This document shows positions 1 to 37,953 of a stretch of DNA of 37,953 nt, one piece after another. The DNA is taken from IMG/VR virus record IMGVR_UViG_2563366924_000004. One strand, 5' to 3'. The stretch is from a virus (lineage: Duplodnaviria; Heunggongvirae; Uroviricota; Caudoviricetes). Numbering within the stretch: the stretch's first letter is position 1; every line of letters begins with the position of its first letter. Under the pieces are notes generated by a model. The model ran no database searches. It was not told the DNA's origin and saw nothing but the letters and a program-made list of their open reading frames with translations. Made by a program: the position numbers and the translations under genes.

Positions 1-1284
1 TTACAGACTTCTGGAAGGTTGCGCAGCTCTTACAACACGCGGTTGATCTTCCGCAGCGTCTTCCAGCGCACTTAAATCACGGTCTTTCACCTCTGGCATT
101 TTCAGCGCAGAGATTAAACCAATCACTGAATATGCCATGATCATAATGGCGATCGGATACCAGGATTCCGTCATGGTGCAGAAAATACCCGCCAGGATAG
201 GACCAAAACCGGAAGCGATAAGACCACCAATTTCTTTAGAAATAGCCATCCGGGTAAAGCGGTTTTTACAGCCGAACATTTCTGCCATGGTAATGTTTTC
301 CAGAGCAAATAATCCCAGCACCGCACAGTTATGAATCACAATCAGTGCAACCATAATGGTGCTCGGGGCATAGCTTTTATCTACAATGATAGAAAGCATT
401 GGCCATGCCAGCACAATCGCGGAGGTATTCATAATAATATACGGGATCCGGCGACCAATTTTATCGGATAACCAACCAAGGAACGGAATGGTCATAAAGC
501 CGAGAATCGAACTGATCATCAATGCATCTGTTGGAATTGCTTTGTTAAACAATAACGTCTGCACTAAATAGCCTGCAAGGAAAGTCTGAATTAACCCGGA
601 GTTACCCGCCTGACCAAAACGCAGCCCTGTTGCCAGCCAGAAGGATTTGCTCTGGAACATGCTACCAGCAGGTGCAGGTTTTGCTGTCGGTTGGTTACTG
701 TCGTTAACCTTCTCAAAGACCGGGCTTTCTTTCAGATTCATACGCAACCAGATAGCAAAGACCATCACGACAACGCTCGCCAGGAACGGTATACGCCATC
801 CCCACGCCAGCAGTTCCTCTTTACTGAGAATGAAGAACATAAAGGCCCAGATTGCCGTTGCGCTCAAGGTTCCGCAGTTAGTTCCCATAGCCACAAATGA
901 GGAGATAATTCCGCGCTTACCTTTTGGCGCATATTCCGCCAGCATCGTACCGGCACCGGAAATTTCCGCACCTGCACCCAACCCCTGAATAATACGCAAC
1001 GTCACCAGCAAGATGGGTGCAAAAACACCAATCTGTGCATAGGTCGGTAACACACCAATTAAGGTGGTACAGATCCCCATCATGGTGATGGTAATAAAGA
1101 GCACTTTTTTACGCCCTATTCTGTCGCCCATTTTGCCGAAAATAAATGCTCCGACAATACGCGCCACATAACCTGCACCGTAGGTTCCCATTGCCAGAAT
1201 TAACGCCATTGCCGTTGATGATTCAGGAAAAAATATTTCATGAAACACTAACGCTGCGCCGAGCGAATATAACTGGAAATCCAT
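1..1284 (-). CDS. ydfJ: MFS-family inner membrane transporter, complete 427 aa
   Basis: Uninterrupted minus-strand ORF; multi-helix hydrophobic protein with MFS signature GKMGDRIGRKK; stop codon at positions 1-3. Confidence 0.8.
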   Translation of the reverse strand: MDFQLYSLGAALVFHEIFFPESSTAMALILAMGTYGAGYVARIVGAFIFGKMGDRIGRKKVLFITITMMGICTTLIGVLPTYAQIGVFAPILLVTLRIIQGLGAGAEISGAGTMLAEYAPKGKRGIISSFVAMGTNCGTLSATAIWAFMFFILSKEELLAWGWRIPFLASVVVMVFAIWLRMNLKESPVFEKVNDSNQPTAKPAPAGSMFQSKSFWLATGLRFGQAGNSGLIQTFLAGYLVQTLLFNKAIPTDALMISSILGFMTIPFLGWLSDKIGRRIPYIIMNTSAIVLAWPMLSIIVDKSYAPSTIMVALIVIHNCAVLGLFALENITMAEMFGCKNRFTRMAISKEIGGLIASGFGPILAGIFCTMTESWYPIAIMIMAYSVIGLISALKMPEVKDRDLSALEDAAEDQPRVVRAAQPSRSL

Positions 1285-1886
1285 AATTCACAGGTGTTTT
1301 TTCCCATCCTGTGGTTTCCTTGGCGTTTTCTAGGTTTTTTCAGATAGTTGCATTTTTTTAAAAGCATCCTAAGTTCGATCTCAGTGTCTATCTGGGGCCT
1401 ATTTCTGTCCCATATATGCCCCAAAAAACTCCCCAACAGATAAGTAGTTTTTTCATGGATTTACGCGTAAAATCAATAACGGCTGGAAATCATTCAATAC
1501 TCGCACTATCGAAAAATTTACCAGCCAACCGCAGCACGTTCTTGCATAAGGCGTGTCTGCGGTTTTTCAACTATTCAGATACATCACTCCCATCACATTC
1601 ATTCCTCCGCATCAAAGGCATATAGGCTATATCACCTTGATATTTTTCTTCTTCAGATAAAAATTGTTATCTATGTATACTTTTAAACCCAATCCGTGTA
1701 GAGTCTCTGCATAAGATAGTTTGCAGTTGCCACTTCAGATTGCGCCATAAACCGCCTGATTTTTGCCGCCACCTGTTAGCATTCCTGTATACCTGAAACG
1801 ACAATGTTTATCTACGAACTTTAAGAACACCCAAGATAAAAATTGTCAACTATATCATATATAACACATTACTAATTCGAGGCTAT

Positions 1887-2000
1887 ATGAACAGCATACT
1901 GATAATCACTTCTCTCCTTATCATATTCAGCATTTTTAGTCATGCCCTAATAAAATTAGGGATTGGCATATCCAATAACCCAGACAAAACCGATGTATAA
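1887..2000 (+). CDS. hypothetical small hydrophobic protein, 37 aa ([37 protein letters not shown])
   Basis: ATG preceded by GAGG 4 nt upstream; one predicted transmembrane helix; not in supplied ORF track (below size cutoff). Confidence 0.25.
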
Positions 2001-2068
2001 GTCAACATATCCTGAATCAGACATACAATATCGCAATGAAAATCAATAATATTTTAAGGAATATCTTC

Positions 2069-2302
2069 ATGAAATCAAAAGACACCCTAAAGTGGTTCCC
2101 TGCGCAGCTTCCTGAAGTAAGAATTATCCTAGGGGATGCTGTAGTGGAAGTAGCAAAACAGGGAAGACCTATCAATACCAGAACATTGCTTGATTACATT
2201 GAAGGAAACATAAAGAAAAAATCATGGCTGGATAACAAAGAATTATTACAAACAGCGATATCAGTTCTTAAAGACAACCAAAATTTAAATGGTAAAATGT
2301 AA
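2069..2302 (+). CDS. ydfK: YdfK/YnaE-family small prophage protein, 77 aa
   Basis: ORF 2036-2302; start chosen at internal ATG (MKSKDTLKWF) with AAGGA 9 nt upstream; sits beside a pin-type recombinase as in Qin/Rac prophages. Confidence 0.7.
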   Translation: MKSKDTLKWFPAQLPEVRIILGDAVVEVAKQGRPINTRTLLDYIEGNIKKKSWLDNKELLQTAISVLKDNQNLNGKM

Positions 2303-2618
2303 TATAACAAACTTACTTTTTTATCATTTTTCCACTTTAACAACATTTTGCTCCACTTTTCCACGACCAAACAAATTAAAATCTGGTTAAAATAACACGC
2401 AACACTATTCTTCTTCCTTGAGTCTGCCCGGAACTCGAAAAACAAACCGAGTTAAAGCCATTTTTCACAAAATCGATTTTGGGTCTCACCAAAATTACGG
2501 GGTTGCATACGCATTCGTTTATTTTCGAACGTGTACATACAAATATGCACAAAAATAATCAAAATTATTTTCTGAGATGCATTATGATATGAACACCAAT
2601 TTCGTATAGAGTCTCACT

Positions 2619-3209
2619 ATGTCTCGAATTTTTGCTTACTGTCGGATATCAACGCTGGATCAGACCACCGAAAATCAACGCCGGGAAATCGAAAGTGCAG
2701 GTTTTAAAATCAAACCTCAGCAAATAATCGAAGAACACATTAGCGGCTCAGCAGCAACCAGTGAGCGTCCTGGTTTTAACCGGTTGCTTGCTCGCCTGAA
2801 ATGTGGTGATCAATTGATTGTGACAAAACTGGATCGCCTTGGTTGTAATGCAATGGATATCAGGAAAACAGTGGAACAACTGACCGAAACAGGTATCAGA
2901 GTGCATTGCTTAGCATTGGGGGGCATTGACCTGACCAGTCCAACAGGAAAAATGATGATGCACGTAATTTCAGCAGTCGCTGAATTTGAACGAGACCTTT
3001 TACTTGAACGCACTCATTCCGGGATAGTAAGAGCCCGCGGCGCAGGGAAACGTTTTGGTCGACCACCTGTGTTAAATGAAGAACAGAAACAGGTGGTATT
3101 CGAACGAATTAAGTCAGGTGTAAGTATAAGTGCCATTGCCCGGGAATTCAAAACCTCGCGGCAAACCATTTTAAGAGCCAAAGCAAAACTTCAGACACCT
3201 GACATATAA
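2619..3209 (+). CDS. pinQ: serine recombinase, Pin (PinQ/PinR)-type DNA invertase family, 196 aa
   Basis: N-terminal resolvase/invertase catalytic region (YCRISTLDQ with serine nucleophile) and C-terminal HTH; matches my recollection of PinQ/PinR. Confidence 0.85.
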
Positions 3210-3306
3210 AAAATAATCTCGGTGTGAGATGCTTTACGTCTTCCAAGCCCCCTTCCTTGCCGTAAATGGAAAGATACATCTAATTATAGAATTTATATGT
3301 TTTACC

Positions 3307-3882
3307 CTACGGCAGTGCTGGCCATTCAATATCCTGTGCAGTTGATGTATCAACACGGTTCAGCAACACCCGATACTTTTTCCAGGCTTCCAGCAATGAG
3401 GTTTCTTCCTCCGTTGCGATTTCCAGATCTACAGCATCCTGAAGTGGCGCTATATGCTCACTGGCTACCTGCATCAGGCTGTTTTTTGTTTCTTCCGCCT
3501 CCCGGATCCGGAACAGTTTTTCTGCTTCCGTATCCTTCACCCAGACTGTACCGTTCCACTTCTGAAACTCCCCTTCCGGCGATAACCAGGTAACATTTTC
3601 CGGTAACGGACCGAGTTCAGAAATAAATAACGCGTCGCCGGAAGCCACGTCATAAACCATTTTACCCCGATGATCTTCAACGAGATGCCACGATGACTCA
3701 TCACTGTTGAAAACAGCCACGAAGCCAGCCGGAATATCTGGCGGTGCAATATCGGTACTGTTTGCTGGCAGACCTGTATGAGGCGGAATATATGCATCAC
3801 CTTCACCAATAAATTCATTAGTTCCGGCCAGCAGATTATAAATTTTTATGGTCCGTGGTTGTTCACTCATTCTGAATGCCAT
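3307..3882 (-). CDS. tfa: tail fibre assembly protein (Tfa), 191 aa
   Basis: Directly downstream of and abutting the side tail fibre gene; Tfa-family length and sequence. Confidence 0.85.
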
Positions 3883-6800
3883 TATGCAAGCCTCACAATA
3901 TAGTTAAATGCGATGTTTTTGACGGTGTTTTCCGCGTTACCAGCAGCGTTAACGGTGATGGTGTGTCCATGTGAACCAATCGCAACGGAGTGCGTATGAG
4001 CACCAATACCCACAGTATGTGCGTGTGCACCTGCGCTTGCAGCAGTACCCGATACAGAGTGCGTATGAGCGCCTGCAGAAGAAGTGTTAACACTGTATTT
4101 AGAATAATCAGATGCTCCACTTCCCGGAGCACCACTGGAACCACCTGAAACAAATGTCATCGAATGGGTATGTGCACCGGCTGAAGCAGCCGTACCGCTA
4201 ACACTATGGGTATGCGCCCCGGTGTTATTCGTGGATTTAGTGCCGTAATCAAACGACGATGTGGTTTTCGTCCCCAAATCCGTACTGGATGCGCTGGCGC
4301 TGTGGGTATGCGATTTAATGCCGTCCTGTTCCTGAGACAATACGGCCCGACCACTGGCAGGTTTGCCCTTAATCGTCCAGCCACGCATATCAGGGATCAC
4401 GCCTGACGGATAAGCGGCTGCAAGTTTCGGGTAAGCAGATTTGTCAAAAGTCTGCCCCTGCATCAGGGCATAACCAGACGGAACGGTATCTGATGGCCAC
4501 GGGATTGGTGCGCCGACTGGGTAGCTTTCTGGTGGAAGATTTTTCGAGGTATAAACTTCTGCCCAGTCTTCCTCAAAACCATAACCGTCTCTTGAAGAAC
4601 GGTAGAACAGACCACCATTTCTGTAATGCGCCTTCATCTGCAAGGTCCGGCAACTTCCGACTCCGGTATAGAAGTTAACCAGAATATAGCTGTCGCCAGA
4701 GCGGGTGACATTGTAAGCACCTGATTCGGCATTCCAGGGAACGCCACCATCCGCATCGGCATATGTATCCGTTGCCCTTCTGGCAAAAGCAGCCACATGC
4801 GCGGCGGTTAAAGTAATATCTCTGGAACCATCAAACTCAACACCAGAAACCAGTCTTGGCGTTTGCAGCTTTGTTGCTGTTAATGCATTACCGTTCAGAC
4901 TTGCGGACAGTTTGGTTCCAATAACCAGTTCGCCGGTTGCGTTATAAATAGCAAACGGTCTTAATGTATTCCAGCCACCATAAACATCACCTTGATTGGT
5001 AAGCAGCAGGTAAGTTTTAGCGCCATCATTACGCCATAATGCACCATACTCCCCACCTATCATTCGAATCTGATTACCACCACGCGCTACAATTTCGTCT
5101 GTGGCAAAAAGTTTTTTGCACGACAAATTATCGTTAACGATTAACGAATGAGACTCATAAAAACCACGCCCACTCTTAAAATCAAGGATAACGTCCGCCG
5201 CGATACATTCAGTCGCTGGATTTGTTGCCCCAAACTTATAGGTCGTATCATTAACAACGAGATCAGCACCAGGTGCGGATATTGACAGGCCATCTTCGAT
5301 AAACGCAAAAACAGGGAAAGCAGCGCCATCAACATAGAACACAGAGCGCAAATCATCGCCCTTATTACTCATCATTATTGAGTGGATGGCTCGTTCATTG
5401 TTTTGATATTGCCAGAACATTCCATAAGCATAACGCCCCCTGTCAGTCCAGCCACCAGGCATAACAAATCCGTTAAACTCGCAGTTATTCATCGGATCGC
5501 CTGCGGTTCGCGTTGCCGTGGTGATAATGACCCTTGATGCCAGTTCGCTTACTGAGCCAGCAGAACGCATAACAACAACAGGGTAATATTTTCCAGATGT
5601 TGCACCTGCAGGAGCGTTAACCCGCACATAACGCATACCACGCTTATCAGCAAAGTCTGTTTTACTGACCGCGTTAATGTTGTTCAGGAAGCGTCCCTTA
5701 TCGGGTATATCAGCGCCGTTCTGGTCTTTCTGCAGACGTTTCTCTGCATTGTCATAGGCTGATTTTACTGCCTTTGGCGTTGCCGCCAGCGTTTCAGACG
5801 TACTGTTGGTCGCACTGCTGAGCTGTACTATCCCCTTTTTCGTCGTGCTCGCATCCTCAAGCGCCACGGCGGATGCAATATCCTCTGCCCGTTTTGCCGC
5901 TGTCTCGGCGCGCGTTGCCGCGGATTCCGCCGTACTTTTGCTCTGTGCTGCCGCCGTCGCACTGCCAGCTGCCTCTGTCGCCTTCGTGGATGCTGTCGTG
6001 GCGCTGCCCTTCGCTGCTGACGCCTGTCTGGTCGCCTCATCTTTTGAAGCAGACGCCGATGATGCCGATGACGCCGCCGAACTGGCTGACGATGCGGCAG
6101 CCGTTTTTGAGGATTCTGCGCTGGTTTCCGACGCTTTCGCGTTCGTTTCGGATGTCTTCGCTGCGGAAGCAGAACTCGCTGCTGCGCTGGCCTGTTCAGT
6201 GGCTTCGCCAGCCTTCGTTGTGGCTGTTGAAGCGGATGATGCGGCGCTTTCTGCCGATTTTCCGGCGGCGGTGGCACTGGCTGAGGCCTGCCCGGCACTT
6301 GTTGACGCGGCGCTGGCAGATGATGCAGCCGCTGTTTTTGAGCCTGCCGCAGCTGAGGCGCTCTGTCCCGCTGCCGTCTCAGAAGACTTAGCGTTCGTCT
6401 CGGACGTTTTTGCCGCCTTCGCGGAATTTCCTGCCGCCGTTGCCGAGGAAGTTGCGCTACTGGCGCTCGAGGATGCGTTCGTTTCTGATGATTTCGCTGC
6501 CTCTTTTGAGGCCGCCGCATCCCGGGCTGAGGTGGCAGCTTCTGACGCTTTCGTGGTCGCGGTGGATGCAGAAGTGGCTGCTGATTGTTGTGACGCTGCG
6601 GCATTCGTTTCTGACGTTTTCGCGGCACTGGCACTGGTAGCTGCCGCGCTTTTTGAGGACTCTGCAGCAGCAGCACTTTTCGATGCTTCACTGACCTTTG
6701 TTGATGCCGTTCCTGCGCTGGAAGACGCTGACTGAGCCGACGACGCGGCCTGTCCGGCTGACGTGCTGGCTGCGCGTGCTGAGCCTGCAGCATCAGTCGC

Positions 6801-7238
6801 ATGGGTTGCCGCCTCACGGGCTGATGTGCCGGCATCGCCGGCTGACTTCTTCGCGGCTGCCGTGTTCTGTGCCACCGCGGACGCGTTACGCGCCACCTCT
6901 TCCACCATCAGCTCAAAACGGCGCAGTGCCTCTGGCCGGGCATCATCCTCCGTCATGGCACCGAGAAAATCATTCAGCGTACCGGGTCGGGAGTCTTCAT
7001 ACACGGTGATGGTCCCGGCATGTGACGGCGGGAATCCTTCCACCAACAGAATAACGCTGTACTGACCGTACTCAACGTCCATGCTGTAACGCCCGGCTTC
7101 ATCCGGATTTTCTGAGGCCACCGTGTTCACCACCACCGTGGTGCTGTTACGTTTTGCTTTCAGCTGGATTGTGCAGTTCTGTACCGGTTTTCCTGTGCCG
7201 TCTTTCAGTACACCTGAAATCTTTACTGCCATATTCAC
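3882..7238 (-). CDS. stf: side tail fibre protein (Stf), 1118 aa
   Basis: N-terminal lambdoid Stf domain, long Ala/Ser/Thr-rich repeat region, C-terminal receptor-binding part with repeated GAHTHS His-x-His motifs; similar in length to Rac StfR. Confidence 0.85.
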
Positions 7239-7243
7239 CCCAC

Positions 7244-7269
7244 AAAAAAGCCCGCCTGAACCGGCGGGC
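7244..7269 (-). terminator. intrinsic terminator hairpin between lom and stf
   Basis: Minus-strand stem gcccgcc/ggcgggc with 6-nt loop followed by TTTTTTGTGG, ending about 10 nt before the stf start codon. Confidence 0.5.
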
Positions 7270-7296
7270 TGTCATAACACTGTGTTACCTGGCTAA

Positions 7297-7896
7297 TCAG
7301 AATTTATAACCGACACCCACGATGAAACCGTCAGTGCGCCAGTCACCACTGCCGGAGCCTTCATAAGCAATATCAATGGCCACGGATTCGGTCGGGTTAA
7401 ACTGCACGCCAGCCCCCCACGCCAGAGACGTGTTGCTGTGGCGACCGTCATCACTTCCGGTCAGCACATCGTGCGTTTTCCCCTTGTTGTCAGTTACGCG
7501 GAGATAATCCCCGAAGAAAGTCGACACACGGCTGTAAGCCACACCCGCCATCGCATACACGCTGAACCATTCATTCACGCGCACAGACGGCCCCGCCATT
7601 ACGCTGAACCAGCGGTTACGCACGGAATCTTCATGCCAGCGGGTATCGCTGTAATGCGTTTTTTGCTCATCTTCAGCGTTGGCATAACTGAATGACGTAA
7701 TCAGCCCCAGCGTGTCCGTAAACTCATAACGGTATTTCACGTTAATCCCGTTCAGATTATCGCTGCCGGGAGCGTTCGTACGGGCATTAAGATACCCTGC
7801 GCTCAGTGTGGCCTGCTGCTCAGACGCCCATGCAGGCGCACCGGATACGGCCAGACAGATGGCTGTGGACAAAATGGCTGCACAAACTTTACGCAT
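7297..7896 (-). CDS. lom: Lom/Ail-family outer membrane protein, 199 aa
   Basis: Signal peptide, beta-barrel OMP pattern with C-terminal GYKF; located between J and stf as in lambda. Confidence 0.85.
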
Positions 7897-7963
7897 AATT
7901 ACCTCTCGCTTTTCTGCAATAAAAAAGGCGCCATTTCTGGCGCCCGTATATGGGTTATAAAAT

Positions 7964-10900
7964 TCAGCTGATACTGATGCCTGCGGTGGCTTTCTTCATC
8001 ACCACAACCAGCAAATCGCTGATACTTGCTGTGGGATACCAGTCATTTACCAGCCATGCTGACACCGAAAACTCCAGCGTCATGTGGCCGTGACCAGCTG
8101 GCATATCAATAACACCACTGTAAATCAGCGTATTATCCAGCGCGGTACGGTTATAAATTTCAGCACCATTTTTCTTCACTATCAGGCGGCATGAGGAGTA
8201 AATATCAGTATGCTCTCTCTCATGTTTAGCACCGCTGAATGCCACCGCCGGAATAACAATCTGCCGGTCAAACGGCTGATCGTCATAAATCCTGACGGTA
8301 ATGGTCCCTGATGGCCACCGCTCCGGTGCCCGGGAGTCCCGCGGGAAAGCCTTACCCACTGTTTTGACAATATCGCCTTCAATCTGGTTGGCTGACAGTT
8401 TCCCTTTAATCTGACAGTTTTCATTTATCGTAACGTTGTTGAGCGTCCCGGCGTTCGCATTCACACTGCCACTGATATCTGCATTTTTAGCGGTCAGCTT
8501 TCCGTCCGGTGTCAGGGAAAATGCAGGAGGATTACCGCCGCTGGTAATGGTGGGAGCCGTCAGATATTTCAGGAACACTTCATTCATGAATATCTGATCA
8601 CCCTGACCAACAAACATCGGTTTTGTGTTGCCATTTGCAGGATTAATCATCGCAATCCTGTCTGCCGCCAGCAGCACCTGACTCTGCATGCCGTCGGGGG
8701 TGTTCTCAATACCGGCACCGATACCCGCAATATAAAGGCGTCCGTCCTGCATCTGCTGCAGCTTCACAGCCCACATGCTGTTCAGATTATTATTTGTATC
8801 AACCTGAACCTTCTGTATCTGCTGGATCGCTGCACTCTGGTCTTCCAGTTTCTTATTGACGGTCTGTGTGATTTCATTGCTGACATCCGTAATGGATGTC
8901 CTGATTTCAGCCAGGTCAGGCGCAAGCTGACCGTTATCAATCTGCGTCCACAGCTCCTGAGCCAGATGGGTTTTCCCTATCTCGCCTTTGAAAAAATCCA
9001 GATAGCCGGATGCGTCATCACTCGGCTGACCAACAGCCTCCACGAATGCCGATTTGCCAACGGTGTTCACACTGCGAACGTAAAAATAATAATTATGGCC
9101 CGGCCTGATATTGATACTGGCGGCTATCCAGTACAGCGCCGTGCCAAGATAGCGTGCTGTGGTTTCAACCTGCCTGATATCCGCAATCCGCTTTTCCGAG
9201 AACCAGAACTCAAACTGTACCGTCGGATCATAAACCGCAAGATGCGGCGTGGCGGTTATCTGAAAATAGCCCGGCGTCAGCTCAATCCGCGACGGCGCTG
9301 CCGGTGCGGCAATCCGGAACGATACCGACGCCGGATCGCCCTGCTGCCCCCACGCATTTACCGCCCGGACTGTCAGCCTGTAGTTCCCCAGAGCCAGTTG
9401 TGTGAAGCGGTAAGTGGTTTCCGTCGTCCGGGCCGTGCTGACCAGCCGCTCACTGCCGTCATCCGCTGCCACGGTCAGGCGAAGCAGGAAGCTCACGCCC
9501 TTCACCACCTTCGGCGTGTCCCAGCGGGCCAGCACCTGGTATTCCCCGCTGTCTGCAGTGACTTCTGCGGTCAGGTGCTGCACCGCTGGCGGCGTGACAC
9601 CGTTCACCGTGCCACTCTGTTCGCCGTCAAAGTGCGCCCCGTTATCCACGATGACCTCTTTTTCCGGCACATGCTGCACGGCGGTGATGGCATACGTGCC
9701 GTCGTCGTTCTCACGGATACTCACGCAGCGGAACAGTCGCTGGCGCAGCCTCGGCAGCTTCAGCCCCCATACGCTGTATTCAGCAACACCGTCAGGAACA
9801 CGGCTCACTTTCACCTTCACGCCGTCGGTGACGGACTGAACCTCCACGCTGACCGGATTGCCACTTCCGTCAACCAGGCTTATCAGCGTGGTACCGGAGG
9901 ATGGCAGCGTGATTTCACGGTCAAGCGTCAGCGTCCGGGTCAGGCTGTTCACCGCCAGCACACGACCACCGGTGCTGATACCGGCATAGTCATCATCACA
10001 GATTTCAATAACATCGCCCGGTACATGGCGAAGCCCTTCTGCGCCGACGCTGAAATCCACGGTCTGCGTTTCCAGCAGCTCCGTTTTAATCAGCCACAGC
10101 CCGGCTCGGTGTGCCTGCCCCCGGCTGGTACAGCCAAAGGCATCCATCTTCGTGACATTACGACCGTAACGGGCAATGGCCTGCGTGTCCTCCACAAGCT
10201 CTGTCGCCGTCTCCCAGCCGTTATCCGGGTCAATCCAGTTCACCTCAACGGCATTATGGCGGTCCTTCAGGGCGCTGAAGCTGTAGCGGAACGGCGCGCC
10301 ATCATCCGGCATCACCACATTACTGCGGTTATAGGTCCACACCTTATCCGACGGTCGGTCCTGCACGAACGTCAGCGTCTGCCCGTTCCATACCGGCATA
10401 CAGCGCATCGCCGAGCAGAAATCACTGAGCACATCCCACGCCTTGCGCTGTGTGGTCAGCCAGGCATTACAGGTGATGCGCGGCTCCGTGCTGCCAAAGC
10501 CGTCCGGCACCGACTGGTCGCAGTACTGGCCGATGACATACAGCGCCCATTTATCCACATCTGCCGCACCAAGACGTTTCCCCATGCCGTAGCGCGGGTG
10601 GGTCAGCATATCCCACAGACACCAGGCCATGTTGTTGCTGTATGCCGGTTTAAACGTTCCGTCCCAGATACCGCTGTATTGCCGCGTCTGCGGGTTATAA
10701 TTCGACGGCACCTGCAGAATACGCCCGCGCAGATGATAATTACGGCTCACCTGCTGGCTGCCGAACTGCTCCGAATCCACCTGTACGCCGACCAGTGCCG
10801 TGTTCGGGTAGCACTGTTTCACATCGATGATTTCGGTGTATGACGACCAGAGCGTTTTGTTCTGCAGCTGGTCTGTGGTACTGTCCGGCGTCATTCTGCG

Positions 10901-11443
10901 CATCCGGATATTAAACGGGCGCGGCGGCAGGTTATCCACCACCACCGAGGCCAGATACTGCGAGGTGGTTTTGCCCTTAATGGTGATGTCTTTTTCCGTC
11001 ACCCAGCCACCATTACGCTGTATCTGAACCAGCAGGCGAACTTCCGACGGATTCCGGTCCCCCTTTGAGGTGGTTTCCACCAGTGCCTGCACACCGAAGG
11101 TAAAGCGCAGTCGGTCGATGTTTGCCGACGTGATGGCGCGGGTGATCGGCGTGTCGTATTTCACTTCCGTACCCAACACCGTCTCGGAGCCGGAGGATTC
11201 AAATCCCTCCGGCGGAGTCTGCTCCTGCTCACCGGCCCGGAACACCACCGTGACGCCGGAGATATTGGTATTCCCCTCACTGTCCAGCACCGGCGTACTG
11301 TTCAGCAGCACGCTTTTTAATCCCTCCACCGGACCTTCAATCGGCCCTTCGCTGATGGCATCGATCACACTCAGCAACTGCGTGGTCTTCAGGTTGTCCT
11401 TCGCTTCGCGCGGAGTATGCCCCTTACTGCTTCCTTTACCCAT
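7964..11443 (-). CDS. J: tail tip host specificity protein J, 1159 aa
   Basis: Large ORF in lambda J position and of similar size (lambda J is 1132 aa). Confidence 0.9.
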
Positions 11444-11503
11444 TCCTCACGCTCCATAAACGACAAAACCGCCCGCAGGCGGTTTCACATAAAACATTTT
11501 GCA

Positions 11504-12145
11504 TCAGCGACCAATCACCACAACCTGACCACCATCCCCTTCATCTGCTGTGCTGATCTCCTGAGATACCACCCGCGACCCCACACGCATTTCACCGTAC
11601 AGAACGGGCAGGACATTGCCCTGGGCAACCATATTATCCAGTGAAGAAAAATAGGTGTTCTGTTTGCCGTTATCCGTTGTCTGTGTGCGGGGAGTTCTGG
11701 CTTTCGGTGCCAGCATCTGCGCCACACCACCGAGCACCATACTGGCACCGAGAGAAAACAGCAGATTACTCGCCATAATTCCTACCCCCGGCATCCATAT
11801 AGCAACCGCCATAACAGCCGCCCCCAGCACAGCCTGAAACACACCGCCACTTTTGGCTCCTGCCAGACGCGGCACGATATGGATCACAGCACCATTTGCC
11901 AGCGGTTCATTAAGACGGGCTGATAATTCATTTTCGCCTGCATCACGCCCGGCAATGCGCACCTGATACCAGCCCTCATTCAGTTTCTGGCGAAACGACG
12001 GAAGCTGCGTGGCCAGCGCCCGGATGGCTTCGGCCCCCGTTTTCACACGAAGGTCGATGCGGCGGCCAAATCGTTGTAAATCCCCGTAAAGGCAGATGCG
12101 TGCCATGCCCGGTGACGCCAGAGGGAGTGTGTGCGTCGCTGCCAT
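11504..12145 (-). CDS. I: tail assembly protein I, 213 aa
   Basis: Lambda I-like sequence (MAATHTLPLASPGMARICLYGDL); overlaps the 3' end of K. Confidence 0.85.
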   Translation of the reverse strand: MAATHTLPLASPGMARICLYGDLQRFGRRIDLRVKTGAEAIRALATQLPSFRQKLNEGWYQVRIAGRDAGENELSARLNEPLANGAVIHIVPRLAGAKSGGVFQAVLGAAVMAVAIWMPGVGIMASNLLFSLGASMVLGGVAQMLAPKARTPRTQTTDNGKQNTYFSSLDNMVAQGNVLPVLYGEMRVGSRVVSQEISTADEGDGGQVVVIGR

Positions 12146-12786
12146 TTGTCGGTGTACCTCTCTCGTTTGCTCAGTTGTTCAGGAATATGGTGCAACAGCT
12201 CGCCGTCGCCGCAGTAAATGGCGGCATGATTCGGCACCGATGAACCAAAACAGCACAGCAGCACATCGCCCGGCTGCGCCGCTGACAACGGCACCTGATA
12301 CAGCCCTGTGGCCTCCAGATTATCCAGATAGAGATTCTGACCGTGACGCCACCAGTCATCCTCACGATGAAAATCAGGCATCTCAATTCCCGCCAGATGG
12401 TAAGCATCCCGGAACAGCGTGTAACAGTCCGTCACCCCGTGCTCAAAGCGCCGCCCGGTAAGATGTGGCACACAGCGGAACTTGTGAATCGCCCCCCGGC
12501 AGACCAGCCACCACGGCAAATCACTCTGCACCTGCAGCCGCCGGTCGGCCTCACTCAGCCAGGGCAGAGCACCGGGGTGACTGTGGACCAGCGCCACAAT
12601 CTCACCCTGCATTTCTGCCCGCAGCCAGTCCTCCGGAGCCATCCGGAAATACGCCTCCGGCTCACCGGAGATATTCACGCAGGGAAAATATCTTTCCCCT
12701 TCCGGCGTGCTTACCACGAAGCCGCACGACTCCGCTGGCGCACATCGCCGGGCGTGCGCCAGAATCGCTGATTCTGTCTCTGTCAT
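12043..12786 (-). CDS. K: tail tip assembly protein K, long form 247 aa
   Basis: Lambda K-like sequence; start tightly coupled to the L stop. Confidence 0.8.
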   Translation of the reverse strand: MTETESAILAHARRCAPAESCGFVVSTPEGERYFPCVNISGEPEAYFRMAPEDWLRAEMQGEIVALVHSHPGALPWLSEADRRLQVQSDLPWWLVCRGAIHKFRCVPHLTGRRFEHGVTDCYTLFRDAYHLAGIEMPDFHREDDWWRHGQNLYLDNLEATGLYQVPLSAAQPGDVLLCCFGSSVPNHAAIYCGDGELLHHIPEQLSKRERYTDKWQRRTHSLWRHRAWHASAFTGIYNDLAAASTFV

Positions 12787-12791
12787 GGGAT

Positions 12792-13490
12792 TTACTGCGA
12801 AAGTTTGTTAATGGAAAGGAAGCCGCCAAAGTTGCCGACGTTATTGCGAAACTTACAACCGCTCAGGCATTTGCTGCATTTATCCTTCGTGATATCGGAC
12901 GTCGGCTGGTCATATTCATCCGCGACAGCCGGACCGTGATAACCGCACTCATCACCGCGATAGGTCCAGGTGCAGGTATTAGCCAGCATGATGCGGCCCG
13001 GAAAAACGGCACCATCCGTTTCCGTCGGTGTGGAGAGCACAAAGGAAGCACTGACCGCGCTCAGTTCGCTGCACTGCTCGATGCGCCAGCGGCTGATCAC
13101 CTCCTGCTCCGGATCGGCGTCGCTGTTTCCGTTGACGAAGTTCACCGCATCCAGAAAACGGGCGTAAACCTTACGCCGGACCACCGTTCCGCCGACCAGA
13201 CTCTGCAGATCTTCCGCCATCTCGGTGACCATACCGTACAGGTTAGAAACCGTCAGCGTGGGGCGCGTACTGGTGCCTTTGCCATTCAGTTCAAAACCAC
13301 TCCCCTGAATGGGATACGGCTGATACTGTCGCCCCTGCCAGGTGACCGGCTCACCTTTTTCGTTCTGCTCATTACAGAAAAAATAACGTTCTCCACCGAC
13401 CTCTGTCAGGTCGATTTCCCAGAGCACCACGCTGGCCGACTGCTCCGCACGGGTGCATTCATTCAGTGTTTCCTGCCGGATATCCTGCAT
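12792..13490 (-). CDS. L: tail tip protein L, 232 aa
   Basis: Lambda L position and size. Confidence 0.85.
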   Translation of the reverse strand: MQDIRQETLNECTRAEQSASVVLWEIDLTEVGGERYFFCNEQNEKGEPVTWQGRQYQPYPIQGSGFELNGKGTSTRPTLTVSNLYGMVTEMAEDLQSLVGGTVVRRKVYARFLDAVNFVNGNSDADPEQEVISRWRIEQCSELSAVSASFVLSTPTETDGAVFPGRIMLANTCTWTYRGDECGYHGPAVADEYDQPTSDITKDKCSKCLSGCKFRNNVGNFGGFLSINKLSQ

Positions 13491-13819
13491 CAGTTCACCA
13501 CCTGTTCAAACTCTGCGCTGAACTCAACACGCAGCATACTGACCCGCGACGACCATTTTGCGCAGGTCACCTTTATCTGCCGCCACTCATAAGGCGGCGT
13601 CCACAGAAAGGCTTTCCAGCCCCCGTGCTCTTCCAGAAACGACTCCAGTACCGTGGCCTCCTCACGGGGGACAGAAAGCGTCACGCTGTACGTTTTCAGG
13701 TTGGCATTCAGCCCGGCAGGCGCTCGCTGGGAATAGCCATCACCAAAGCGCACCTTTCTTACAGAAGGGGCCGAAGCCACATCCATACCGGGTTTCACTT
13801 TCCAGCGGAAGGTTTTCAT
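13490..13819 (-). CDS. M: tail tip protein M, 109 aa
   Basis: Lambda M position and size. Confidence 0.85.
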   Translation of the reverse strand: MKTFRWKVKPGMDVASAPSVRKVRFGDGYSQRAPAGLNANLKTYSVTLSVPREEATVLESFLEEHGGWKAFLWTPPYEWRQIKVTCAKWSSRVSMLRVEFSAEFEQVVN

Positions 13820-16395
13820 CGTCCACCTCCGGAGAACAGACCACCATCGCGCATCTGTGCCTGGATTTCATCACGGGCACCCTTGCGGGCCATGTCATAC
13901 ACCGCCTTCATCATCTGTGGACCTGGCAGACCATTCGTACCGTCGTTCTGAATCACCACGTGATTGTTCTGATTAAAATTAATGCCTTCAGCCCGCCGCA
14001 TCTGCGCCGGACTTCCGGCACCGCCCACATAACCACCTTCCGCATAGCCCCGCATCAGGCGGTACAGGTTGCCGACACCAATCCGGCTGGTTGCCTCCTT
14101 CGTGAAGACAAATTCACCACGGTGAACAATCCCCGCTGGCTCATATTTGCCGCCGGTTCCCGTAAATCCCCCGGTCGCAAAATGGAATTTCGCCGCAGCG
14201 GCCTGAATGGCTGTACCGCCTGACGCGGATGCGCCGCCACCAACAGCCCCGCCAATGGCGCTGCCGATACTCCCGACAATCCCCACCATTGCCTGCTTAA
14301 GCAGAATTTCTGTCATCATGGACAGCACGGAGCGGGTGAAGCTGCGCCAGTTCTGTTCACTGCCGGTCAGCATCGCCGCCATATTCTGCGCAATACCATC
14401 AAAGGTCTGCGTGGCTGCACTTTTAACCTGCGACATACTGTCCGTGGCACTCTCTTTCCACTCGCTCCAGCCGGACCTGAGGCCTGCCATCCAGTTCCCG
14501 CGAAGCAGGTCTTCAGCCGCCCAGGTCTTTTTCTGCTCTGACATGACGTTATTCAGCGCCAGAGGATTATCGCCATACTGTTCCTTCAGGCGCTGTTCCG
14601 TGGCTTCCCGTTCTGCCTGCCGGTCAGTCAGCCCCCGGCTTTTCGCATCAATAGCGGCCCGTTTTGCCCGTTGCTGCTGTGCGAATTTATCCGCCTGCTG
14701 CGCCAGCGCGTTCAGGCGCTCCTGATACGTAACCTTGTCGCCAAGTGCAGCCAGCTGGCGTTTGTACTCCAGCGTCTCATCTTTATGCGCCAGCAGGGAT
14801 TTCTCCTGTGCAGACAGCTGGCGACGTTGCGCCGCCTCCTCCAGTACCGCGAACTGACTCTCCGCCTTCCACAAATCCCGGCGCTGCTGGCTGATTTTCT
14901 CATTTGCTCCGGCATGCTTCTCCAGCGTCCGGAGTTCTGCCTGAAGCGTCAGCAGGGCAGCATGAGCACTGTCTTCCTGACGATCGCCCGCAGACACCTT
15001 CACGCCGGACTGTTTCGGCTTTTTCAGCGTCGCTTCATAGTCCTTTTTCGCCGCCGCCATCAGCGTGTTGTAATCTGCCTGCAGAATTTTCCCGTCCTTC
15101 AGTGCCTTGTTCAGTTCTTCCTGACGGGCGGTATATTTCTCCAGCGGCGTCTGCAGGCGTTCGTAAGCCTTCTGCGCCTCTTCGGTATATTTCAGCCGTG
15201 ATGCCTCAGACTCGGCCCAGTCCTTTGCTGCCATCTCTCTGGCCTTTTCAAGATCGGCCTGCAACGTGGCGGCTGAAAGCCCAAGTTGCGCATTCGCTCT
15301 GTCCTCCCATGCTCCCCGGAGATTGGCAAGAAATGCTGAGGTTTTACCGCGCCGGTGGCTCCGGCTCTGATACCACTGCCATTTTTTGTCCGCCTCATCA
15401 AAAGCCTTTTCTGCTTTCTCCAGCATTCCCTGGGCAGTGTCCGGGCGACCAATATCCAGCACCGAATCCCACATGGATTTGAATGCCCGTGCTGTCCTGT
15501 CTGCCCAGGTCTCCAGCGTGCCCATGTTCTCTTTCAGGCGGCGGGTCTGGTCATCAAACCCTTTCGTTGCGGCCTCGTTCGCCGCCTGCAATGCCCCGGC
15601 TTCATCTCCGGAACGCTGCAACTGAGCAACATACGCAATCTGCTCCGCCGTCACGTTATGGAACTGACGTGCCATCGCTGTCAGTCCCGACGTCGGGTCT
15701 GTGGTCAGCTTCCCGAAGGCTTCAGCGACCTTGTCCACCTCCACGCCGGATGCAGAGGAGAAACGCGCCACACTCTGGCTGATCGCCTCAAACTGCTCAC
15801 CACCACGCACACCGGCATTCACCAGCGCCGTCAGTGACTCGCTGGTCTGGTTAAACGTCAGCCCTGCCGCCTGCCCGGCTCTGGACAGGACCAGCATACG
15901 ATCTGCCGTCAGTCCCGCCTGATTGCCGGAAAGGACCAGCGTTTTGTTGAAATCGGACAGGGTTGAGTTGCCCTGATACCAGGCATACGCCAGCGCACCG
16001 GTCGCCACCGCCAGCGAGGTGGCCCCCACCATCGGCAGGGTGATCGCACCGGCAAGCCCCCTGAACATGGGGATCATCCCGCCGAAGGAGTCCTTAACCT
16101 GACCACCCTGTTGCAGCAGGATCAGCCACGGGCTTTGCCCGCCTGCAAGCTGCGTGGCCACGTCGGTGAACTGTGCAGGCAGCATACGCATGGCGGCTTT
16201 ATACTGCCCGACGGAAATCCCCGCTTTCTGTGCAGCCAGCGCCTGTCGGCTCAGCGACTGTTCAACGACTGCCGCTGTTTTTTTCGCATCAGTTTCCGTA
16301 CCGGAAAAATGACGCCTGACTCTGGCCATCTGCTCGTCAAATCTGGCCGCATCCAGACTTAAATCAACGACCAGATCGCCTACCGGTTCAGCCAT
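13816..16395 (-). CDS. H: tail tape measure protein H, 859 aa
   Basis: Long coiled-coil-rich protein with Gly-rich C-terminus; lambda H-like N-terminus MAEPVGDLVVDLSLDAARFDEQ. Confidence 0.9.
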   Translation of the reverse strand: MAEPVGDLVVDLSLDAARFDEQMARVRRHFSGTETDAKKTAAVVEQSLSRQALAAQKAGISVGQYKAAMRMLPAQFTDVATQLAGGQSPWLILLQQGGQVKDSFGGMIPMFRGLAGAITLPMVGATSLAVATGALAYAWYQGNSTLSDFNKTLVLSGNQAGLTADRMLVLSRAGQAAGLTFNQTSESLTALVNAGVRGGEQFEAISQSVARFSSASGVEVDKVAEAFGKLTTDPTSGLTAMARQFHNVTAEQIAYVAQLQRSGDEAGALQAANEAATKGFDDQTRRLKENMGTLETWADRTARAFKSMWDSVLDIGRPDTAQGMLEKAEKAFDEADKKWQWYQSRSHRRGKTSAFLANLRGAWEDRANAQLGLSAATLQADLEKAREMAAKDWAESEASRLKYTEEAQKAYERLQTPLEKYTARQEELNKALKDGKILQADYNTLMAAAKKDYEATLKKPKQSGVKVSAGDRQEDSAHAALLTLQAELRTLEKHAGANEKISQQRRDLWKAESQFAVLEEAAQRRQLSAQEKSLLAHKDETLEYKRQLAALGDKVTYQERLNALAQQADKFAQQQRAKRAAIDAKSRGLTDRQAEREATEQRLKEQYGDNPLALNNVMSEQKKTWAAEDLLRGNWMAGLRSGWSEWKESATDSMSQVKSAATQTFDGIAQNMAAMLTGSEQNWRSFTRSVLSMMTEILLKQAMVGIVGSIGSAIGGAVGGGASASGGTAIQAAAAKFHFATGGFTGTGGKYEPAGIVHRGEFVFTKEATSRIGVGNLYRLMRGYAEGGYVGGAGSPAQMRRAEGINFNQNNHVVIQNDGTNGLPGPQMMKAVYDMARKGARDEIQAQMRDGGLFSGGGR

Positions 16396-16822
16396 ACCGG
16401 ACTCCTCCTGCGATCCCTTCTGATACTGTCATCAGCATTACGTCATCCTCCGTCATGTCCGCCACATCCGGGGAAGCGGGGATAACTTCATTCCCGTCCG
16501 GGCCAAAACGAACGCCTCCGGCAAGCCCTGCCGCTTTCTGCATCAGCACATCATCTTCAGGCTCTTCGTCAGCCTCGCGCCGGTTCAGCAGACTGAAATC
16601 CAGCGGATGCATCTCCGGATCGCTGAAAAACAGGCTGAGCACGGTGTACGTCAGCCCGGAAAAGTGCATATCCAGCAGAACATCATGAAAATAATGGGTA
16701 CTGTAAAAGCGGTGCCAGTCGGCATACTCCGTGGATGACATCCCGGCAAGCATGGCGCGCCAGTCGGGTCGCCCCATCTCACGCGCCAGTTTCAGGGCAA
16801 AACTCAGCTCACCGTCGAACAC
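16388..16822 (-). CDS. T: T segment of the G-T tail assembly chaperone, expressed by -1 frameshift from G
   Basis: ORF overlapping the 3' end of G in the -1 frame; slippery heptamer at the overlap. Confidence 0.8.
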   Translation of the reverse strand: MFDGELSFALKLAREMGRPDWRAMLAGMSSTEYADWHRFYSTHYFHDVLLDMHFSGLTYTVLSLFFSDPEMHPLDFSLLNRREADEEPEDDVLMQKAAGLAGGVRFGPDGNEVIPASPDVADMTEDDVMLMTVSEGIAGGVRYG

Positions 16823-17226
16823 TTTCCCGCAGAAACAGGCTCTGCAGGCCCGGCGTCCTCTGCCTGTTCAGGAGCATCATTCACCACAAACTCATACATA
16901 CCGGACAGCCGGTACACCACGTTTTCAGCATGAGAAATTGCCTCTGTGGGCCAGGTGGTAAGCACTTCCTGCTCAATCTGTTTAACGGCTTCATTCATGG
17001 AAGGCAGCTTTGTCTTCTTCGGATGGTTATGCCACAGGGACATCGCCACCAGAAACGCGCCGGTTCTGATGGCGTCTTCCACAGTAAACTTCCGGTTGCT
17101 GTCTGACTCCGCCTGTTCTGCCTGCCGTTTCATCAGGGCGAGATGCTCAATACGCTGCAGGGCTGACAGTTCAGAAAGCGTGACGGTCACACCGTTATGT
17201 TCAAATGATTCGGTTTTCAGGAACAT
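16804..17226 (-). CDS. G: tail assembly chaperone G, 140 aa
   Basis: Lambda G position and size. Confidence 0.85.
   Translation of the reverse strand: MFLKTESFEHNGVTVTLSELSALQRIEHLALMKRQAEQAESDSNRKFTVEDAIRTGAFLVAMSLWHNHPKKTKLPSMNEAVKQIEQEVLTTWPTEAISHAENVVYRLSGMYEFVVNDAPEQAEDAGPAEPVSAGKCSTVS
16822..16828 (-). other. programmed -1 ribosomal frameshift slippery site GGGAAAG (G to G-T)
   Basis: Minus-strand GGGAAAG at the G/T overlap, the same heptamer used by lambda. Confidence 0.75.
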
Positions 17227-17241
17227 CGCTGACTCTCCGGA

Positions 17242-17982
17242 TTAACTGGCGGTGACGTTGATTTCTGCAACCGCAGCAAACTCACCATTACCGGATACGA
17301 CCGGAATGTTGACCTTGCCTGCAGCAACACCTTTCACGGTGATGGTCATACCACTGACCGACACGGTGGCTTTTGTTTTATCCGCAGACACCGCACGGAA
17401 GCTCTTGTCGGTTGCGCCATCCGGCTGGAATGCCACGGTCAGCGTGGTGCTCTGCCCTTTCACTACGGAAGCACTGGCGGGTGTCACCGTCATGCCGGTT
17501 GTCGCCGTCACCGTGCTGCGATCTTCTGCCATCGACGGACGTCCCACATTGGTGACCTTCACCGTGCGGGTAATCACTTCCTTCGCCGTCACCGCCTTAC
17601 CGATACTGCTGACCCAGCCACGGAACACATCGACCGTGCCGTTCGGGAAGCGGATTTTATAGGCACGGGTATCGCCTTCATTAAACCACGCCAGCAGCGC
17701 CTGCTGCCCCTGCTCTCCGGGCATCCACGCCAGCGTGAAGCTGGTATCTCCGGCAGATTTCTGCCCCTGCCCGGTCGCAGTCCAGTCTGCATCTTCATCA
17801 TCGAGATAGCTGTCGTCATAAGACTCAGCGGTCAGTTCGCCGGGCGTCAGGTCTTTAACTTTTGCCAGACGCGACCAGTCAACGTCTGAAAGCGGATTCG
17901 CATAAGGGTCACCACTCCCCTTATAAACCCACAGGGTGGTCCCGGCCCCTTTCACCGGCATTACAGGATTTGGTACAGGCAT
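17242..17982 (-). CDS. V: major tail tube protein V, 246 aa with C-terminal Ig-like domain
   Basis: Lambda V-like sequence from [22 protein letters not shown]; the longer 256-aa ORF starts at a poorer upstream codon. Confidence 0.85.
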
Positions 17983-17989
17983 AGCGTCC

Positions 17990-18385
17990 TCACATTTCAT
18001 AGGTAATGACATAAGTCAGATCGGCTGAACTCCACAGGCCCGCATCATCGTCGCGCCGATAGTCATAGCCGCTGGTCACCATACTGGTGATCAAATCTGA
18101 CAGTGCCGGGATATCACTCATCACCGGATAAATCCGGGACTCCATCCACGCATCCAGCTCTGAATCCGGCACCTGAGCAGGCAGGAAAACTTCAATATGC
18201 AGCTCCGCCTGCCAGGTATCGCTGTCCAGCTCTTCGCCCGTGTATTCAGCGCCGGTGAGATAAACGGCAATTGCCGGAAAATCTTCCTCATCAAAAACAG
18301 CGGGGCGACCATCAAAAAGCGTCGCCCCGGTGTCATGCTTCTCCAGTGCATCCAGTACGGCTGCTCGGAGTTCAGTATGTTTCAT
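17990..18385 (-). CDS. U: tail terminator protein U, 131 aa
   Basis: Lambda U position and size. Confidence 0.85.
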
Positions 18386-18960
18386 CGCTTTATTACCATC
18401 CTCAGTTGATGCTGCAGCGCATAGCCCAGCTCTTTCGGAAGACGCTCACGCCGTATCCGCTCAATATTCTGTTTAAACGCCGTGGTCAGCGGCACCGCCA
18501 TCGGGATTTTCACCACATCAATGGGGTAACGATTTTTCCCGGCCACACGCTGCATGACATGCCAGCGGCCATTTTTCAGTTGCTGAATAAACGCGCCGGG
18601 AATACGACGGTTTCCCACCACAAGCACGCTGCCGCCACCTTTCAGGGCTGAACGCTGCCCCTTTTTACGACGCCTGCGTCGGGACAGGACAATCCGCGCG
18701 TTACCCAGCTTTATTACGGGCAAATCCCCCCGGTTAACCCTGATTCTGGCCTGCGGATTTTTGACCGTGGCCCTTTTCAGCCTGGCCCTTTCCTTTACCA
18801 GTTTCCGGCGTACCTTTGTCTCACGGGCAACCTGTGACGCCGACTGCGATATCGCGGATGAAGCAACGCGGTTAATGGCCATTGCGGCGGCACCGGGCAC
18901 CGCCGTTCTTCTGATACGGCTGAGGTTTTCAACGGCCTGCTCAAGACCTTTTATGGCCAT
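18382..18960 (-). CDS. Z: tail completion protein Z, 192 aa
   Basis: Lambda Z position and size. Confidence 0.85.
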   Translation of the reverse strand: MAIKGLEQAVENLSRIRRTAVPGAAAMAINRVASSAISQSASQVARETKVRRKLVKERARLKRATVKNPQARIRVNRGDLPVIKLGNARIVLSRRRRRKKGQRSALKGGGSVLVVGNRRIPGAFIQQLKNGRWHVMQRVAGKNRYPIDVVKIPMAVPLTTAFKQNIERIRRERLPKELGYALQHQLRMVIKR

Positions 18961-18971
18961 ACATCCCCCTT

Positions 18972-19325
18972 TCAGCGGCGACGGTTAACGGCAGGCGGTA
19001 CGCCCCGCCCAAGCCAGAGATGACAGCTTCCGCCATCATCCGGCGAAATCCGGTCTATCCAGAAGTTTTCCTCACCGATGGTCAGCGTGTCGCCGCGCCG
19101 CAGCTGCCGCACATCATCAGTCCGGACAAACAGGGACGGGCTGGAGCCTTCAACGCGCACGCCCTGTCCGGCATAGCTGATATTTTCAGGGTCATCAAAA
19201 ACACCACGTATCACAGCACCGGACTGCTCACCGGATGTCATGGTGGCTGACGTTCCCATGTACCCGCGTATCGTTTCATCGGCGCGGGCAATGGCAGCAT
19301 CGAACAGGTTATCGAAATCAGCCAC
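18972..19325 (-). CDS. FII: head-tail joining protein FII, 117 aa
   Basis: Lambda FII position and size. Confidence 0.85.
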   Translation of the reverse strand: MADFDNLFDAAIARADETIRGYMGTSATMTSGEQSGAVIRGVFDDPENISYAGQGVRVEGSSPSLFVRTDDVRQLRRGDTLTIGEENFWIDRISPDDGGSCHLWLGRGVPPAVNRRR

Positions 19326-19336
19326 AGCGCCTCCCG

Positions 19337-19732
19337 TTATTGCATTCTGGCCAGGCCGCGCTCTGTCATTTCAGCTGACACACCGGCAGAGACACGGAAC
19401 GCCGTTCCCGGCAGCACAAATGCCACAGCCTCATCCCGCGTGGCGTGAAGTGCATCAGTATGCAGCGTCACCAGTGCCACAACCGTGACCAGATCAGCCG
19501 TATCAGTCACGGTATCCGGCTGCGCTGATACCACCTCATTTTCATGTCCGGTCAGCGCATTTTCCGGGCTGACAGATGTGTCCTGACCGGCAGCGTCATC
19601 CGTGTCATCAATCTCCTCTTCCAGCTCTGCCACACGGAGCACCAGTTCTTCTTTCGTCCCCGTCAGGCTGACATCACGGTTCAGTTGCTCACCCAGCACC
19701 TGAAGACGGGCAATCAGTTCATCTTTCGTCAT
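19337..19732 (-). CDS. FI: DNA packaging protein FI, about 132 aa
   Basis: Start taken at MTKDELIARL inside the 144-aa ORF; lambda FI-like. Confidence 0.8.
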   Translation of the reverse strand: MTKDELIARLQVLGEQLNRDVSLTGTKEELVLRVAELEEEIDDTDDAAGQDTSVSPENALTGHENEVVSAQPDTVTDTADLVTVVALVTLHTDALHATRDEAVAFVLPGTAFRVSAGVSAEMTERGLARMQ

Positions 19733-19773
19733 GGACTCCTCCACAGAGAGAAAATGGCCCCGAAGGGCCATGA

Positions 19774-20799
19774 TTACGCCAGTTGTACGGACACGAACGC
19801 ATCAGGGTCAGCCAGCAGCATCAGCGGTGCTGACTGAATCATGGTGAACTCACGCGCCGGATCGCCGGTGGTCACCCAGTTTTTCGGGTAGCGGGCAGAG
19901 GCGTTAATACCTTCGCGCTGTGCGTCCGCATCCTGAATGCAGCCATAGGTGCGCAGACCGCGTGCCTGAGTGTTCCCCAGCACCATCGTGTTGTCCGGAA
20001 GGAAGTTCTTTTTGACGTCGTTTTCCACGTACTGTCCGGAATACACGACGATCGCCGTATCGCCATACATCCCCTTATAGGACACCGCTTCGCCCAGGTC
20101 TTTTACCGCTGTCTCCAGCTCGGAATTAGAGCCGCGACGGGTATCCAGCTTCTCCCTGACGGCTTTGAAGGAACGGAACAGCGCCCAGCCTTTCGGATCA
20201 AACACGATGATATTCACCACTCCGCTGGCGTTCAGCGCATAGGCTTCGATATCGTCGGTCGGGTCATACGTGGACTTGTCACGCTTGCTCCACTCCGTAC
20301 CACCGGACTGTGTGATGTTGTTCGCCGCACTGCGGCCCATATCCACCTCAACCGGATCGAAGGCTTCACCGGTCATGGTGTATTTGCCCTTAAGCACAGC
20401 AGAAACTGCCTGCATCTCTTCGACCTGAGCAATGGCCAGCTCTTCGTCTCGCATGTTCTGCATGATGATGCGACGGCGGCGGTAAGCCGGGTCCGCCAGA
20501 TTCTGCGGATCTTCATCCGGCAGGCGACGCAGGGTCATCTGCGGATTCACCTCATGCTTCGGCTTGACATATCCCGGTGTAAATTCAGAGGTGGAGCCGC
20601 CACGGGAGCGGATAACCTCACCGGAAACAATCGGCGAAACGTACAGCGCCATGTTTACCAGTCCCGGAATTTGTGAGAGATAGACTTTCTCCGTGGTGAA
20701 GGGATAGCTCTCACGGAAAAAGAGACGCAGAAACAGCGGATCAAACTTAAATTTCTTCTCATTTGCCGCCAGCAGCTGGGCGGTTGTGTACATCGACAT
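19774..20799 (-). CDS. E: major capsid protein E, 341 aa
   Basis: Lambda E-like sequence from MSMYTTAQLLAANE. Confidence 0.9.
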   Translation of the reverse strand: MSMYTTAQLLAANEKKFKFDPLFLRLFFRESYPFTTEKVYLSQIPGLVNMALYVSPIVSGEVIRSRGGSTSEFTPGYVKPKHEVNPQMTLRRLPDEDPQNLADPAYRRRRIIMQNMRDEELAIAQVEEMQAVSAVLKGKYTMTGEAFDPVEVDMGRSAANNITQSGGTEWSKRDKSTYDPTDDIEAYALNASGVVNIIVFDPKGWALFRSFKAVREKLDTRRGSNSELETAVKDLGEAVSYKGMYGDTAIVVYSGQYVENDVKKNFLPDNTMVLGNTQARGLRTYGCIQDADAQREGINASARYPKNWVTTGDPAREFTMIQSAPLMLLADPDAFVSVQLA

Positions 20800-20854
20800 A
20801 AAAAAATCCCATAAAAAAAGCCGCACAGGCGGCCTTTAGTGATGAAGGGTAAGG

Positions 20855-21187
20855 TTAAACGATGCTGATTGCCGTTCCGGCAAACGCGGTCCGTTTTTTC
20901 GTCTCGTCGCTGGCAGCCTCCGGCCAGAGCACATCCTCATAACGGAACGTGCCGGACTTGTAGAACATCAGTGTGGTGCTGGTCTGGTCAGCAGCAACCG
21001 CCAGAATGCCAACGGCAGCACCGTCGGTGGTGCCATCCCACGCAACCAGCTTACGGGTGGAGGTGTCCAGCATCAGCGGGGTCATTGCAGGCGCTTTCGC
21101 ACTCAATCCGCCGGGCGCGGTTGCGGTATGAGCCGGGTCACTGTTGCCCAGCGGCTGGTAATGGGTAAAGGTTTCTTTGCTCGTCAT
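20855..21187 (-). CDS. D: head decoration protein D, 110 aa
   Basis: Lambda D-like sequence from [12 protein letters not shown]. Confidence 0.85.
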
Positions 21188-21196
21188 AAACATCCC

Positions 21197-22496
21197 TTAC
21201 ACTGGTGTGTTCAGCAAATCGTTAACGGCATCAGATGCCGGGTTACCTGCAGCCAGCGGTGCCGGTGCCCCCTGCATCAGACGATCCAGCGCAGTGTCAC
21301 TGCGCGCCTGTGCACTCTGTGGTGCTGCGGCCAGAATGCGGCGGGCCGTTTCCACGGTCATACCGGGGGTTTCTGCCAGCACGCGGGCCTGTTCTTCGCG
21401 TCCGTGAGCCTCCTCACAGTTGAGGATCCCCATAATGCGGCTGTTTTCTGCCGCAACCGCAGCGGTGATCTGCGCGTTCACGTCCGGCTGCGCCGCGCTG
21501 GCGTTTTCGCCCTCCGTCGCTGGCACCACGTCAGTAACGTCAGCCTGCGAAGCAGTGGCTGAAACAGTTGTTGATTGAGTCTCTTTGGTCATTCGCCCTC
21601 CTGAGAGACGGGATTTACGTGCATCCAGTGCATCACGCATAACGGTGATCGCATCGGTGCTGTTGACAAGTTCATCAGCCAGTCCGGCATCAATGGCCTC
21701 CTGACCGCTGTACACTGCAGCCTCGGTATCCAGCACAGCCTGCACGGACAGGCCGGTATATGCCGACACCTTCTGCGCAAACATCCGGCGGGTTGCATCC
21801 ATCCGGGACTGCAGTGTCTCCCGGACGTCATCCGGAAGATGGCTGTAGGGGTTGCCATCCACCTTATGGCTGCCGCTGTAAATCAGCGTGATTTCCACGC
21901 CCTGTTTCTCCAGCGCAGCGCCGTAATTACTGTGAGCCATCATGACGCCGATGGAGCCTGTCCGTGCGGTCTGCGTGACCAGACGTCGGGAGGCGGCACT
22001 GGCAAGCAGCTGACCTGCACTGCAGTTCATGTCGTTGGCCAGCGCCCATACCGGCTTTATGTCACGCACACGGGCGATGATGTCAGCGCAGTCAAATGCT
22101 CCCGCCACCATTCCGCCCGGTGTGTCCATATCGAGCAGAATGCCGTCCACCATCGGGTCGCTGGCAGCCTGTTGCAGACGGGCGATAATGCCGTTGTAAC
22201 CGGTCATCCCCGAGTACGGCTGCAGCGCCCGCGTCCGGCTGACCAGCGTGCCGGACACCGGCAGCACGGCGATGCCGTTCATGACCTGATAACTGCGGGC
22301 CTGTCGTGGTCCGTCATCATCACCGGATAATGCCAGCGTCGCGGGTGCCTCCTGGGCAGTCAGGCTGTCGCCGGACACCGCATCCGTCAGGCGGCTGATC
22401 CCAAGCTGGCCTGCAAGCGCACAAAAGAAAACCCGCGCATAGGCGGGTTCAAGCATCAGCGGCTCATTAAAGGCCATGCTGGCAATATGCGGGAGA

Positions 22497-22516
<20 letters not shown>
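21197..22516 (-). CDS. C: capsid assembly protease C (ClpP-like serine protease) with nested scaffold Nu3 reading frame, 439 aa from GTG
   Basis: GTG start giving VTAELRNLPHIASMAFNEP; overlaps the 3' end of B by 20 nt. Confidence 0.85.
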
Positions 22517-26197
<3,681 letters not shown>

Positions 26198-26223
<26 letters not shown>

Positions 26224-26743
26224 TCAGCAACCCCGGTATCAGTTCATCCAGCGCGGCTGCTTTGTTCATGGCTTTGATGATATCCCGTTTCAGGAAATCA
26301 ACATGTCGGTTTTCCAGTTCCGGAAAACGCCGCTGCACCGACAGGGGGATCCCGTCGAGAATACTGGCAATTTCACCTGCGATCCGCGACAGCACGAAAG
26401 TACAGAATGCGGTTTCCACCACTTCAGCGGAGTCTCTGGCATTCTTCAGTTCCTGTGCGTCGGCCTGCGCACGCGTAAGTCGATGGCGTTCGTACTCAAT
26501 AGTCCCTGGCTGGAGATCTGCCTCGCTGGCCTGCCGCAGTTCTTCAACTTCCCGGCGCAGCTTTTCGTTCTCAATTTCAGCATCCCTTTCGGCATACCAT
26601 CTTATAACGGCGGCAGAGTCATAAAGCACCTCATTACCCTTGCCACCGCCTCGCAGAACGGGCATTCCCTGTTCCTGCCAGTTCTGAATGGTACGGATAC
26701 TCGCACCGAAAATGTCAGCCAGCTGCTTTTTGTTGACTTCCAT
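26198..26743 (-). CDS. Nu1: terminase small subunit Nu1, 181 aa
   Basis: Lambda Nu1-like N-terminus MEVNKKQLADIFGASIRTIQNWQEQGMPVLRGGGKGNEVLYD; cos site immediately upstream. Confidence 0.9.
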
Positions 26744-26759
26744 TGTTCATTCCACGGCC

Positions 26760-27000
26760 AAAAACAGAGAAAGGAAACGACAGAGGCCCAAAAGCTCGTT
26801 TTCAGCACCTGTCGTTTCCTTTCTTTTCAGGGGGTATTTTAAATAAAAACATTAAGTTACAACGAAGAAGAACGGAAACGCCTTAAACCGGAAAATTTTC
26901 ATAAATAGCGAAAACCCGCGAGGTCGCCGCCCCGTAACCTGTCGGATCGCCGGAAAGGACCCGCAAAATGATAATAATTATCATCTGCATGTCACAACGT
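26760..27000 (-). promoter_or_regulatory. cos: lambda-type cos region (cosQ-cosN-cosB); 12-nt cohesive end sequence at 26921-26932
   Basis: Minus-strand GGGCGGCGACCTCGCGGGTTTTCGCTATTTATGAAAATTTTCCGGTTTAAGG equals the lambda left end as I recall it; lambda right-end-like sequence on the other side. Confidence 0.8.
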
Positions 27001-27131
27001 GCATCTACGCCATCAAACCACGTCAAATAATCAATTATGACGCAGATATCGTATTAATTGATCTGCATCAACTTAACGTAAAAACAACTTCAGACAATAC
27101 AAATCAGCGACACTGAATACGGGACAACCTC

Positions 27132-27365
27132 ATGTCAACGAAGAACAGAACCCGCAGAACAACAACCCGCAACATCCGCTTTCCTAACCAAATGATTGAA
27201 CAAATTAACATCGCTCTTGAGCAAAAAGGGTCCGGGAATTTCTCAGCCTGGGTCATTGAAGCCTGCCGCCGGAGACTGTGCTCAGAAAAAAGAGTTTCTT
27301 CTGAAGCAAACAAAGAAAAGAGTGACATTACTGAATTGCTCAGAAAACAGGTCAGACCAGATTGA
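27132..27365 (+). CDS. ynfO: small ribbon-helix-helix-like protein, 77 aa (YnfO-like)
   Basis: Basic N-terminus followed by beta-strand/two-helix pattern IRFPNQMIEQINIALEQKG..NFSAWVIEACRRRL typical of RHH DNA binders. Confidence 0.6.
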   Translation: MSTKNRTRRTTTRNIRFPNQMIEQINIALEQKGSGNFSAWVIEACRRRLCSEKRVSSEANKEKSDITELLRKQVRPD

Positions 27366-27422
27366 AGCAATTTAGATAATCGTGCAGACTACGCCCCCTC
27401 ATATCACATGGAAGGTTTATCT

Positions 27423-27833
27423 ATGGATCAGGTAGTCATTTTTAAACAAATATTTGATAAAGTTCGAAACGATTTAAACTATCAATGGTTTTATTCTGAG
27501 CTAAAACGTCACAATGTCTCACATTACATTTACTATTTAGCCACAGAGAATGTTCATATTGTATTAAAAAATGATAATACAGTGTTATTAAAGGGCCTAA
27601 AAAACATTGTGTCTGTCAAATTTTCAAAGGATAGGCATCTTATAGAAACGACCTCTAATAAGCTGAAATCCAGAGAGATCACATTTCAGGAATACAGAAG
27701 AAACCTTGCTAAAGCAGGAGTTTTTCGGTGGGTTACAAATATCCACGAACAAAAAAGATATTACTATACCTTTGATAATTCATTACTATTTACTGAAAGC
27801 ATCCAGAAAACTACACAGATCTTACCACGCTAA
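27423..27833 (+). CDS. ydfO: DUF1398-family protein (YdfO-like), about 136 aa
   Basis: ORF 27408-27833; preferred start at second ATG, which has GGAAGG 6 nt upstream; hairpin at 27843-27868 downstream. Confidence 0.6.
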
Positions 27834-27984
27834 ACCATAACGTCCGGCTTCTCTCACTCCTGAGCCGGACTGCATTGGTTTAATAAAAACCATCAACAAT
27901 TGTGATTTAGATATTCGGAACCATTCAAATATAACAAAACCCCGTAAAAACGAGGTTTATGGATAAATTTTATTATTGAATACA

Positions 27985-28157
27985 TCAGATTAAATTAATC
28001 TTGACATCATAGCTTTCAAGACCCGTCATTTTTTCCCGTGCGGTAAACTGAATACTGGTAACTTCTTTCCCGGTCTTTTTCTTAAGTTCAATAATTTTTT
28101 TGTTATATATTCAGAAATATCTGCTTCTGCTTTTGTTTTTAAGTTTTCAATATTCAT
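27985..28157 (-). pseudogene. gnsB: Gns (GnsA/GnsB)-family gene with -1 frameshift inside an A7 tract
   Basis: Frame 1 gives MNIENLKTKAEADISEYITKK then a stop after 44 codons; the next frame gives IIELKKKTGKEVTSIQFTAREKMTGLESYDVKINLI; the two halves join to a 57-aa Gns-like protein if the run were A8; AAGAGGAAATG RBS. Confidence 0.6.
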
Positions 28158-28328
28158 CATTTCCTCTTTTAGTCTGTTATGACTTTCCAGTTACACAGTA
28201 AGTCGATTATATGGTGCAAACGTGTAAAAGATAAGATGAAACATCGCAATAATCAACATACGATAGTCTAAATTTTACACAAACAGACAAAGAGAATTTT
28301 CCTGAATTATCAATGCAATAGCATCAAA

Positions 28329-28559
28329 TCAACTCAAGAGCCTTATTGCTGCTTCCAGAATTTCTTCTGAAGTAACATGTCGATCCGCGGCTACATAAAT
28401 GACTTTATGATCTCCGGTCAGAGATGGAAACCCTGCGGCCATTACAGTAAGGTGTGTTTTTTCGCCATTTGGATATTCACGCATGATGGTGTTAACTCCA
28501 GTCATCGCTGGCACTACCACTGCTGGTTCAGAGTTAAAAAAAACTATGATTTTTTTCAT
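28329..28559 (-). CDS. ynfN: YnfN-like small protein, about 76 aa
   Basis: ORF 28329-28601; start taken at MKKIIVFFNSEP. Confidence 0.5.
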   Translation of the reverse strand: MKKIIVFFNSEPAVVVPAMTGVNTIMREYPNGEKTHLTVMAAGFPSLTGDHKVIYVAADRHVTSEEILEAAIRLLS

Positions 28560-28604
28560 GATGTTACCGTAGTATGTGAGTATCCATCGAATAGACACCA
28601 AGCC

Positions 28605-28623
28605 AAAAAGCTCCCGAAGGAGC
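28605..28623 (-). terminator. intrinsic terminator downstream of cspI
   Basis: Minus-strand stem gctcc/ggagc with cgaa-type loop followed by TTTTT. Confidence 0.45.
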
Positions 28624-28830
28624 CTTCATTTTCACTTTTTTAAATCCAACGACAGACGGCTGGCATTTAAGTATTGTGAAATATTATCAAATGTAATCAT
28701 CATTGATTTACAAAAGATACATTTTGCCCCGAAAGGATTCATGTCAGAAACATCAAAAGATGATGTTCTATACTGGGAACCATGACAACACGGGCATCTA
28801 AAGTGAATATGGTTTGTAATATTGTCTACC

Positions 28831-29043
28831 TCAAAGCGCCACTACATGAACAGCGGCAGGACCTTTAGGTCCGTTCTCAATACCAAATTCAACTTCCTGA
28901 TTCTCAGTTAATGTTTTGAAATCGTTGCTCTGAATTGCTGAGAAATGGACAAACACATCTTTGCTGCCATCTTTCGGCGTGATGAAACCAAAACCTTTTT
29001 CAGGGTTAAACCATTTTACTAAACCAGTCATTTTGTTAGACAT
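28831..29043 (-). CDS. cspI: cold shock protein CspI, 70 aa
   Basis: CspA-family cold shock domain with RNP motifs KGFGFI and VFVHF; matches my recollection of CspI. Confidence 0.9.
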
Positions 29044-29393
29044 AATTATTACCTTTTGAAGAAATTAGCCCTTGGGCAGAATGGTCCGAAAAAAAATATC
29101 AGAGAGAAAAACCAACAAGGAAATCTCAAGAGGTACAAATAATAAAATTATAACAATGACTGCTTCAGATAAATTTGTAACAAACCAGAACACCATTAAC
29201 GCATGATTAACCACCCATAGCAAGGATTACTTTTGTAAAGAAAAACACAGCAATGAAAGAATAGCTTTATTTATTAATAAAACGTGTCATTCTGATTAAG
29301 ACCTTTTATCTTACCCTTAAGATTTCAGGAATTTTGGCTCATGGAAGAGTCCTTTTTATTTAAATTTTACATTCCGCGGGTAATGACTCCAAC

Positions 29394-29897
29394 TTATTGG
29401 TAGTGTTTTATGTTCAGATAATGCCCGATGACTTTGTCATGCAGCTCCACCGATTTTGAGAACGACAGTGACTTCCTGCCCAGCCTTGCCAGATGCTGCC
29501 TCAGATTCAGGTTATGCCGCTCAATGCGCTGCGTATATCGCTTGCTGATAACGTGCAGTTCTCCCTTCAGGCGTGATTCATAAAGCGGCCAGCCATCCGT
29601 CATCCATACCACGACCTCAAAGGCCGACAGCAGGCCCAGAAGACGCTCCAGCGTGGCCAGCGTGCGTTCACCGAATACGTGCGCAACAACCGTCCTCCGT
29701 ATCCTGTCATACGCGTAAAACAGCCAGCGCTGGCGCGATTTAGCCCCGACATAGCCCCACTGTTCGTCCATTTCCGCGCAGACGATGACGTCACTGCCCG
29801 GCTGTATGCGCGAGGTTACCGACTGCGGCCTGAGTTTTTTAAGTGACGTAAAATCGTGTTGAGGCCAACGCCCATAATGCGGGCAGTTGCCCGGCAT
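29394..29897 (-). CDS. insB: IS1 InsB reading frame, 167 aa (normally expressed as InsAB fusion by frameshift)
   Basis: Matches IS1 InsB sequence. Confidence 0.95.
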
Positions 29898-30091
29898 CCA
29901 ACGCCATTCATGGCCATATCAATGATTTTCTGGTGCGTACCGGGTTGAGAAGCGGCGTAAGTGAACTGCAGTTGCCATGTTTTACGGCAGTGAGAGCAGA
30001 GATAGCGCTGATGTCCGGCGGTGCTTTTGCCGTTACGCACCACCCCGTCAGTAGCTGAACAGGAGGGACAGCTGATAGAAACAGAAGCCAC
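29816..30091 (-). CDS. insA: IS1 InsA, 91 aa
   Basis: Matches IS1 InsA sequence ([43 protein letters not shown]). Confidence 0.95.
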
Positions 30092-30141
30092 TGGAGCACC
30101 TCAAAAACACCATCATACACTAAATCAGTAAGTTGGCAGCA

Positions 30142-30417
30142 TCACCGGATTTTCAATCTTAAAGGAGTACTGATGCTGCAGATAAGACTCAACTTTTCTG
30201 ACAATTTTTCTGCTACTTCCAGGAAGACTTGCCGGACGCTCATTCTGGCTGCTGCCTCATAAAACTCCAGCGTAGCTCCTTCAACACGGTCCATGGCGAC
30301 ATCCAGGCCAAAAATTTCACCGTCAAAGCGTTCTTTGTCCTGTAAGGCTACAGTTACCGTAACTTTATTCTCAAAATTACGGACTCCTTTCACAACCAGT
30401 TCATAGCCTTGAGTCAT
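30142..30417 (-). CDS. ydfR: YdfR-like phage protein with 3' end running into IS1, 91 aa as encoded
   Basis: ORF starts 5 nt after the holin stop; its last sense codon and stop codon lie inside the IS1 terminal repeat. Confidence 0.6.
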   Translation of the reverse strand: MTQGYELVVKGVRNFENKVTVTVALQDKERFDGEIFGLDVAMDRVEGATLEFYEAAARMSVRQVFLEVAEKLSEKLSLICSISTPLRLKIR

Positions 30418-30421
30418 TGGA

Positions 30422-30637
30422 TTATTCTCCTCTCGCAGCCTTACGCCTGTCTTCTTTAATCTTGAAATAAAGATTTGTCAGATACGTCAGCAGGCCAAAA
30501 ACCAGGCTACCCAGCACACCGATTGCAGCCCACTGTGACGGAGTTACTTTATCGAGTAACTGCAATGCCCAGAAACCAGCATTACCCGCCGATGTGCCAT
30601 AGGCAACACCTGTTGTTAACTTATCCATTGATTTCAT
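30422..30637 (-). CDS. essQ: class II holin, phage 21 S-type, 71 aa with dual-start motif
   Basis: MKSMDK dual-start motif, two TM segments, basic C-terminus RKAARGE; S21-like. Confidence 0.85.
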
Positions 30638-30856
30638 ATCCTCACCCCGATGTACACGGATGGTGCAATATGTTTGAAAAGATCGGAGTCTACGGGGTAG
30701 TTTTGACAGCACACGCTGTTCTCAACGGCGCTAAAGAAACATACACATTAAAAATGTGAGTAATTATTTTGAAAGAAAGTCATATATAAAATAATAATAC
30801 GAGAAATGTTTTCATATTTAGTGTACTGTATACGGCCATTTATACAGGAAAAGCCT

Positions 30857-31027
30857 ATGTCAGAACGTAAAGACTCAAAATCACGCCGTAATTATCTCGT
30901 TAAATGTTCCTGCCCAAACTGCACCCAAGAGTCAGAACACAGTTTTTCAAGAGTACAAAAAGGTGCCCTTTTGATCTGCCCTCATTGCAACAAAGTATTC
31001 CAGACAAATCTTAAAGCTGTAGCCTGA
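30857..31027 (+). CDS. hypothetical zinc-ribbon small protein, 56 aa
   Basis: ATG with AGGAAAAG upstream; two CxxC pairs (CPNC and CPHC). Confidence 0.4.
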   Translation: MSERKDSKSRRNYLVKCSCPNCTQESEHSFSRVQKGALLICPHCNKVFQTNLKAVA

Positions 31028-31083
31028 TTGATTTTATTAGTAACAAGTATTTTTTATATTTTAATAATATATTTAAAGCAGAT

Positions 31084-31106
31084 AATAAAAAACCCGCCTG
31101 AGCGGG
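31084..31106 (-). terminator. intrinsic terminator
   Basis: Stem cccgc/gcggg, 4-nt loop, followed on the minus strand by TTTTTTATT. Confidence 0.5.
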
Positions 31107-31390
31107 TTTGAGATTGTGGTGCTTTTTGTGGGAGTCATCCACTTACGCACTTTGTTTTGCCATGCCAGCAGTTAGCTTCTGCTGTAAAACTATTCATGCA
31201 GCAAACCTGCACTTCACCACAATGGTTAGCATACTTTTCCTGATTAAGATTTTGCCAAATATGCTGGCCATTGTTTCATGTATTGGACCTCCTTAATTTT
31301 TATTAAAGAAATCCAATATTCACTACTCTGTCCGTATCTCTACTCAGGCATCAGCCTTCTTCGTTATCGTATACAGACGAGCGATGAATT

Positions 31391-31606
31391 TTAATCAGTA
31401 ATGATGACATTTGCTGCTGCAGGACCTTTAGCACCACTCTCTATAGAGAAGGTAACCTTTTGACCTTCAAATAAGGTTCGATAATTATCATTCTGAATCG
31501 CAGAAAAATGCACAAACACATCTTTACTACCATCAACAGGAGAAATAAAGCCGAAACCTTTATCAGCGTTAAACCATTTTACTAAACCAGTCATTTTATT
31601 TGACAT
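31391..31606 (-). CDS. cspB: cold shock protein CspB, 71 aa
   Basis: CspA-family cold shock domain; matches my recollection of CspB. Confidence 0.9.
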
Positions 31607-31906
31607 TCTACATTCCTTAACTTGAGCCTTTCGGCATAAATGGTTTGCATAACAGAAACGACTTCGTACTTAATTGGAGAGACTCAAAGAAGGAATAAGT
31701 GAATAACACCTGAAATGAGAACTGCTTTAGTAAACTACTTCGTATATCGTCTGTTCTTCAAACCGACGCAATCATTAACGCATAGTTGAACATATGAAGC
31801 AATGTTTATTTTAGACATCCAGCCATCTTCAACCCCATCAAAAAACTATAGCTTTCTTCAGGAACGTGTGTATAGTGCGCCAAGTTATCAGTATTAAGGA
31901 ATTTTT

Positions 31907-32119
31907 TTGTCCCGTAAAATGACAGGAATTGTCAAAACCTTTGACGGCAAAAGCGGCAAGGGTCTTATCACCCCATCCGATGGTCGTATCGATGTCCAGC
32001 TTCATGTTTCAGCGCTCAATCTCCGCGATGCAGAAGAAATCACCACCGGATTACGCGTGGAATTTTGCCGGATAAATGGTCTGCGTGGCCCTTCAGCTGC
32101 CAATGTTTACCTTTCATGA
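31907..32119 (+). CDS. cspF: cold shock protein homolog CspF, 70 aa
   Basis: Divergent from cspB; CspF-like sequence ([23 protein letters not shown]). Confidence 0.85.
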
Positions 32120-32173
32120 GCTATATTAAAGCTTTAATTTCAGGCCCCATCGGATCACACATGGAGAGTTTTT

Positions 32174-32263
32174 ATGAATAACCCCGTCTGTCTTGATGAC
32201 TGGTTGATTGGCTTTAAAAGCTTATGCTGTACTTTGGCCGTAATAGCTCTGCTAATAATATAA
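32174..32263 (+). CDS. hypothetical small hydrophobic protein, 29 aa ([29 protein letters not shown])
   Basis: GGAGAG 7 nt upstream of ATG; one TM-like segment; terminator downstream. Confidence 0.25.
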
Positions 32264-32411
32264 TAAGCAGACTCATTGTGTTTAGGGACATTGTACTGGA
32301 AGAAAACATTTTAAACATCAGGCAAATAACCAAGTCACCAGCTAAATAATAAGTTAACAGACATGAGTCCCGGGATGAGATTCAACATTACCATTGCCCC
32401 ATTTAAAGCAC

Positions 32412-32444
32412 AAAACCCGCTCATCAGCGGGTTTTCTACTTTTT
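32412..32444. terminator. bidirectional intrinsic terminator; candidate tR-prime for the late transcript
   Basis: Stem cccgc/gcggg with T-run on the plus strand and TTTTGTGCTTT on the minus strand. Confidence 0.5.
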
Positions 32445-32480
32445 CTTAACGTCGGGTATACAAAGCCCATCGTTGAAAAA

Positions 32481-32509
32481 ATTTTATCCATATTTTTTGA
32501 AAAATGCAA
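32481..32509 (-). promoter_or_regulatory. candidate late promoter (PR-prime-like) downstream of the Q gene
   Basis: Minus-strand TTGCAT, 17-bp spacer, TAAAAT, located 30-60 bp after the quuQ stop and about 60 nt upstream of the terminator. Confidence 0.4.
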
Positions 32510-32540
32510 ACATCATGTCGCCATCTTCAGCAAAAATCAT

Positions 32541-33293
32541 TTATCTCGTCACCTTCCTCAATTGCGCTTCCGCGTATGCTTCTTCCTGCCAGCACTTTGT
32601 TACCAGTTTACCAATGACGTCCGCATACCCCTTATACCACTGATAATCGGTCAGGTCTGGTACCAGCTTCTGGACATGACGTCGTGCCAGCGTGGTCGGT
32701 AAACGACTAAACCGGTTTCCATTACAACGCCCACAAATCTTATATACCGGTACGCCATGAAACCGGGTTCTTTTTTCATCCAGAACAATCCCTTTACCCT
32801 TACACCCTCTGCACGCTGTGCTGGCTTCGCCCTTACCATGGCAATGCTGACATAGTTCCTTCACCCATTCTTCCTTGATTACAGATTCCCCGCGTCTGTA
32901 GTGTTTCACCACTTCGCGCAATACATTATAAAATCCCGTACCTGAACAATGCTCACAGCGAGCCTTACTTGCCGCAGACCTGGAGTAATCAGCAAAGGCA
33001 AAACTCACGAGGTAAGGAATAATCTGTAACCGGATTTCTTCACTCAATTTGTTCAATGTCGGGTTATCCAGTGCCATCGCGTAATTTAGCAGGCCTTCAA
33101 TCGCAAACTGAGGGTCCTGAACACCAACTTTTGCCAGAAATAAGGCCAACCCAAGTGGTGCTTTCGACTGCACCATCCCCTGCGCTGCCATTACATCCGT
33201 AATTGTTAAACAACCGGTGCCTGTCGCTGGAGCGTCATCGCTCAATTTTGGAGATTTTGGGGAGTAATATTTTGGTAAGGCTTCAAGGTTCAT
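32541..33293 (-). CDS. quuQ: late gene antiterminator Q, 250 aa, with Cys-rich zinc-binding region
   Basis: Start at MNLEALPKYY with GGAGAA RBS; CxxC clusters; position immediately upstream of the late promoter and holin operon. Confidence 0.8.
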   Translation of the reverse strand: MNLEALPKYYSPKSPKLSDDAPATGTGCLTITDVMAAQGMVQSKAPLGLALFLAKVGVQDPQFAIEGLLNYAMALDNPTLNKLSEEIRLQIIPYLVSFAFADYSRSAASKARCEHCSGTGFYNVLREVVKHYRRGESVIKEEWVKELCQHCHGKGEASTACRGCKGKGIVLDEKRTRFHGVPVYKICGRCNGNRFSRLPTTLARRHVQKLVPDLTDYQWYKGYADVIGKLVTKCWQEEAYAEAQLRKVTR

Positions 33294-33306
33294 GCTCGTT
33301 CTCCAC

Positions 33307-34355
33307 TTACGCCAGTACGCCAATTGCCAGCGCGCGATCGATAAAACGAAATATCAGCTCCAGTTGGGAGCCATACTTCTCTTCAAATGCCACTGTATCC
33401 GTATGCAGCTCGTTGTGATGCTTTCTGCACAAAGGCAACACAAAGAGATCATGTGCTTTTGTTCCCATTCCGCCCTGCCCGTGACCAATCAGATGATGCG
33501 GATCGTCGGCTGGCATACCGCAGCAAGCATACGGCTGTGTCTTAACCCAGCGTGTGTATTTCTCCTTAACCCACCGGTGACGTTTAGGCAGCTTCATGAA
33601 AGATTCCGGAGACTCTGGATCAACGGTGATGCTTACCACCGTCTTTTCCTGTGATGGGTTTTGTTGCTGGTGGGCGTGAGGCAACGGTGCAAGATTTTTT
33701 GTGCGCTGTTTCAATATGCTGGTGGCGGTCTGCTCTCCCGGTACGATGTCGCTTTCGCGGTACACCGAGCAGATTTTTTCCGCTGGTAATCCCAGCGAGC
33801 GACGTAATACCGCTTCCGGTAGCGCGTCCGCCAGCTGATTGCGGACCGCCCACCAGGAAATTCAGCCAGAGATAATTCACGCTCCTGCGTACCGCTTATT
33901 GCGTGACCGATGACGTCAATCATCCATGCTGACAGGTTTTGATGAGCAAGTTGCTCGAGTGATTCGGATGTCTGGTCACGCAGCTGGTTGTCGCAGTGCC
34001 AGCACAACACCATTGCGCCGGTACCATATCGGTGAATAACGGTTTCGCTGTGATGATAATCGCCGTGTGGCCACTGGCAGGATTTAATATGGCGCAACAG
34101 CCAGTCAGACAATGCACCAGCACCACCAGCAGCACGAATTACCCGTGTGTTACTGAAAAACGGCAGCAATGTTTTGTCTTCCACCAGCGGCTGGCGAACG
34201 GCAGGAACGACCCCGGACGGCAGATTACGCATGCTTTTCGGTTCCGGCTCCACCAGTACCCGGGTATTGTGGAATACCGGCATGGATTCACGGCCCGGCT
34301 TAACGACCACCAGCCCGAGTTCCGGTACCAGAACAGGTCGAAGTAATACCCGCAC
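33307..34355 (-). pseudogene. ydfU: DUF968 (YdfU-like) gene split by a single-nucleotide frameshift
   Basis: Two overlapping ORFs (33711-34355 and 33307-33765) in different frames; shifting frame near 33855-33865 restores a continuous reading of about 349 codons (..LAE.PWWAVRNQLADALPEAVLRRSLGLPAEKICSVYRESDIVPGEQ..). Confidence 0.6.
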
Positions 34356-34356
34356 G

Positions 34357-34635
34357 TTACCTCCAGAGGCGTTGCTGGAATGTACGGGACGGACGCGGTG
34401 GGCGTTCGGAGTAAGGCAATCTGACTGAGATTATCCAGTGACGGTAGTCGAGGCTAAGGGCTTTTTTAACCTCGTATCCGCGCCTGCGGTAACACTGAAT
34501 TATCCATTCAGCCTGCTCTTCAGTGCATGGTGGATGCTGGAACCAGTCCGATTTGAATGCATGAAAACGCCGTCCGCACCTGCTGGCAAAGACGGCAGAA
34601 TCATCAGAATTGTGTAATTTGGTATCGTGCGCCAT
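34357..34635 (-). CDS. hypothetical protein, about 92 aa from ATG (129 aa if TTG start)
   Basis: ORF directly downstream of ydfU in the same orientation; weak RBS; identity not recognised. Confidence 0.35.
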   Translation of the reverse strand: MAHDTKLHNSDDSAVFASRCGRRFHAFKSDWFQHPPCTEEQAEWIIQCYRRRGYEVKKALSLDYRHWIISVRLPYSERPPRPSRTFQQRLWR

Positions 34636-34900
34636 CGGTTGTCTCTGCTGGCGCAGCAGGTGCCAGTTGTTCAGGCTGGCGTATAAAGTATAAATAAACT
34701 GGTTCCAGTGTAAAGCCCCTACATTAATGGAATAAAAGTCAAACAACAGATTGTTGGGATAAACACAACGCTTATTATTAAAAGCGATTAGATAAATTAA
34801 ATTTTAATGTTATGCAATTTTACCAGATCACCATAACATCTCGTTTGAAACCACCAAAACAACAACCATATCAATATTGATTATGTTAAAGTGAGTAAAT

Positions 34901-34987
34901 ATGGAAAACAACAAATCTGCACATTACGCTCCTTTTTTATCTGTGATACTTTTTGTTTTATGCTGTGTGTGGGCATTATTTTTATAA
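34901..34987 (+). CDS. hypothetical small hydrophobic protein, 28 aa (MENNKSAHYAPFLSVILFVLCCVWALFL)
   Basis: Short ORF with one TM-like segment, followed by hairpin at 35010-35023. Confidence 0.2.
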   Translation: MENNKSAHYAPFLSVILFVLCCVWALFL

Positions 34988-35093
34988 AAATATTTACAGA
35001 TAAAATAAACCCGCCGAAGCGGGTTAAGTGCGGGTGCATTGAGGATGCCTGACACATCAGAGGTGGCGAGGGATTTCTCCCTCGCCTGGTCTC

Positions 35094-35249
35094 TTACTCC
35101 TCAGGTTCGTAAGCTGTGAAGACAGCGACCTCCGTCTGGCCGGTTCGGATTCGTACCTCGCAGAGGTCTTTCCTCGTTACCAGTGCCGTCACTATGACGG
35201 TTAAACAGATGACGATCAGGGCGATTAACATCGCCTTTTGCTGCTTCAT
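35094..35249 (-). CDS. hok: Hok/Gef-family type I toxin, 51 aa
   Basis: MKQQKAMLIALIVICLTVIVTALVTRKDLCEVRIRTGQTEVAVFTAYEPEE; AAGGAGAAG RBS; in-frame upstream mok-like extension to 35306; 3' hairpin at 35065-35086. Confidence 0.85.
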   Translation of the reverse strand: MKQQKAMLIALIVICLTVIVTALVTRKDLCEVRIRTGQTEVAVFTAYEPEE

Positions 35250-35864
35250 AGCCTGCTTCTCCTTGCCTTTCGGCACGTAAGAGGCTAACCTACATGTGTC
35301 TAGCATGAAATTGGCCTCAGATTAATGTTAAGCGTCTTGCAGGACGCGTAATGTTAACTGGGGCTTTTCTCTATCTGCCTTTGGTGTTCATGCCTGAGGC
35401 AGATAGCCTCAAGCACCCGCAGCAATTCTACTTAACTCACGTCACCTCGCCAATATAAAATCAATCAGAAAGGCGATCCGTAAGAACAACAGCAAGACAA
35501 TAAATTGCCATTACAGCCGCAATAGCTAGCGCACATTTGAGAACCAGCACGACAACCTCCTGTATTGGACGTACACCAGTCCTGATAAATATGAGGCTGT
35601 CTCATCATTGATTCAATATAACTATTGGGTATAGTTTCTGTGATTTTGTTCTGTAGAAATGGAACACAACAACCAGTCTCCACCAGCACTTCTTTAAATA
35701 CGCCAAGTCCGACGCAAGCTAACCTTCTAGTCCGCTTTGAGCGAACTGTGGAAGCTCGCAAATGTTGTTACATCTGATGAAGGCATTACTCAAAGGAGGG
35801 GATAGTAGTCAACGTGGAGCAGGCCATGTTAGTATTTTTATACAATTCGACTAAGGGAAAAACA

Positions 35865-36053
35865 ATGAGGCTTTACATAATAGGAAATGGATTTGACATG
35901 CGTCATGGCTTACCAACAGGATACAAGCACTTTAAGTCGTATGTAGAAAAAAATGACCAAGATCTATATGACGCGATAGAAGAATACATTCCTGCTGGGG
36001 ACGAGTGGAATGAGTTAGAAAATGCTTTAGGTGAAATTGATTATGAGCTTTGA
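35865..36053 (+). pseudogene. AbiH-like abortive infection gene, N-terminal 62 codons only, truncated by IS3
   Basis: MRLYIIGNGFDMRHGLPTGYKHF matches the AbiH-family N-terminal motif as I recall it; stop codon TGA is the first 3 nt of the IS3 terminal repeat. Confidence 0.6.
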
Positions 36054-36973
36054 TCCTACCCACGTAATATGGACACAGGCCTAAGCGAGGTTCTTGTTTT
36101 CAAATTGTTCCGGACTGAGGCCGCCACACCAACTGTGCCGCCGCCACCGATTGTAATCACATTCGATATAATTAAACACCGTTGCCCGCATTATTTCCCG
36201 GCTGATAAAGTGTTCTCCATGGATACATTCCACTTTCAGCGAATGAAAGAAGCTTTCCACGCAGGCATTATCGTAGCAGCAACCTTTTGCGCTCATACTT
36301 CCACGCAGATTATGCCGCTTCAGTTGCGCCTGATAATCTGCTGAACAGTACTGGCCTCCACGGTCCGTGTGAACGATAACGTTCCGGGGCCTCTTACGCC
36401 GCCACAGCGCCATCTGCAGGGCATCGCAGGCCAGTTGCGCCGTCATGCGTGGCGACATTGACCAGCCAATAACGGCACGTGACCACAGGTCAATGACCAC
36501 TGCCAGATACAGCCAGCCTTCATCTGTACGTAAGTACGTGATGTCTCCTGCCCACTTCTGGTTCGGGCCACTGGCGTAAAAATCCTGCTCCAACAGATTT
36601 TCTGACACAGGCAGGCCGTGTGCGCGGTAGCTGACCGGGCTGAACTTCCGGGAGGCCTTTGCCCTCAGTCCCTGACGGCGCAGGCTTGCCGCCACGGTTT
36701 TTACGTTAAAGGGGTAACCCTGAGCACGCAGTTCATCCGTCAGGCGTGGGGCACCGTAACGCTGTTTTGACCGGGTAAAAGCCGCGAGGACAACGCTGTC
36801 GCAGTGTTGGCGGAACTGCTGACGCGTGCTTATCCTTGTCCGCCGCTGACACCACGTATACCAGCCGCTGCGGGCCACCCGGAGCACGCGGCACATTGCT
36901 TTGATGCTGAACTCAGCCTGATGTTTTTCAATAAAGACATACTTCATTTCAGGCGCTTCGCGAAGTATGTCGC
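36051..36973 (-). mobile_element. IS3: IS3 insertion sequence, partial (right end and orfB), interrupted by IS30
   Basis: Terminal repeat TGATCCTACCCACGTAATATGGACACAGGCC at 36051; complete orfB; sequence stops where the IS30 end begins. Confidence 0.9.
36081..36947 (-). CDS. insF: IS3 transposase orfB (InsF), 288 aa
   Basis: Matches IS3 orfB sequence with DDE integrase core. Confidence 0.9.
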
Positions 36974-37953
36974 TGTAGATTCAATTGGTCAACGCAACAG
37001 TTATGTGAAAACATGGGGTTGCGGAGGTTTTTTGAATGAGACGAACATTTACAGCAGAGGAAAAAGCCTCTGTTTTTGAACTATGGAAGAACGGAACAGG
37101 CTTCAGTGAAATAGCGAATATCCTGGGTTCAAAACCCGGAACGATCTTCACTATGTTAAGGGATACTGGCGGCATAAAACCCCATGAGCGTAAGCGGGCT
37201 GTAGCTCACCTGACACTGTCTGAGCGCGAGGAGATACGAGCTGGTTTGTCAGCCAAAATGAGCATTCGTGCGATAGCTACTGCGCTGAATCGCAGTCCTT
37301 CGACGATCTCACGTGAAGTTCAGCGTAATCGGGGCAGACGCTATTACAAAGCTGTTGATGCTAATAACCGAGCCAACAGAATGGCGAAAAGGCCAAAACC
37401 GTGCTTACTGGATCAAAATTTACCATTGCGAAAGCTTGTTCTGGAAAAGCTGGAGATGAAATGGTCTCCAGAGCAAATATCAGGATGGTTAAGGCGAACA
37501 AAACCACGTCAAAAAACGCTGCGAATATCACCTGAGACAATTTATAAAACGCTGTACTTTCGTAGCCGTGAAGCGCTACACCACCTGAATATACAGCATC
37601 TGCGACGGTCGCATAGCCTTCGCCATGGCAGGCGTCATACCCGCAAAGGCGAAAGAGGTACGATTAACATAGTGAACGGAACACCAATTCACGAACGTTC
37701 CCGAAATATCGATAACAGACGCTCTCTGGGGCATTGGGAGGGCGATTTAGTCTCAGGTACAAAAAACTCTCATATAGCCACACTTGTAGACCGAAAATCA
37801 CGTTATACGATCATCCTTAGACTCAGGGGCAAAGATTCTGTCTCAGTAAATCAGGCTCTTACCGACAAATTCCTGAGTTTACCGTCAGAACTCAGAAAAT
37901 CACTGACATGGGACAGAGGAATGGAACTGGCCAGACATCTAGAATTTACTGTC
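36974..37953 (+). mobile_element. IS30: IS30 insertion sequence, left end to window edge (partial in window)
   Basis: Left terminal repeat TGTAGATTCAATTGGTCAACGCAACAG at 36974 followed by the IS30 transposase gene. Confidence 0.9.
37036..37953 (+). CDS. insI: IS30 transposase (InsI), N-terminal 306 codons; runs off the window end
   Basis: MRRTFTAEEKASVFELWKNGTGFSEIANILGSKPGTIF matches IS30 transposase; no stop before the window edge; absent from the ORF track for that reason. Confidence 0.9.
   Translation, partial: MRRTFTAEEKASVFELWKNGTGFSEIANILGSKPGTIFTMLRDTGGIKPHERKRAVAHLTLSEREEIRAGLSAKMSIRAIATALNRSPSTISREVQRNRGRRYYKAVDANNRANRMAKRPKPCLLDQNLPLRKLVLEKLEMKWSPEQISGWLRRTKPRQKTLRISPETIYKTLYFRSREALHHLNIQHLRRSHSLRHGRRHTRKGERGTINIVNGTPIHERSRNIDNRRSLGHWEGDLVSGTKNSHIATLVDRKSRYTIILRLRGKDSVSVNQALTDKFLSLPSELRKSLTWDRGMELARHLEFTV

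Follow-up and report, generated by a model that had tools for sequence, protein, structure and literature searches.

The two co-oriented genes beside cos in a 37,953-nucleotide stretch of tailed-phage DNA (IMG/VR record IMGVR_UViG_2563366924_000004; the whole stretch is referred to as the window) are ynfO and ydfO of a Qin-type lambda-like prophage of E. coli, a pair that is already named and already known. They are probably two separate accessory ('moron') genes that recombination has set side by side, and not a functional module. The finding is an ordinary one.

The first protein (77 aa) matched Pfam DUF3950 (E 2.7e-21, 75.6 bits, cut-off 25) and NCBIfam YlcI_YnfO_N (NF041551; 36.6 bits, cut-off 30), and the second (136 aa) matched Pfam DUF1398 (PF07166) over profile positions 1-119 of 119 (E 1.7e-46, 157.5 bits, cut-off 22). 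These scores, all above the curated cut-offs, place the two proteins in the YlcI/YnfO and DUF1398/YdfO families, respectively. YdfO was identical at 140 of 141 residues to PDB 2HH8, the NMR structure of E. coli YdfO. The first-pass annotation of this DNA had assigned the second protein to DUF1398, which the full-length Pfam match bears out; the K-12 names ynfO and ydfO and the solved structure of YdfO had gone unrecognised. A 1.6-kb region showed 99.9% DNA identity to RefSeq loci annotated ynfO, ydfO, gnsB and ynfN. Of 5426 complete E. coli genomes, 1035 contained at least 80% of this region, and both genes carry these names in the RefSeq annotation of about 1,000 complete genomes of the species. 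The pN/pS ratio was 0.14-0.21 for the ribbon-helix-helix (RHH) domain of the first gene and 0.24 for ydfO compared with its lambda homologue; such purifying selection indicates that ynfO and ydfO are real genes. Both were still uncharacterised in a 2024 review (PMC11551758).

The gene order nohA, cos, ynfO, ydfO, gnsB, ynfN, cspI is common to the window and the K-12 Qin prophage, and the right end of the Qin type reads in full nohA, cos, ynfO, ydfO, gnsB, ynfN, ynfR, ynfQ, cspI. Unlike K-12 Qin, the present DNA has upstream head and tail genes that look complete, a gnsB gene with a 1-nt frameshift, and IS1 in the lysis region.

The features of the locus are listed in Table 1. The arrangement described from the sequence earlier, a 77-aa reading frame, a gap of 57 nt (27366-27422), a 136-aa reading frame and a hairpin after the second gene, was confirmed in every element. 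The ATG at 27423, which opens the 136-aa form of YdfO and is the start used in RefSeq, is preceded at 7 nt by a Shine-Dalgarno sequence (GGAAGG). The cos sequence aligned with the annotated cos site of phage DE3 and lies 200 nt upstream of the ynfO ATG. Nu1 and terminase A are found beyond cos on the other strand, and ynfO and ydfO are thus encoded opposite to the late operon. A terminator scan of the window found no terminator between ynfO and ydfO. The hairpin after ydfO had a dG of -21.9 kcal/mol (z = -5.5 compared with shuffles) and was not called by the terminator scan; because it lacks a U tract, it is not a canonical intrinsic terminator.

Table 1. Positions of genes, sites and other features around cos, ynfO and ydfO in the window
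Feature	Position	Strand	Remarks
terminase A	24298-26223	-	lambda-like head/tail genes on the minus strand end with terminase A and Nu1
Nu1	26198-26743	-	Pfam Phage_Nu1, E 5.6e-101
lambda-type cos cohesive-end sequence AGGTCGCCGCCC	26921..26932	- (GGGCGGCGACCT on the - strand)	read from sequence
promoter-like site GTGACA-16-TATCAT	26995-26968	-	sigma-70-like; points toward cos and Nu1
perfect Fur-type 7-1-7 box TGATAATaATTATCA	26969..26983		unique in the window
consensus FNR box TTGATctgcATCAA	27058..27071		matches K-12 FNR target
candidate -10 hexamer GACAAT of a putative class II FNR-type ynfO promoter	27093..27098	+	proposed from spacing
ynfO	27132..27365	+	77-aa YlcI/YnfO (DUF3950) protein; probable Arc/Mnt-like RHH domain at about 12-50, variable C-terminal tail
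mosaic joint, 54 nt specific to the Qin-type arrangement	27295..27348		pairwise blastn with lambda DE3
PdhR box AAcaGGTcagACCAgaT	27346..27362		overlaps the last ynfO codons; 61 nt before the ydfO start
ydfO	27423..27833	+	136-aa DUF1398 protein; 141 aa from the upstream ATG at 27408; A+T-rich, 32% G+C
9-bp G+C-rich hairpin 3' of ydfO	27842..27870		nested in outer stem 27831-27882; no U tract
gnsB	27985-28160	-	1-nt deletion
IS1 transposase gene	29394-29897		between cspI and the holin gene

The two genes share a reading frame, and the only stop between them is one TGA (27363-27422). By a rough estimate the chance of this is about 0.13, and the shared frame is no evidence for programmed read-through. 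A false ynfO-ydfO fusion of 233 aa results when metagenome gene callers translate TGA as Trp. One such DUF3950-DUF1398 fusion (P0122) was rejected as a gene-calling artefact of this kind, as its DNA has a normal TGA stop.

To compare the locus with lambda, pairwise blastn with lambda DE3 was used. Positions 26701-27294, from Nu1 through about codon 54 of ynfO, were 96% identical, and positions 27349-27852, from the PdhR box onward, were 84% identical. The two blocks are separated by 54 nt here and by 613 nt in lambda, where the interval holds the tail of ylcI and the opposite-strand gene lambdap79/ybcW. At this joint the G+C content falls from about 43% to about 32%, and the RHH homologues diverge into C-terminal tails of at least eight unrelated kinds. 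Lambda and DLP12 likewise carry the RHH domain next to cos (98% identity over 53 residues), their DUF1398 protein is 79% identical to YdfO, and they share the Fur, FNR and PdhR boxes with the window. The lambda RHH protein, however, has 64 aa and a different tail, whereas YnfO has 77 aa. In both lambda and DLP12 the opposite-strand lambdap79/ybcW stands between the RHH gene and lambdap78/ybcV; the 613-nt lambda insert that contains it corresponds to 54 nt here, and in lambda bor comes next instead of the gnsB/csp cargo. In this comparison ynfO belongs to the block of cos and the packaging start and not to the cargo block, and ydfO opens the A+T-rich cargo island.

A 2-kb island of 30-40% G+C (27300-29400) carries ydfO, gnsB, ynfN, ynfQ and cspI between cos and IS1, and its start coincides exactly with the mosaic joint in the 3' part of ynfO. 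An intact 64-aa reading frame of the YlcI/YnfO family was also observed 200 nt from cos in phage DE3 (2883-3077) and in lambda (NC_001416, complement 48109-48303). It has no annotation in the lambda reference, DE3, HK629 and HK630 records, and is annotated in newer lambda-like records.

We further examined the distribution of the two genes. By tblastn, the RHH domain was found in 153 phage records and DUF1398 in 43. Among complete E. coli genomes, the RHH DNA occurred at 8362 places in 3785 genomes, with up to 12 per genome, and the ydfO/ybcV DNA at 3876 places in 3019 genomes. Stx and HK97-type phages carry the RHH gene on its own. Its distance to the divergent HNH gene of an HK97-type packaging module is 41 bp in phage BP-4795 and in three further contexts, where only opposite-strand genes follow it (Rz, an 82-aa reading frame or a TonB_C protein). 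DUF3950 was absent within 4 kb of all of about 30 diverged DUF1398 loci (at most 49% identity; ycgX type, Citrobacter, Klebsiella, Kluyvera, Raoultella, Pseudocitrobacter and Salmonella diarizonae), and a co-oriented reading frame of at least 60 aa directly upstream was absent in all eight loci inspected. Each gene is therefore common without the other, and the two are not conserved as a unit across contexts, as the genes of a type II toxin-antitoxin system would be. A scan of viral contigs with the RHH alignment yielded nothing beyond near-identical Qin-type loci and did not widen the diversity of the set. A tblastn match in a Pasteurella phage (40% identity) was judged spurious, as it falls on the antisense strand of a gene annotated as a repressor. 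Published lists of ylcI mutations were likewise set aside: the mutations are apparently read-mapping noise between paralogues and carry no functional content.

The regulatory sites around ynfO match published transcription-factor sites of K-12. The Fur box is the gel-shift-confirmed 'nohA' Fur site (PMC2189734). It overlaps the promoter-like site on the minus strand and adjoins a cosQ-like GGGTCCT; in lambda both arms of the palindrome are conserved and the sole difference is at the centre base. The palindrome was absent from the BP-4795 locus, which indicates that it is a feature of the lambda cos block and does not accompany the RHH gene. The FNR box is identical to the target found by ChIP-chip and EMSA as 'nohA/ydfO' and 'nohB' (PMC1802558). 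A fusion reading toward nohA was only weakly active there and changed little with fnr (PMC1802558). Transcription from the candidate GACAAT hexamer would be expected to start near 27105-27106, which puts the centre of the FNR box at about -40.5 to -41.5. Judged from the DNA sequence, this spacing would be that of a class II site reading toward ynfO. The hexamer was not called as a ynfO promoter by the consensus promoter scan. We infer that ynfO may be transcribed from a host-controlled promoter with a class II FNR box; the published 'nohA/ydfO' FNR site fits a promoter of the RHH gene better than a nohA promoter.

The PdhR box lies at the position of a PdhR site identified between ynfO and ydfO in K-12 by genomic SELEX (PMC7660256). 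A homologous PdhR site is found between ybcV and ybcW, the mRNAs of which fall about 10-fold in a pdhR mutant (PMC7660256), and both genes are up more than 1000-fold when T4 MotB perturbs H-NS repression (PMC7827196). Going by these reports, ydfO has its own PdhR-bound control region and is probably silenced by H-NS; it also responds to stress, as described below. In the Qin arrangement, transcription from the ynfO promoter could run on into ydfO, since both genes point the same way, only 57 nt separate them and no terminator intervenes. Some weak functional coupling of ynfO and ydfO is likewise possible, since the common orientation and the missing terminator count against full independence.

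The same two features, together with the fixed position of the RHH gene at the edge of a variable cargo region and the start of the A+T-rich island just after the RHH domain, are what would be expected if YnfO were a dedicated transcriptional regulator of the accessory gene downstream of it. That gene would here be ydfO, which might serve lysogenic conversion or phage exclusion. We consider this unlikely. HNH/HK97-type phages have no co-oriented gene at all downstream of the RHH gene, ydfO/ybcV is already under PdhR and probably under H-NS, and a search for an operator-like motif common to the lambda-type and BP-4795-type RHH contexts gave none above shuffles.

Two separate moron genes, our preferred reading, agree with the features of ydfO, which resembles a lambdoid moron in its low G+C content (32%, compared with 51% for the window), its own PdhR site and its orientation opposite to the late operon. 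The FNR box of ynfO and the nonessential lambdap78 belong to the same picture. The placement of the pair in a nonessential accessory region adjoining cos, as proposed in the first-pass annotation, also holds; the region is A+T-rich, and lambdap78, the lambda homologue of the DUF1398 protein, was found to be nonessential by CRISPRi (PMC10695390).

YnfO is probably an Arc/Mnt-like RHH protein; all structural tests agree and none was significant. The suggestion of an RHH-like fold made from the sequence earlier is thus upheld in part, in that YnfO looks like a small RHH DNA binder by AF2, Foldseek and hhalign, at scores short of significance. In the alignment of the family, residues 1-50 form a conserved core with the motif TTTRNIRFPN, a helix, KGSGN and a second helix, and the turn K32-G33-S34-G35-N36 has the form G-x-S/T/N found between RHH helices. 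The AF2 model of the YnfO monomer showed coil at residues 1-18 and helices at 19-32 and 34-73, with a core pLDDT of about 82; the RHH strand would form only in the dimer. The best Foldseek matches in the PDB were all RHH proteins (Arc at the top, ParD2, Reg576, ArtA and PrpA), with E values of 3.5 or more, and the RHH antitoxin KacA was also among the structural neighbours. In hhalign, residues 11-33 of YnfO were placed on residues 8-30 of Arc, which is the expected register, with P = 0.068. Searches with the YnfO sequence and profile gave no RHH match in the PDB, nor in Pfam at E values up to 10.

Like Arc and Mnt of phage P22, YnfO is a small phage protein with a basic N-terminal arm, a strand of the form x-N-x-R-(F/W/M)-P and then two helices with a G-x-S/N turn. 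DNA is contacted by Q9, N11 and R13 in Arc and by H6, N8 and R10 in Mnt. In the hhalign register, T12, N14 and R16 of YnfO fall on Q9, N11 and R13 of Arc, so that the basic arm and the strand T12-R13-N14-I15-R16-F17 would be the counterpart of the Q/H-x-N-x-R strand with which Arc and Mnt read DNA. YnfO differs from Arc and Mnt in that it has no significant sequence or profile similarity to them and that its gene lies beside cos, whereas theirs lie in an immI-type region. YnfO would most likely be a small dimeric RHH DNA-binding regulator of the Arc/Mnt kind.

It is conceivable, at a low probability, that the RHH protein itself, rather than the pair, is a conserved regulator that the lysogen expresses under the control of host FNR and Fur and that is encoded antisense at the entry to the packaging genes in lambda-type and HK97-type phages. 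Such a protein could silence terminase or cos in the prophage, or control the neighbouring cargo according to anaerobiosis and iron. A narrower and slightly less probable proposal is that the RHH protein binds near cos or near the start of the packaging genes, with YdfO as an unrelated neighbour. It would then, at no better odds, silence terminase expression or cos cutting in the lysogen, or hinder a superinfecting relative. Capsid-forming satellites have a YlcI/YnfO protein listed next to their packaging genes (PMC13612085). The RHH gene is always divergent beside the first packaging gene, which is Nu1 across cos or the HNH gene at 41 bp, and in the lambda comparison it falls in the 96% identity block with cos and Nu1. 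The argument is one of position only, however, and the two kinds of packaging context have unrelated upstream DNA. To our knowledge, no packaging role of a protein of this type has been described in lambda, which also speaks against the proposal.

The first-pass annotation had compared the pair to toxin-antitoxin and anti-phage modules. In a type II system of this kind, YnfO would be an RHH antitoxin whose tail neutralises YdfO as a new toxin, with the complex autoregulating a single promoter. The gene order would suit this, a small RHH protein gene upstream of a larger, co-oriented one at 57 nt, as would the antitoxins ParD2, KacA and PrpA among the structural neighbours, which like YnfO have an N-terminal RHH domain and a C-terminal tail and are encoded upstream of a larger gene, and a YnfO tail different from those of homologues without DUF1398 downstream. 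Unlike these antitoxins, YnfO has no conserved partner gene and no known toxin family downstream, and its tail is the product of mosaic recombination at the joint. In Pfam only the two DUF families matched and no toxin family, and PADLOC (PADLOC-DB v2) gave no family at E values up to 1 for either protein. With the genes unlinked outside one mosaic arrangement, an opposite-strand gene splitting the pair in lambda and DLP12, a PdhR site belonging to ydfO (PMC7660256), solitary chromosomal paralogues such as ycgX maintained without a partner and an apparent natural fusion that is an artefact, such a module is very improbable.

DUF1398 is a small family, with 200 clusters at 50% identity among 1.84 billion representatives. 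In a scan of one genome per species with an alignment of seven sequences, it was found only in Enterobacteriaceae. The AF2 model of YdfO was poor (pLDDT 50.6), and its Foldseek matches were discounted, as 2HH8 itself was not recovered. YdfO would be a cytoplasmic protein encoded by A+T-rich DNA, and its fold is classed in a Pfam family of its own, DUF1398. Databases label DUF1398 proteins 'head protein' (PHROG 413 and RefSeq phage records) or 'putative envelope protein' (lambda records). Both labels are unsupported by anything we found, because the sequence as read has no signal peptide or membrane segment, the gene lies outside the structural operon and lambdap78 is nonessential.

Previous reports bear on the behaviour of ydfO in the cell. 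The gene is strongly induced by ionic liquid, and its overexpression was reported to raise oxidative-stress resistance (PMC4077768). In a TraDIS study, ydfO carried no transposon insertions, though it is not essential (PMC5821084). To us, the gap suggests protection by a nucleoid protein, a reading of our own.

Some observations on the neighbouring DNA and on the databases are added here. The gnsB gene has A7 instead of the A8 of the RefSeq loci, and the frameshift gives a product of 44 aa instead of 57 aa; this is either a pseudogene or a sequencing error. The region from cspI to the holin gene is broken up by the IS1 transposase gene, and the matching RefSeq locus has a frameshift in the adjacent DUF1327 gene and lacks an endolysin annotation. 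From the insertion, the frameshift and the missing endolysin annotation, the lysis cassette of the present prophage looks damaged. Lambda DNA was also observed as a contaminant in assemblies of organisms unrelated to its host, namely Pseudomonas, Kitasatospora, Brevibacillus, Flavobacterium, a spider and Staphylococcus, in contigs of about 3.5 kb (many in ENA) and of 48.5 kb. The contigs of about 3.5 kb were taken as a sequencing control fragment. Such contamination inflates the apparent host range of both families.

These findings are of small weight, as both genes are catalogued in the E. coli 'y-ome' and the structure of YdfO is already solved. The outcome removes a tempting yet unsupported toxin-antitoxin or defence label from the pair. 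A useful point for the lambda family is that the lambda reference genome has an unannotated gene adjoining cos for a protein that is probably of the RHH type.

Follow-up and report, generated by a model that had tools for sequence, protein, structure and literature searches.

Contraction of a coding adenine run in gnsB of a Qin-type lambdoid prophage of Escherichia coli: a candidate young pseudogene

The closest described counterparts of the gene considered here are GnsB (YdfY), encoded in the Qin prophage of Escherichia coli K-12, and its paralogue GnsA. Overexpression of gnsA or gnsB leads to more unsaturated fatty acids and suppresses the defects of fabA6(Ts) and secG-null mutants, according to Sugai (2001) as that work is cited in a preprint (bioRxiv 10.1101/2024.03.27.586906). 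The pair ymcE-gnsA, a proposed type II module, is listed as a toxin-antitoxin pair (PMC8484670), and the name "addiction module toxin", which the annotation pipeline PGAP uses, agrees with this listing. Regarding slippery sequences, the motifs named as most efficient in E. coli are C_CC.A_AA.G, G_GG.A_AA.G, and A_AA.A_AA.G, and the heptamer AAAAAAA is depleted from E. coli genes in every frame (PMC4066793), which fits such runs as liabilities rather than devices.

We analyzed a window (the whole stretch of DNA under study, 37,953 nt; IMG/VR record IMGVR_UViG_2563366924_000004, Caudoviricetes) in which gnsB is interrupted inside a coding run of A. This copy resembles several known systems, each of them in part. 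Like E. coli K-12 Qin gnsB, it occupies the same locus with the same neighbors (cspI, ymcF/ynfQ, ynfR, ynfN, and gnsB, with ydfO/ynfO convergent), and its DNA is identical but for one base; unlike K-12 gnsB, however, the window copy is out of frame after codon 21, and the 57-aa protein is not encodable as written. GnsA (4XO1/4XO2; ymcE-gnsA) is an equally long paralogue with an identical C-terminal motif, FTAREKMTGLESYDVKI, yet gnsA lies at a different chromosomal locus. As in the programmed −1 sites of E. coli (dnaX, A_AAA_AAG; IS1, IS3, and IS911), an in-phase, tandem-slippery A heptamer is combined with downstream information in the −1 frame; but at the gnsB run there is no stimulatory hairpin, pseudoknot, or upstream Shine-Dalgarno (SD) element, the heptamer ends in A instead of G, and approximately 98% of gnsB orthologues are in frame. 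With phase-variable loci and the so-called savior-indel cases (e.g. the G-run of herpesvirus thymidine kinase), gnsB shares a coding homopolymer whose length varies among close relatives and thereby switches the frame; the gnsB tract is nonetheless short (8), its OFF state is rare, and neighboring tracts behave alike.

The contracted gnsB copy and its surroundings

The locus comprises the following features, all on the minus strand:

27985 to 28157, minus strand: gnsB with a 1-nt contraction, 173 nt against the normal 174, including the restored-frame stop TGA at 27987-27985
28095 to 28101, minus strand: homopolymer of seven A in the coding sense (plus-strand T7), where A8 has been contracted to A7
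28026 to 28157, minus strand: zero-frame shortened open reading frame, 43 codons plus TGA (28028-28026), with an alternative ATG at 28160
28162 to 28167, minus strand: SD-like AGAGGA, 4 nt before the ATG at 28157 and the same in A8 copies
27937 to 27958, minus strand: intrinsic-terminator-like hairpin with a T-tail, about 27 nt 3' of the restored gnsB stop

Around the run the minus strand reads ...GAGGAAATGATGAATATT...ACA AAA AAA TTA..., and the T7 tract reported in the initial annotation is indeed exactly seven bases long. Translated from the ATG at 28157, the zero frame yields MNIENLKTKAEADISEYITKK plus LLNLRKRPGKKLPVFSLPHGKK and ends at the stop 28028-28026; the product (whole peptide, MNIENLKTKAEADISEYITKKLLNLRKRPGKKLPVFSLPHGKK) consists of 21 native GnsB residues, followed by 22 out-of-frame ones. 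The early stop had been recognized before, at 44 codons; this length holds only if the stop codon is counted or if an extra Met (ATG at 28160) is included, the product from 28157 being 43 residues long. From the run onwards the −1 frame encodes the 36 residues IIELKKKTGKEVTSIQFTAREKMTGLESYDVKINLI, up to the stop at 27987-27985, and joining the zero-frame start to the −1-frame end gives 21 + 36 = 57 residues. In intact copies the A8 run codes for Thr-Lys-Lys-Ile (ACA AAA AAA ATT), and it is after codon 21 that the frame shifts in A7. The window gnsB is otherwise identical to A8 copies, with no further decay.

Upon addition of one A, the gene encodes a 57-aa protein that is an exact entry in the protein collection (one source name being RepID=GNSB_ECOLI) and is the same as WP_001019606.1, the annotated gnsB product of A8 genomes. 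This rebuilt protein covers the entire GnsA/GnsB profile of Pfam (PF08178, positions 1-54 of 54; 120.3 bits, E 3e-35, cut-off 27) and aligns with the PDB entries of GnsA, 4xo1 and 4xo2 (E 5e-20); the 43-aa zero-frame peptide reaches profile positions 1-32 of 54 only, with 50.4 bits, a score above the gathering cut-off. The initial annotation, which saw a Gns-family gene broken inside an A-run and a Gns-like C-terminus in the next frame, the two halves totaling 57 residues given A8, was therefore correct on both counts: the gene is gnsB exactly (57/57 residues, 54/54 profile positions), and the joined halves are GNSB_ECOLI residue for residue. An exact identity of 57/57 after a single added base is evidently not a chance effect. 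The feature is gnsB itself, in a Qin-type lambdoid prophage of E. coli. No intact product of about 57 aa with the C-terminal FTAREKMTGLESYDVKI is encoded in a single frame of the window, the C-terminal segment being in the −1 frame; since that segment is out of frame, the window copy would, as written, be a gnsB pseudogene and not a functional member of the family.

The 401 nt around gnsB match 2,140 of 5,426 complete E. coli genomes. In the matching genomes the gene order is essD, ydfR, rrrQ, rzpQ, cspI, ynfQ (ymcF), ynfR, ynfN, and gnsB, with ydfO and ynfO convergent, and annotated near-identical records place gnsB in the context expected of a Gns-family gene: within a lambdoid prophage, with a csp gene and a small ymcF-like gene 5' of it. 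An Rfam scan of positions 26500-29800 returned the cspA thermoregulator (the cspI leader) at 28804-29189 on the minus strand as its sole match, with none overlapping gnsB. The scan for terminator-like sites gave one site against 0.2 expected in shuffles, and no consensus sigma-70 site was detected in a promoter scan between ynfN and gnsB. In the feature tables that were read, PGAP labels A8 copies as gnsB, WP_001019606.1, and the A7 copy (feature table of ER1709) as "GnsA/GnsB family addiction module toxin, frameshifted".

Other parts of the window are also rearranged or annotated as broken. At approximately 29394-30417 (coordinates transferred from the annotation of contig L003) an IS1 copy is found between cspI and a "frameshifted" DUF1327/ydfR gene. 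K-12-type Qin carries the lysozyme gene rrrQ and rzpQ at the IS1 position, and the otherwise complete-looking window prophage seems to be without endolysin and Rz genes. The region at approximately 33307-34355 (ydfU, DUF968) is "frameshifted" according to PGAP in the E. coli genome LR536430.1, and the window sequence is the same there. Finally, approximately 36000-37953 (also transferred from the L003 annotation) contains a nest of IS3 fragments interrupted by IS30, and a second IS30 copy in LR536430.1, about 9 kb further on, matches window positions 36974-37953 in inverted orientation.

Rarity and recurrence of the seven-base run

Run lengths were counted in the complete E. coli genomes that contain the locus (2,138), with queries shorter than 100 nt, so that a single indel puts identity below 99%:

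A7, 96-nt query: exact in 38 of 2,138 complete genomes (about 1.8%)
A8, 97-nt query: exact in about 1,424 of 2,138 complete genomes
A9, 97-nt query: exact in 4 of 2,138 complete genomes

Most of the other genomes in this census carry substitutions, and five sampled rows, at 96.7% identity, have an annotated gnsB feature. The full 57 residues are encoded in one frame in seven lambdoid phage records, namely Tritos, PhiR42_1, 2H10 (two records), PhiR63_1, HannyBb, and mEp460_ev081 (OV696610.1, PV340562.1, LR595862.1/NC_049950.1, PV340573.1, PP925841.1, and LR597641.1). In Tritos and 2H10, the phages whose DNA was read, the run is A8, as it is in the alignment of E. coli 300709. The diverged 2H10 allele has kept A8 while acquiring six synonymous and two nonsynonymous changes 3' of the run, counted in the A8 frame. 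Given that these changes are mostly synonymous, that A8 is the norm, and that the phage copies are in one frame, the 57-aa frame is the one on which selection acts, and the 43-aa form is no conserved product. The comparison of orthologues proposed in the initial annotation thus clearly identifies the 57-aa form as the conserved one: A8 is the normal state and A7, the 44-aa form of that annotation, a rare and derived one.

Its full-length presence in lambdoid phages makes gnsB more than a remnant of the defective Qin prophage; in both Tritos and 2H10 a ynfN-like gene precedes it, and in Tritos a ybcV/ydfO-like gene is located 3' of it. Beyond complete genomes, the exact 43-aa product occurs on at least 1,000 contigs (NCBI, ENA, JGI, and Logan) and many draft annotations list it as a protein; an N5D version of it was found on 224 contigs. 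The index block counts (43-aa product, 2,217; 57-aa product, 58,140) were not used as allele frequencies, since blocks are not genomes and their breakdown is abundance-biased.

Among the 5,426 complete E. coli genomes, the best match of the window is LR536430.1, an A8 genome. Over 37,455 nt (window positions 500-37953) the two sequences have exactly two differences, the missing T in the run and a C/T difference at 32041. The latter, C in the window and T in LR536430.1, falls on a third codon position of cspF (ATC vs. ATT) and is probably synonymous. With a distance of one base plus one SNP and a gene that is otherwise intact, the A7 event appears to be recent.

To place A7 copies among their relatives, about 3.6 kb of ungapped sequence around gnsB was compared in a haplotype sample of ten contigs with the exact 43-aa product and ten with the 57-aa product; IS insertions and other structural differences inflate the large haplotype distances, and near-zero distances alone were used. 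The A7 copies form no group in this comparison, their nearest neighbors being A8 copies. No SNPs separate the window from L003, L013 from L018, or L007 and L009, each, from L020; L012 and L016 are one SNP apart, and L011 and L015 five. The A7/A8 neighbor pairs span three prophage architectures: a K-12-like remnant, a lambda-like head module, and a ClpP-capsid head module. Since A7 stands next to A8, on haplotypes that are the same or almost so, in five or more backgrounds, the contraction recurs; within a sample of twelve, it has arisen, or has been called, on no fewer than five separate occasions. As an allele, A7 is present in many independent assemblies, and it arises repeatedly.

Is the gnsB run special within its neighborhood? 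In ynfN, 440 nt away, a tract of eight bases (28536-28543, minus-strand T8) is reduced to seven in 416 complete genomes, including every K-12 record among the matches listed (several MG1655 and DH5alpha). The 8-base form of ynfN encodes a 76-aa protein and is the one present in the window, and K-12-type ynfN is "frameshifted" according to PGAP because its tract has seven bases. A second run, of seven bases, is located at 28550-28556. ER1709, a K-12 derivative with A7 and a "frameshifted" ynfN, was considered as a poor assembly; this was dropped, the 7-base ynfN tract being found in every K-12 record among the matches listed. The second neighbor, a noncoding A8 tract in the cspI leader (29089-29096), lies 990 nt away and is A7 in 127 complete genomes. 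It falls within the Rfam cspA-thermoregulator match, and three of these genomes (CX08, CX12, and VE-V11-M) are also A7 at gnsB. With 416 and 127 contracted copies against 38, the gnsB tract varies less than either neighbor and is not special. One property associated with phase-variable loci is nonetheless observed, namely a tract length that changes among very close relatives, repeatedly and independently (lengths 7, 8, and 9; at least five A7 origins at 0-5 SNPs); a tract more mutable or more conserved than comparable ones, which would point to selected switching, is not.

Deletion, miscall, or recoding

We consider the contraction to be, probably, a recent and non-programmed slippage deletion that is real in the strain and has made a young pseudogene of gnsB. 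One A:T pair would have been lost from the coding A8 run by slipped-strand mispairing at replication; the frame would then shift after codon 21, giving a 43-residue peptide without the conserved C-terminal 36 residues (...FTAREKMTGLESYDVKI...), and the loss of this part would inactivate gnsB, leaving a very young, non-programmed pseudogene. The 43-residue peptide, having lost the conserved C-terminal part, is predicted to be non-functional. At most trace amounts of full-length GnsB, well below 1%, would be expected from the A7 allele, through unstimulated −1 ribosomal slippage or RNA polymerase slippage. This reading brings together the identity of the gene, its 1-nt contraction, the rarity of A7, its recurrence across backgrounds, and a sequence with no other decay. 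Among the options raised in the initial annotation (pseudogene, homopolymer error, or a slippage-prone site with variable expression), it is the pseudogene, a young one, that we favor; variable expression holds in a trivial sense only, since short runs of 7-8 bases all slip at low frequency, and there is no sign of a selected switch. Both the gene and the kind of lesion are already known, and a standard annotation pipeline (PGAP) flags the frameshift; a literature search on gnsB gave mostly acronyms of unrelated meaning, and none of the papers concerned a gnsB frameshift.

The main alternative, less likely but possible, is that the strain is truly A8, with an intact gnsB, and that one base was under-called, whether by long-read or 454-type chemistry or in polishing. 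One-base shortening of an A/T 8-mer is a frequent type of homopolymer error; a single homopolymer miscall in the window assembly would look the same as a real deletion. The A8 state of the nearest genome, LR536430.1, which otherwise differs by 1 SNP in 37.5 kb, speaks for such a miscall, as do the scattering of A7 across unrelated genomes, as expected of recurrent errors, and an excess of contractions over expansions of about 10 to 1 (38 vs. 4). In contig L010 (GCA_000249595.2) all four local tracts are one base short, which suggests systematic under-calling in that assembly; the two or three contracted tracts of L004 and L005 are weaker signs, for at the other tracts seven bases is also a common and real allelic state. 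Thus, some of the A7 records in databases are probably artefacts, and caution is warranted before every A7 copy is counted as a real allele. The window itself, on the other hand, agrees with LR536430.1 in 15 of 15 other long homopolymer tracts, an argument against general under-calling though not against one error. In addition, A7 is shared by separate assemblies of isolates whose strain names are similar and whose genomes are almost equal in size (SW071611/19/3, CX08/CX12, and MLI108K1/K2), the contigs with the 43-aa product, at least 1,000 in number, come from many sources (among them a metagenome contig of SPAdes style, covered 89x), and the neighboring tracts display real, heritable length polymorphism, as in the ynfN tract with its seven bases in every K-12 record among the matches listed.

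The run could also serve for phase variation or recoding, whether as an on/off switch under selection or as a site of programmed −1 frameshifting or transcriptional slippage, from which A7 would still yield regulated full-length GnsB, but we regard this as very unlikely. Its attraction is that A_AAA_AAA stands in the right phase for a −1 tandem slip (ac-A AAA AAA-tta, X_XXY_YYZ), the next codon, ATT, opening the exact C-terminal frame of GnsB; moreover, lengths 7, 8, and 9 are all natural, A7 recurs, the diverged 2H10 allele retains A8, and savior indels with low-level compensatory frameshifting are known (PMC5009743). Nevertheless, the two-frame arrangement is found in about 1.8% of loci, always at the tips of the haplotype comparison, and is not conserved (7/7 phage records have one frame). 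Stimulatory elements are likewise lacking: the 82 nt from the run onwards fold at −6.5 kcal/mol (z +1.68), with 194 of 200 shuffles folding at least as well, and the 30 nt upstream of the run contain no GGAGG or SD-like element. With neither a stimulatory structure nor a conserved out-of-frame arrangement, programmed frameshifting is unsupported. In E. coli, heptamers that lack a stimulator exceed a background of about 0.055% by no more than 2-10 times (PMC4066793), and the bacterial cases in which transcriptional slippage is documented to be highly efficient involve runs of nine A or T (PMC5009743). The neighboring 8-mers, noncoding in the cspI leader and coding in ynfN, vary as much or more, and the gnsB run consists simply of Lys-Lys-Ile codons.

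A more elaborate version of the switch would make the A8 run a low-frequency, reversible switch on a membrane-lipid prophage gene, whose A7 "off" state is repeatedly selected, for example because the product is costly or toxin-like, and is leaky by unstimulated −1 slippage (a savior indel plus compensatory frameshift); we judge it highly improbable. The least probable account, to which we give next to no weight, is that the 43/44-aa zero-frame peptide is a functional, selected, shortened Gns variant: ribosome-binding site, start codon, and native residues 1-21 are all preserved, its Pfam score exceeds the gathering cut-off (50.4 bits, profile 1-32), and many drafts list it as a protein, but it is without the most conserved part of the family, is seen only as a rare derivative of A8 haplotypes, is treated as a pseudogene by PGAP, and belongs to a gene whose allelic substitutions 3' of the run are mostly synonymous in the A8 frame.

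Returning to the young pseudogene that we favor, its relevance is small beyond annotation hygiene: in a dispensable prophage gene, the reading frame is repeatedly lost at a short homopolymer, and "pseudogenes" of this sort, when met in single assemblies, warrant read checks before they are interpreted. If the A7 run is real, the strain would simply be without GnsB, a non-essential multicopy suppressor that affects unsaturated fatty acids.

Follow-up and report, generated by a model that had tools for sequence, protein, structure and literature searches.

The window analyzed here, the whole stretch of 37,953 nucleotides (IMG/VR record IMGVR_UViG_2563366924_000004), consists of an E. coli lambdoid prophage of the Qin type, integrated at ydfJ. 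Both the ydfJ integration site and the order of genes around the csp morons agree with those of K-12 Qin, and over the aligned parts the window is 99.97 to 99.99% identical to the chromosomes of ABWA45, 2021CK-01361, and VREC0761 (LR536430). The uninterrupted lysis cassette of an E. coli Survcare321 prophage (locus L002) served as the reference for the interval deleted from the window. The features of the window, read from position 1, are as follows.

1-1284, ydfJ', followed by ynfT, ydfK, and pinQ
3307..26743, minus strand, lambda-like virion module of 23 open reading frames (ORFs), from tail-fibre assembly to Nu1/nohA
26921-26932, minus strand, lambda cosN 12-mer GGGCGGCGACCT, upstream of nohA
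Between cosN and IS1, the morons ynfO, ydfO, gnsB, ynfN, ynfR, ymcF, and cspI
28831..29043, minus strand, cspI, the first gene kept to the left of the deletion, annotated as CspI in identical genomes
29352..29378, no strand assigned, left flank ending in cattccgcg, equal to L002 up to position 4455, 27 nt past the rzpQ stop
29379-30146, minus strand, complete IS1 of 768 bp, with the IRR end at 29379 and the IRL end at 30146
29394-29897, minus strand, insB'
29816-30091, minus strand, insA
29834-29840, minus strand, A6C motif for the -1 frameshift (TTAAAAAAC at 29834-29842)
30142-30417, minus strand, ydfR-like ORF (DUF1327, E=5e-41), of which 30147..30417 lies outside IS1
30422-30637, minus strand, essD, intact phage-21-type class II holin of 71 aa (PF04971)
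Between essD and ydfT, the genes ynfU, cspB, and cspF
32541..33293, minus strand, ydfT, intact Q antiterminator of 250 aa (PF03589, E=4e-54)
35826..37953, no strand assigned, right-hand scar composed of an AbiH fragment, an IS3 fragment, and IS30, with the early region absent
36081-36971, IS3 fragment, interrupted by the IS30 that runs from 36974 to the window end

All 23 ORFs of the virion module are open. On the other side of the lysis region, ydfT lies upstream of cspF/cspB/ynfU and the holin gene, an order also found in K-12 Qin and in phage Tritos; ydfU is a frameshifted pseudogene, and hokD lies beyond it. The window carries no repressor, replication, or integrase region beyond hokD, and the scar is followed by a truncated rspA in the nearest genomes. 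A promoter and terminator scan of positions 28600 to 33400 returned 13 promoter-like sites, no real excess over the 10.7 in shuffled sequence, and so has no bearing on a late promoter.

What is left of the lysis genes is the remnant of a phage 21-type cassette, in which the holin gene is present and no SAR endolysin or Rz/Rz1 gene lies downstream of it. A preliminary description of this DNA had assigned essD to the S21 type, and EssD indeed matches the PF04971 profile ("Bacteriophage P21 holin S") over 63 of its 64 positions (E=4e-34). The protein is 100% identical to EssD of the intact reference cassette, and its N terminus, MKSMDK, carries the Met1/Met4 dual-start motif; pinholin behavior is assumed from this homology. 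The same description had noted the lack of any endolysin or Rz/Rz1 ORF. Searching the window by tblastn with RrrQ and RzpQ recovered neither an endolysin nor a spanin (best E=0.08), and lysozyme and spanin are likewise absent from the PGAP annotation of genomes approximately 99.98% identical over the whole window.

Between IS1 and essD, the ydfR-like ORF is truncated by the element and has lost 12 codons and its stop. Its present stop, TGA (30142-30144), falls within IS1, as do two bases of the codon before it. The tail that reads into the element is already out of frame, however: a homopolymer contains four T residues (30194-30197) where relatives have five, and because of this 1-bp deletion the final ∼15 codons no longer follow the frame of authentic YdfR. 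The native frame is kept over approximately residues 1 to 75, and PGAP flags ydfR as "frameshifted."

IS1 elements are about 768 bp in length and are bounded by imperfect terminal inverted repeats of ∼23 bp (GGTGATGCTGCCAACTTACTGAT / GGTAATGACTCCAACTTATTGAT). The copy already placed between ydfR and cspI by the preliminary description proved to be complete. Its termini (GGTAATGACTCCAACTTATTGGT... and ...ATCAGTAAGTTGGCAGCATCACC) form imperfect inverted repeats, with a single base different from the usual IRR, its ORFs match PF03811, PF12759, and PF03400 (InsA Zn-ribbon/HTH and DDE_Tnp_IS1), and the programmed frameshift is annotated by PGAP in an identical IS1 copy. The element shows 0 differences across seven of eight related loci, all with 768 bp; the copy in ECONIH4, for which only length was compared, is 1 nt shorter. 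In the 6 kb to the left of IS1, six related loci differ among themselves at no more than two positions, and each of them differs from the window at 4.

Simple insertion of IS1 generates a direct target duplication of 8 to 9 bp. At the window IS1 no such duplication was found: on re-inspection, the flanks, cattccgcg on the left and ggattttca on the right, agree at 2 of 9 positions and are not a direct repeat, as had been claimed. A separate IS1 in locus L002 served as a positive control and is bordered by a clean 8-bp duplication (AACCATGA); because this duplication was detected, one at the window IS1 would have shown. The missing duplication counts against a simple insertion but not against the identity of the element as IS1, and it is expected if deletion or recombination came after insertion.

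The intact gene order in Survcare321, as in K-12 MG1655 Qin, is cspI-rzpQ (with rzoQ embedded)-rrrQ-ydfR-essD. Tritos (OV696610) and PhiR42_1 (PV340562), both viable temperate phages, match the reference cassette at 99.7 to 100% identity from S to Rz. Uninterrupted relatives do carry genes between ydfR and cspI, and none was found in which the two genes abut, the outcome that the preliminary description had named as refuting. In the alignment of the window to L002, homology on the left ends at L002 position 4455 and homology on the right restarts at position 5547, inside ydfR, in each case at the first base outside the IS1 end. The alignment thus defines the deleted interval as L002 4456-5546, a total of 1,091 bp that is gone from exactly an IS end, and IS1 does stand in place of the endolysin and spanin genes, as first proposed. 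Within the deleted segment lie rrrQ, rzpQ together with the rzoQ nested in it, and the 3'-terminal 40 nt of ydfR. RzpQ is an i-spanin-like DUF2514 protein, and the nested ORF, which is in the +1 frame and has the lipobox LTSC, bears the name rzoQ in the K-12 annotation. RrrQ belongs to the PF00959 lysozymes. Its alignment with 3hde, the structure of the phage 21 endolysin, begins at residue 9 and thus takes in the N-terminal segment rich in Gly and Ala that a SAR endolysin is expected to have.

The distribution of the junctions was determined with 300-bp probes across each junction against 5,426 complete E. coli genomes. The cspI-IS1 junction was present as one unbroken match in 23 of these genomes, 14 of which also carry the IS1-ydfR junction and hence the exact allele of the window. 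These 14 span several countries and a range of sources, among them wastewater, mussels, and humans; because the junctions recur in genomes of such varied origin, an assembly artefact is excluded. Eight further genomes (ECONIH4, six 0H strains, and CAVP776) carry an IS1-essD junction instead. In this allele the IRL end joins essD at the equivalent of window position 30432, ydfR is wholly gone, and the final three codons of the holin are exchanged, which yields a 75-aa fusion ORF. The series accordingly has one constant cspI-IS1 junction and distal ends in either ydfR (14 genomes) or essD (8 genomes). The hokD-AbiH'-IS3::IS30-rspA' scar at the right end is common to 0H26, the essD-junction genome examined, and most ydfR-junction genomes, which agree with it in all but one SNP; 2021CK-01361, with the ydfR junction, has a different right end. 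Some matches appeared to contain an extra ∼800 bp. This was rejected because the junction coordinates show the same 768-bp IS1, and the excess is an artefact of a joined cross-match between cspI and cspB (82.6% identical over 115 bp).

The ninth genome without the ydfR junction, 2273-PO3, has the arrangement cspI-IS1-MFS transporter. We considered this arrangement as a third, much larger nested deletion and rejected it. In sister genomes, the MFS transporter belongs to a uspF-IS1-MFS locus on the opposite side of the prophage, at a distance of about 250 kb; this locus is inverted and already has an identical IS1 of its own. The junction in 2273-PO3 is therefore a product of IS1-by-IS1 homologous recombination. 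The reciprocal junction in this genome is uspF-IS1-abgT', indicating further rearrangements.

Ancestral states were sought both with the real junctions and with a synthetic query in which IS1 is joined to CATTCCGCG and the sequence downstream of rzpQ, the site on the ydfR side being GGATTTTCA. None of the 5,426 complete genomes has a simple IS1 insertion at either site, and none has IS1 at either endpoint with the lysis genes retained. Genomes of this lineage contain about 25 to 40 IS1-matching places each, compared with a median of 10, and independent IS1 insertions inside rzpQ, rrrQ, and ydfR occur in other lineages. The number of independent nearby insertions, about ten, is roughly what IS1 density multiplied by genome number would give, a count that is confounded by clonal inheritance, and no enrichment of IS1 in this cassette is claimed.

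The explanation that best accounts for these observations, and which we consider highly probable, is that IS1 landed in the lysis cassette of a decaying Qin-type prophage and that an adjacent deletion subsequently removed the endolysin and spanin genes. A single IS1 copy would have landed in a cassette of the order S(essD)-ydfR-R(rrrQ)-Rz/Rz1(rzpQ/rzoQ)-cspI, and a deletion from exactly one end of the element would then have taken out the 1,091 bp. Such a deletion would proceed by intramolecular replicative transposition, in which the InsAB' transposase would link both IS1 ends to a nearby target on the same replicon. The intervening segment would depart as a non-replicating circle with one IS1 copy, and on the chromosome a single IS1 would stay behind, bordered by the old junction at one end and a new one at the other and lacking a target duplication; either junction of the window allele may be the original insertion junction. 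Later, in a sub-lineage, the deletion would have grown by another 285 bp and reached the 3' end of essD, with the cspI-IS1 junction unchanged. Because the right-end scar and the SNPs are shared, this larger deletion most probably grew from the state seen in the window, on the assumption of no recombination.

IS1-mediated adjacent deletion was reportedly established in the classical gal and plasmid systems by Reif and Saedler in 1975 and by Turlan and Chandler in 1995. The two nested deletions, which share an unvarying junction beside a resident IS and lack a target duplication, reproduce this classical picture. In the Lenski long-term lines, adjacent deletions without target duplications and their stepwise enlargement beside a resident IS have been described (PMC11708052).

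The preliminary description had likewise favored an IS1-mediated adjacent deletion. The association of the deletion with IS1 stands, and the nested series fits adjacent deletion, but the end product is the same as that of recombination between two direct-repeat copies of IS1. In this alternative, an insertion downstream of rzpQ and another of the same orientation within ydfR would have been followed by RecA-dependent recombination that deleted the interval together with one IS1, giving an identical-looking product without a target duplication. We regard this as unlikely, though it retains appreciable weight. The lineage is rich in identical IS1 copies and has about 25 to 40 matching places per genome, and the window's own IS1 copy recombined with another IS1 250 kb off in 2273-PO3. 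Given the insertions within rzpQ, rrrQ, or ydfR elsewhere, a second local IS1 is not far-fetched. However, recombination calls for extra insertions within 1.4 kb and in the right orientation, plus one more for the essD allele, and an IS1 at either endpoint alongside retained lysis genes occurs in 0 of the 5,426 complete genomes. A nested series with one fixed end is also more simply produced by repeated adjacent deletion. Adjacent deletion accounts for the nested series without calling on additional insertions that have never been sampled, and it is for this reason the most likely mechanism.

The loss of the endolysin and spanin genes might also have been selected, either because a leaky SAR endolysin became costly after loss of the repressor or because the pinholin was domesticated as a depolarising or suicide toxin, possibly under Q control. 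SAR endolysins do not require a holin for their release, which can be spontaneous (PMC9239132), and a derepressed cassette could be costly for that reason. Positive support for selection comes only from survival of the holin: both of its transmembrane segments are kept in 22 of 22 deletion genomes, and the larger deletion halts only three codons into essD. Yet the deletions represent only two events in one clonal group and give no statistical signal, survival of the holin is expected by chance for deletions of 1.1 to 1.4 kb, and the full cassette is kept in K-12 Qin and in many other cryptic copies. Selection therefore seems to us an improbable cause.

Very improbable is the one-step capture of IS1 at a double-strand break during an unrelated deletion, with no prior resident IS1. 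This would fit the lack of a simple-insertion ancestor among the 5,426 complete genomes, and comparable events, in which an IS and a deletion arise together and no target duplication results, were proposed in the case of IS5 and IS481 (PMC11708052). It is opposed by the occurrence of two right endpoints with one identical left junction and IS1. Because both endpoints share this junction and element, at least one of the deletions arose beside an already resident IS1. Finally, the idea that nothing was deleted, whether because ydfR and cspI never had genes between them or because an IS1 was collapsed in assembly, can be dismissed: homology to the intact cassette reaches both IS1 ends and ydfR is cut mid-gene, K-12 Qin and active phages show the uninterrupted order, and the junctions are identical in 14 independent complete genomes.

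Pinholins of the phage 21 type form nanometre-scale holes that depolarise the membrane and are lethal once triggered, and lysis in addition needs the SAR endolysin and spanins (PMC9239132). By analogy, the lone holin of the window, if expressed, could depolarise and kill the cell and would degrade neither the wall nor the outer membrane. Q-dependent transcription of the holin is plausible, given that ydfT is intact and that the synteny Q-cspB-S is also found in the active phage Tritos. For users of strains carrying this variant, expression of Q or of the holin would thus be expected to kill without lysis.

The preliminary description had portrayed a prophage with intact virion genes and cos site that was unable to lyse. 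The first part is borne out by the 23 of 23 open ORFs and by cosN, but the picture misleads, since the early region is absent and ydfU is frameshifted. Because the whole early region has been lost, the prophage is cryptic whatever its lysis genes, and on its gene content it is predicted to be incapable of induction, replication, and excision. Loss of the lysis genes is therefore not the limiting defect. It is a further stage in the decay of an already cryptic prophage, from which the early region was lost independently, and this Qin variant is a dead element without early region, endolysin, or spanin. Such decay is ordinary and well understood, and the case is not new in kind, the exact allele being present in at least 14 public genomes. 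The deletion explains why a holin without an endolysin stands beside an otherwise lambda-complete virion module, and it would provide a clean natural example of an IS1-adjacent deletion growing stepwise, as in laboratory evolution.

Among known systems, Tritos and PhiR42_1 have the order Q-cspB-S-ydfR-R-Rz-cspI-ymcF-ynfN-gnsB and, unlike the window, are complete phages that lack IS1 and whose lysis and early regions are both intact. The phage 21 cassette (S21 pinholin, R21 SAR endolysin, and Rz/Rz1) shares its holin family and the dual start with the window. It also resembles the reference cassette, whose RrrQ aligns with R21 (3hde) and whose spanin pair is of the embedded type. The two differ in that ydfR (DUF1327) lies between S and R in the reference cassette; the window, unlike phage 21, keeps S alone. 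The classical and Lenski IS-adjacent deletions resemble that of the window in the retained resident IS, the absence of a duplication, the one constant junction, and the enlargement; they were watched experimentally, whereas the window deletion is reconstructed from natural isolates. K-12 MG1655 Qin (b1543-b1579) is, like the window, inserted at ydfJ and shares with it the order ynfT-ydfK-pinQ-tfa...nohA-ynfO-ydfO-gnsB-ynfN-cspI ... essQ/essD-ynfU-cspB-cspF-ydfT(Q)-ydfU-hokD. Unlike the window, it retains rzpQ/rzoQ-rrrQ-ydfR and the early region (relBE, dicA/dicC, dicB, and intQ), whereas its virion genes between stfQ and nohA are lost and the window has kept 23 virion ORFs. The two variants have thus decayed in opposite ways: in K-12 the lysis genes survive and the virion genes are gone, and in the lineage of the window the reverse holds.

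The 1-bp deletion in ydfR (T4 versus T5, window 30194-30197) was common to all 14 genomes with the window allele. Despite this deletion, residues 1-75 of ydfR remain in the native frame, and they contain the YdfR segment, residues 1-72, for which binding to the N-terminal domain of RNase E has been reported (PMC13232886). A second frameshift was found in gnsB:

27985-28157, minus strand: gnsB, frameshifted in the window

Here the T-run at window 28095 is T7 in the window versus T8 in all six related loci, a 1-bp deletion. The gnsB frameshift is confined to the window in this comparison, and may reflect either a genuine mutation or a sequencing error at the homopolymer.

Recombination took place between the window-type IS1 copy and another IS1, in inverted orientation, beside uspF/MFS approximately 250 kb away; the loci compared were L004 (strain 2273-PO3), L010 (strain 0H26), and L011. 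In 2273-PO3 the reciprocal junction reads uspF|IS1|abgT', pointing to further IS1-mediated rearrangements in that genome. Other insertion sequences were detected in relatives:

L002 (Survcare321 prophage) 3087-3854: independent IS1 inside ymcF, 8-bp duplication AACCATGA, cassette intact elsewhere
L001 (strain ABWA45) 9432-12047: ISCro1 (IS66-family) insertion, corresponding to window position ~20800

The L002 IS1 is 96.6% identical to that of the window, and in several other lineages IS1 lies inside rzpQ, rrrQ, or ydfR. In ABWA45, ISCro1 separates the major capsid gene from the decoration gene; the window lacks this insertion.

Both ends of the window hold further features, as does the region directly upstream of Q:

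35826-37953: right-end scar of the prophage (loci compared: L001, L008, L013, and L014)
33307-34355: ydfU (DUF968), directly upstream of Q, a PGAP pseudogene

The scar runs from an AbiH fragment through an IS3 interrupted by IS30 to a truncated rspA (rspA was seen in the nearest genomes); the losses comprise relBE, the dic genes, intQ, rspB, and part of rspA. A different right end occurs in strain 2021CK-01361, where foreign chromate-resistance DNA follows relE-relB-ydfV'. At window 2619-7238, the pinQ invertase gene adjoins tail-fibre and tail-fibre-assembly genes, a possible invertible host-range segment comparable to those of other lambdoid and Mu-like elements. Finally, ydfU is frameshifted throughout the window's lineage, whereas the K-12 copy is intact.

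Follow-up and report, generated by a model that had tools for sequence, protein, structure and literature searches.

In Escherichia coli K-12, the Qin prophage is integrated between ydfJ and rspB, and the genes next to its Hok-type toxin gene follow the order hokD-relE-relB-ydfV-flxA. Insertion elements of the IS3 family depend for their mobility on OrfAB, the active transposase that arises as a frameshift fusion of the two element-encoded reading frames. The canonical lengths of IS3 and IS30 (ISfinder) are 1258 bp and 1221 bp, respectively. AbiH, described in Lactococcus lactis and represented by Pfam family PF14253, is an abortive-infection protein whose mechanism is given as unknown in a review (PMC13064643). 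The locus described here brings members of these groups together at the end of a 37,953-nt stretch of DNA, which we refer to below as the window. All parts of the locus belong to known families, and RefSeq already labels them "AbiH family protein," "IS3-like element IS3 family transposase (incomplete)," "IS30-like element IS30 family transposase," hokD, and "rspA (incomplete)." What the present analysis adds is limited to a corrected reading of the locus, as a probable deletion scar rather than a split gene, and a SIR2-like model of an enterobacterial AbiH.

The window aligns with E. coli MS 115-1 (NZ_CP146665.1) over 37,954 positions at 99.987% identity, and the annotation of that strain shows the region to be a lambdoid prophage of the Qin type in which the lambda-like head and tail genes form a full set. 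The first position of the window marks the end of the ydfJ' pseudogene, and its last falls within an IS30 element. The window shares with Qin of K-12 the ydfJ-rspB integration site and the same late and regulatory backbone, comprising ydfK, pinQ, tfaQ, nohA, ynfO, ydfO, gnsB, cspI, essQ/D, cspB, cspF, ydfT, ydfU, and hokD. It differs in having kept the lambda-like head and tail genes, in carrying the stub of an abiH gene where K-12 has relBE-ydfV-flxA, and in belonging to a lineage that has lost the whole dicA-int arm together with rspB and part of rspA. Because K-12 has relBE at the place where abiH is found here, the slot beside hok is one that holds variable toxin-antitoxin or defence cargo.

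Other signs of decay are visible in the MS 115-1 annotation of the prophage, namely, an IS1 element that lies beside a frameshifted DUF1327 gene in the lysis region (approximately 29395-30092) and a frameshift in ydfU (DUF968; approximately 33308-34356). Rfam searches also returned, on the minus strand, an IS009 RNA match of 226 bits near pinQ and ydfK (3341-3539) and two cspA-type thermoregulator leaders upstream of cspI and cspB (28804-29189 and 31375-31767).

The abiH stub and the elements beside it

The features at the end of the window are as follows, with the evidence for each in parentheses.

35094..35249, minus strand: hokD-type Hok toxin gene, 51 aa (Pfam HOK_GEF, E=1.2e-23, 82.9 bits)
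35094..35306, minus strand: mok-like ORF overlapping hok (ORF list)
35244..35418, minus strand: hok/sok regulatory region (Rfam RF01794, full length 1-157, 119.9 bits, E=5.6e-27)
35865..36053, plus strand: putative abiH pseudogene stub, codons 1-62 of a 289-codon gene plus a TGA from IS3 (Pfam, PADLOC, junction comparison)
36051..36973, minus strand: IS3 segment, inverted, 923 bp, from the right terminal repeat to canonical nt 336 (terminal repeat, rve domains, RefSeq)
36081..36947, minus strand: IS3 orfB, intact, 288 aa (HTH_21, rve, and rve_2 domains)
36974..37953, plus strand: IS30, left 980 bp of 1221 bp (left inverted repeat, HTH_38 and rve domains)

The toxin gene, annotated as hokD (WP_000813254.1) in MS 115-1, adjoins the stub, as the original prediction had proposed. 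The Hok peptide, the overlapping mok frame, and the sok/leader region by which a type I hok/sok system is recognized are all present, the last of these scoring well above the RF01794 (sok) gathering score of 59, and judged by these components the module beside the stub appears to be intact.

The ORF at 35865..36053 consists of 62 codons followed by TGA. Its product has the N-terminal sequence MRLYIIGNGFDMRHGLPTGY, of which the first residues are MRLYIIGNGFD, and it had been singled out on the strength of this AbiH-like N terminus. The assignment was borne out by Pfam AbiH (PF14253), which the stub matched with 70.4 bits (E=3.4e-19; curated cut-off, 30.9 bits), and by a PADLOC AbiH match with E=8.4e-9, so that the match far exceeds what would be expected by chance. 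The Pfam match covers profile positions 1-68 of 260; thus, the stub passes the family score cut-off but does not reach the full-length domain of about 260 profile positions.

By comparing the window with an intact allele of the gene, we could place the break after codon 62. At the break, the intact allele reads ...GATTATGAGCTT|ATCCTTCAA and the window reads ...GATTATGAGCTT|TGATCCTACCCACG. Past GATTATGAGCTT, the intact gene continues from codon 63 onward as ATCCTTCAAAAC, and the window has IS3 there. The last abiH codon before the break is codon 62 (CTT, 36048-36050), and the TGA stop codon that follows it (36051-36053) consists of bases 1-3 of an IS3 terminal inverted repeat, namely, the right one in reverse orientation, which reads TGATCCTACCCACGTAATATGGACACAGG from 36051. 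The point of truncation and the origin of the stop codon were therefore predicted exactly.

RefSeq starts the stub at an ATG at 35826, giving a 75-aa product (WP_000959906.1). We consider the start at 35865 more likely because it fits the AbiH family better: counted from MRLY, residue 3 is the first that the Pfam profile covers, family conservation starts at L3-Y4, many homologues are annotated at 289 aa, and residues 1-10 of the 302-aa RefSeq version of the intact protein have pLDDT values below 50 in the AF2 model described below. A Shine-Dalgarno-like AAGGGA lies 6 nt 5' of this start codon; for promoters and terminators, positions 34900-36100 yielded no more than weak matches to the consensus. 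With the 62-aa stub as the query, only 13 homologues were retrieved, all of them short fragments, and the intact allele was used for a second search.

Downstream of the stub, the IS3 segment retains a complete orfB, as had been noticed from the sequence, and is interrupted at 36974, where the left inverted repeat of IS30 (TGTAGATTCAATTGG) begins exactly; the sequence from this position reads TGTAGATTCAATTGGTCAACGC. The IS30 transposase ORF (WP_001254932.1; HTH_38 and rve domains) opens at 37036 and is left incomplete by the end of the window. In MS 115-1, the whole IS30 can be followed; it is 1221 bp long and is flanked by GC on either side, a 2-bp duplication, and it is nested in IS3 as a simple insertion. 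We rebuilt IS3 from the window and MS 115-1 by taking out IS30 and one GC, and the product was exactly 1258 bp long with both terminal inverted repeats. In the canonical orientation of the rebuilt element, orfA occupies nt 65-361 and orfB lies in the -1 frame. An A-AAA-G slippery site is found at nt 328-332, and IS30 sits between nt 335 and 336, 3-4 nt downstream of it; no uninterrupted IS3 copy spanning this site was present among the retrieved loci. With IS30 lying between orfB on one side and orfA plus the slippery site on the other, this copy of IS3 cannot make its own transposase. A complete orfB is thus not the same as a working IS3, and the copy is immobile unless it is helped in trans.

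The far junction and the missing DNA

The abiH::IS3 junction was found in 23 complete genomes, 13 of which match the structure of the window base for base. Since the window ends inside IS30, the far junction had to be read from near-identical genomes, and a strain-specific difference is possible. We inspected 2 of the 23, MS 115-1 and ECONIH4. The same succession is found in either genome: the abiH stub, one part of IS3, IS30, the other part of IS3, and a C-terminally truncated rspA, followed by ynfA, ynfB, and speG. The IS3/IS30 composite of MS 115-1 measures 2481 bp (1258 + 1221 + 2). It is flanked by CTT on the abiH side and by GTA on the rspA side; the absence of a 3-bp target duplication points to a deletion or recombination junction.

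To size the missing DNA, we used strain 503025, which has the uninterrupted abiH allele and also one additional IS3-family element, inserted in its exonuclease gene. In this strain (locus L005), the abiH break corresponds to position 1004 and the right flank of MS 115-1 resumes at 14977, inside rspA, so that 13,972 bp of the 503025 arrangement are absent from MS 115-1. On the abiH side, the missing stretch comprises abiH codons 63-289, a gene for a 463-aa protein, a DUF977 gene with a neighbouring hypothetical gene, and ydaT. Two HTH regulators in the dicC/dicA position, ydfA, ydfB', dicB, and ydfD make up its middle, and on the far side are the exonuclease gene (exo), xis, int, rspB, and the last 63 codons of rspA.

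We then searched the complete genomes with a 2165-bp query made up of the 3' part of abiH and the 463-aa gene. It matched 93-94 genomes, of which 65 cover at least 80% of the query. The 23 junction genomes were absent among the matches listed, which represent essentially all of the 65 full-query carriers and part of the shorter-match group. The counts agree with this, as 115 genomes carry the 5' part of abiH and 115 - 23 = 92, against 93 carriers of the 3' part. An intermediate, with IS3 in abiH and the 3' half still attached, was not found among 5,426 complete genomes.

Taken together, the presence of rspA' beyond IS3, the lack of an IS3 duplication, and the absence of the junction genomes from the listed 3' abiH matches point to a deletion junction and not to nested simple insertions. 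We conclude that the locus is, with little doubt, the scar of a deletion within a cryptic lambdoid prophage of the Qin type that has ydfJ as its insertion site. Because no intermediate was found, we infer the order of events and the mechanism of the deletion from the end products. In the original state, a stand-alone AbiH defence gene encoding 289 aa would have lain between hok/sok and the replication/immunity region. IS3 would then have come to join codon 62 of abiH directly to an rspA gene without its last 63 codons, with the loss of about 14 kb. The most likely route would be recombination between two IS3 copies, one in abiH and one in rspA, or an IS3-mediated adjacent deletion. Loss of the integrase, excisionase, and immunity genes means that the prophage cannot excise and is locked in place, and loss of rspB and part of rspA means that the strain has lost RspAB.

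The original prediction had read the locus as nested IS insertions, IS3 in abiH and IS30 in IS3, with the rest of the abi gene beyond the IS elements. The inner half of this reading stands, given the GC duplication that marks IS30 as a simple insertion into IS3; the outer half gives way to the deletion scar, given the unlike flanks of IS3. It could be argued that the window stops before the far junction, that abiH in some other strains has a simple IS1 insertion and keeps both of its halves, and that the 3' part of abiH therefore lies just past the end of the window, from where precise excision would restore the gene. Against this, MS 115-1 and ECONIH4, which share the same exact junction, have rspA' beyond IS3, where the reading frame of abiH is not continued; the CTT and GTA flanks leave no duplication; and the junction genomes are missing from the 3' matches listed. 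We therefore regard a restorable, merely interrupted gene as very improbable.

Just as improbable is an inversion, in which two inverted IS3 copies would have recombined and moved the 3' half of abiH and the early region of the prophage elsewhere in the chromosome. The absent target-site duplication would suit an inversion as well as it suits a deletion, but the order rspA'-ynfA-ynfB-speG and its orientation relative to the prophage are those of the reference strain, and the 3' abiH and 463-aa sequences were not found for the junction genomes among the matches listed. For annotation, the deletion scar means that the stub should be treated as a pseudogene remnant at the border of an IS3-bordered deletion of about 14 kb and not as a recoverable interrupted gene, a correction of little wider import.

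Intact AbiH, the stub, and recurrent disruption

The uninterrupted allele, WP_001297700.1, is present in strain 503025 and in about 60 other complete genomes. It is annotated as 302 aa, or 289 aa counted from MRLY, and it matches Pfam AbiH with 233 bits over positions 1-258 of 260. The AbiH similarity thus extends well beyond the N-terminal motif, a point on which the original prediction could have failed, and this comparison of sequences supports the view that the stub ORF is the N terminus of a true AbiH-family gene.

We built an AF2 model of the intact allele from a 42-sequence homologue alignment and obtained a mean pLDDT of 86.2 and a pTM of 0.83. In a fold comparison, the model resembled SIR2 proteins (DHS-like NAD-binding). 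PDB sequence and profile searches with intact AbiH gave nothing meaningful (best E=0.4 and E=0.11), so that the SIR2 relationship is visible in the fold comparison only. In the model, N138 and H158 (numbered from MRLY) each directly follow a beta-strand, which would place them where a sirtuin-type site would hold its Asn and His. The SIR2-like fold makes intact AbiH a presumptive effector of abortive infection that would consume NAD+. Although it concerns strains other than that of the window, the model of this enterobacterial protein backs the published suggestion that AbiH may act through NAD+.

The 463-aa gene lies directly 3' of intact abiH, outside the window (locus L001, 6525-7916), and its product has no Pfam, PADLOC, or PHROG match. 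We considered it as a conserved partner of AbiH and rejected it in this role, as tblastn found no homologue of it beside the AbiH homologues at 32 loci of other species. The lack of this neighbour in other species indicates that AbiH is a stand-alone protein, as it is in PADLOC. The 463-aa gene could be separate prophage cargo, perhaps another defence gene.

Set against the intact protein, the stub holds little. In a 23-sequence alignment, 12 of 51 positions invariant in the family fall within residues 1-62 and 39 fall outside. From the subfamily motifs, it has GNGFD and lacks DWSDAYHHDYQYE (79-90), FNYT (137-140), HIHG (156-159), LGH (169-171), and GHSxxxVD (233-240). Of the fold, the stub would retain no more than one beta-strand (the first), the loop that holds GNGFD, and a small number of helices. 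With one of the six strands of the sheet, we infer that it is a non-functional pseudogene. That the 62-aa (or 75-aa) product is instead a functional small protein under selection, such as a regulator or a dominant-negative fragment, is the least credible of the alternatives, for although the ORF is identical in 23 genomes and retains its Shine-Dalgarno-like AAGGGA, a single recent shared event would also produce this identity, most of the Rossmann sheet and 39 of the 51 invariant residues are absent, and its end is set by an IS terminus and not by an evolved stop codon.

The gene has also been disrupted in other ways. In strain 99-3165, a different, intact IS3 cuts abiH after about 186 codons, and the DNA up to the exonuclease gene is lost (locus L043, 3776-5534); a break point at about 186 codons is common to about 29 genomes. 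In at least four genomes, IS1 splits abiH with both halves kept (locus L044, 3027-4712). With the 23 junction genomes included, roughly half of the approximately 115 carriers have a disrupted abiH. Judging from these sequences, independent events have inactivated abiH in the prophage slot several times over, perhaps a hint that the gene carries a fitness cost.

The junction between IS3 and IS30 is likewise found elsewhere. Of 5,426 complete E. coli genomes, 34 have the identical junction (nt 335/336), namely, the 23 with abiH::IS3 and 11 records with the junction at other places, plasmids included. Inspection of 4 of these 11 showed unrelated contexts, namely, dgcT/ycdU, ygeQ, an LT-enterotoxin plasmid, and an IS-rich region by a truncated ypjA/ehaD autotransporter gene. 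All three complete IS3/IS30 composites examined lacked IS3 target duplications and bordered truncated genes. IS30 is known to prefer hot-spot targets (PMC9333248). When we sought a palindrome by eye at the IS30 site in IS3, about 4 of 12 positions were symmetric. The recurrence could reflect an IS30 hot spot in IS3 or the spread of one chimera by IS3-IS3 recombination. We are doubtful of a broader interpretation, by which an IS30 hot spot disarms IS3 and leaves a recombination-prone composite that marks deletion junctions and, separately, the abiH disruptions reflect a fitness cost.

Comparison with known systems

The stub has in common with AbiH of L. lactis the N-terminal IIGNGFD block and the match to the family HMM. 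The intact E. coli allele goes further in that it spans the whole Pfam domain, stands alone like its lactococcal counterpart, and is predicted to adopt the SIR2-like fold reported for lactococcal AbiH (PMC13064643). The copy in the window differs in retaining only 62 of 289 codons and in being located on an enterobacterial lambdoid prophage and not on a lactococcal chromosome or ICE. In comparison with SIR2-domain effectors such as ThsA, SIR2-HerA, DSR, and Avs5-SIR2, intact AbiH showed no sequence-level similarity in the PDB profile searches, and it has no partner ATPase or sensor domain.

The insertion elements conform to IS3 and IS30 of E. coli in their terminal repeats, lengths, and ORF organization and in the 2-bp duplication of IS30. 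Unlike canonical IS3, however, the copy here has its frameshift region split by IS30 and is without a 3-bp duplication, the latter being explained by its position at a deletion junction.

Whereas hokD and relE are immediate neighbours in Qin of K-12, the window has a full sok/mok leader region, and on this evidence its hok/sok copy may be an active module. The locus exemplifies both the exchange of cargo beside hok in Qin-type prophages, with relBE in K-12 and abiH here, and the erosion of such cargo by IS elements.
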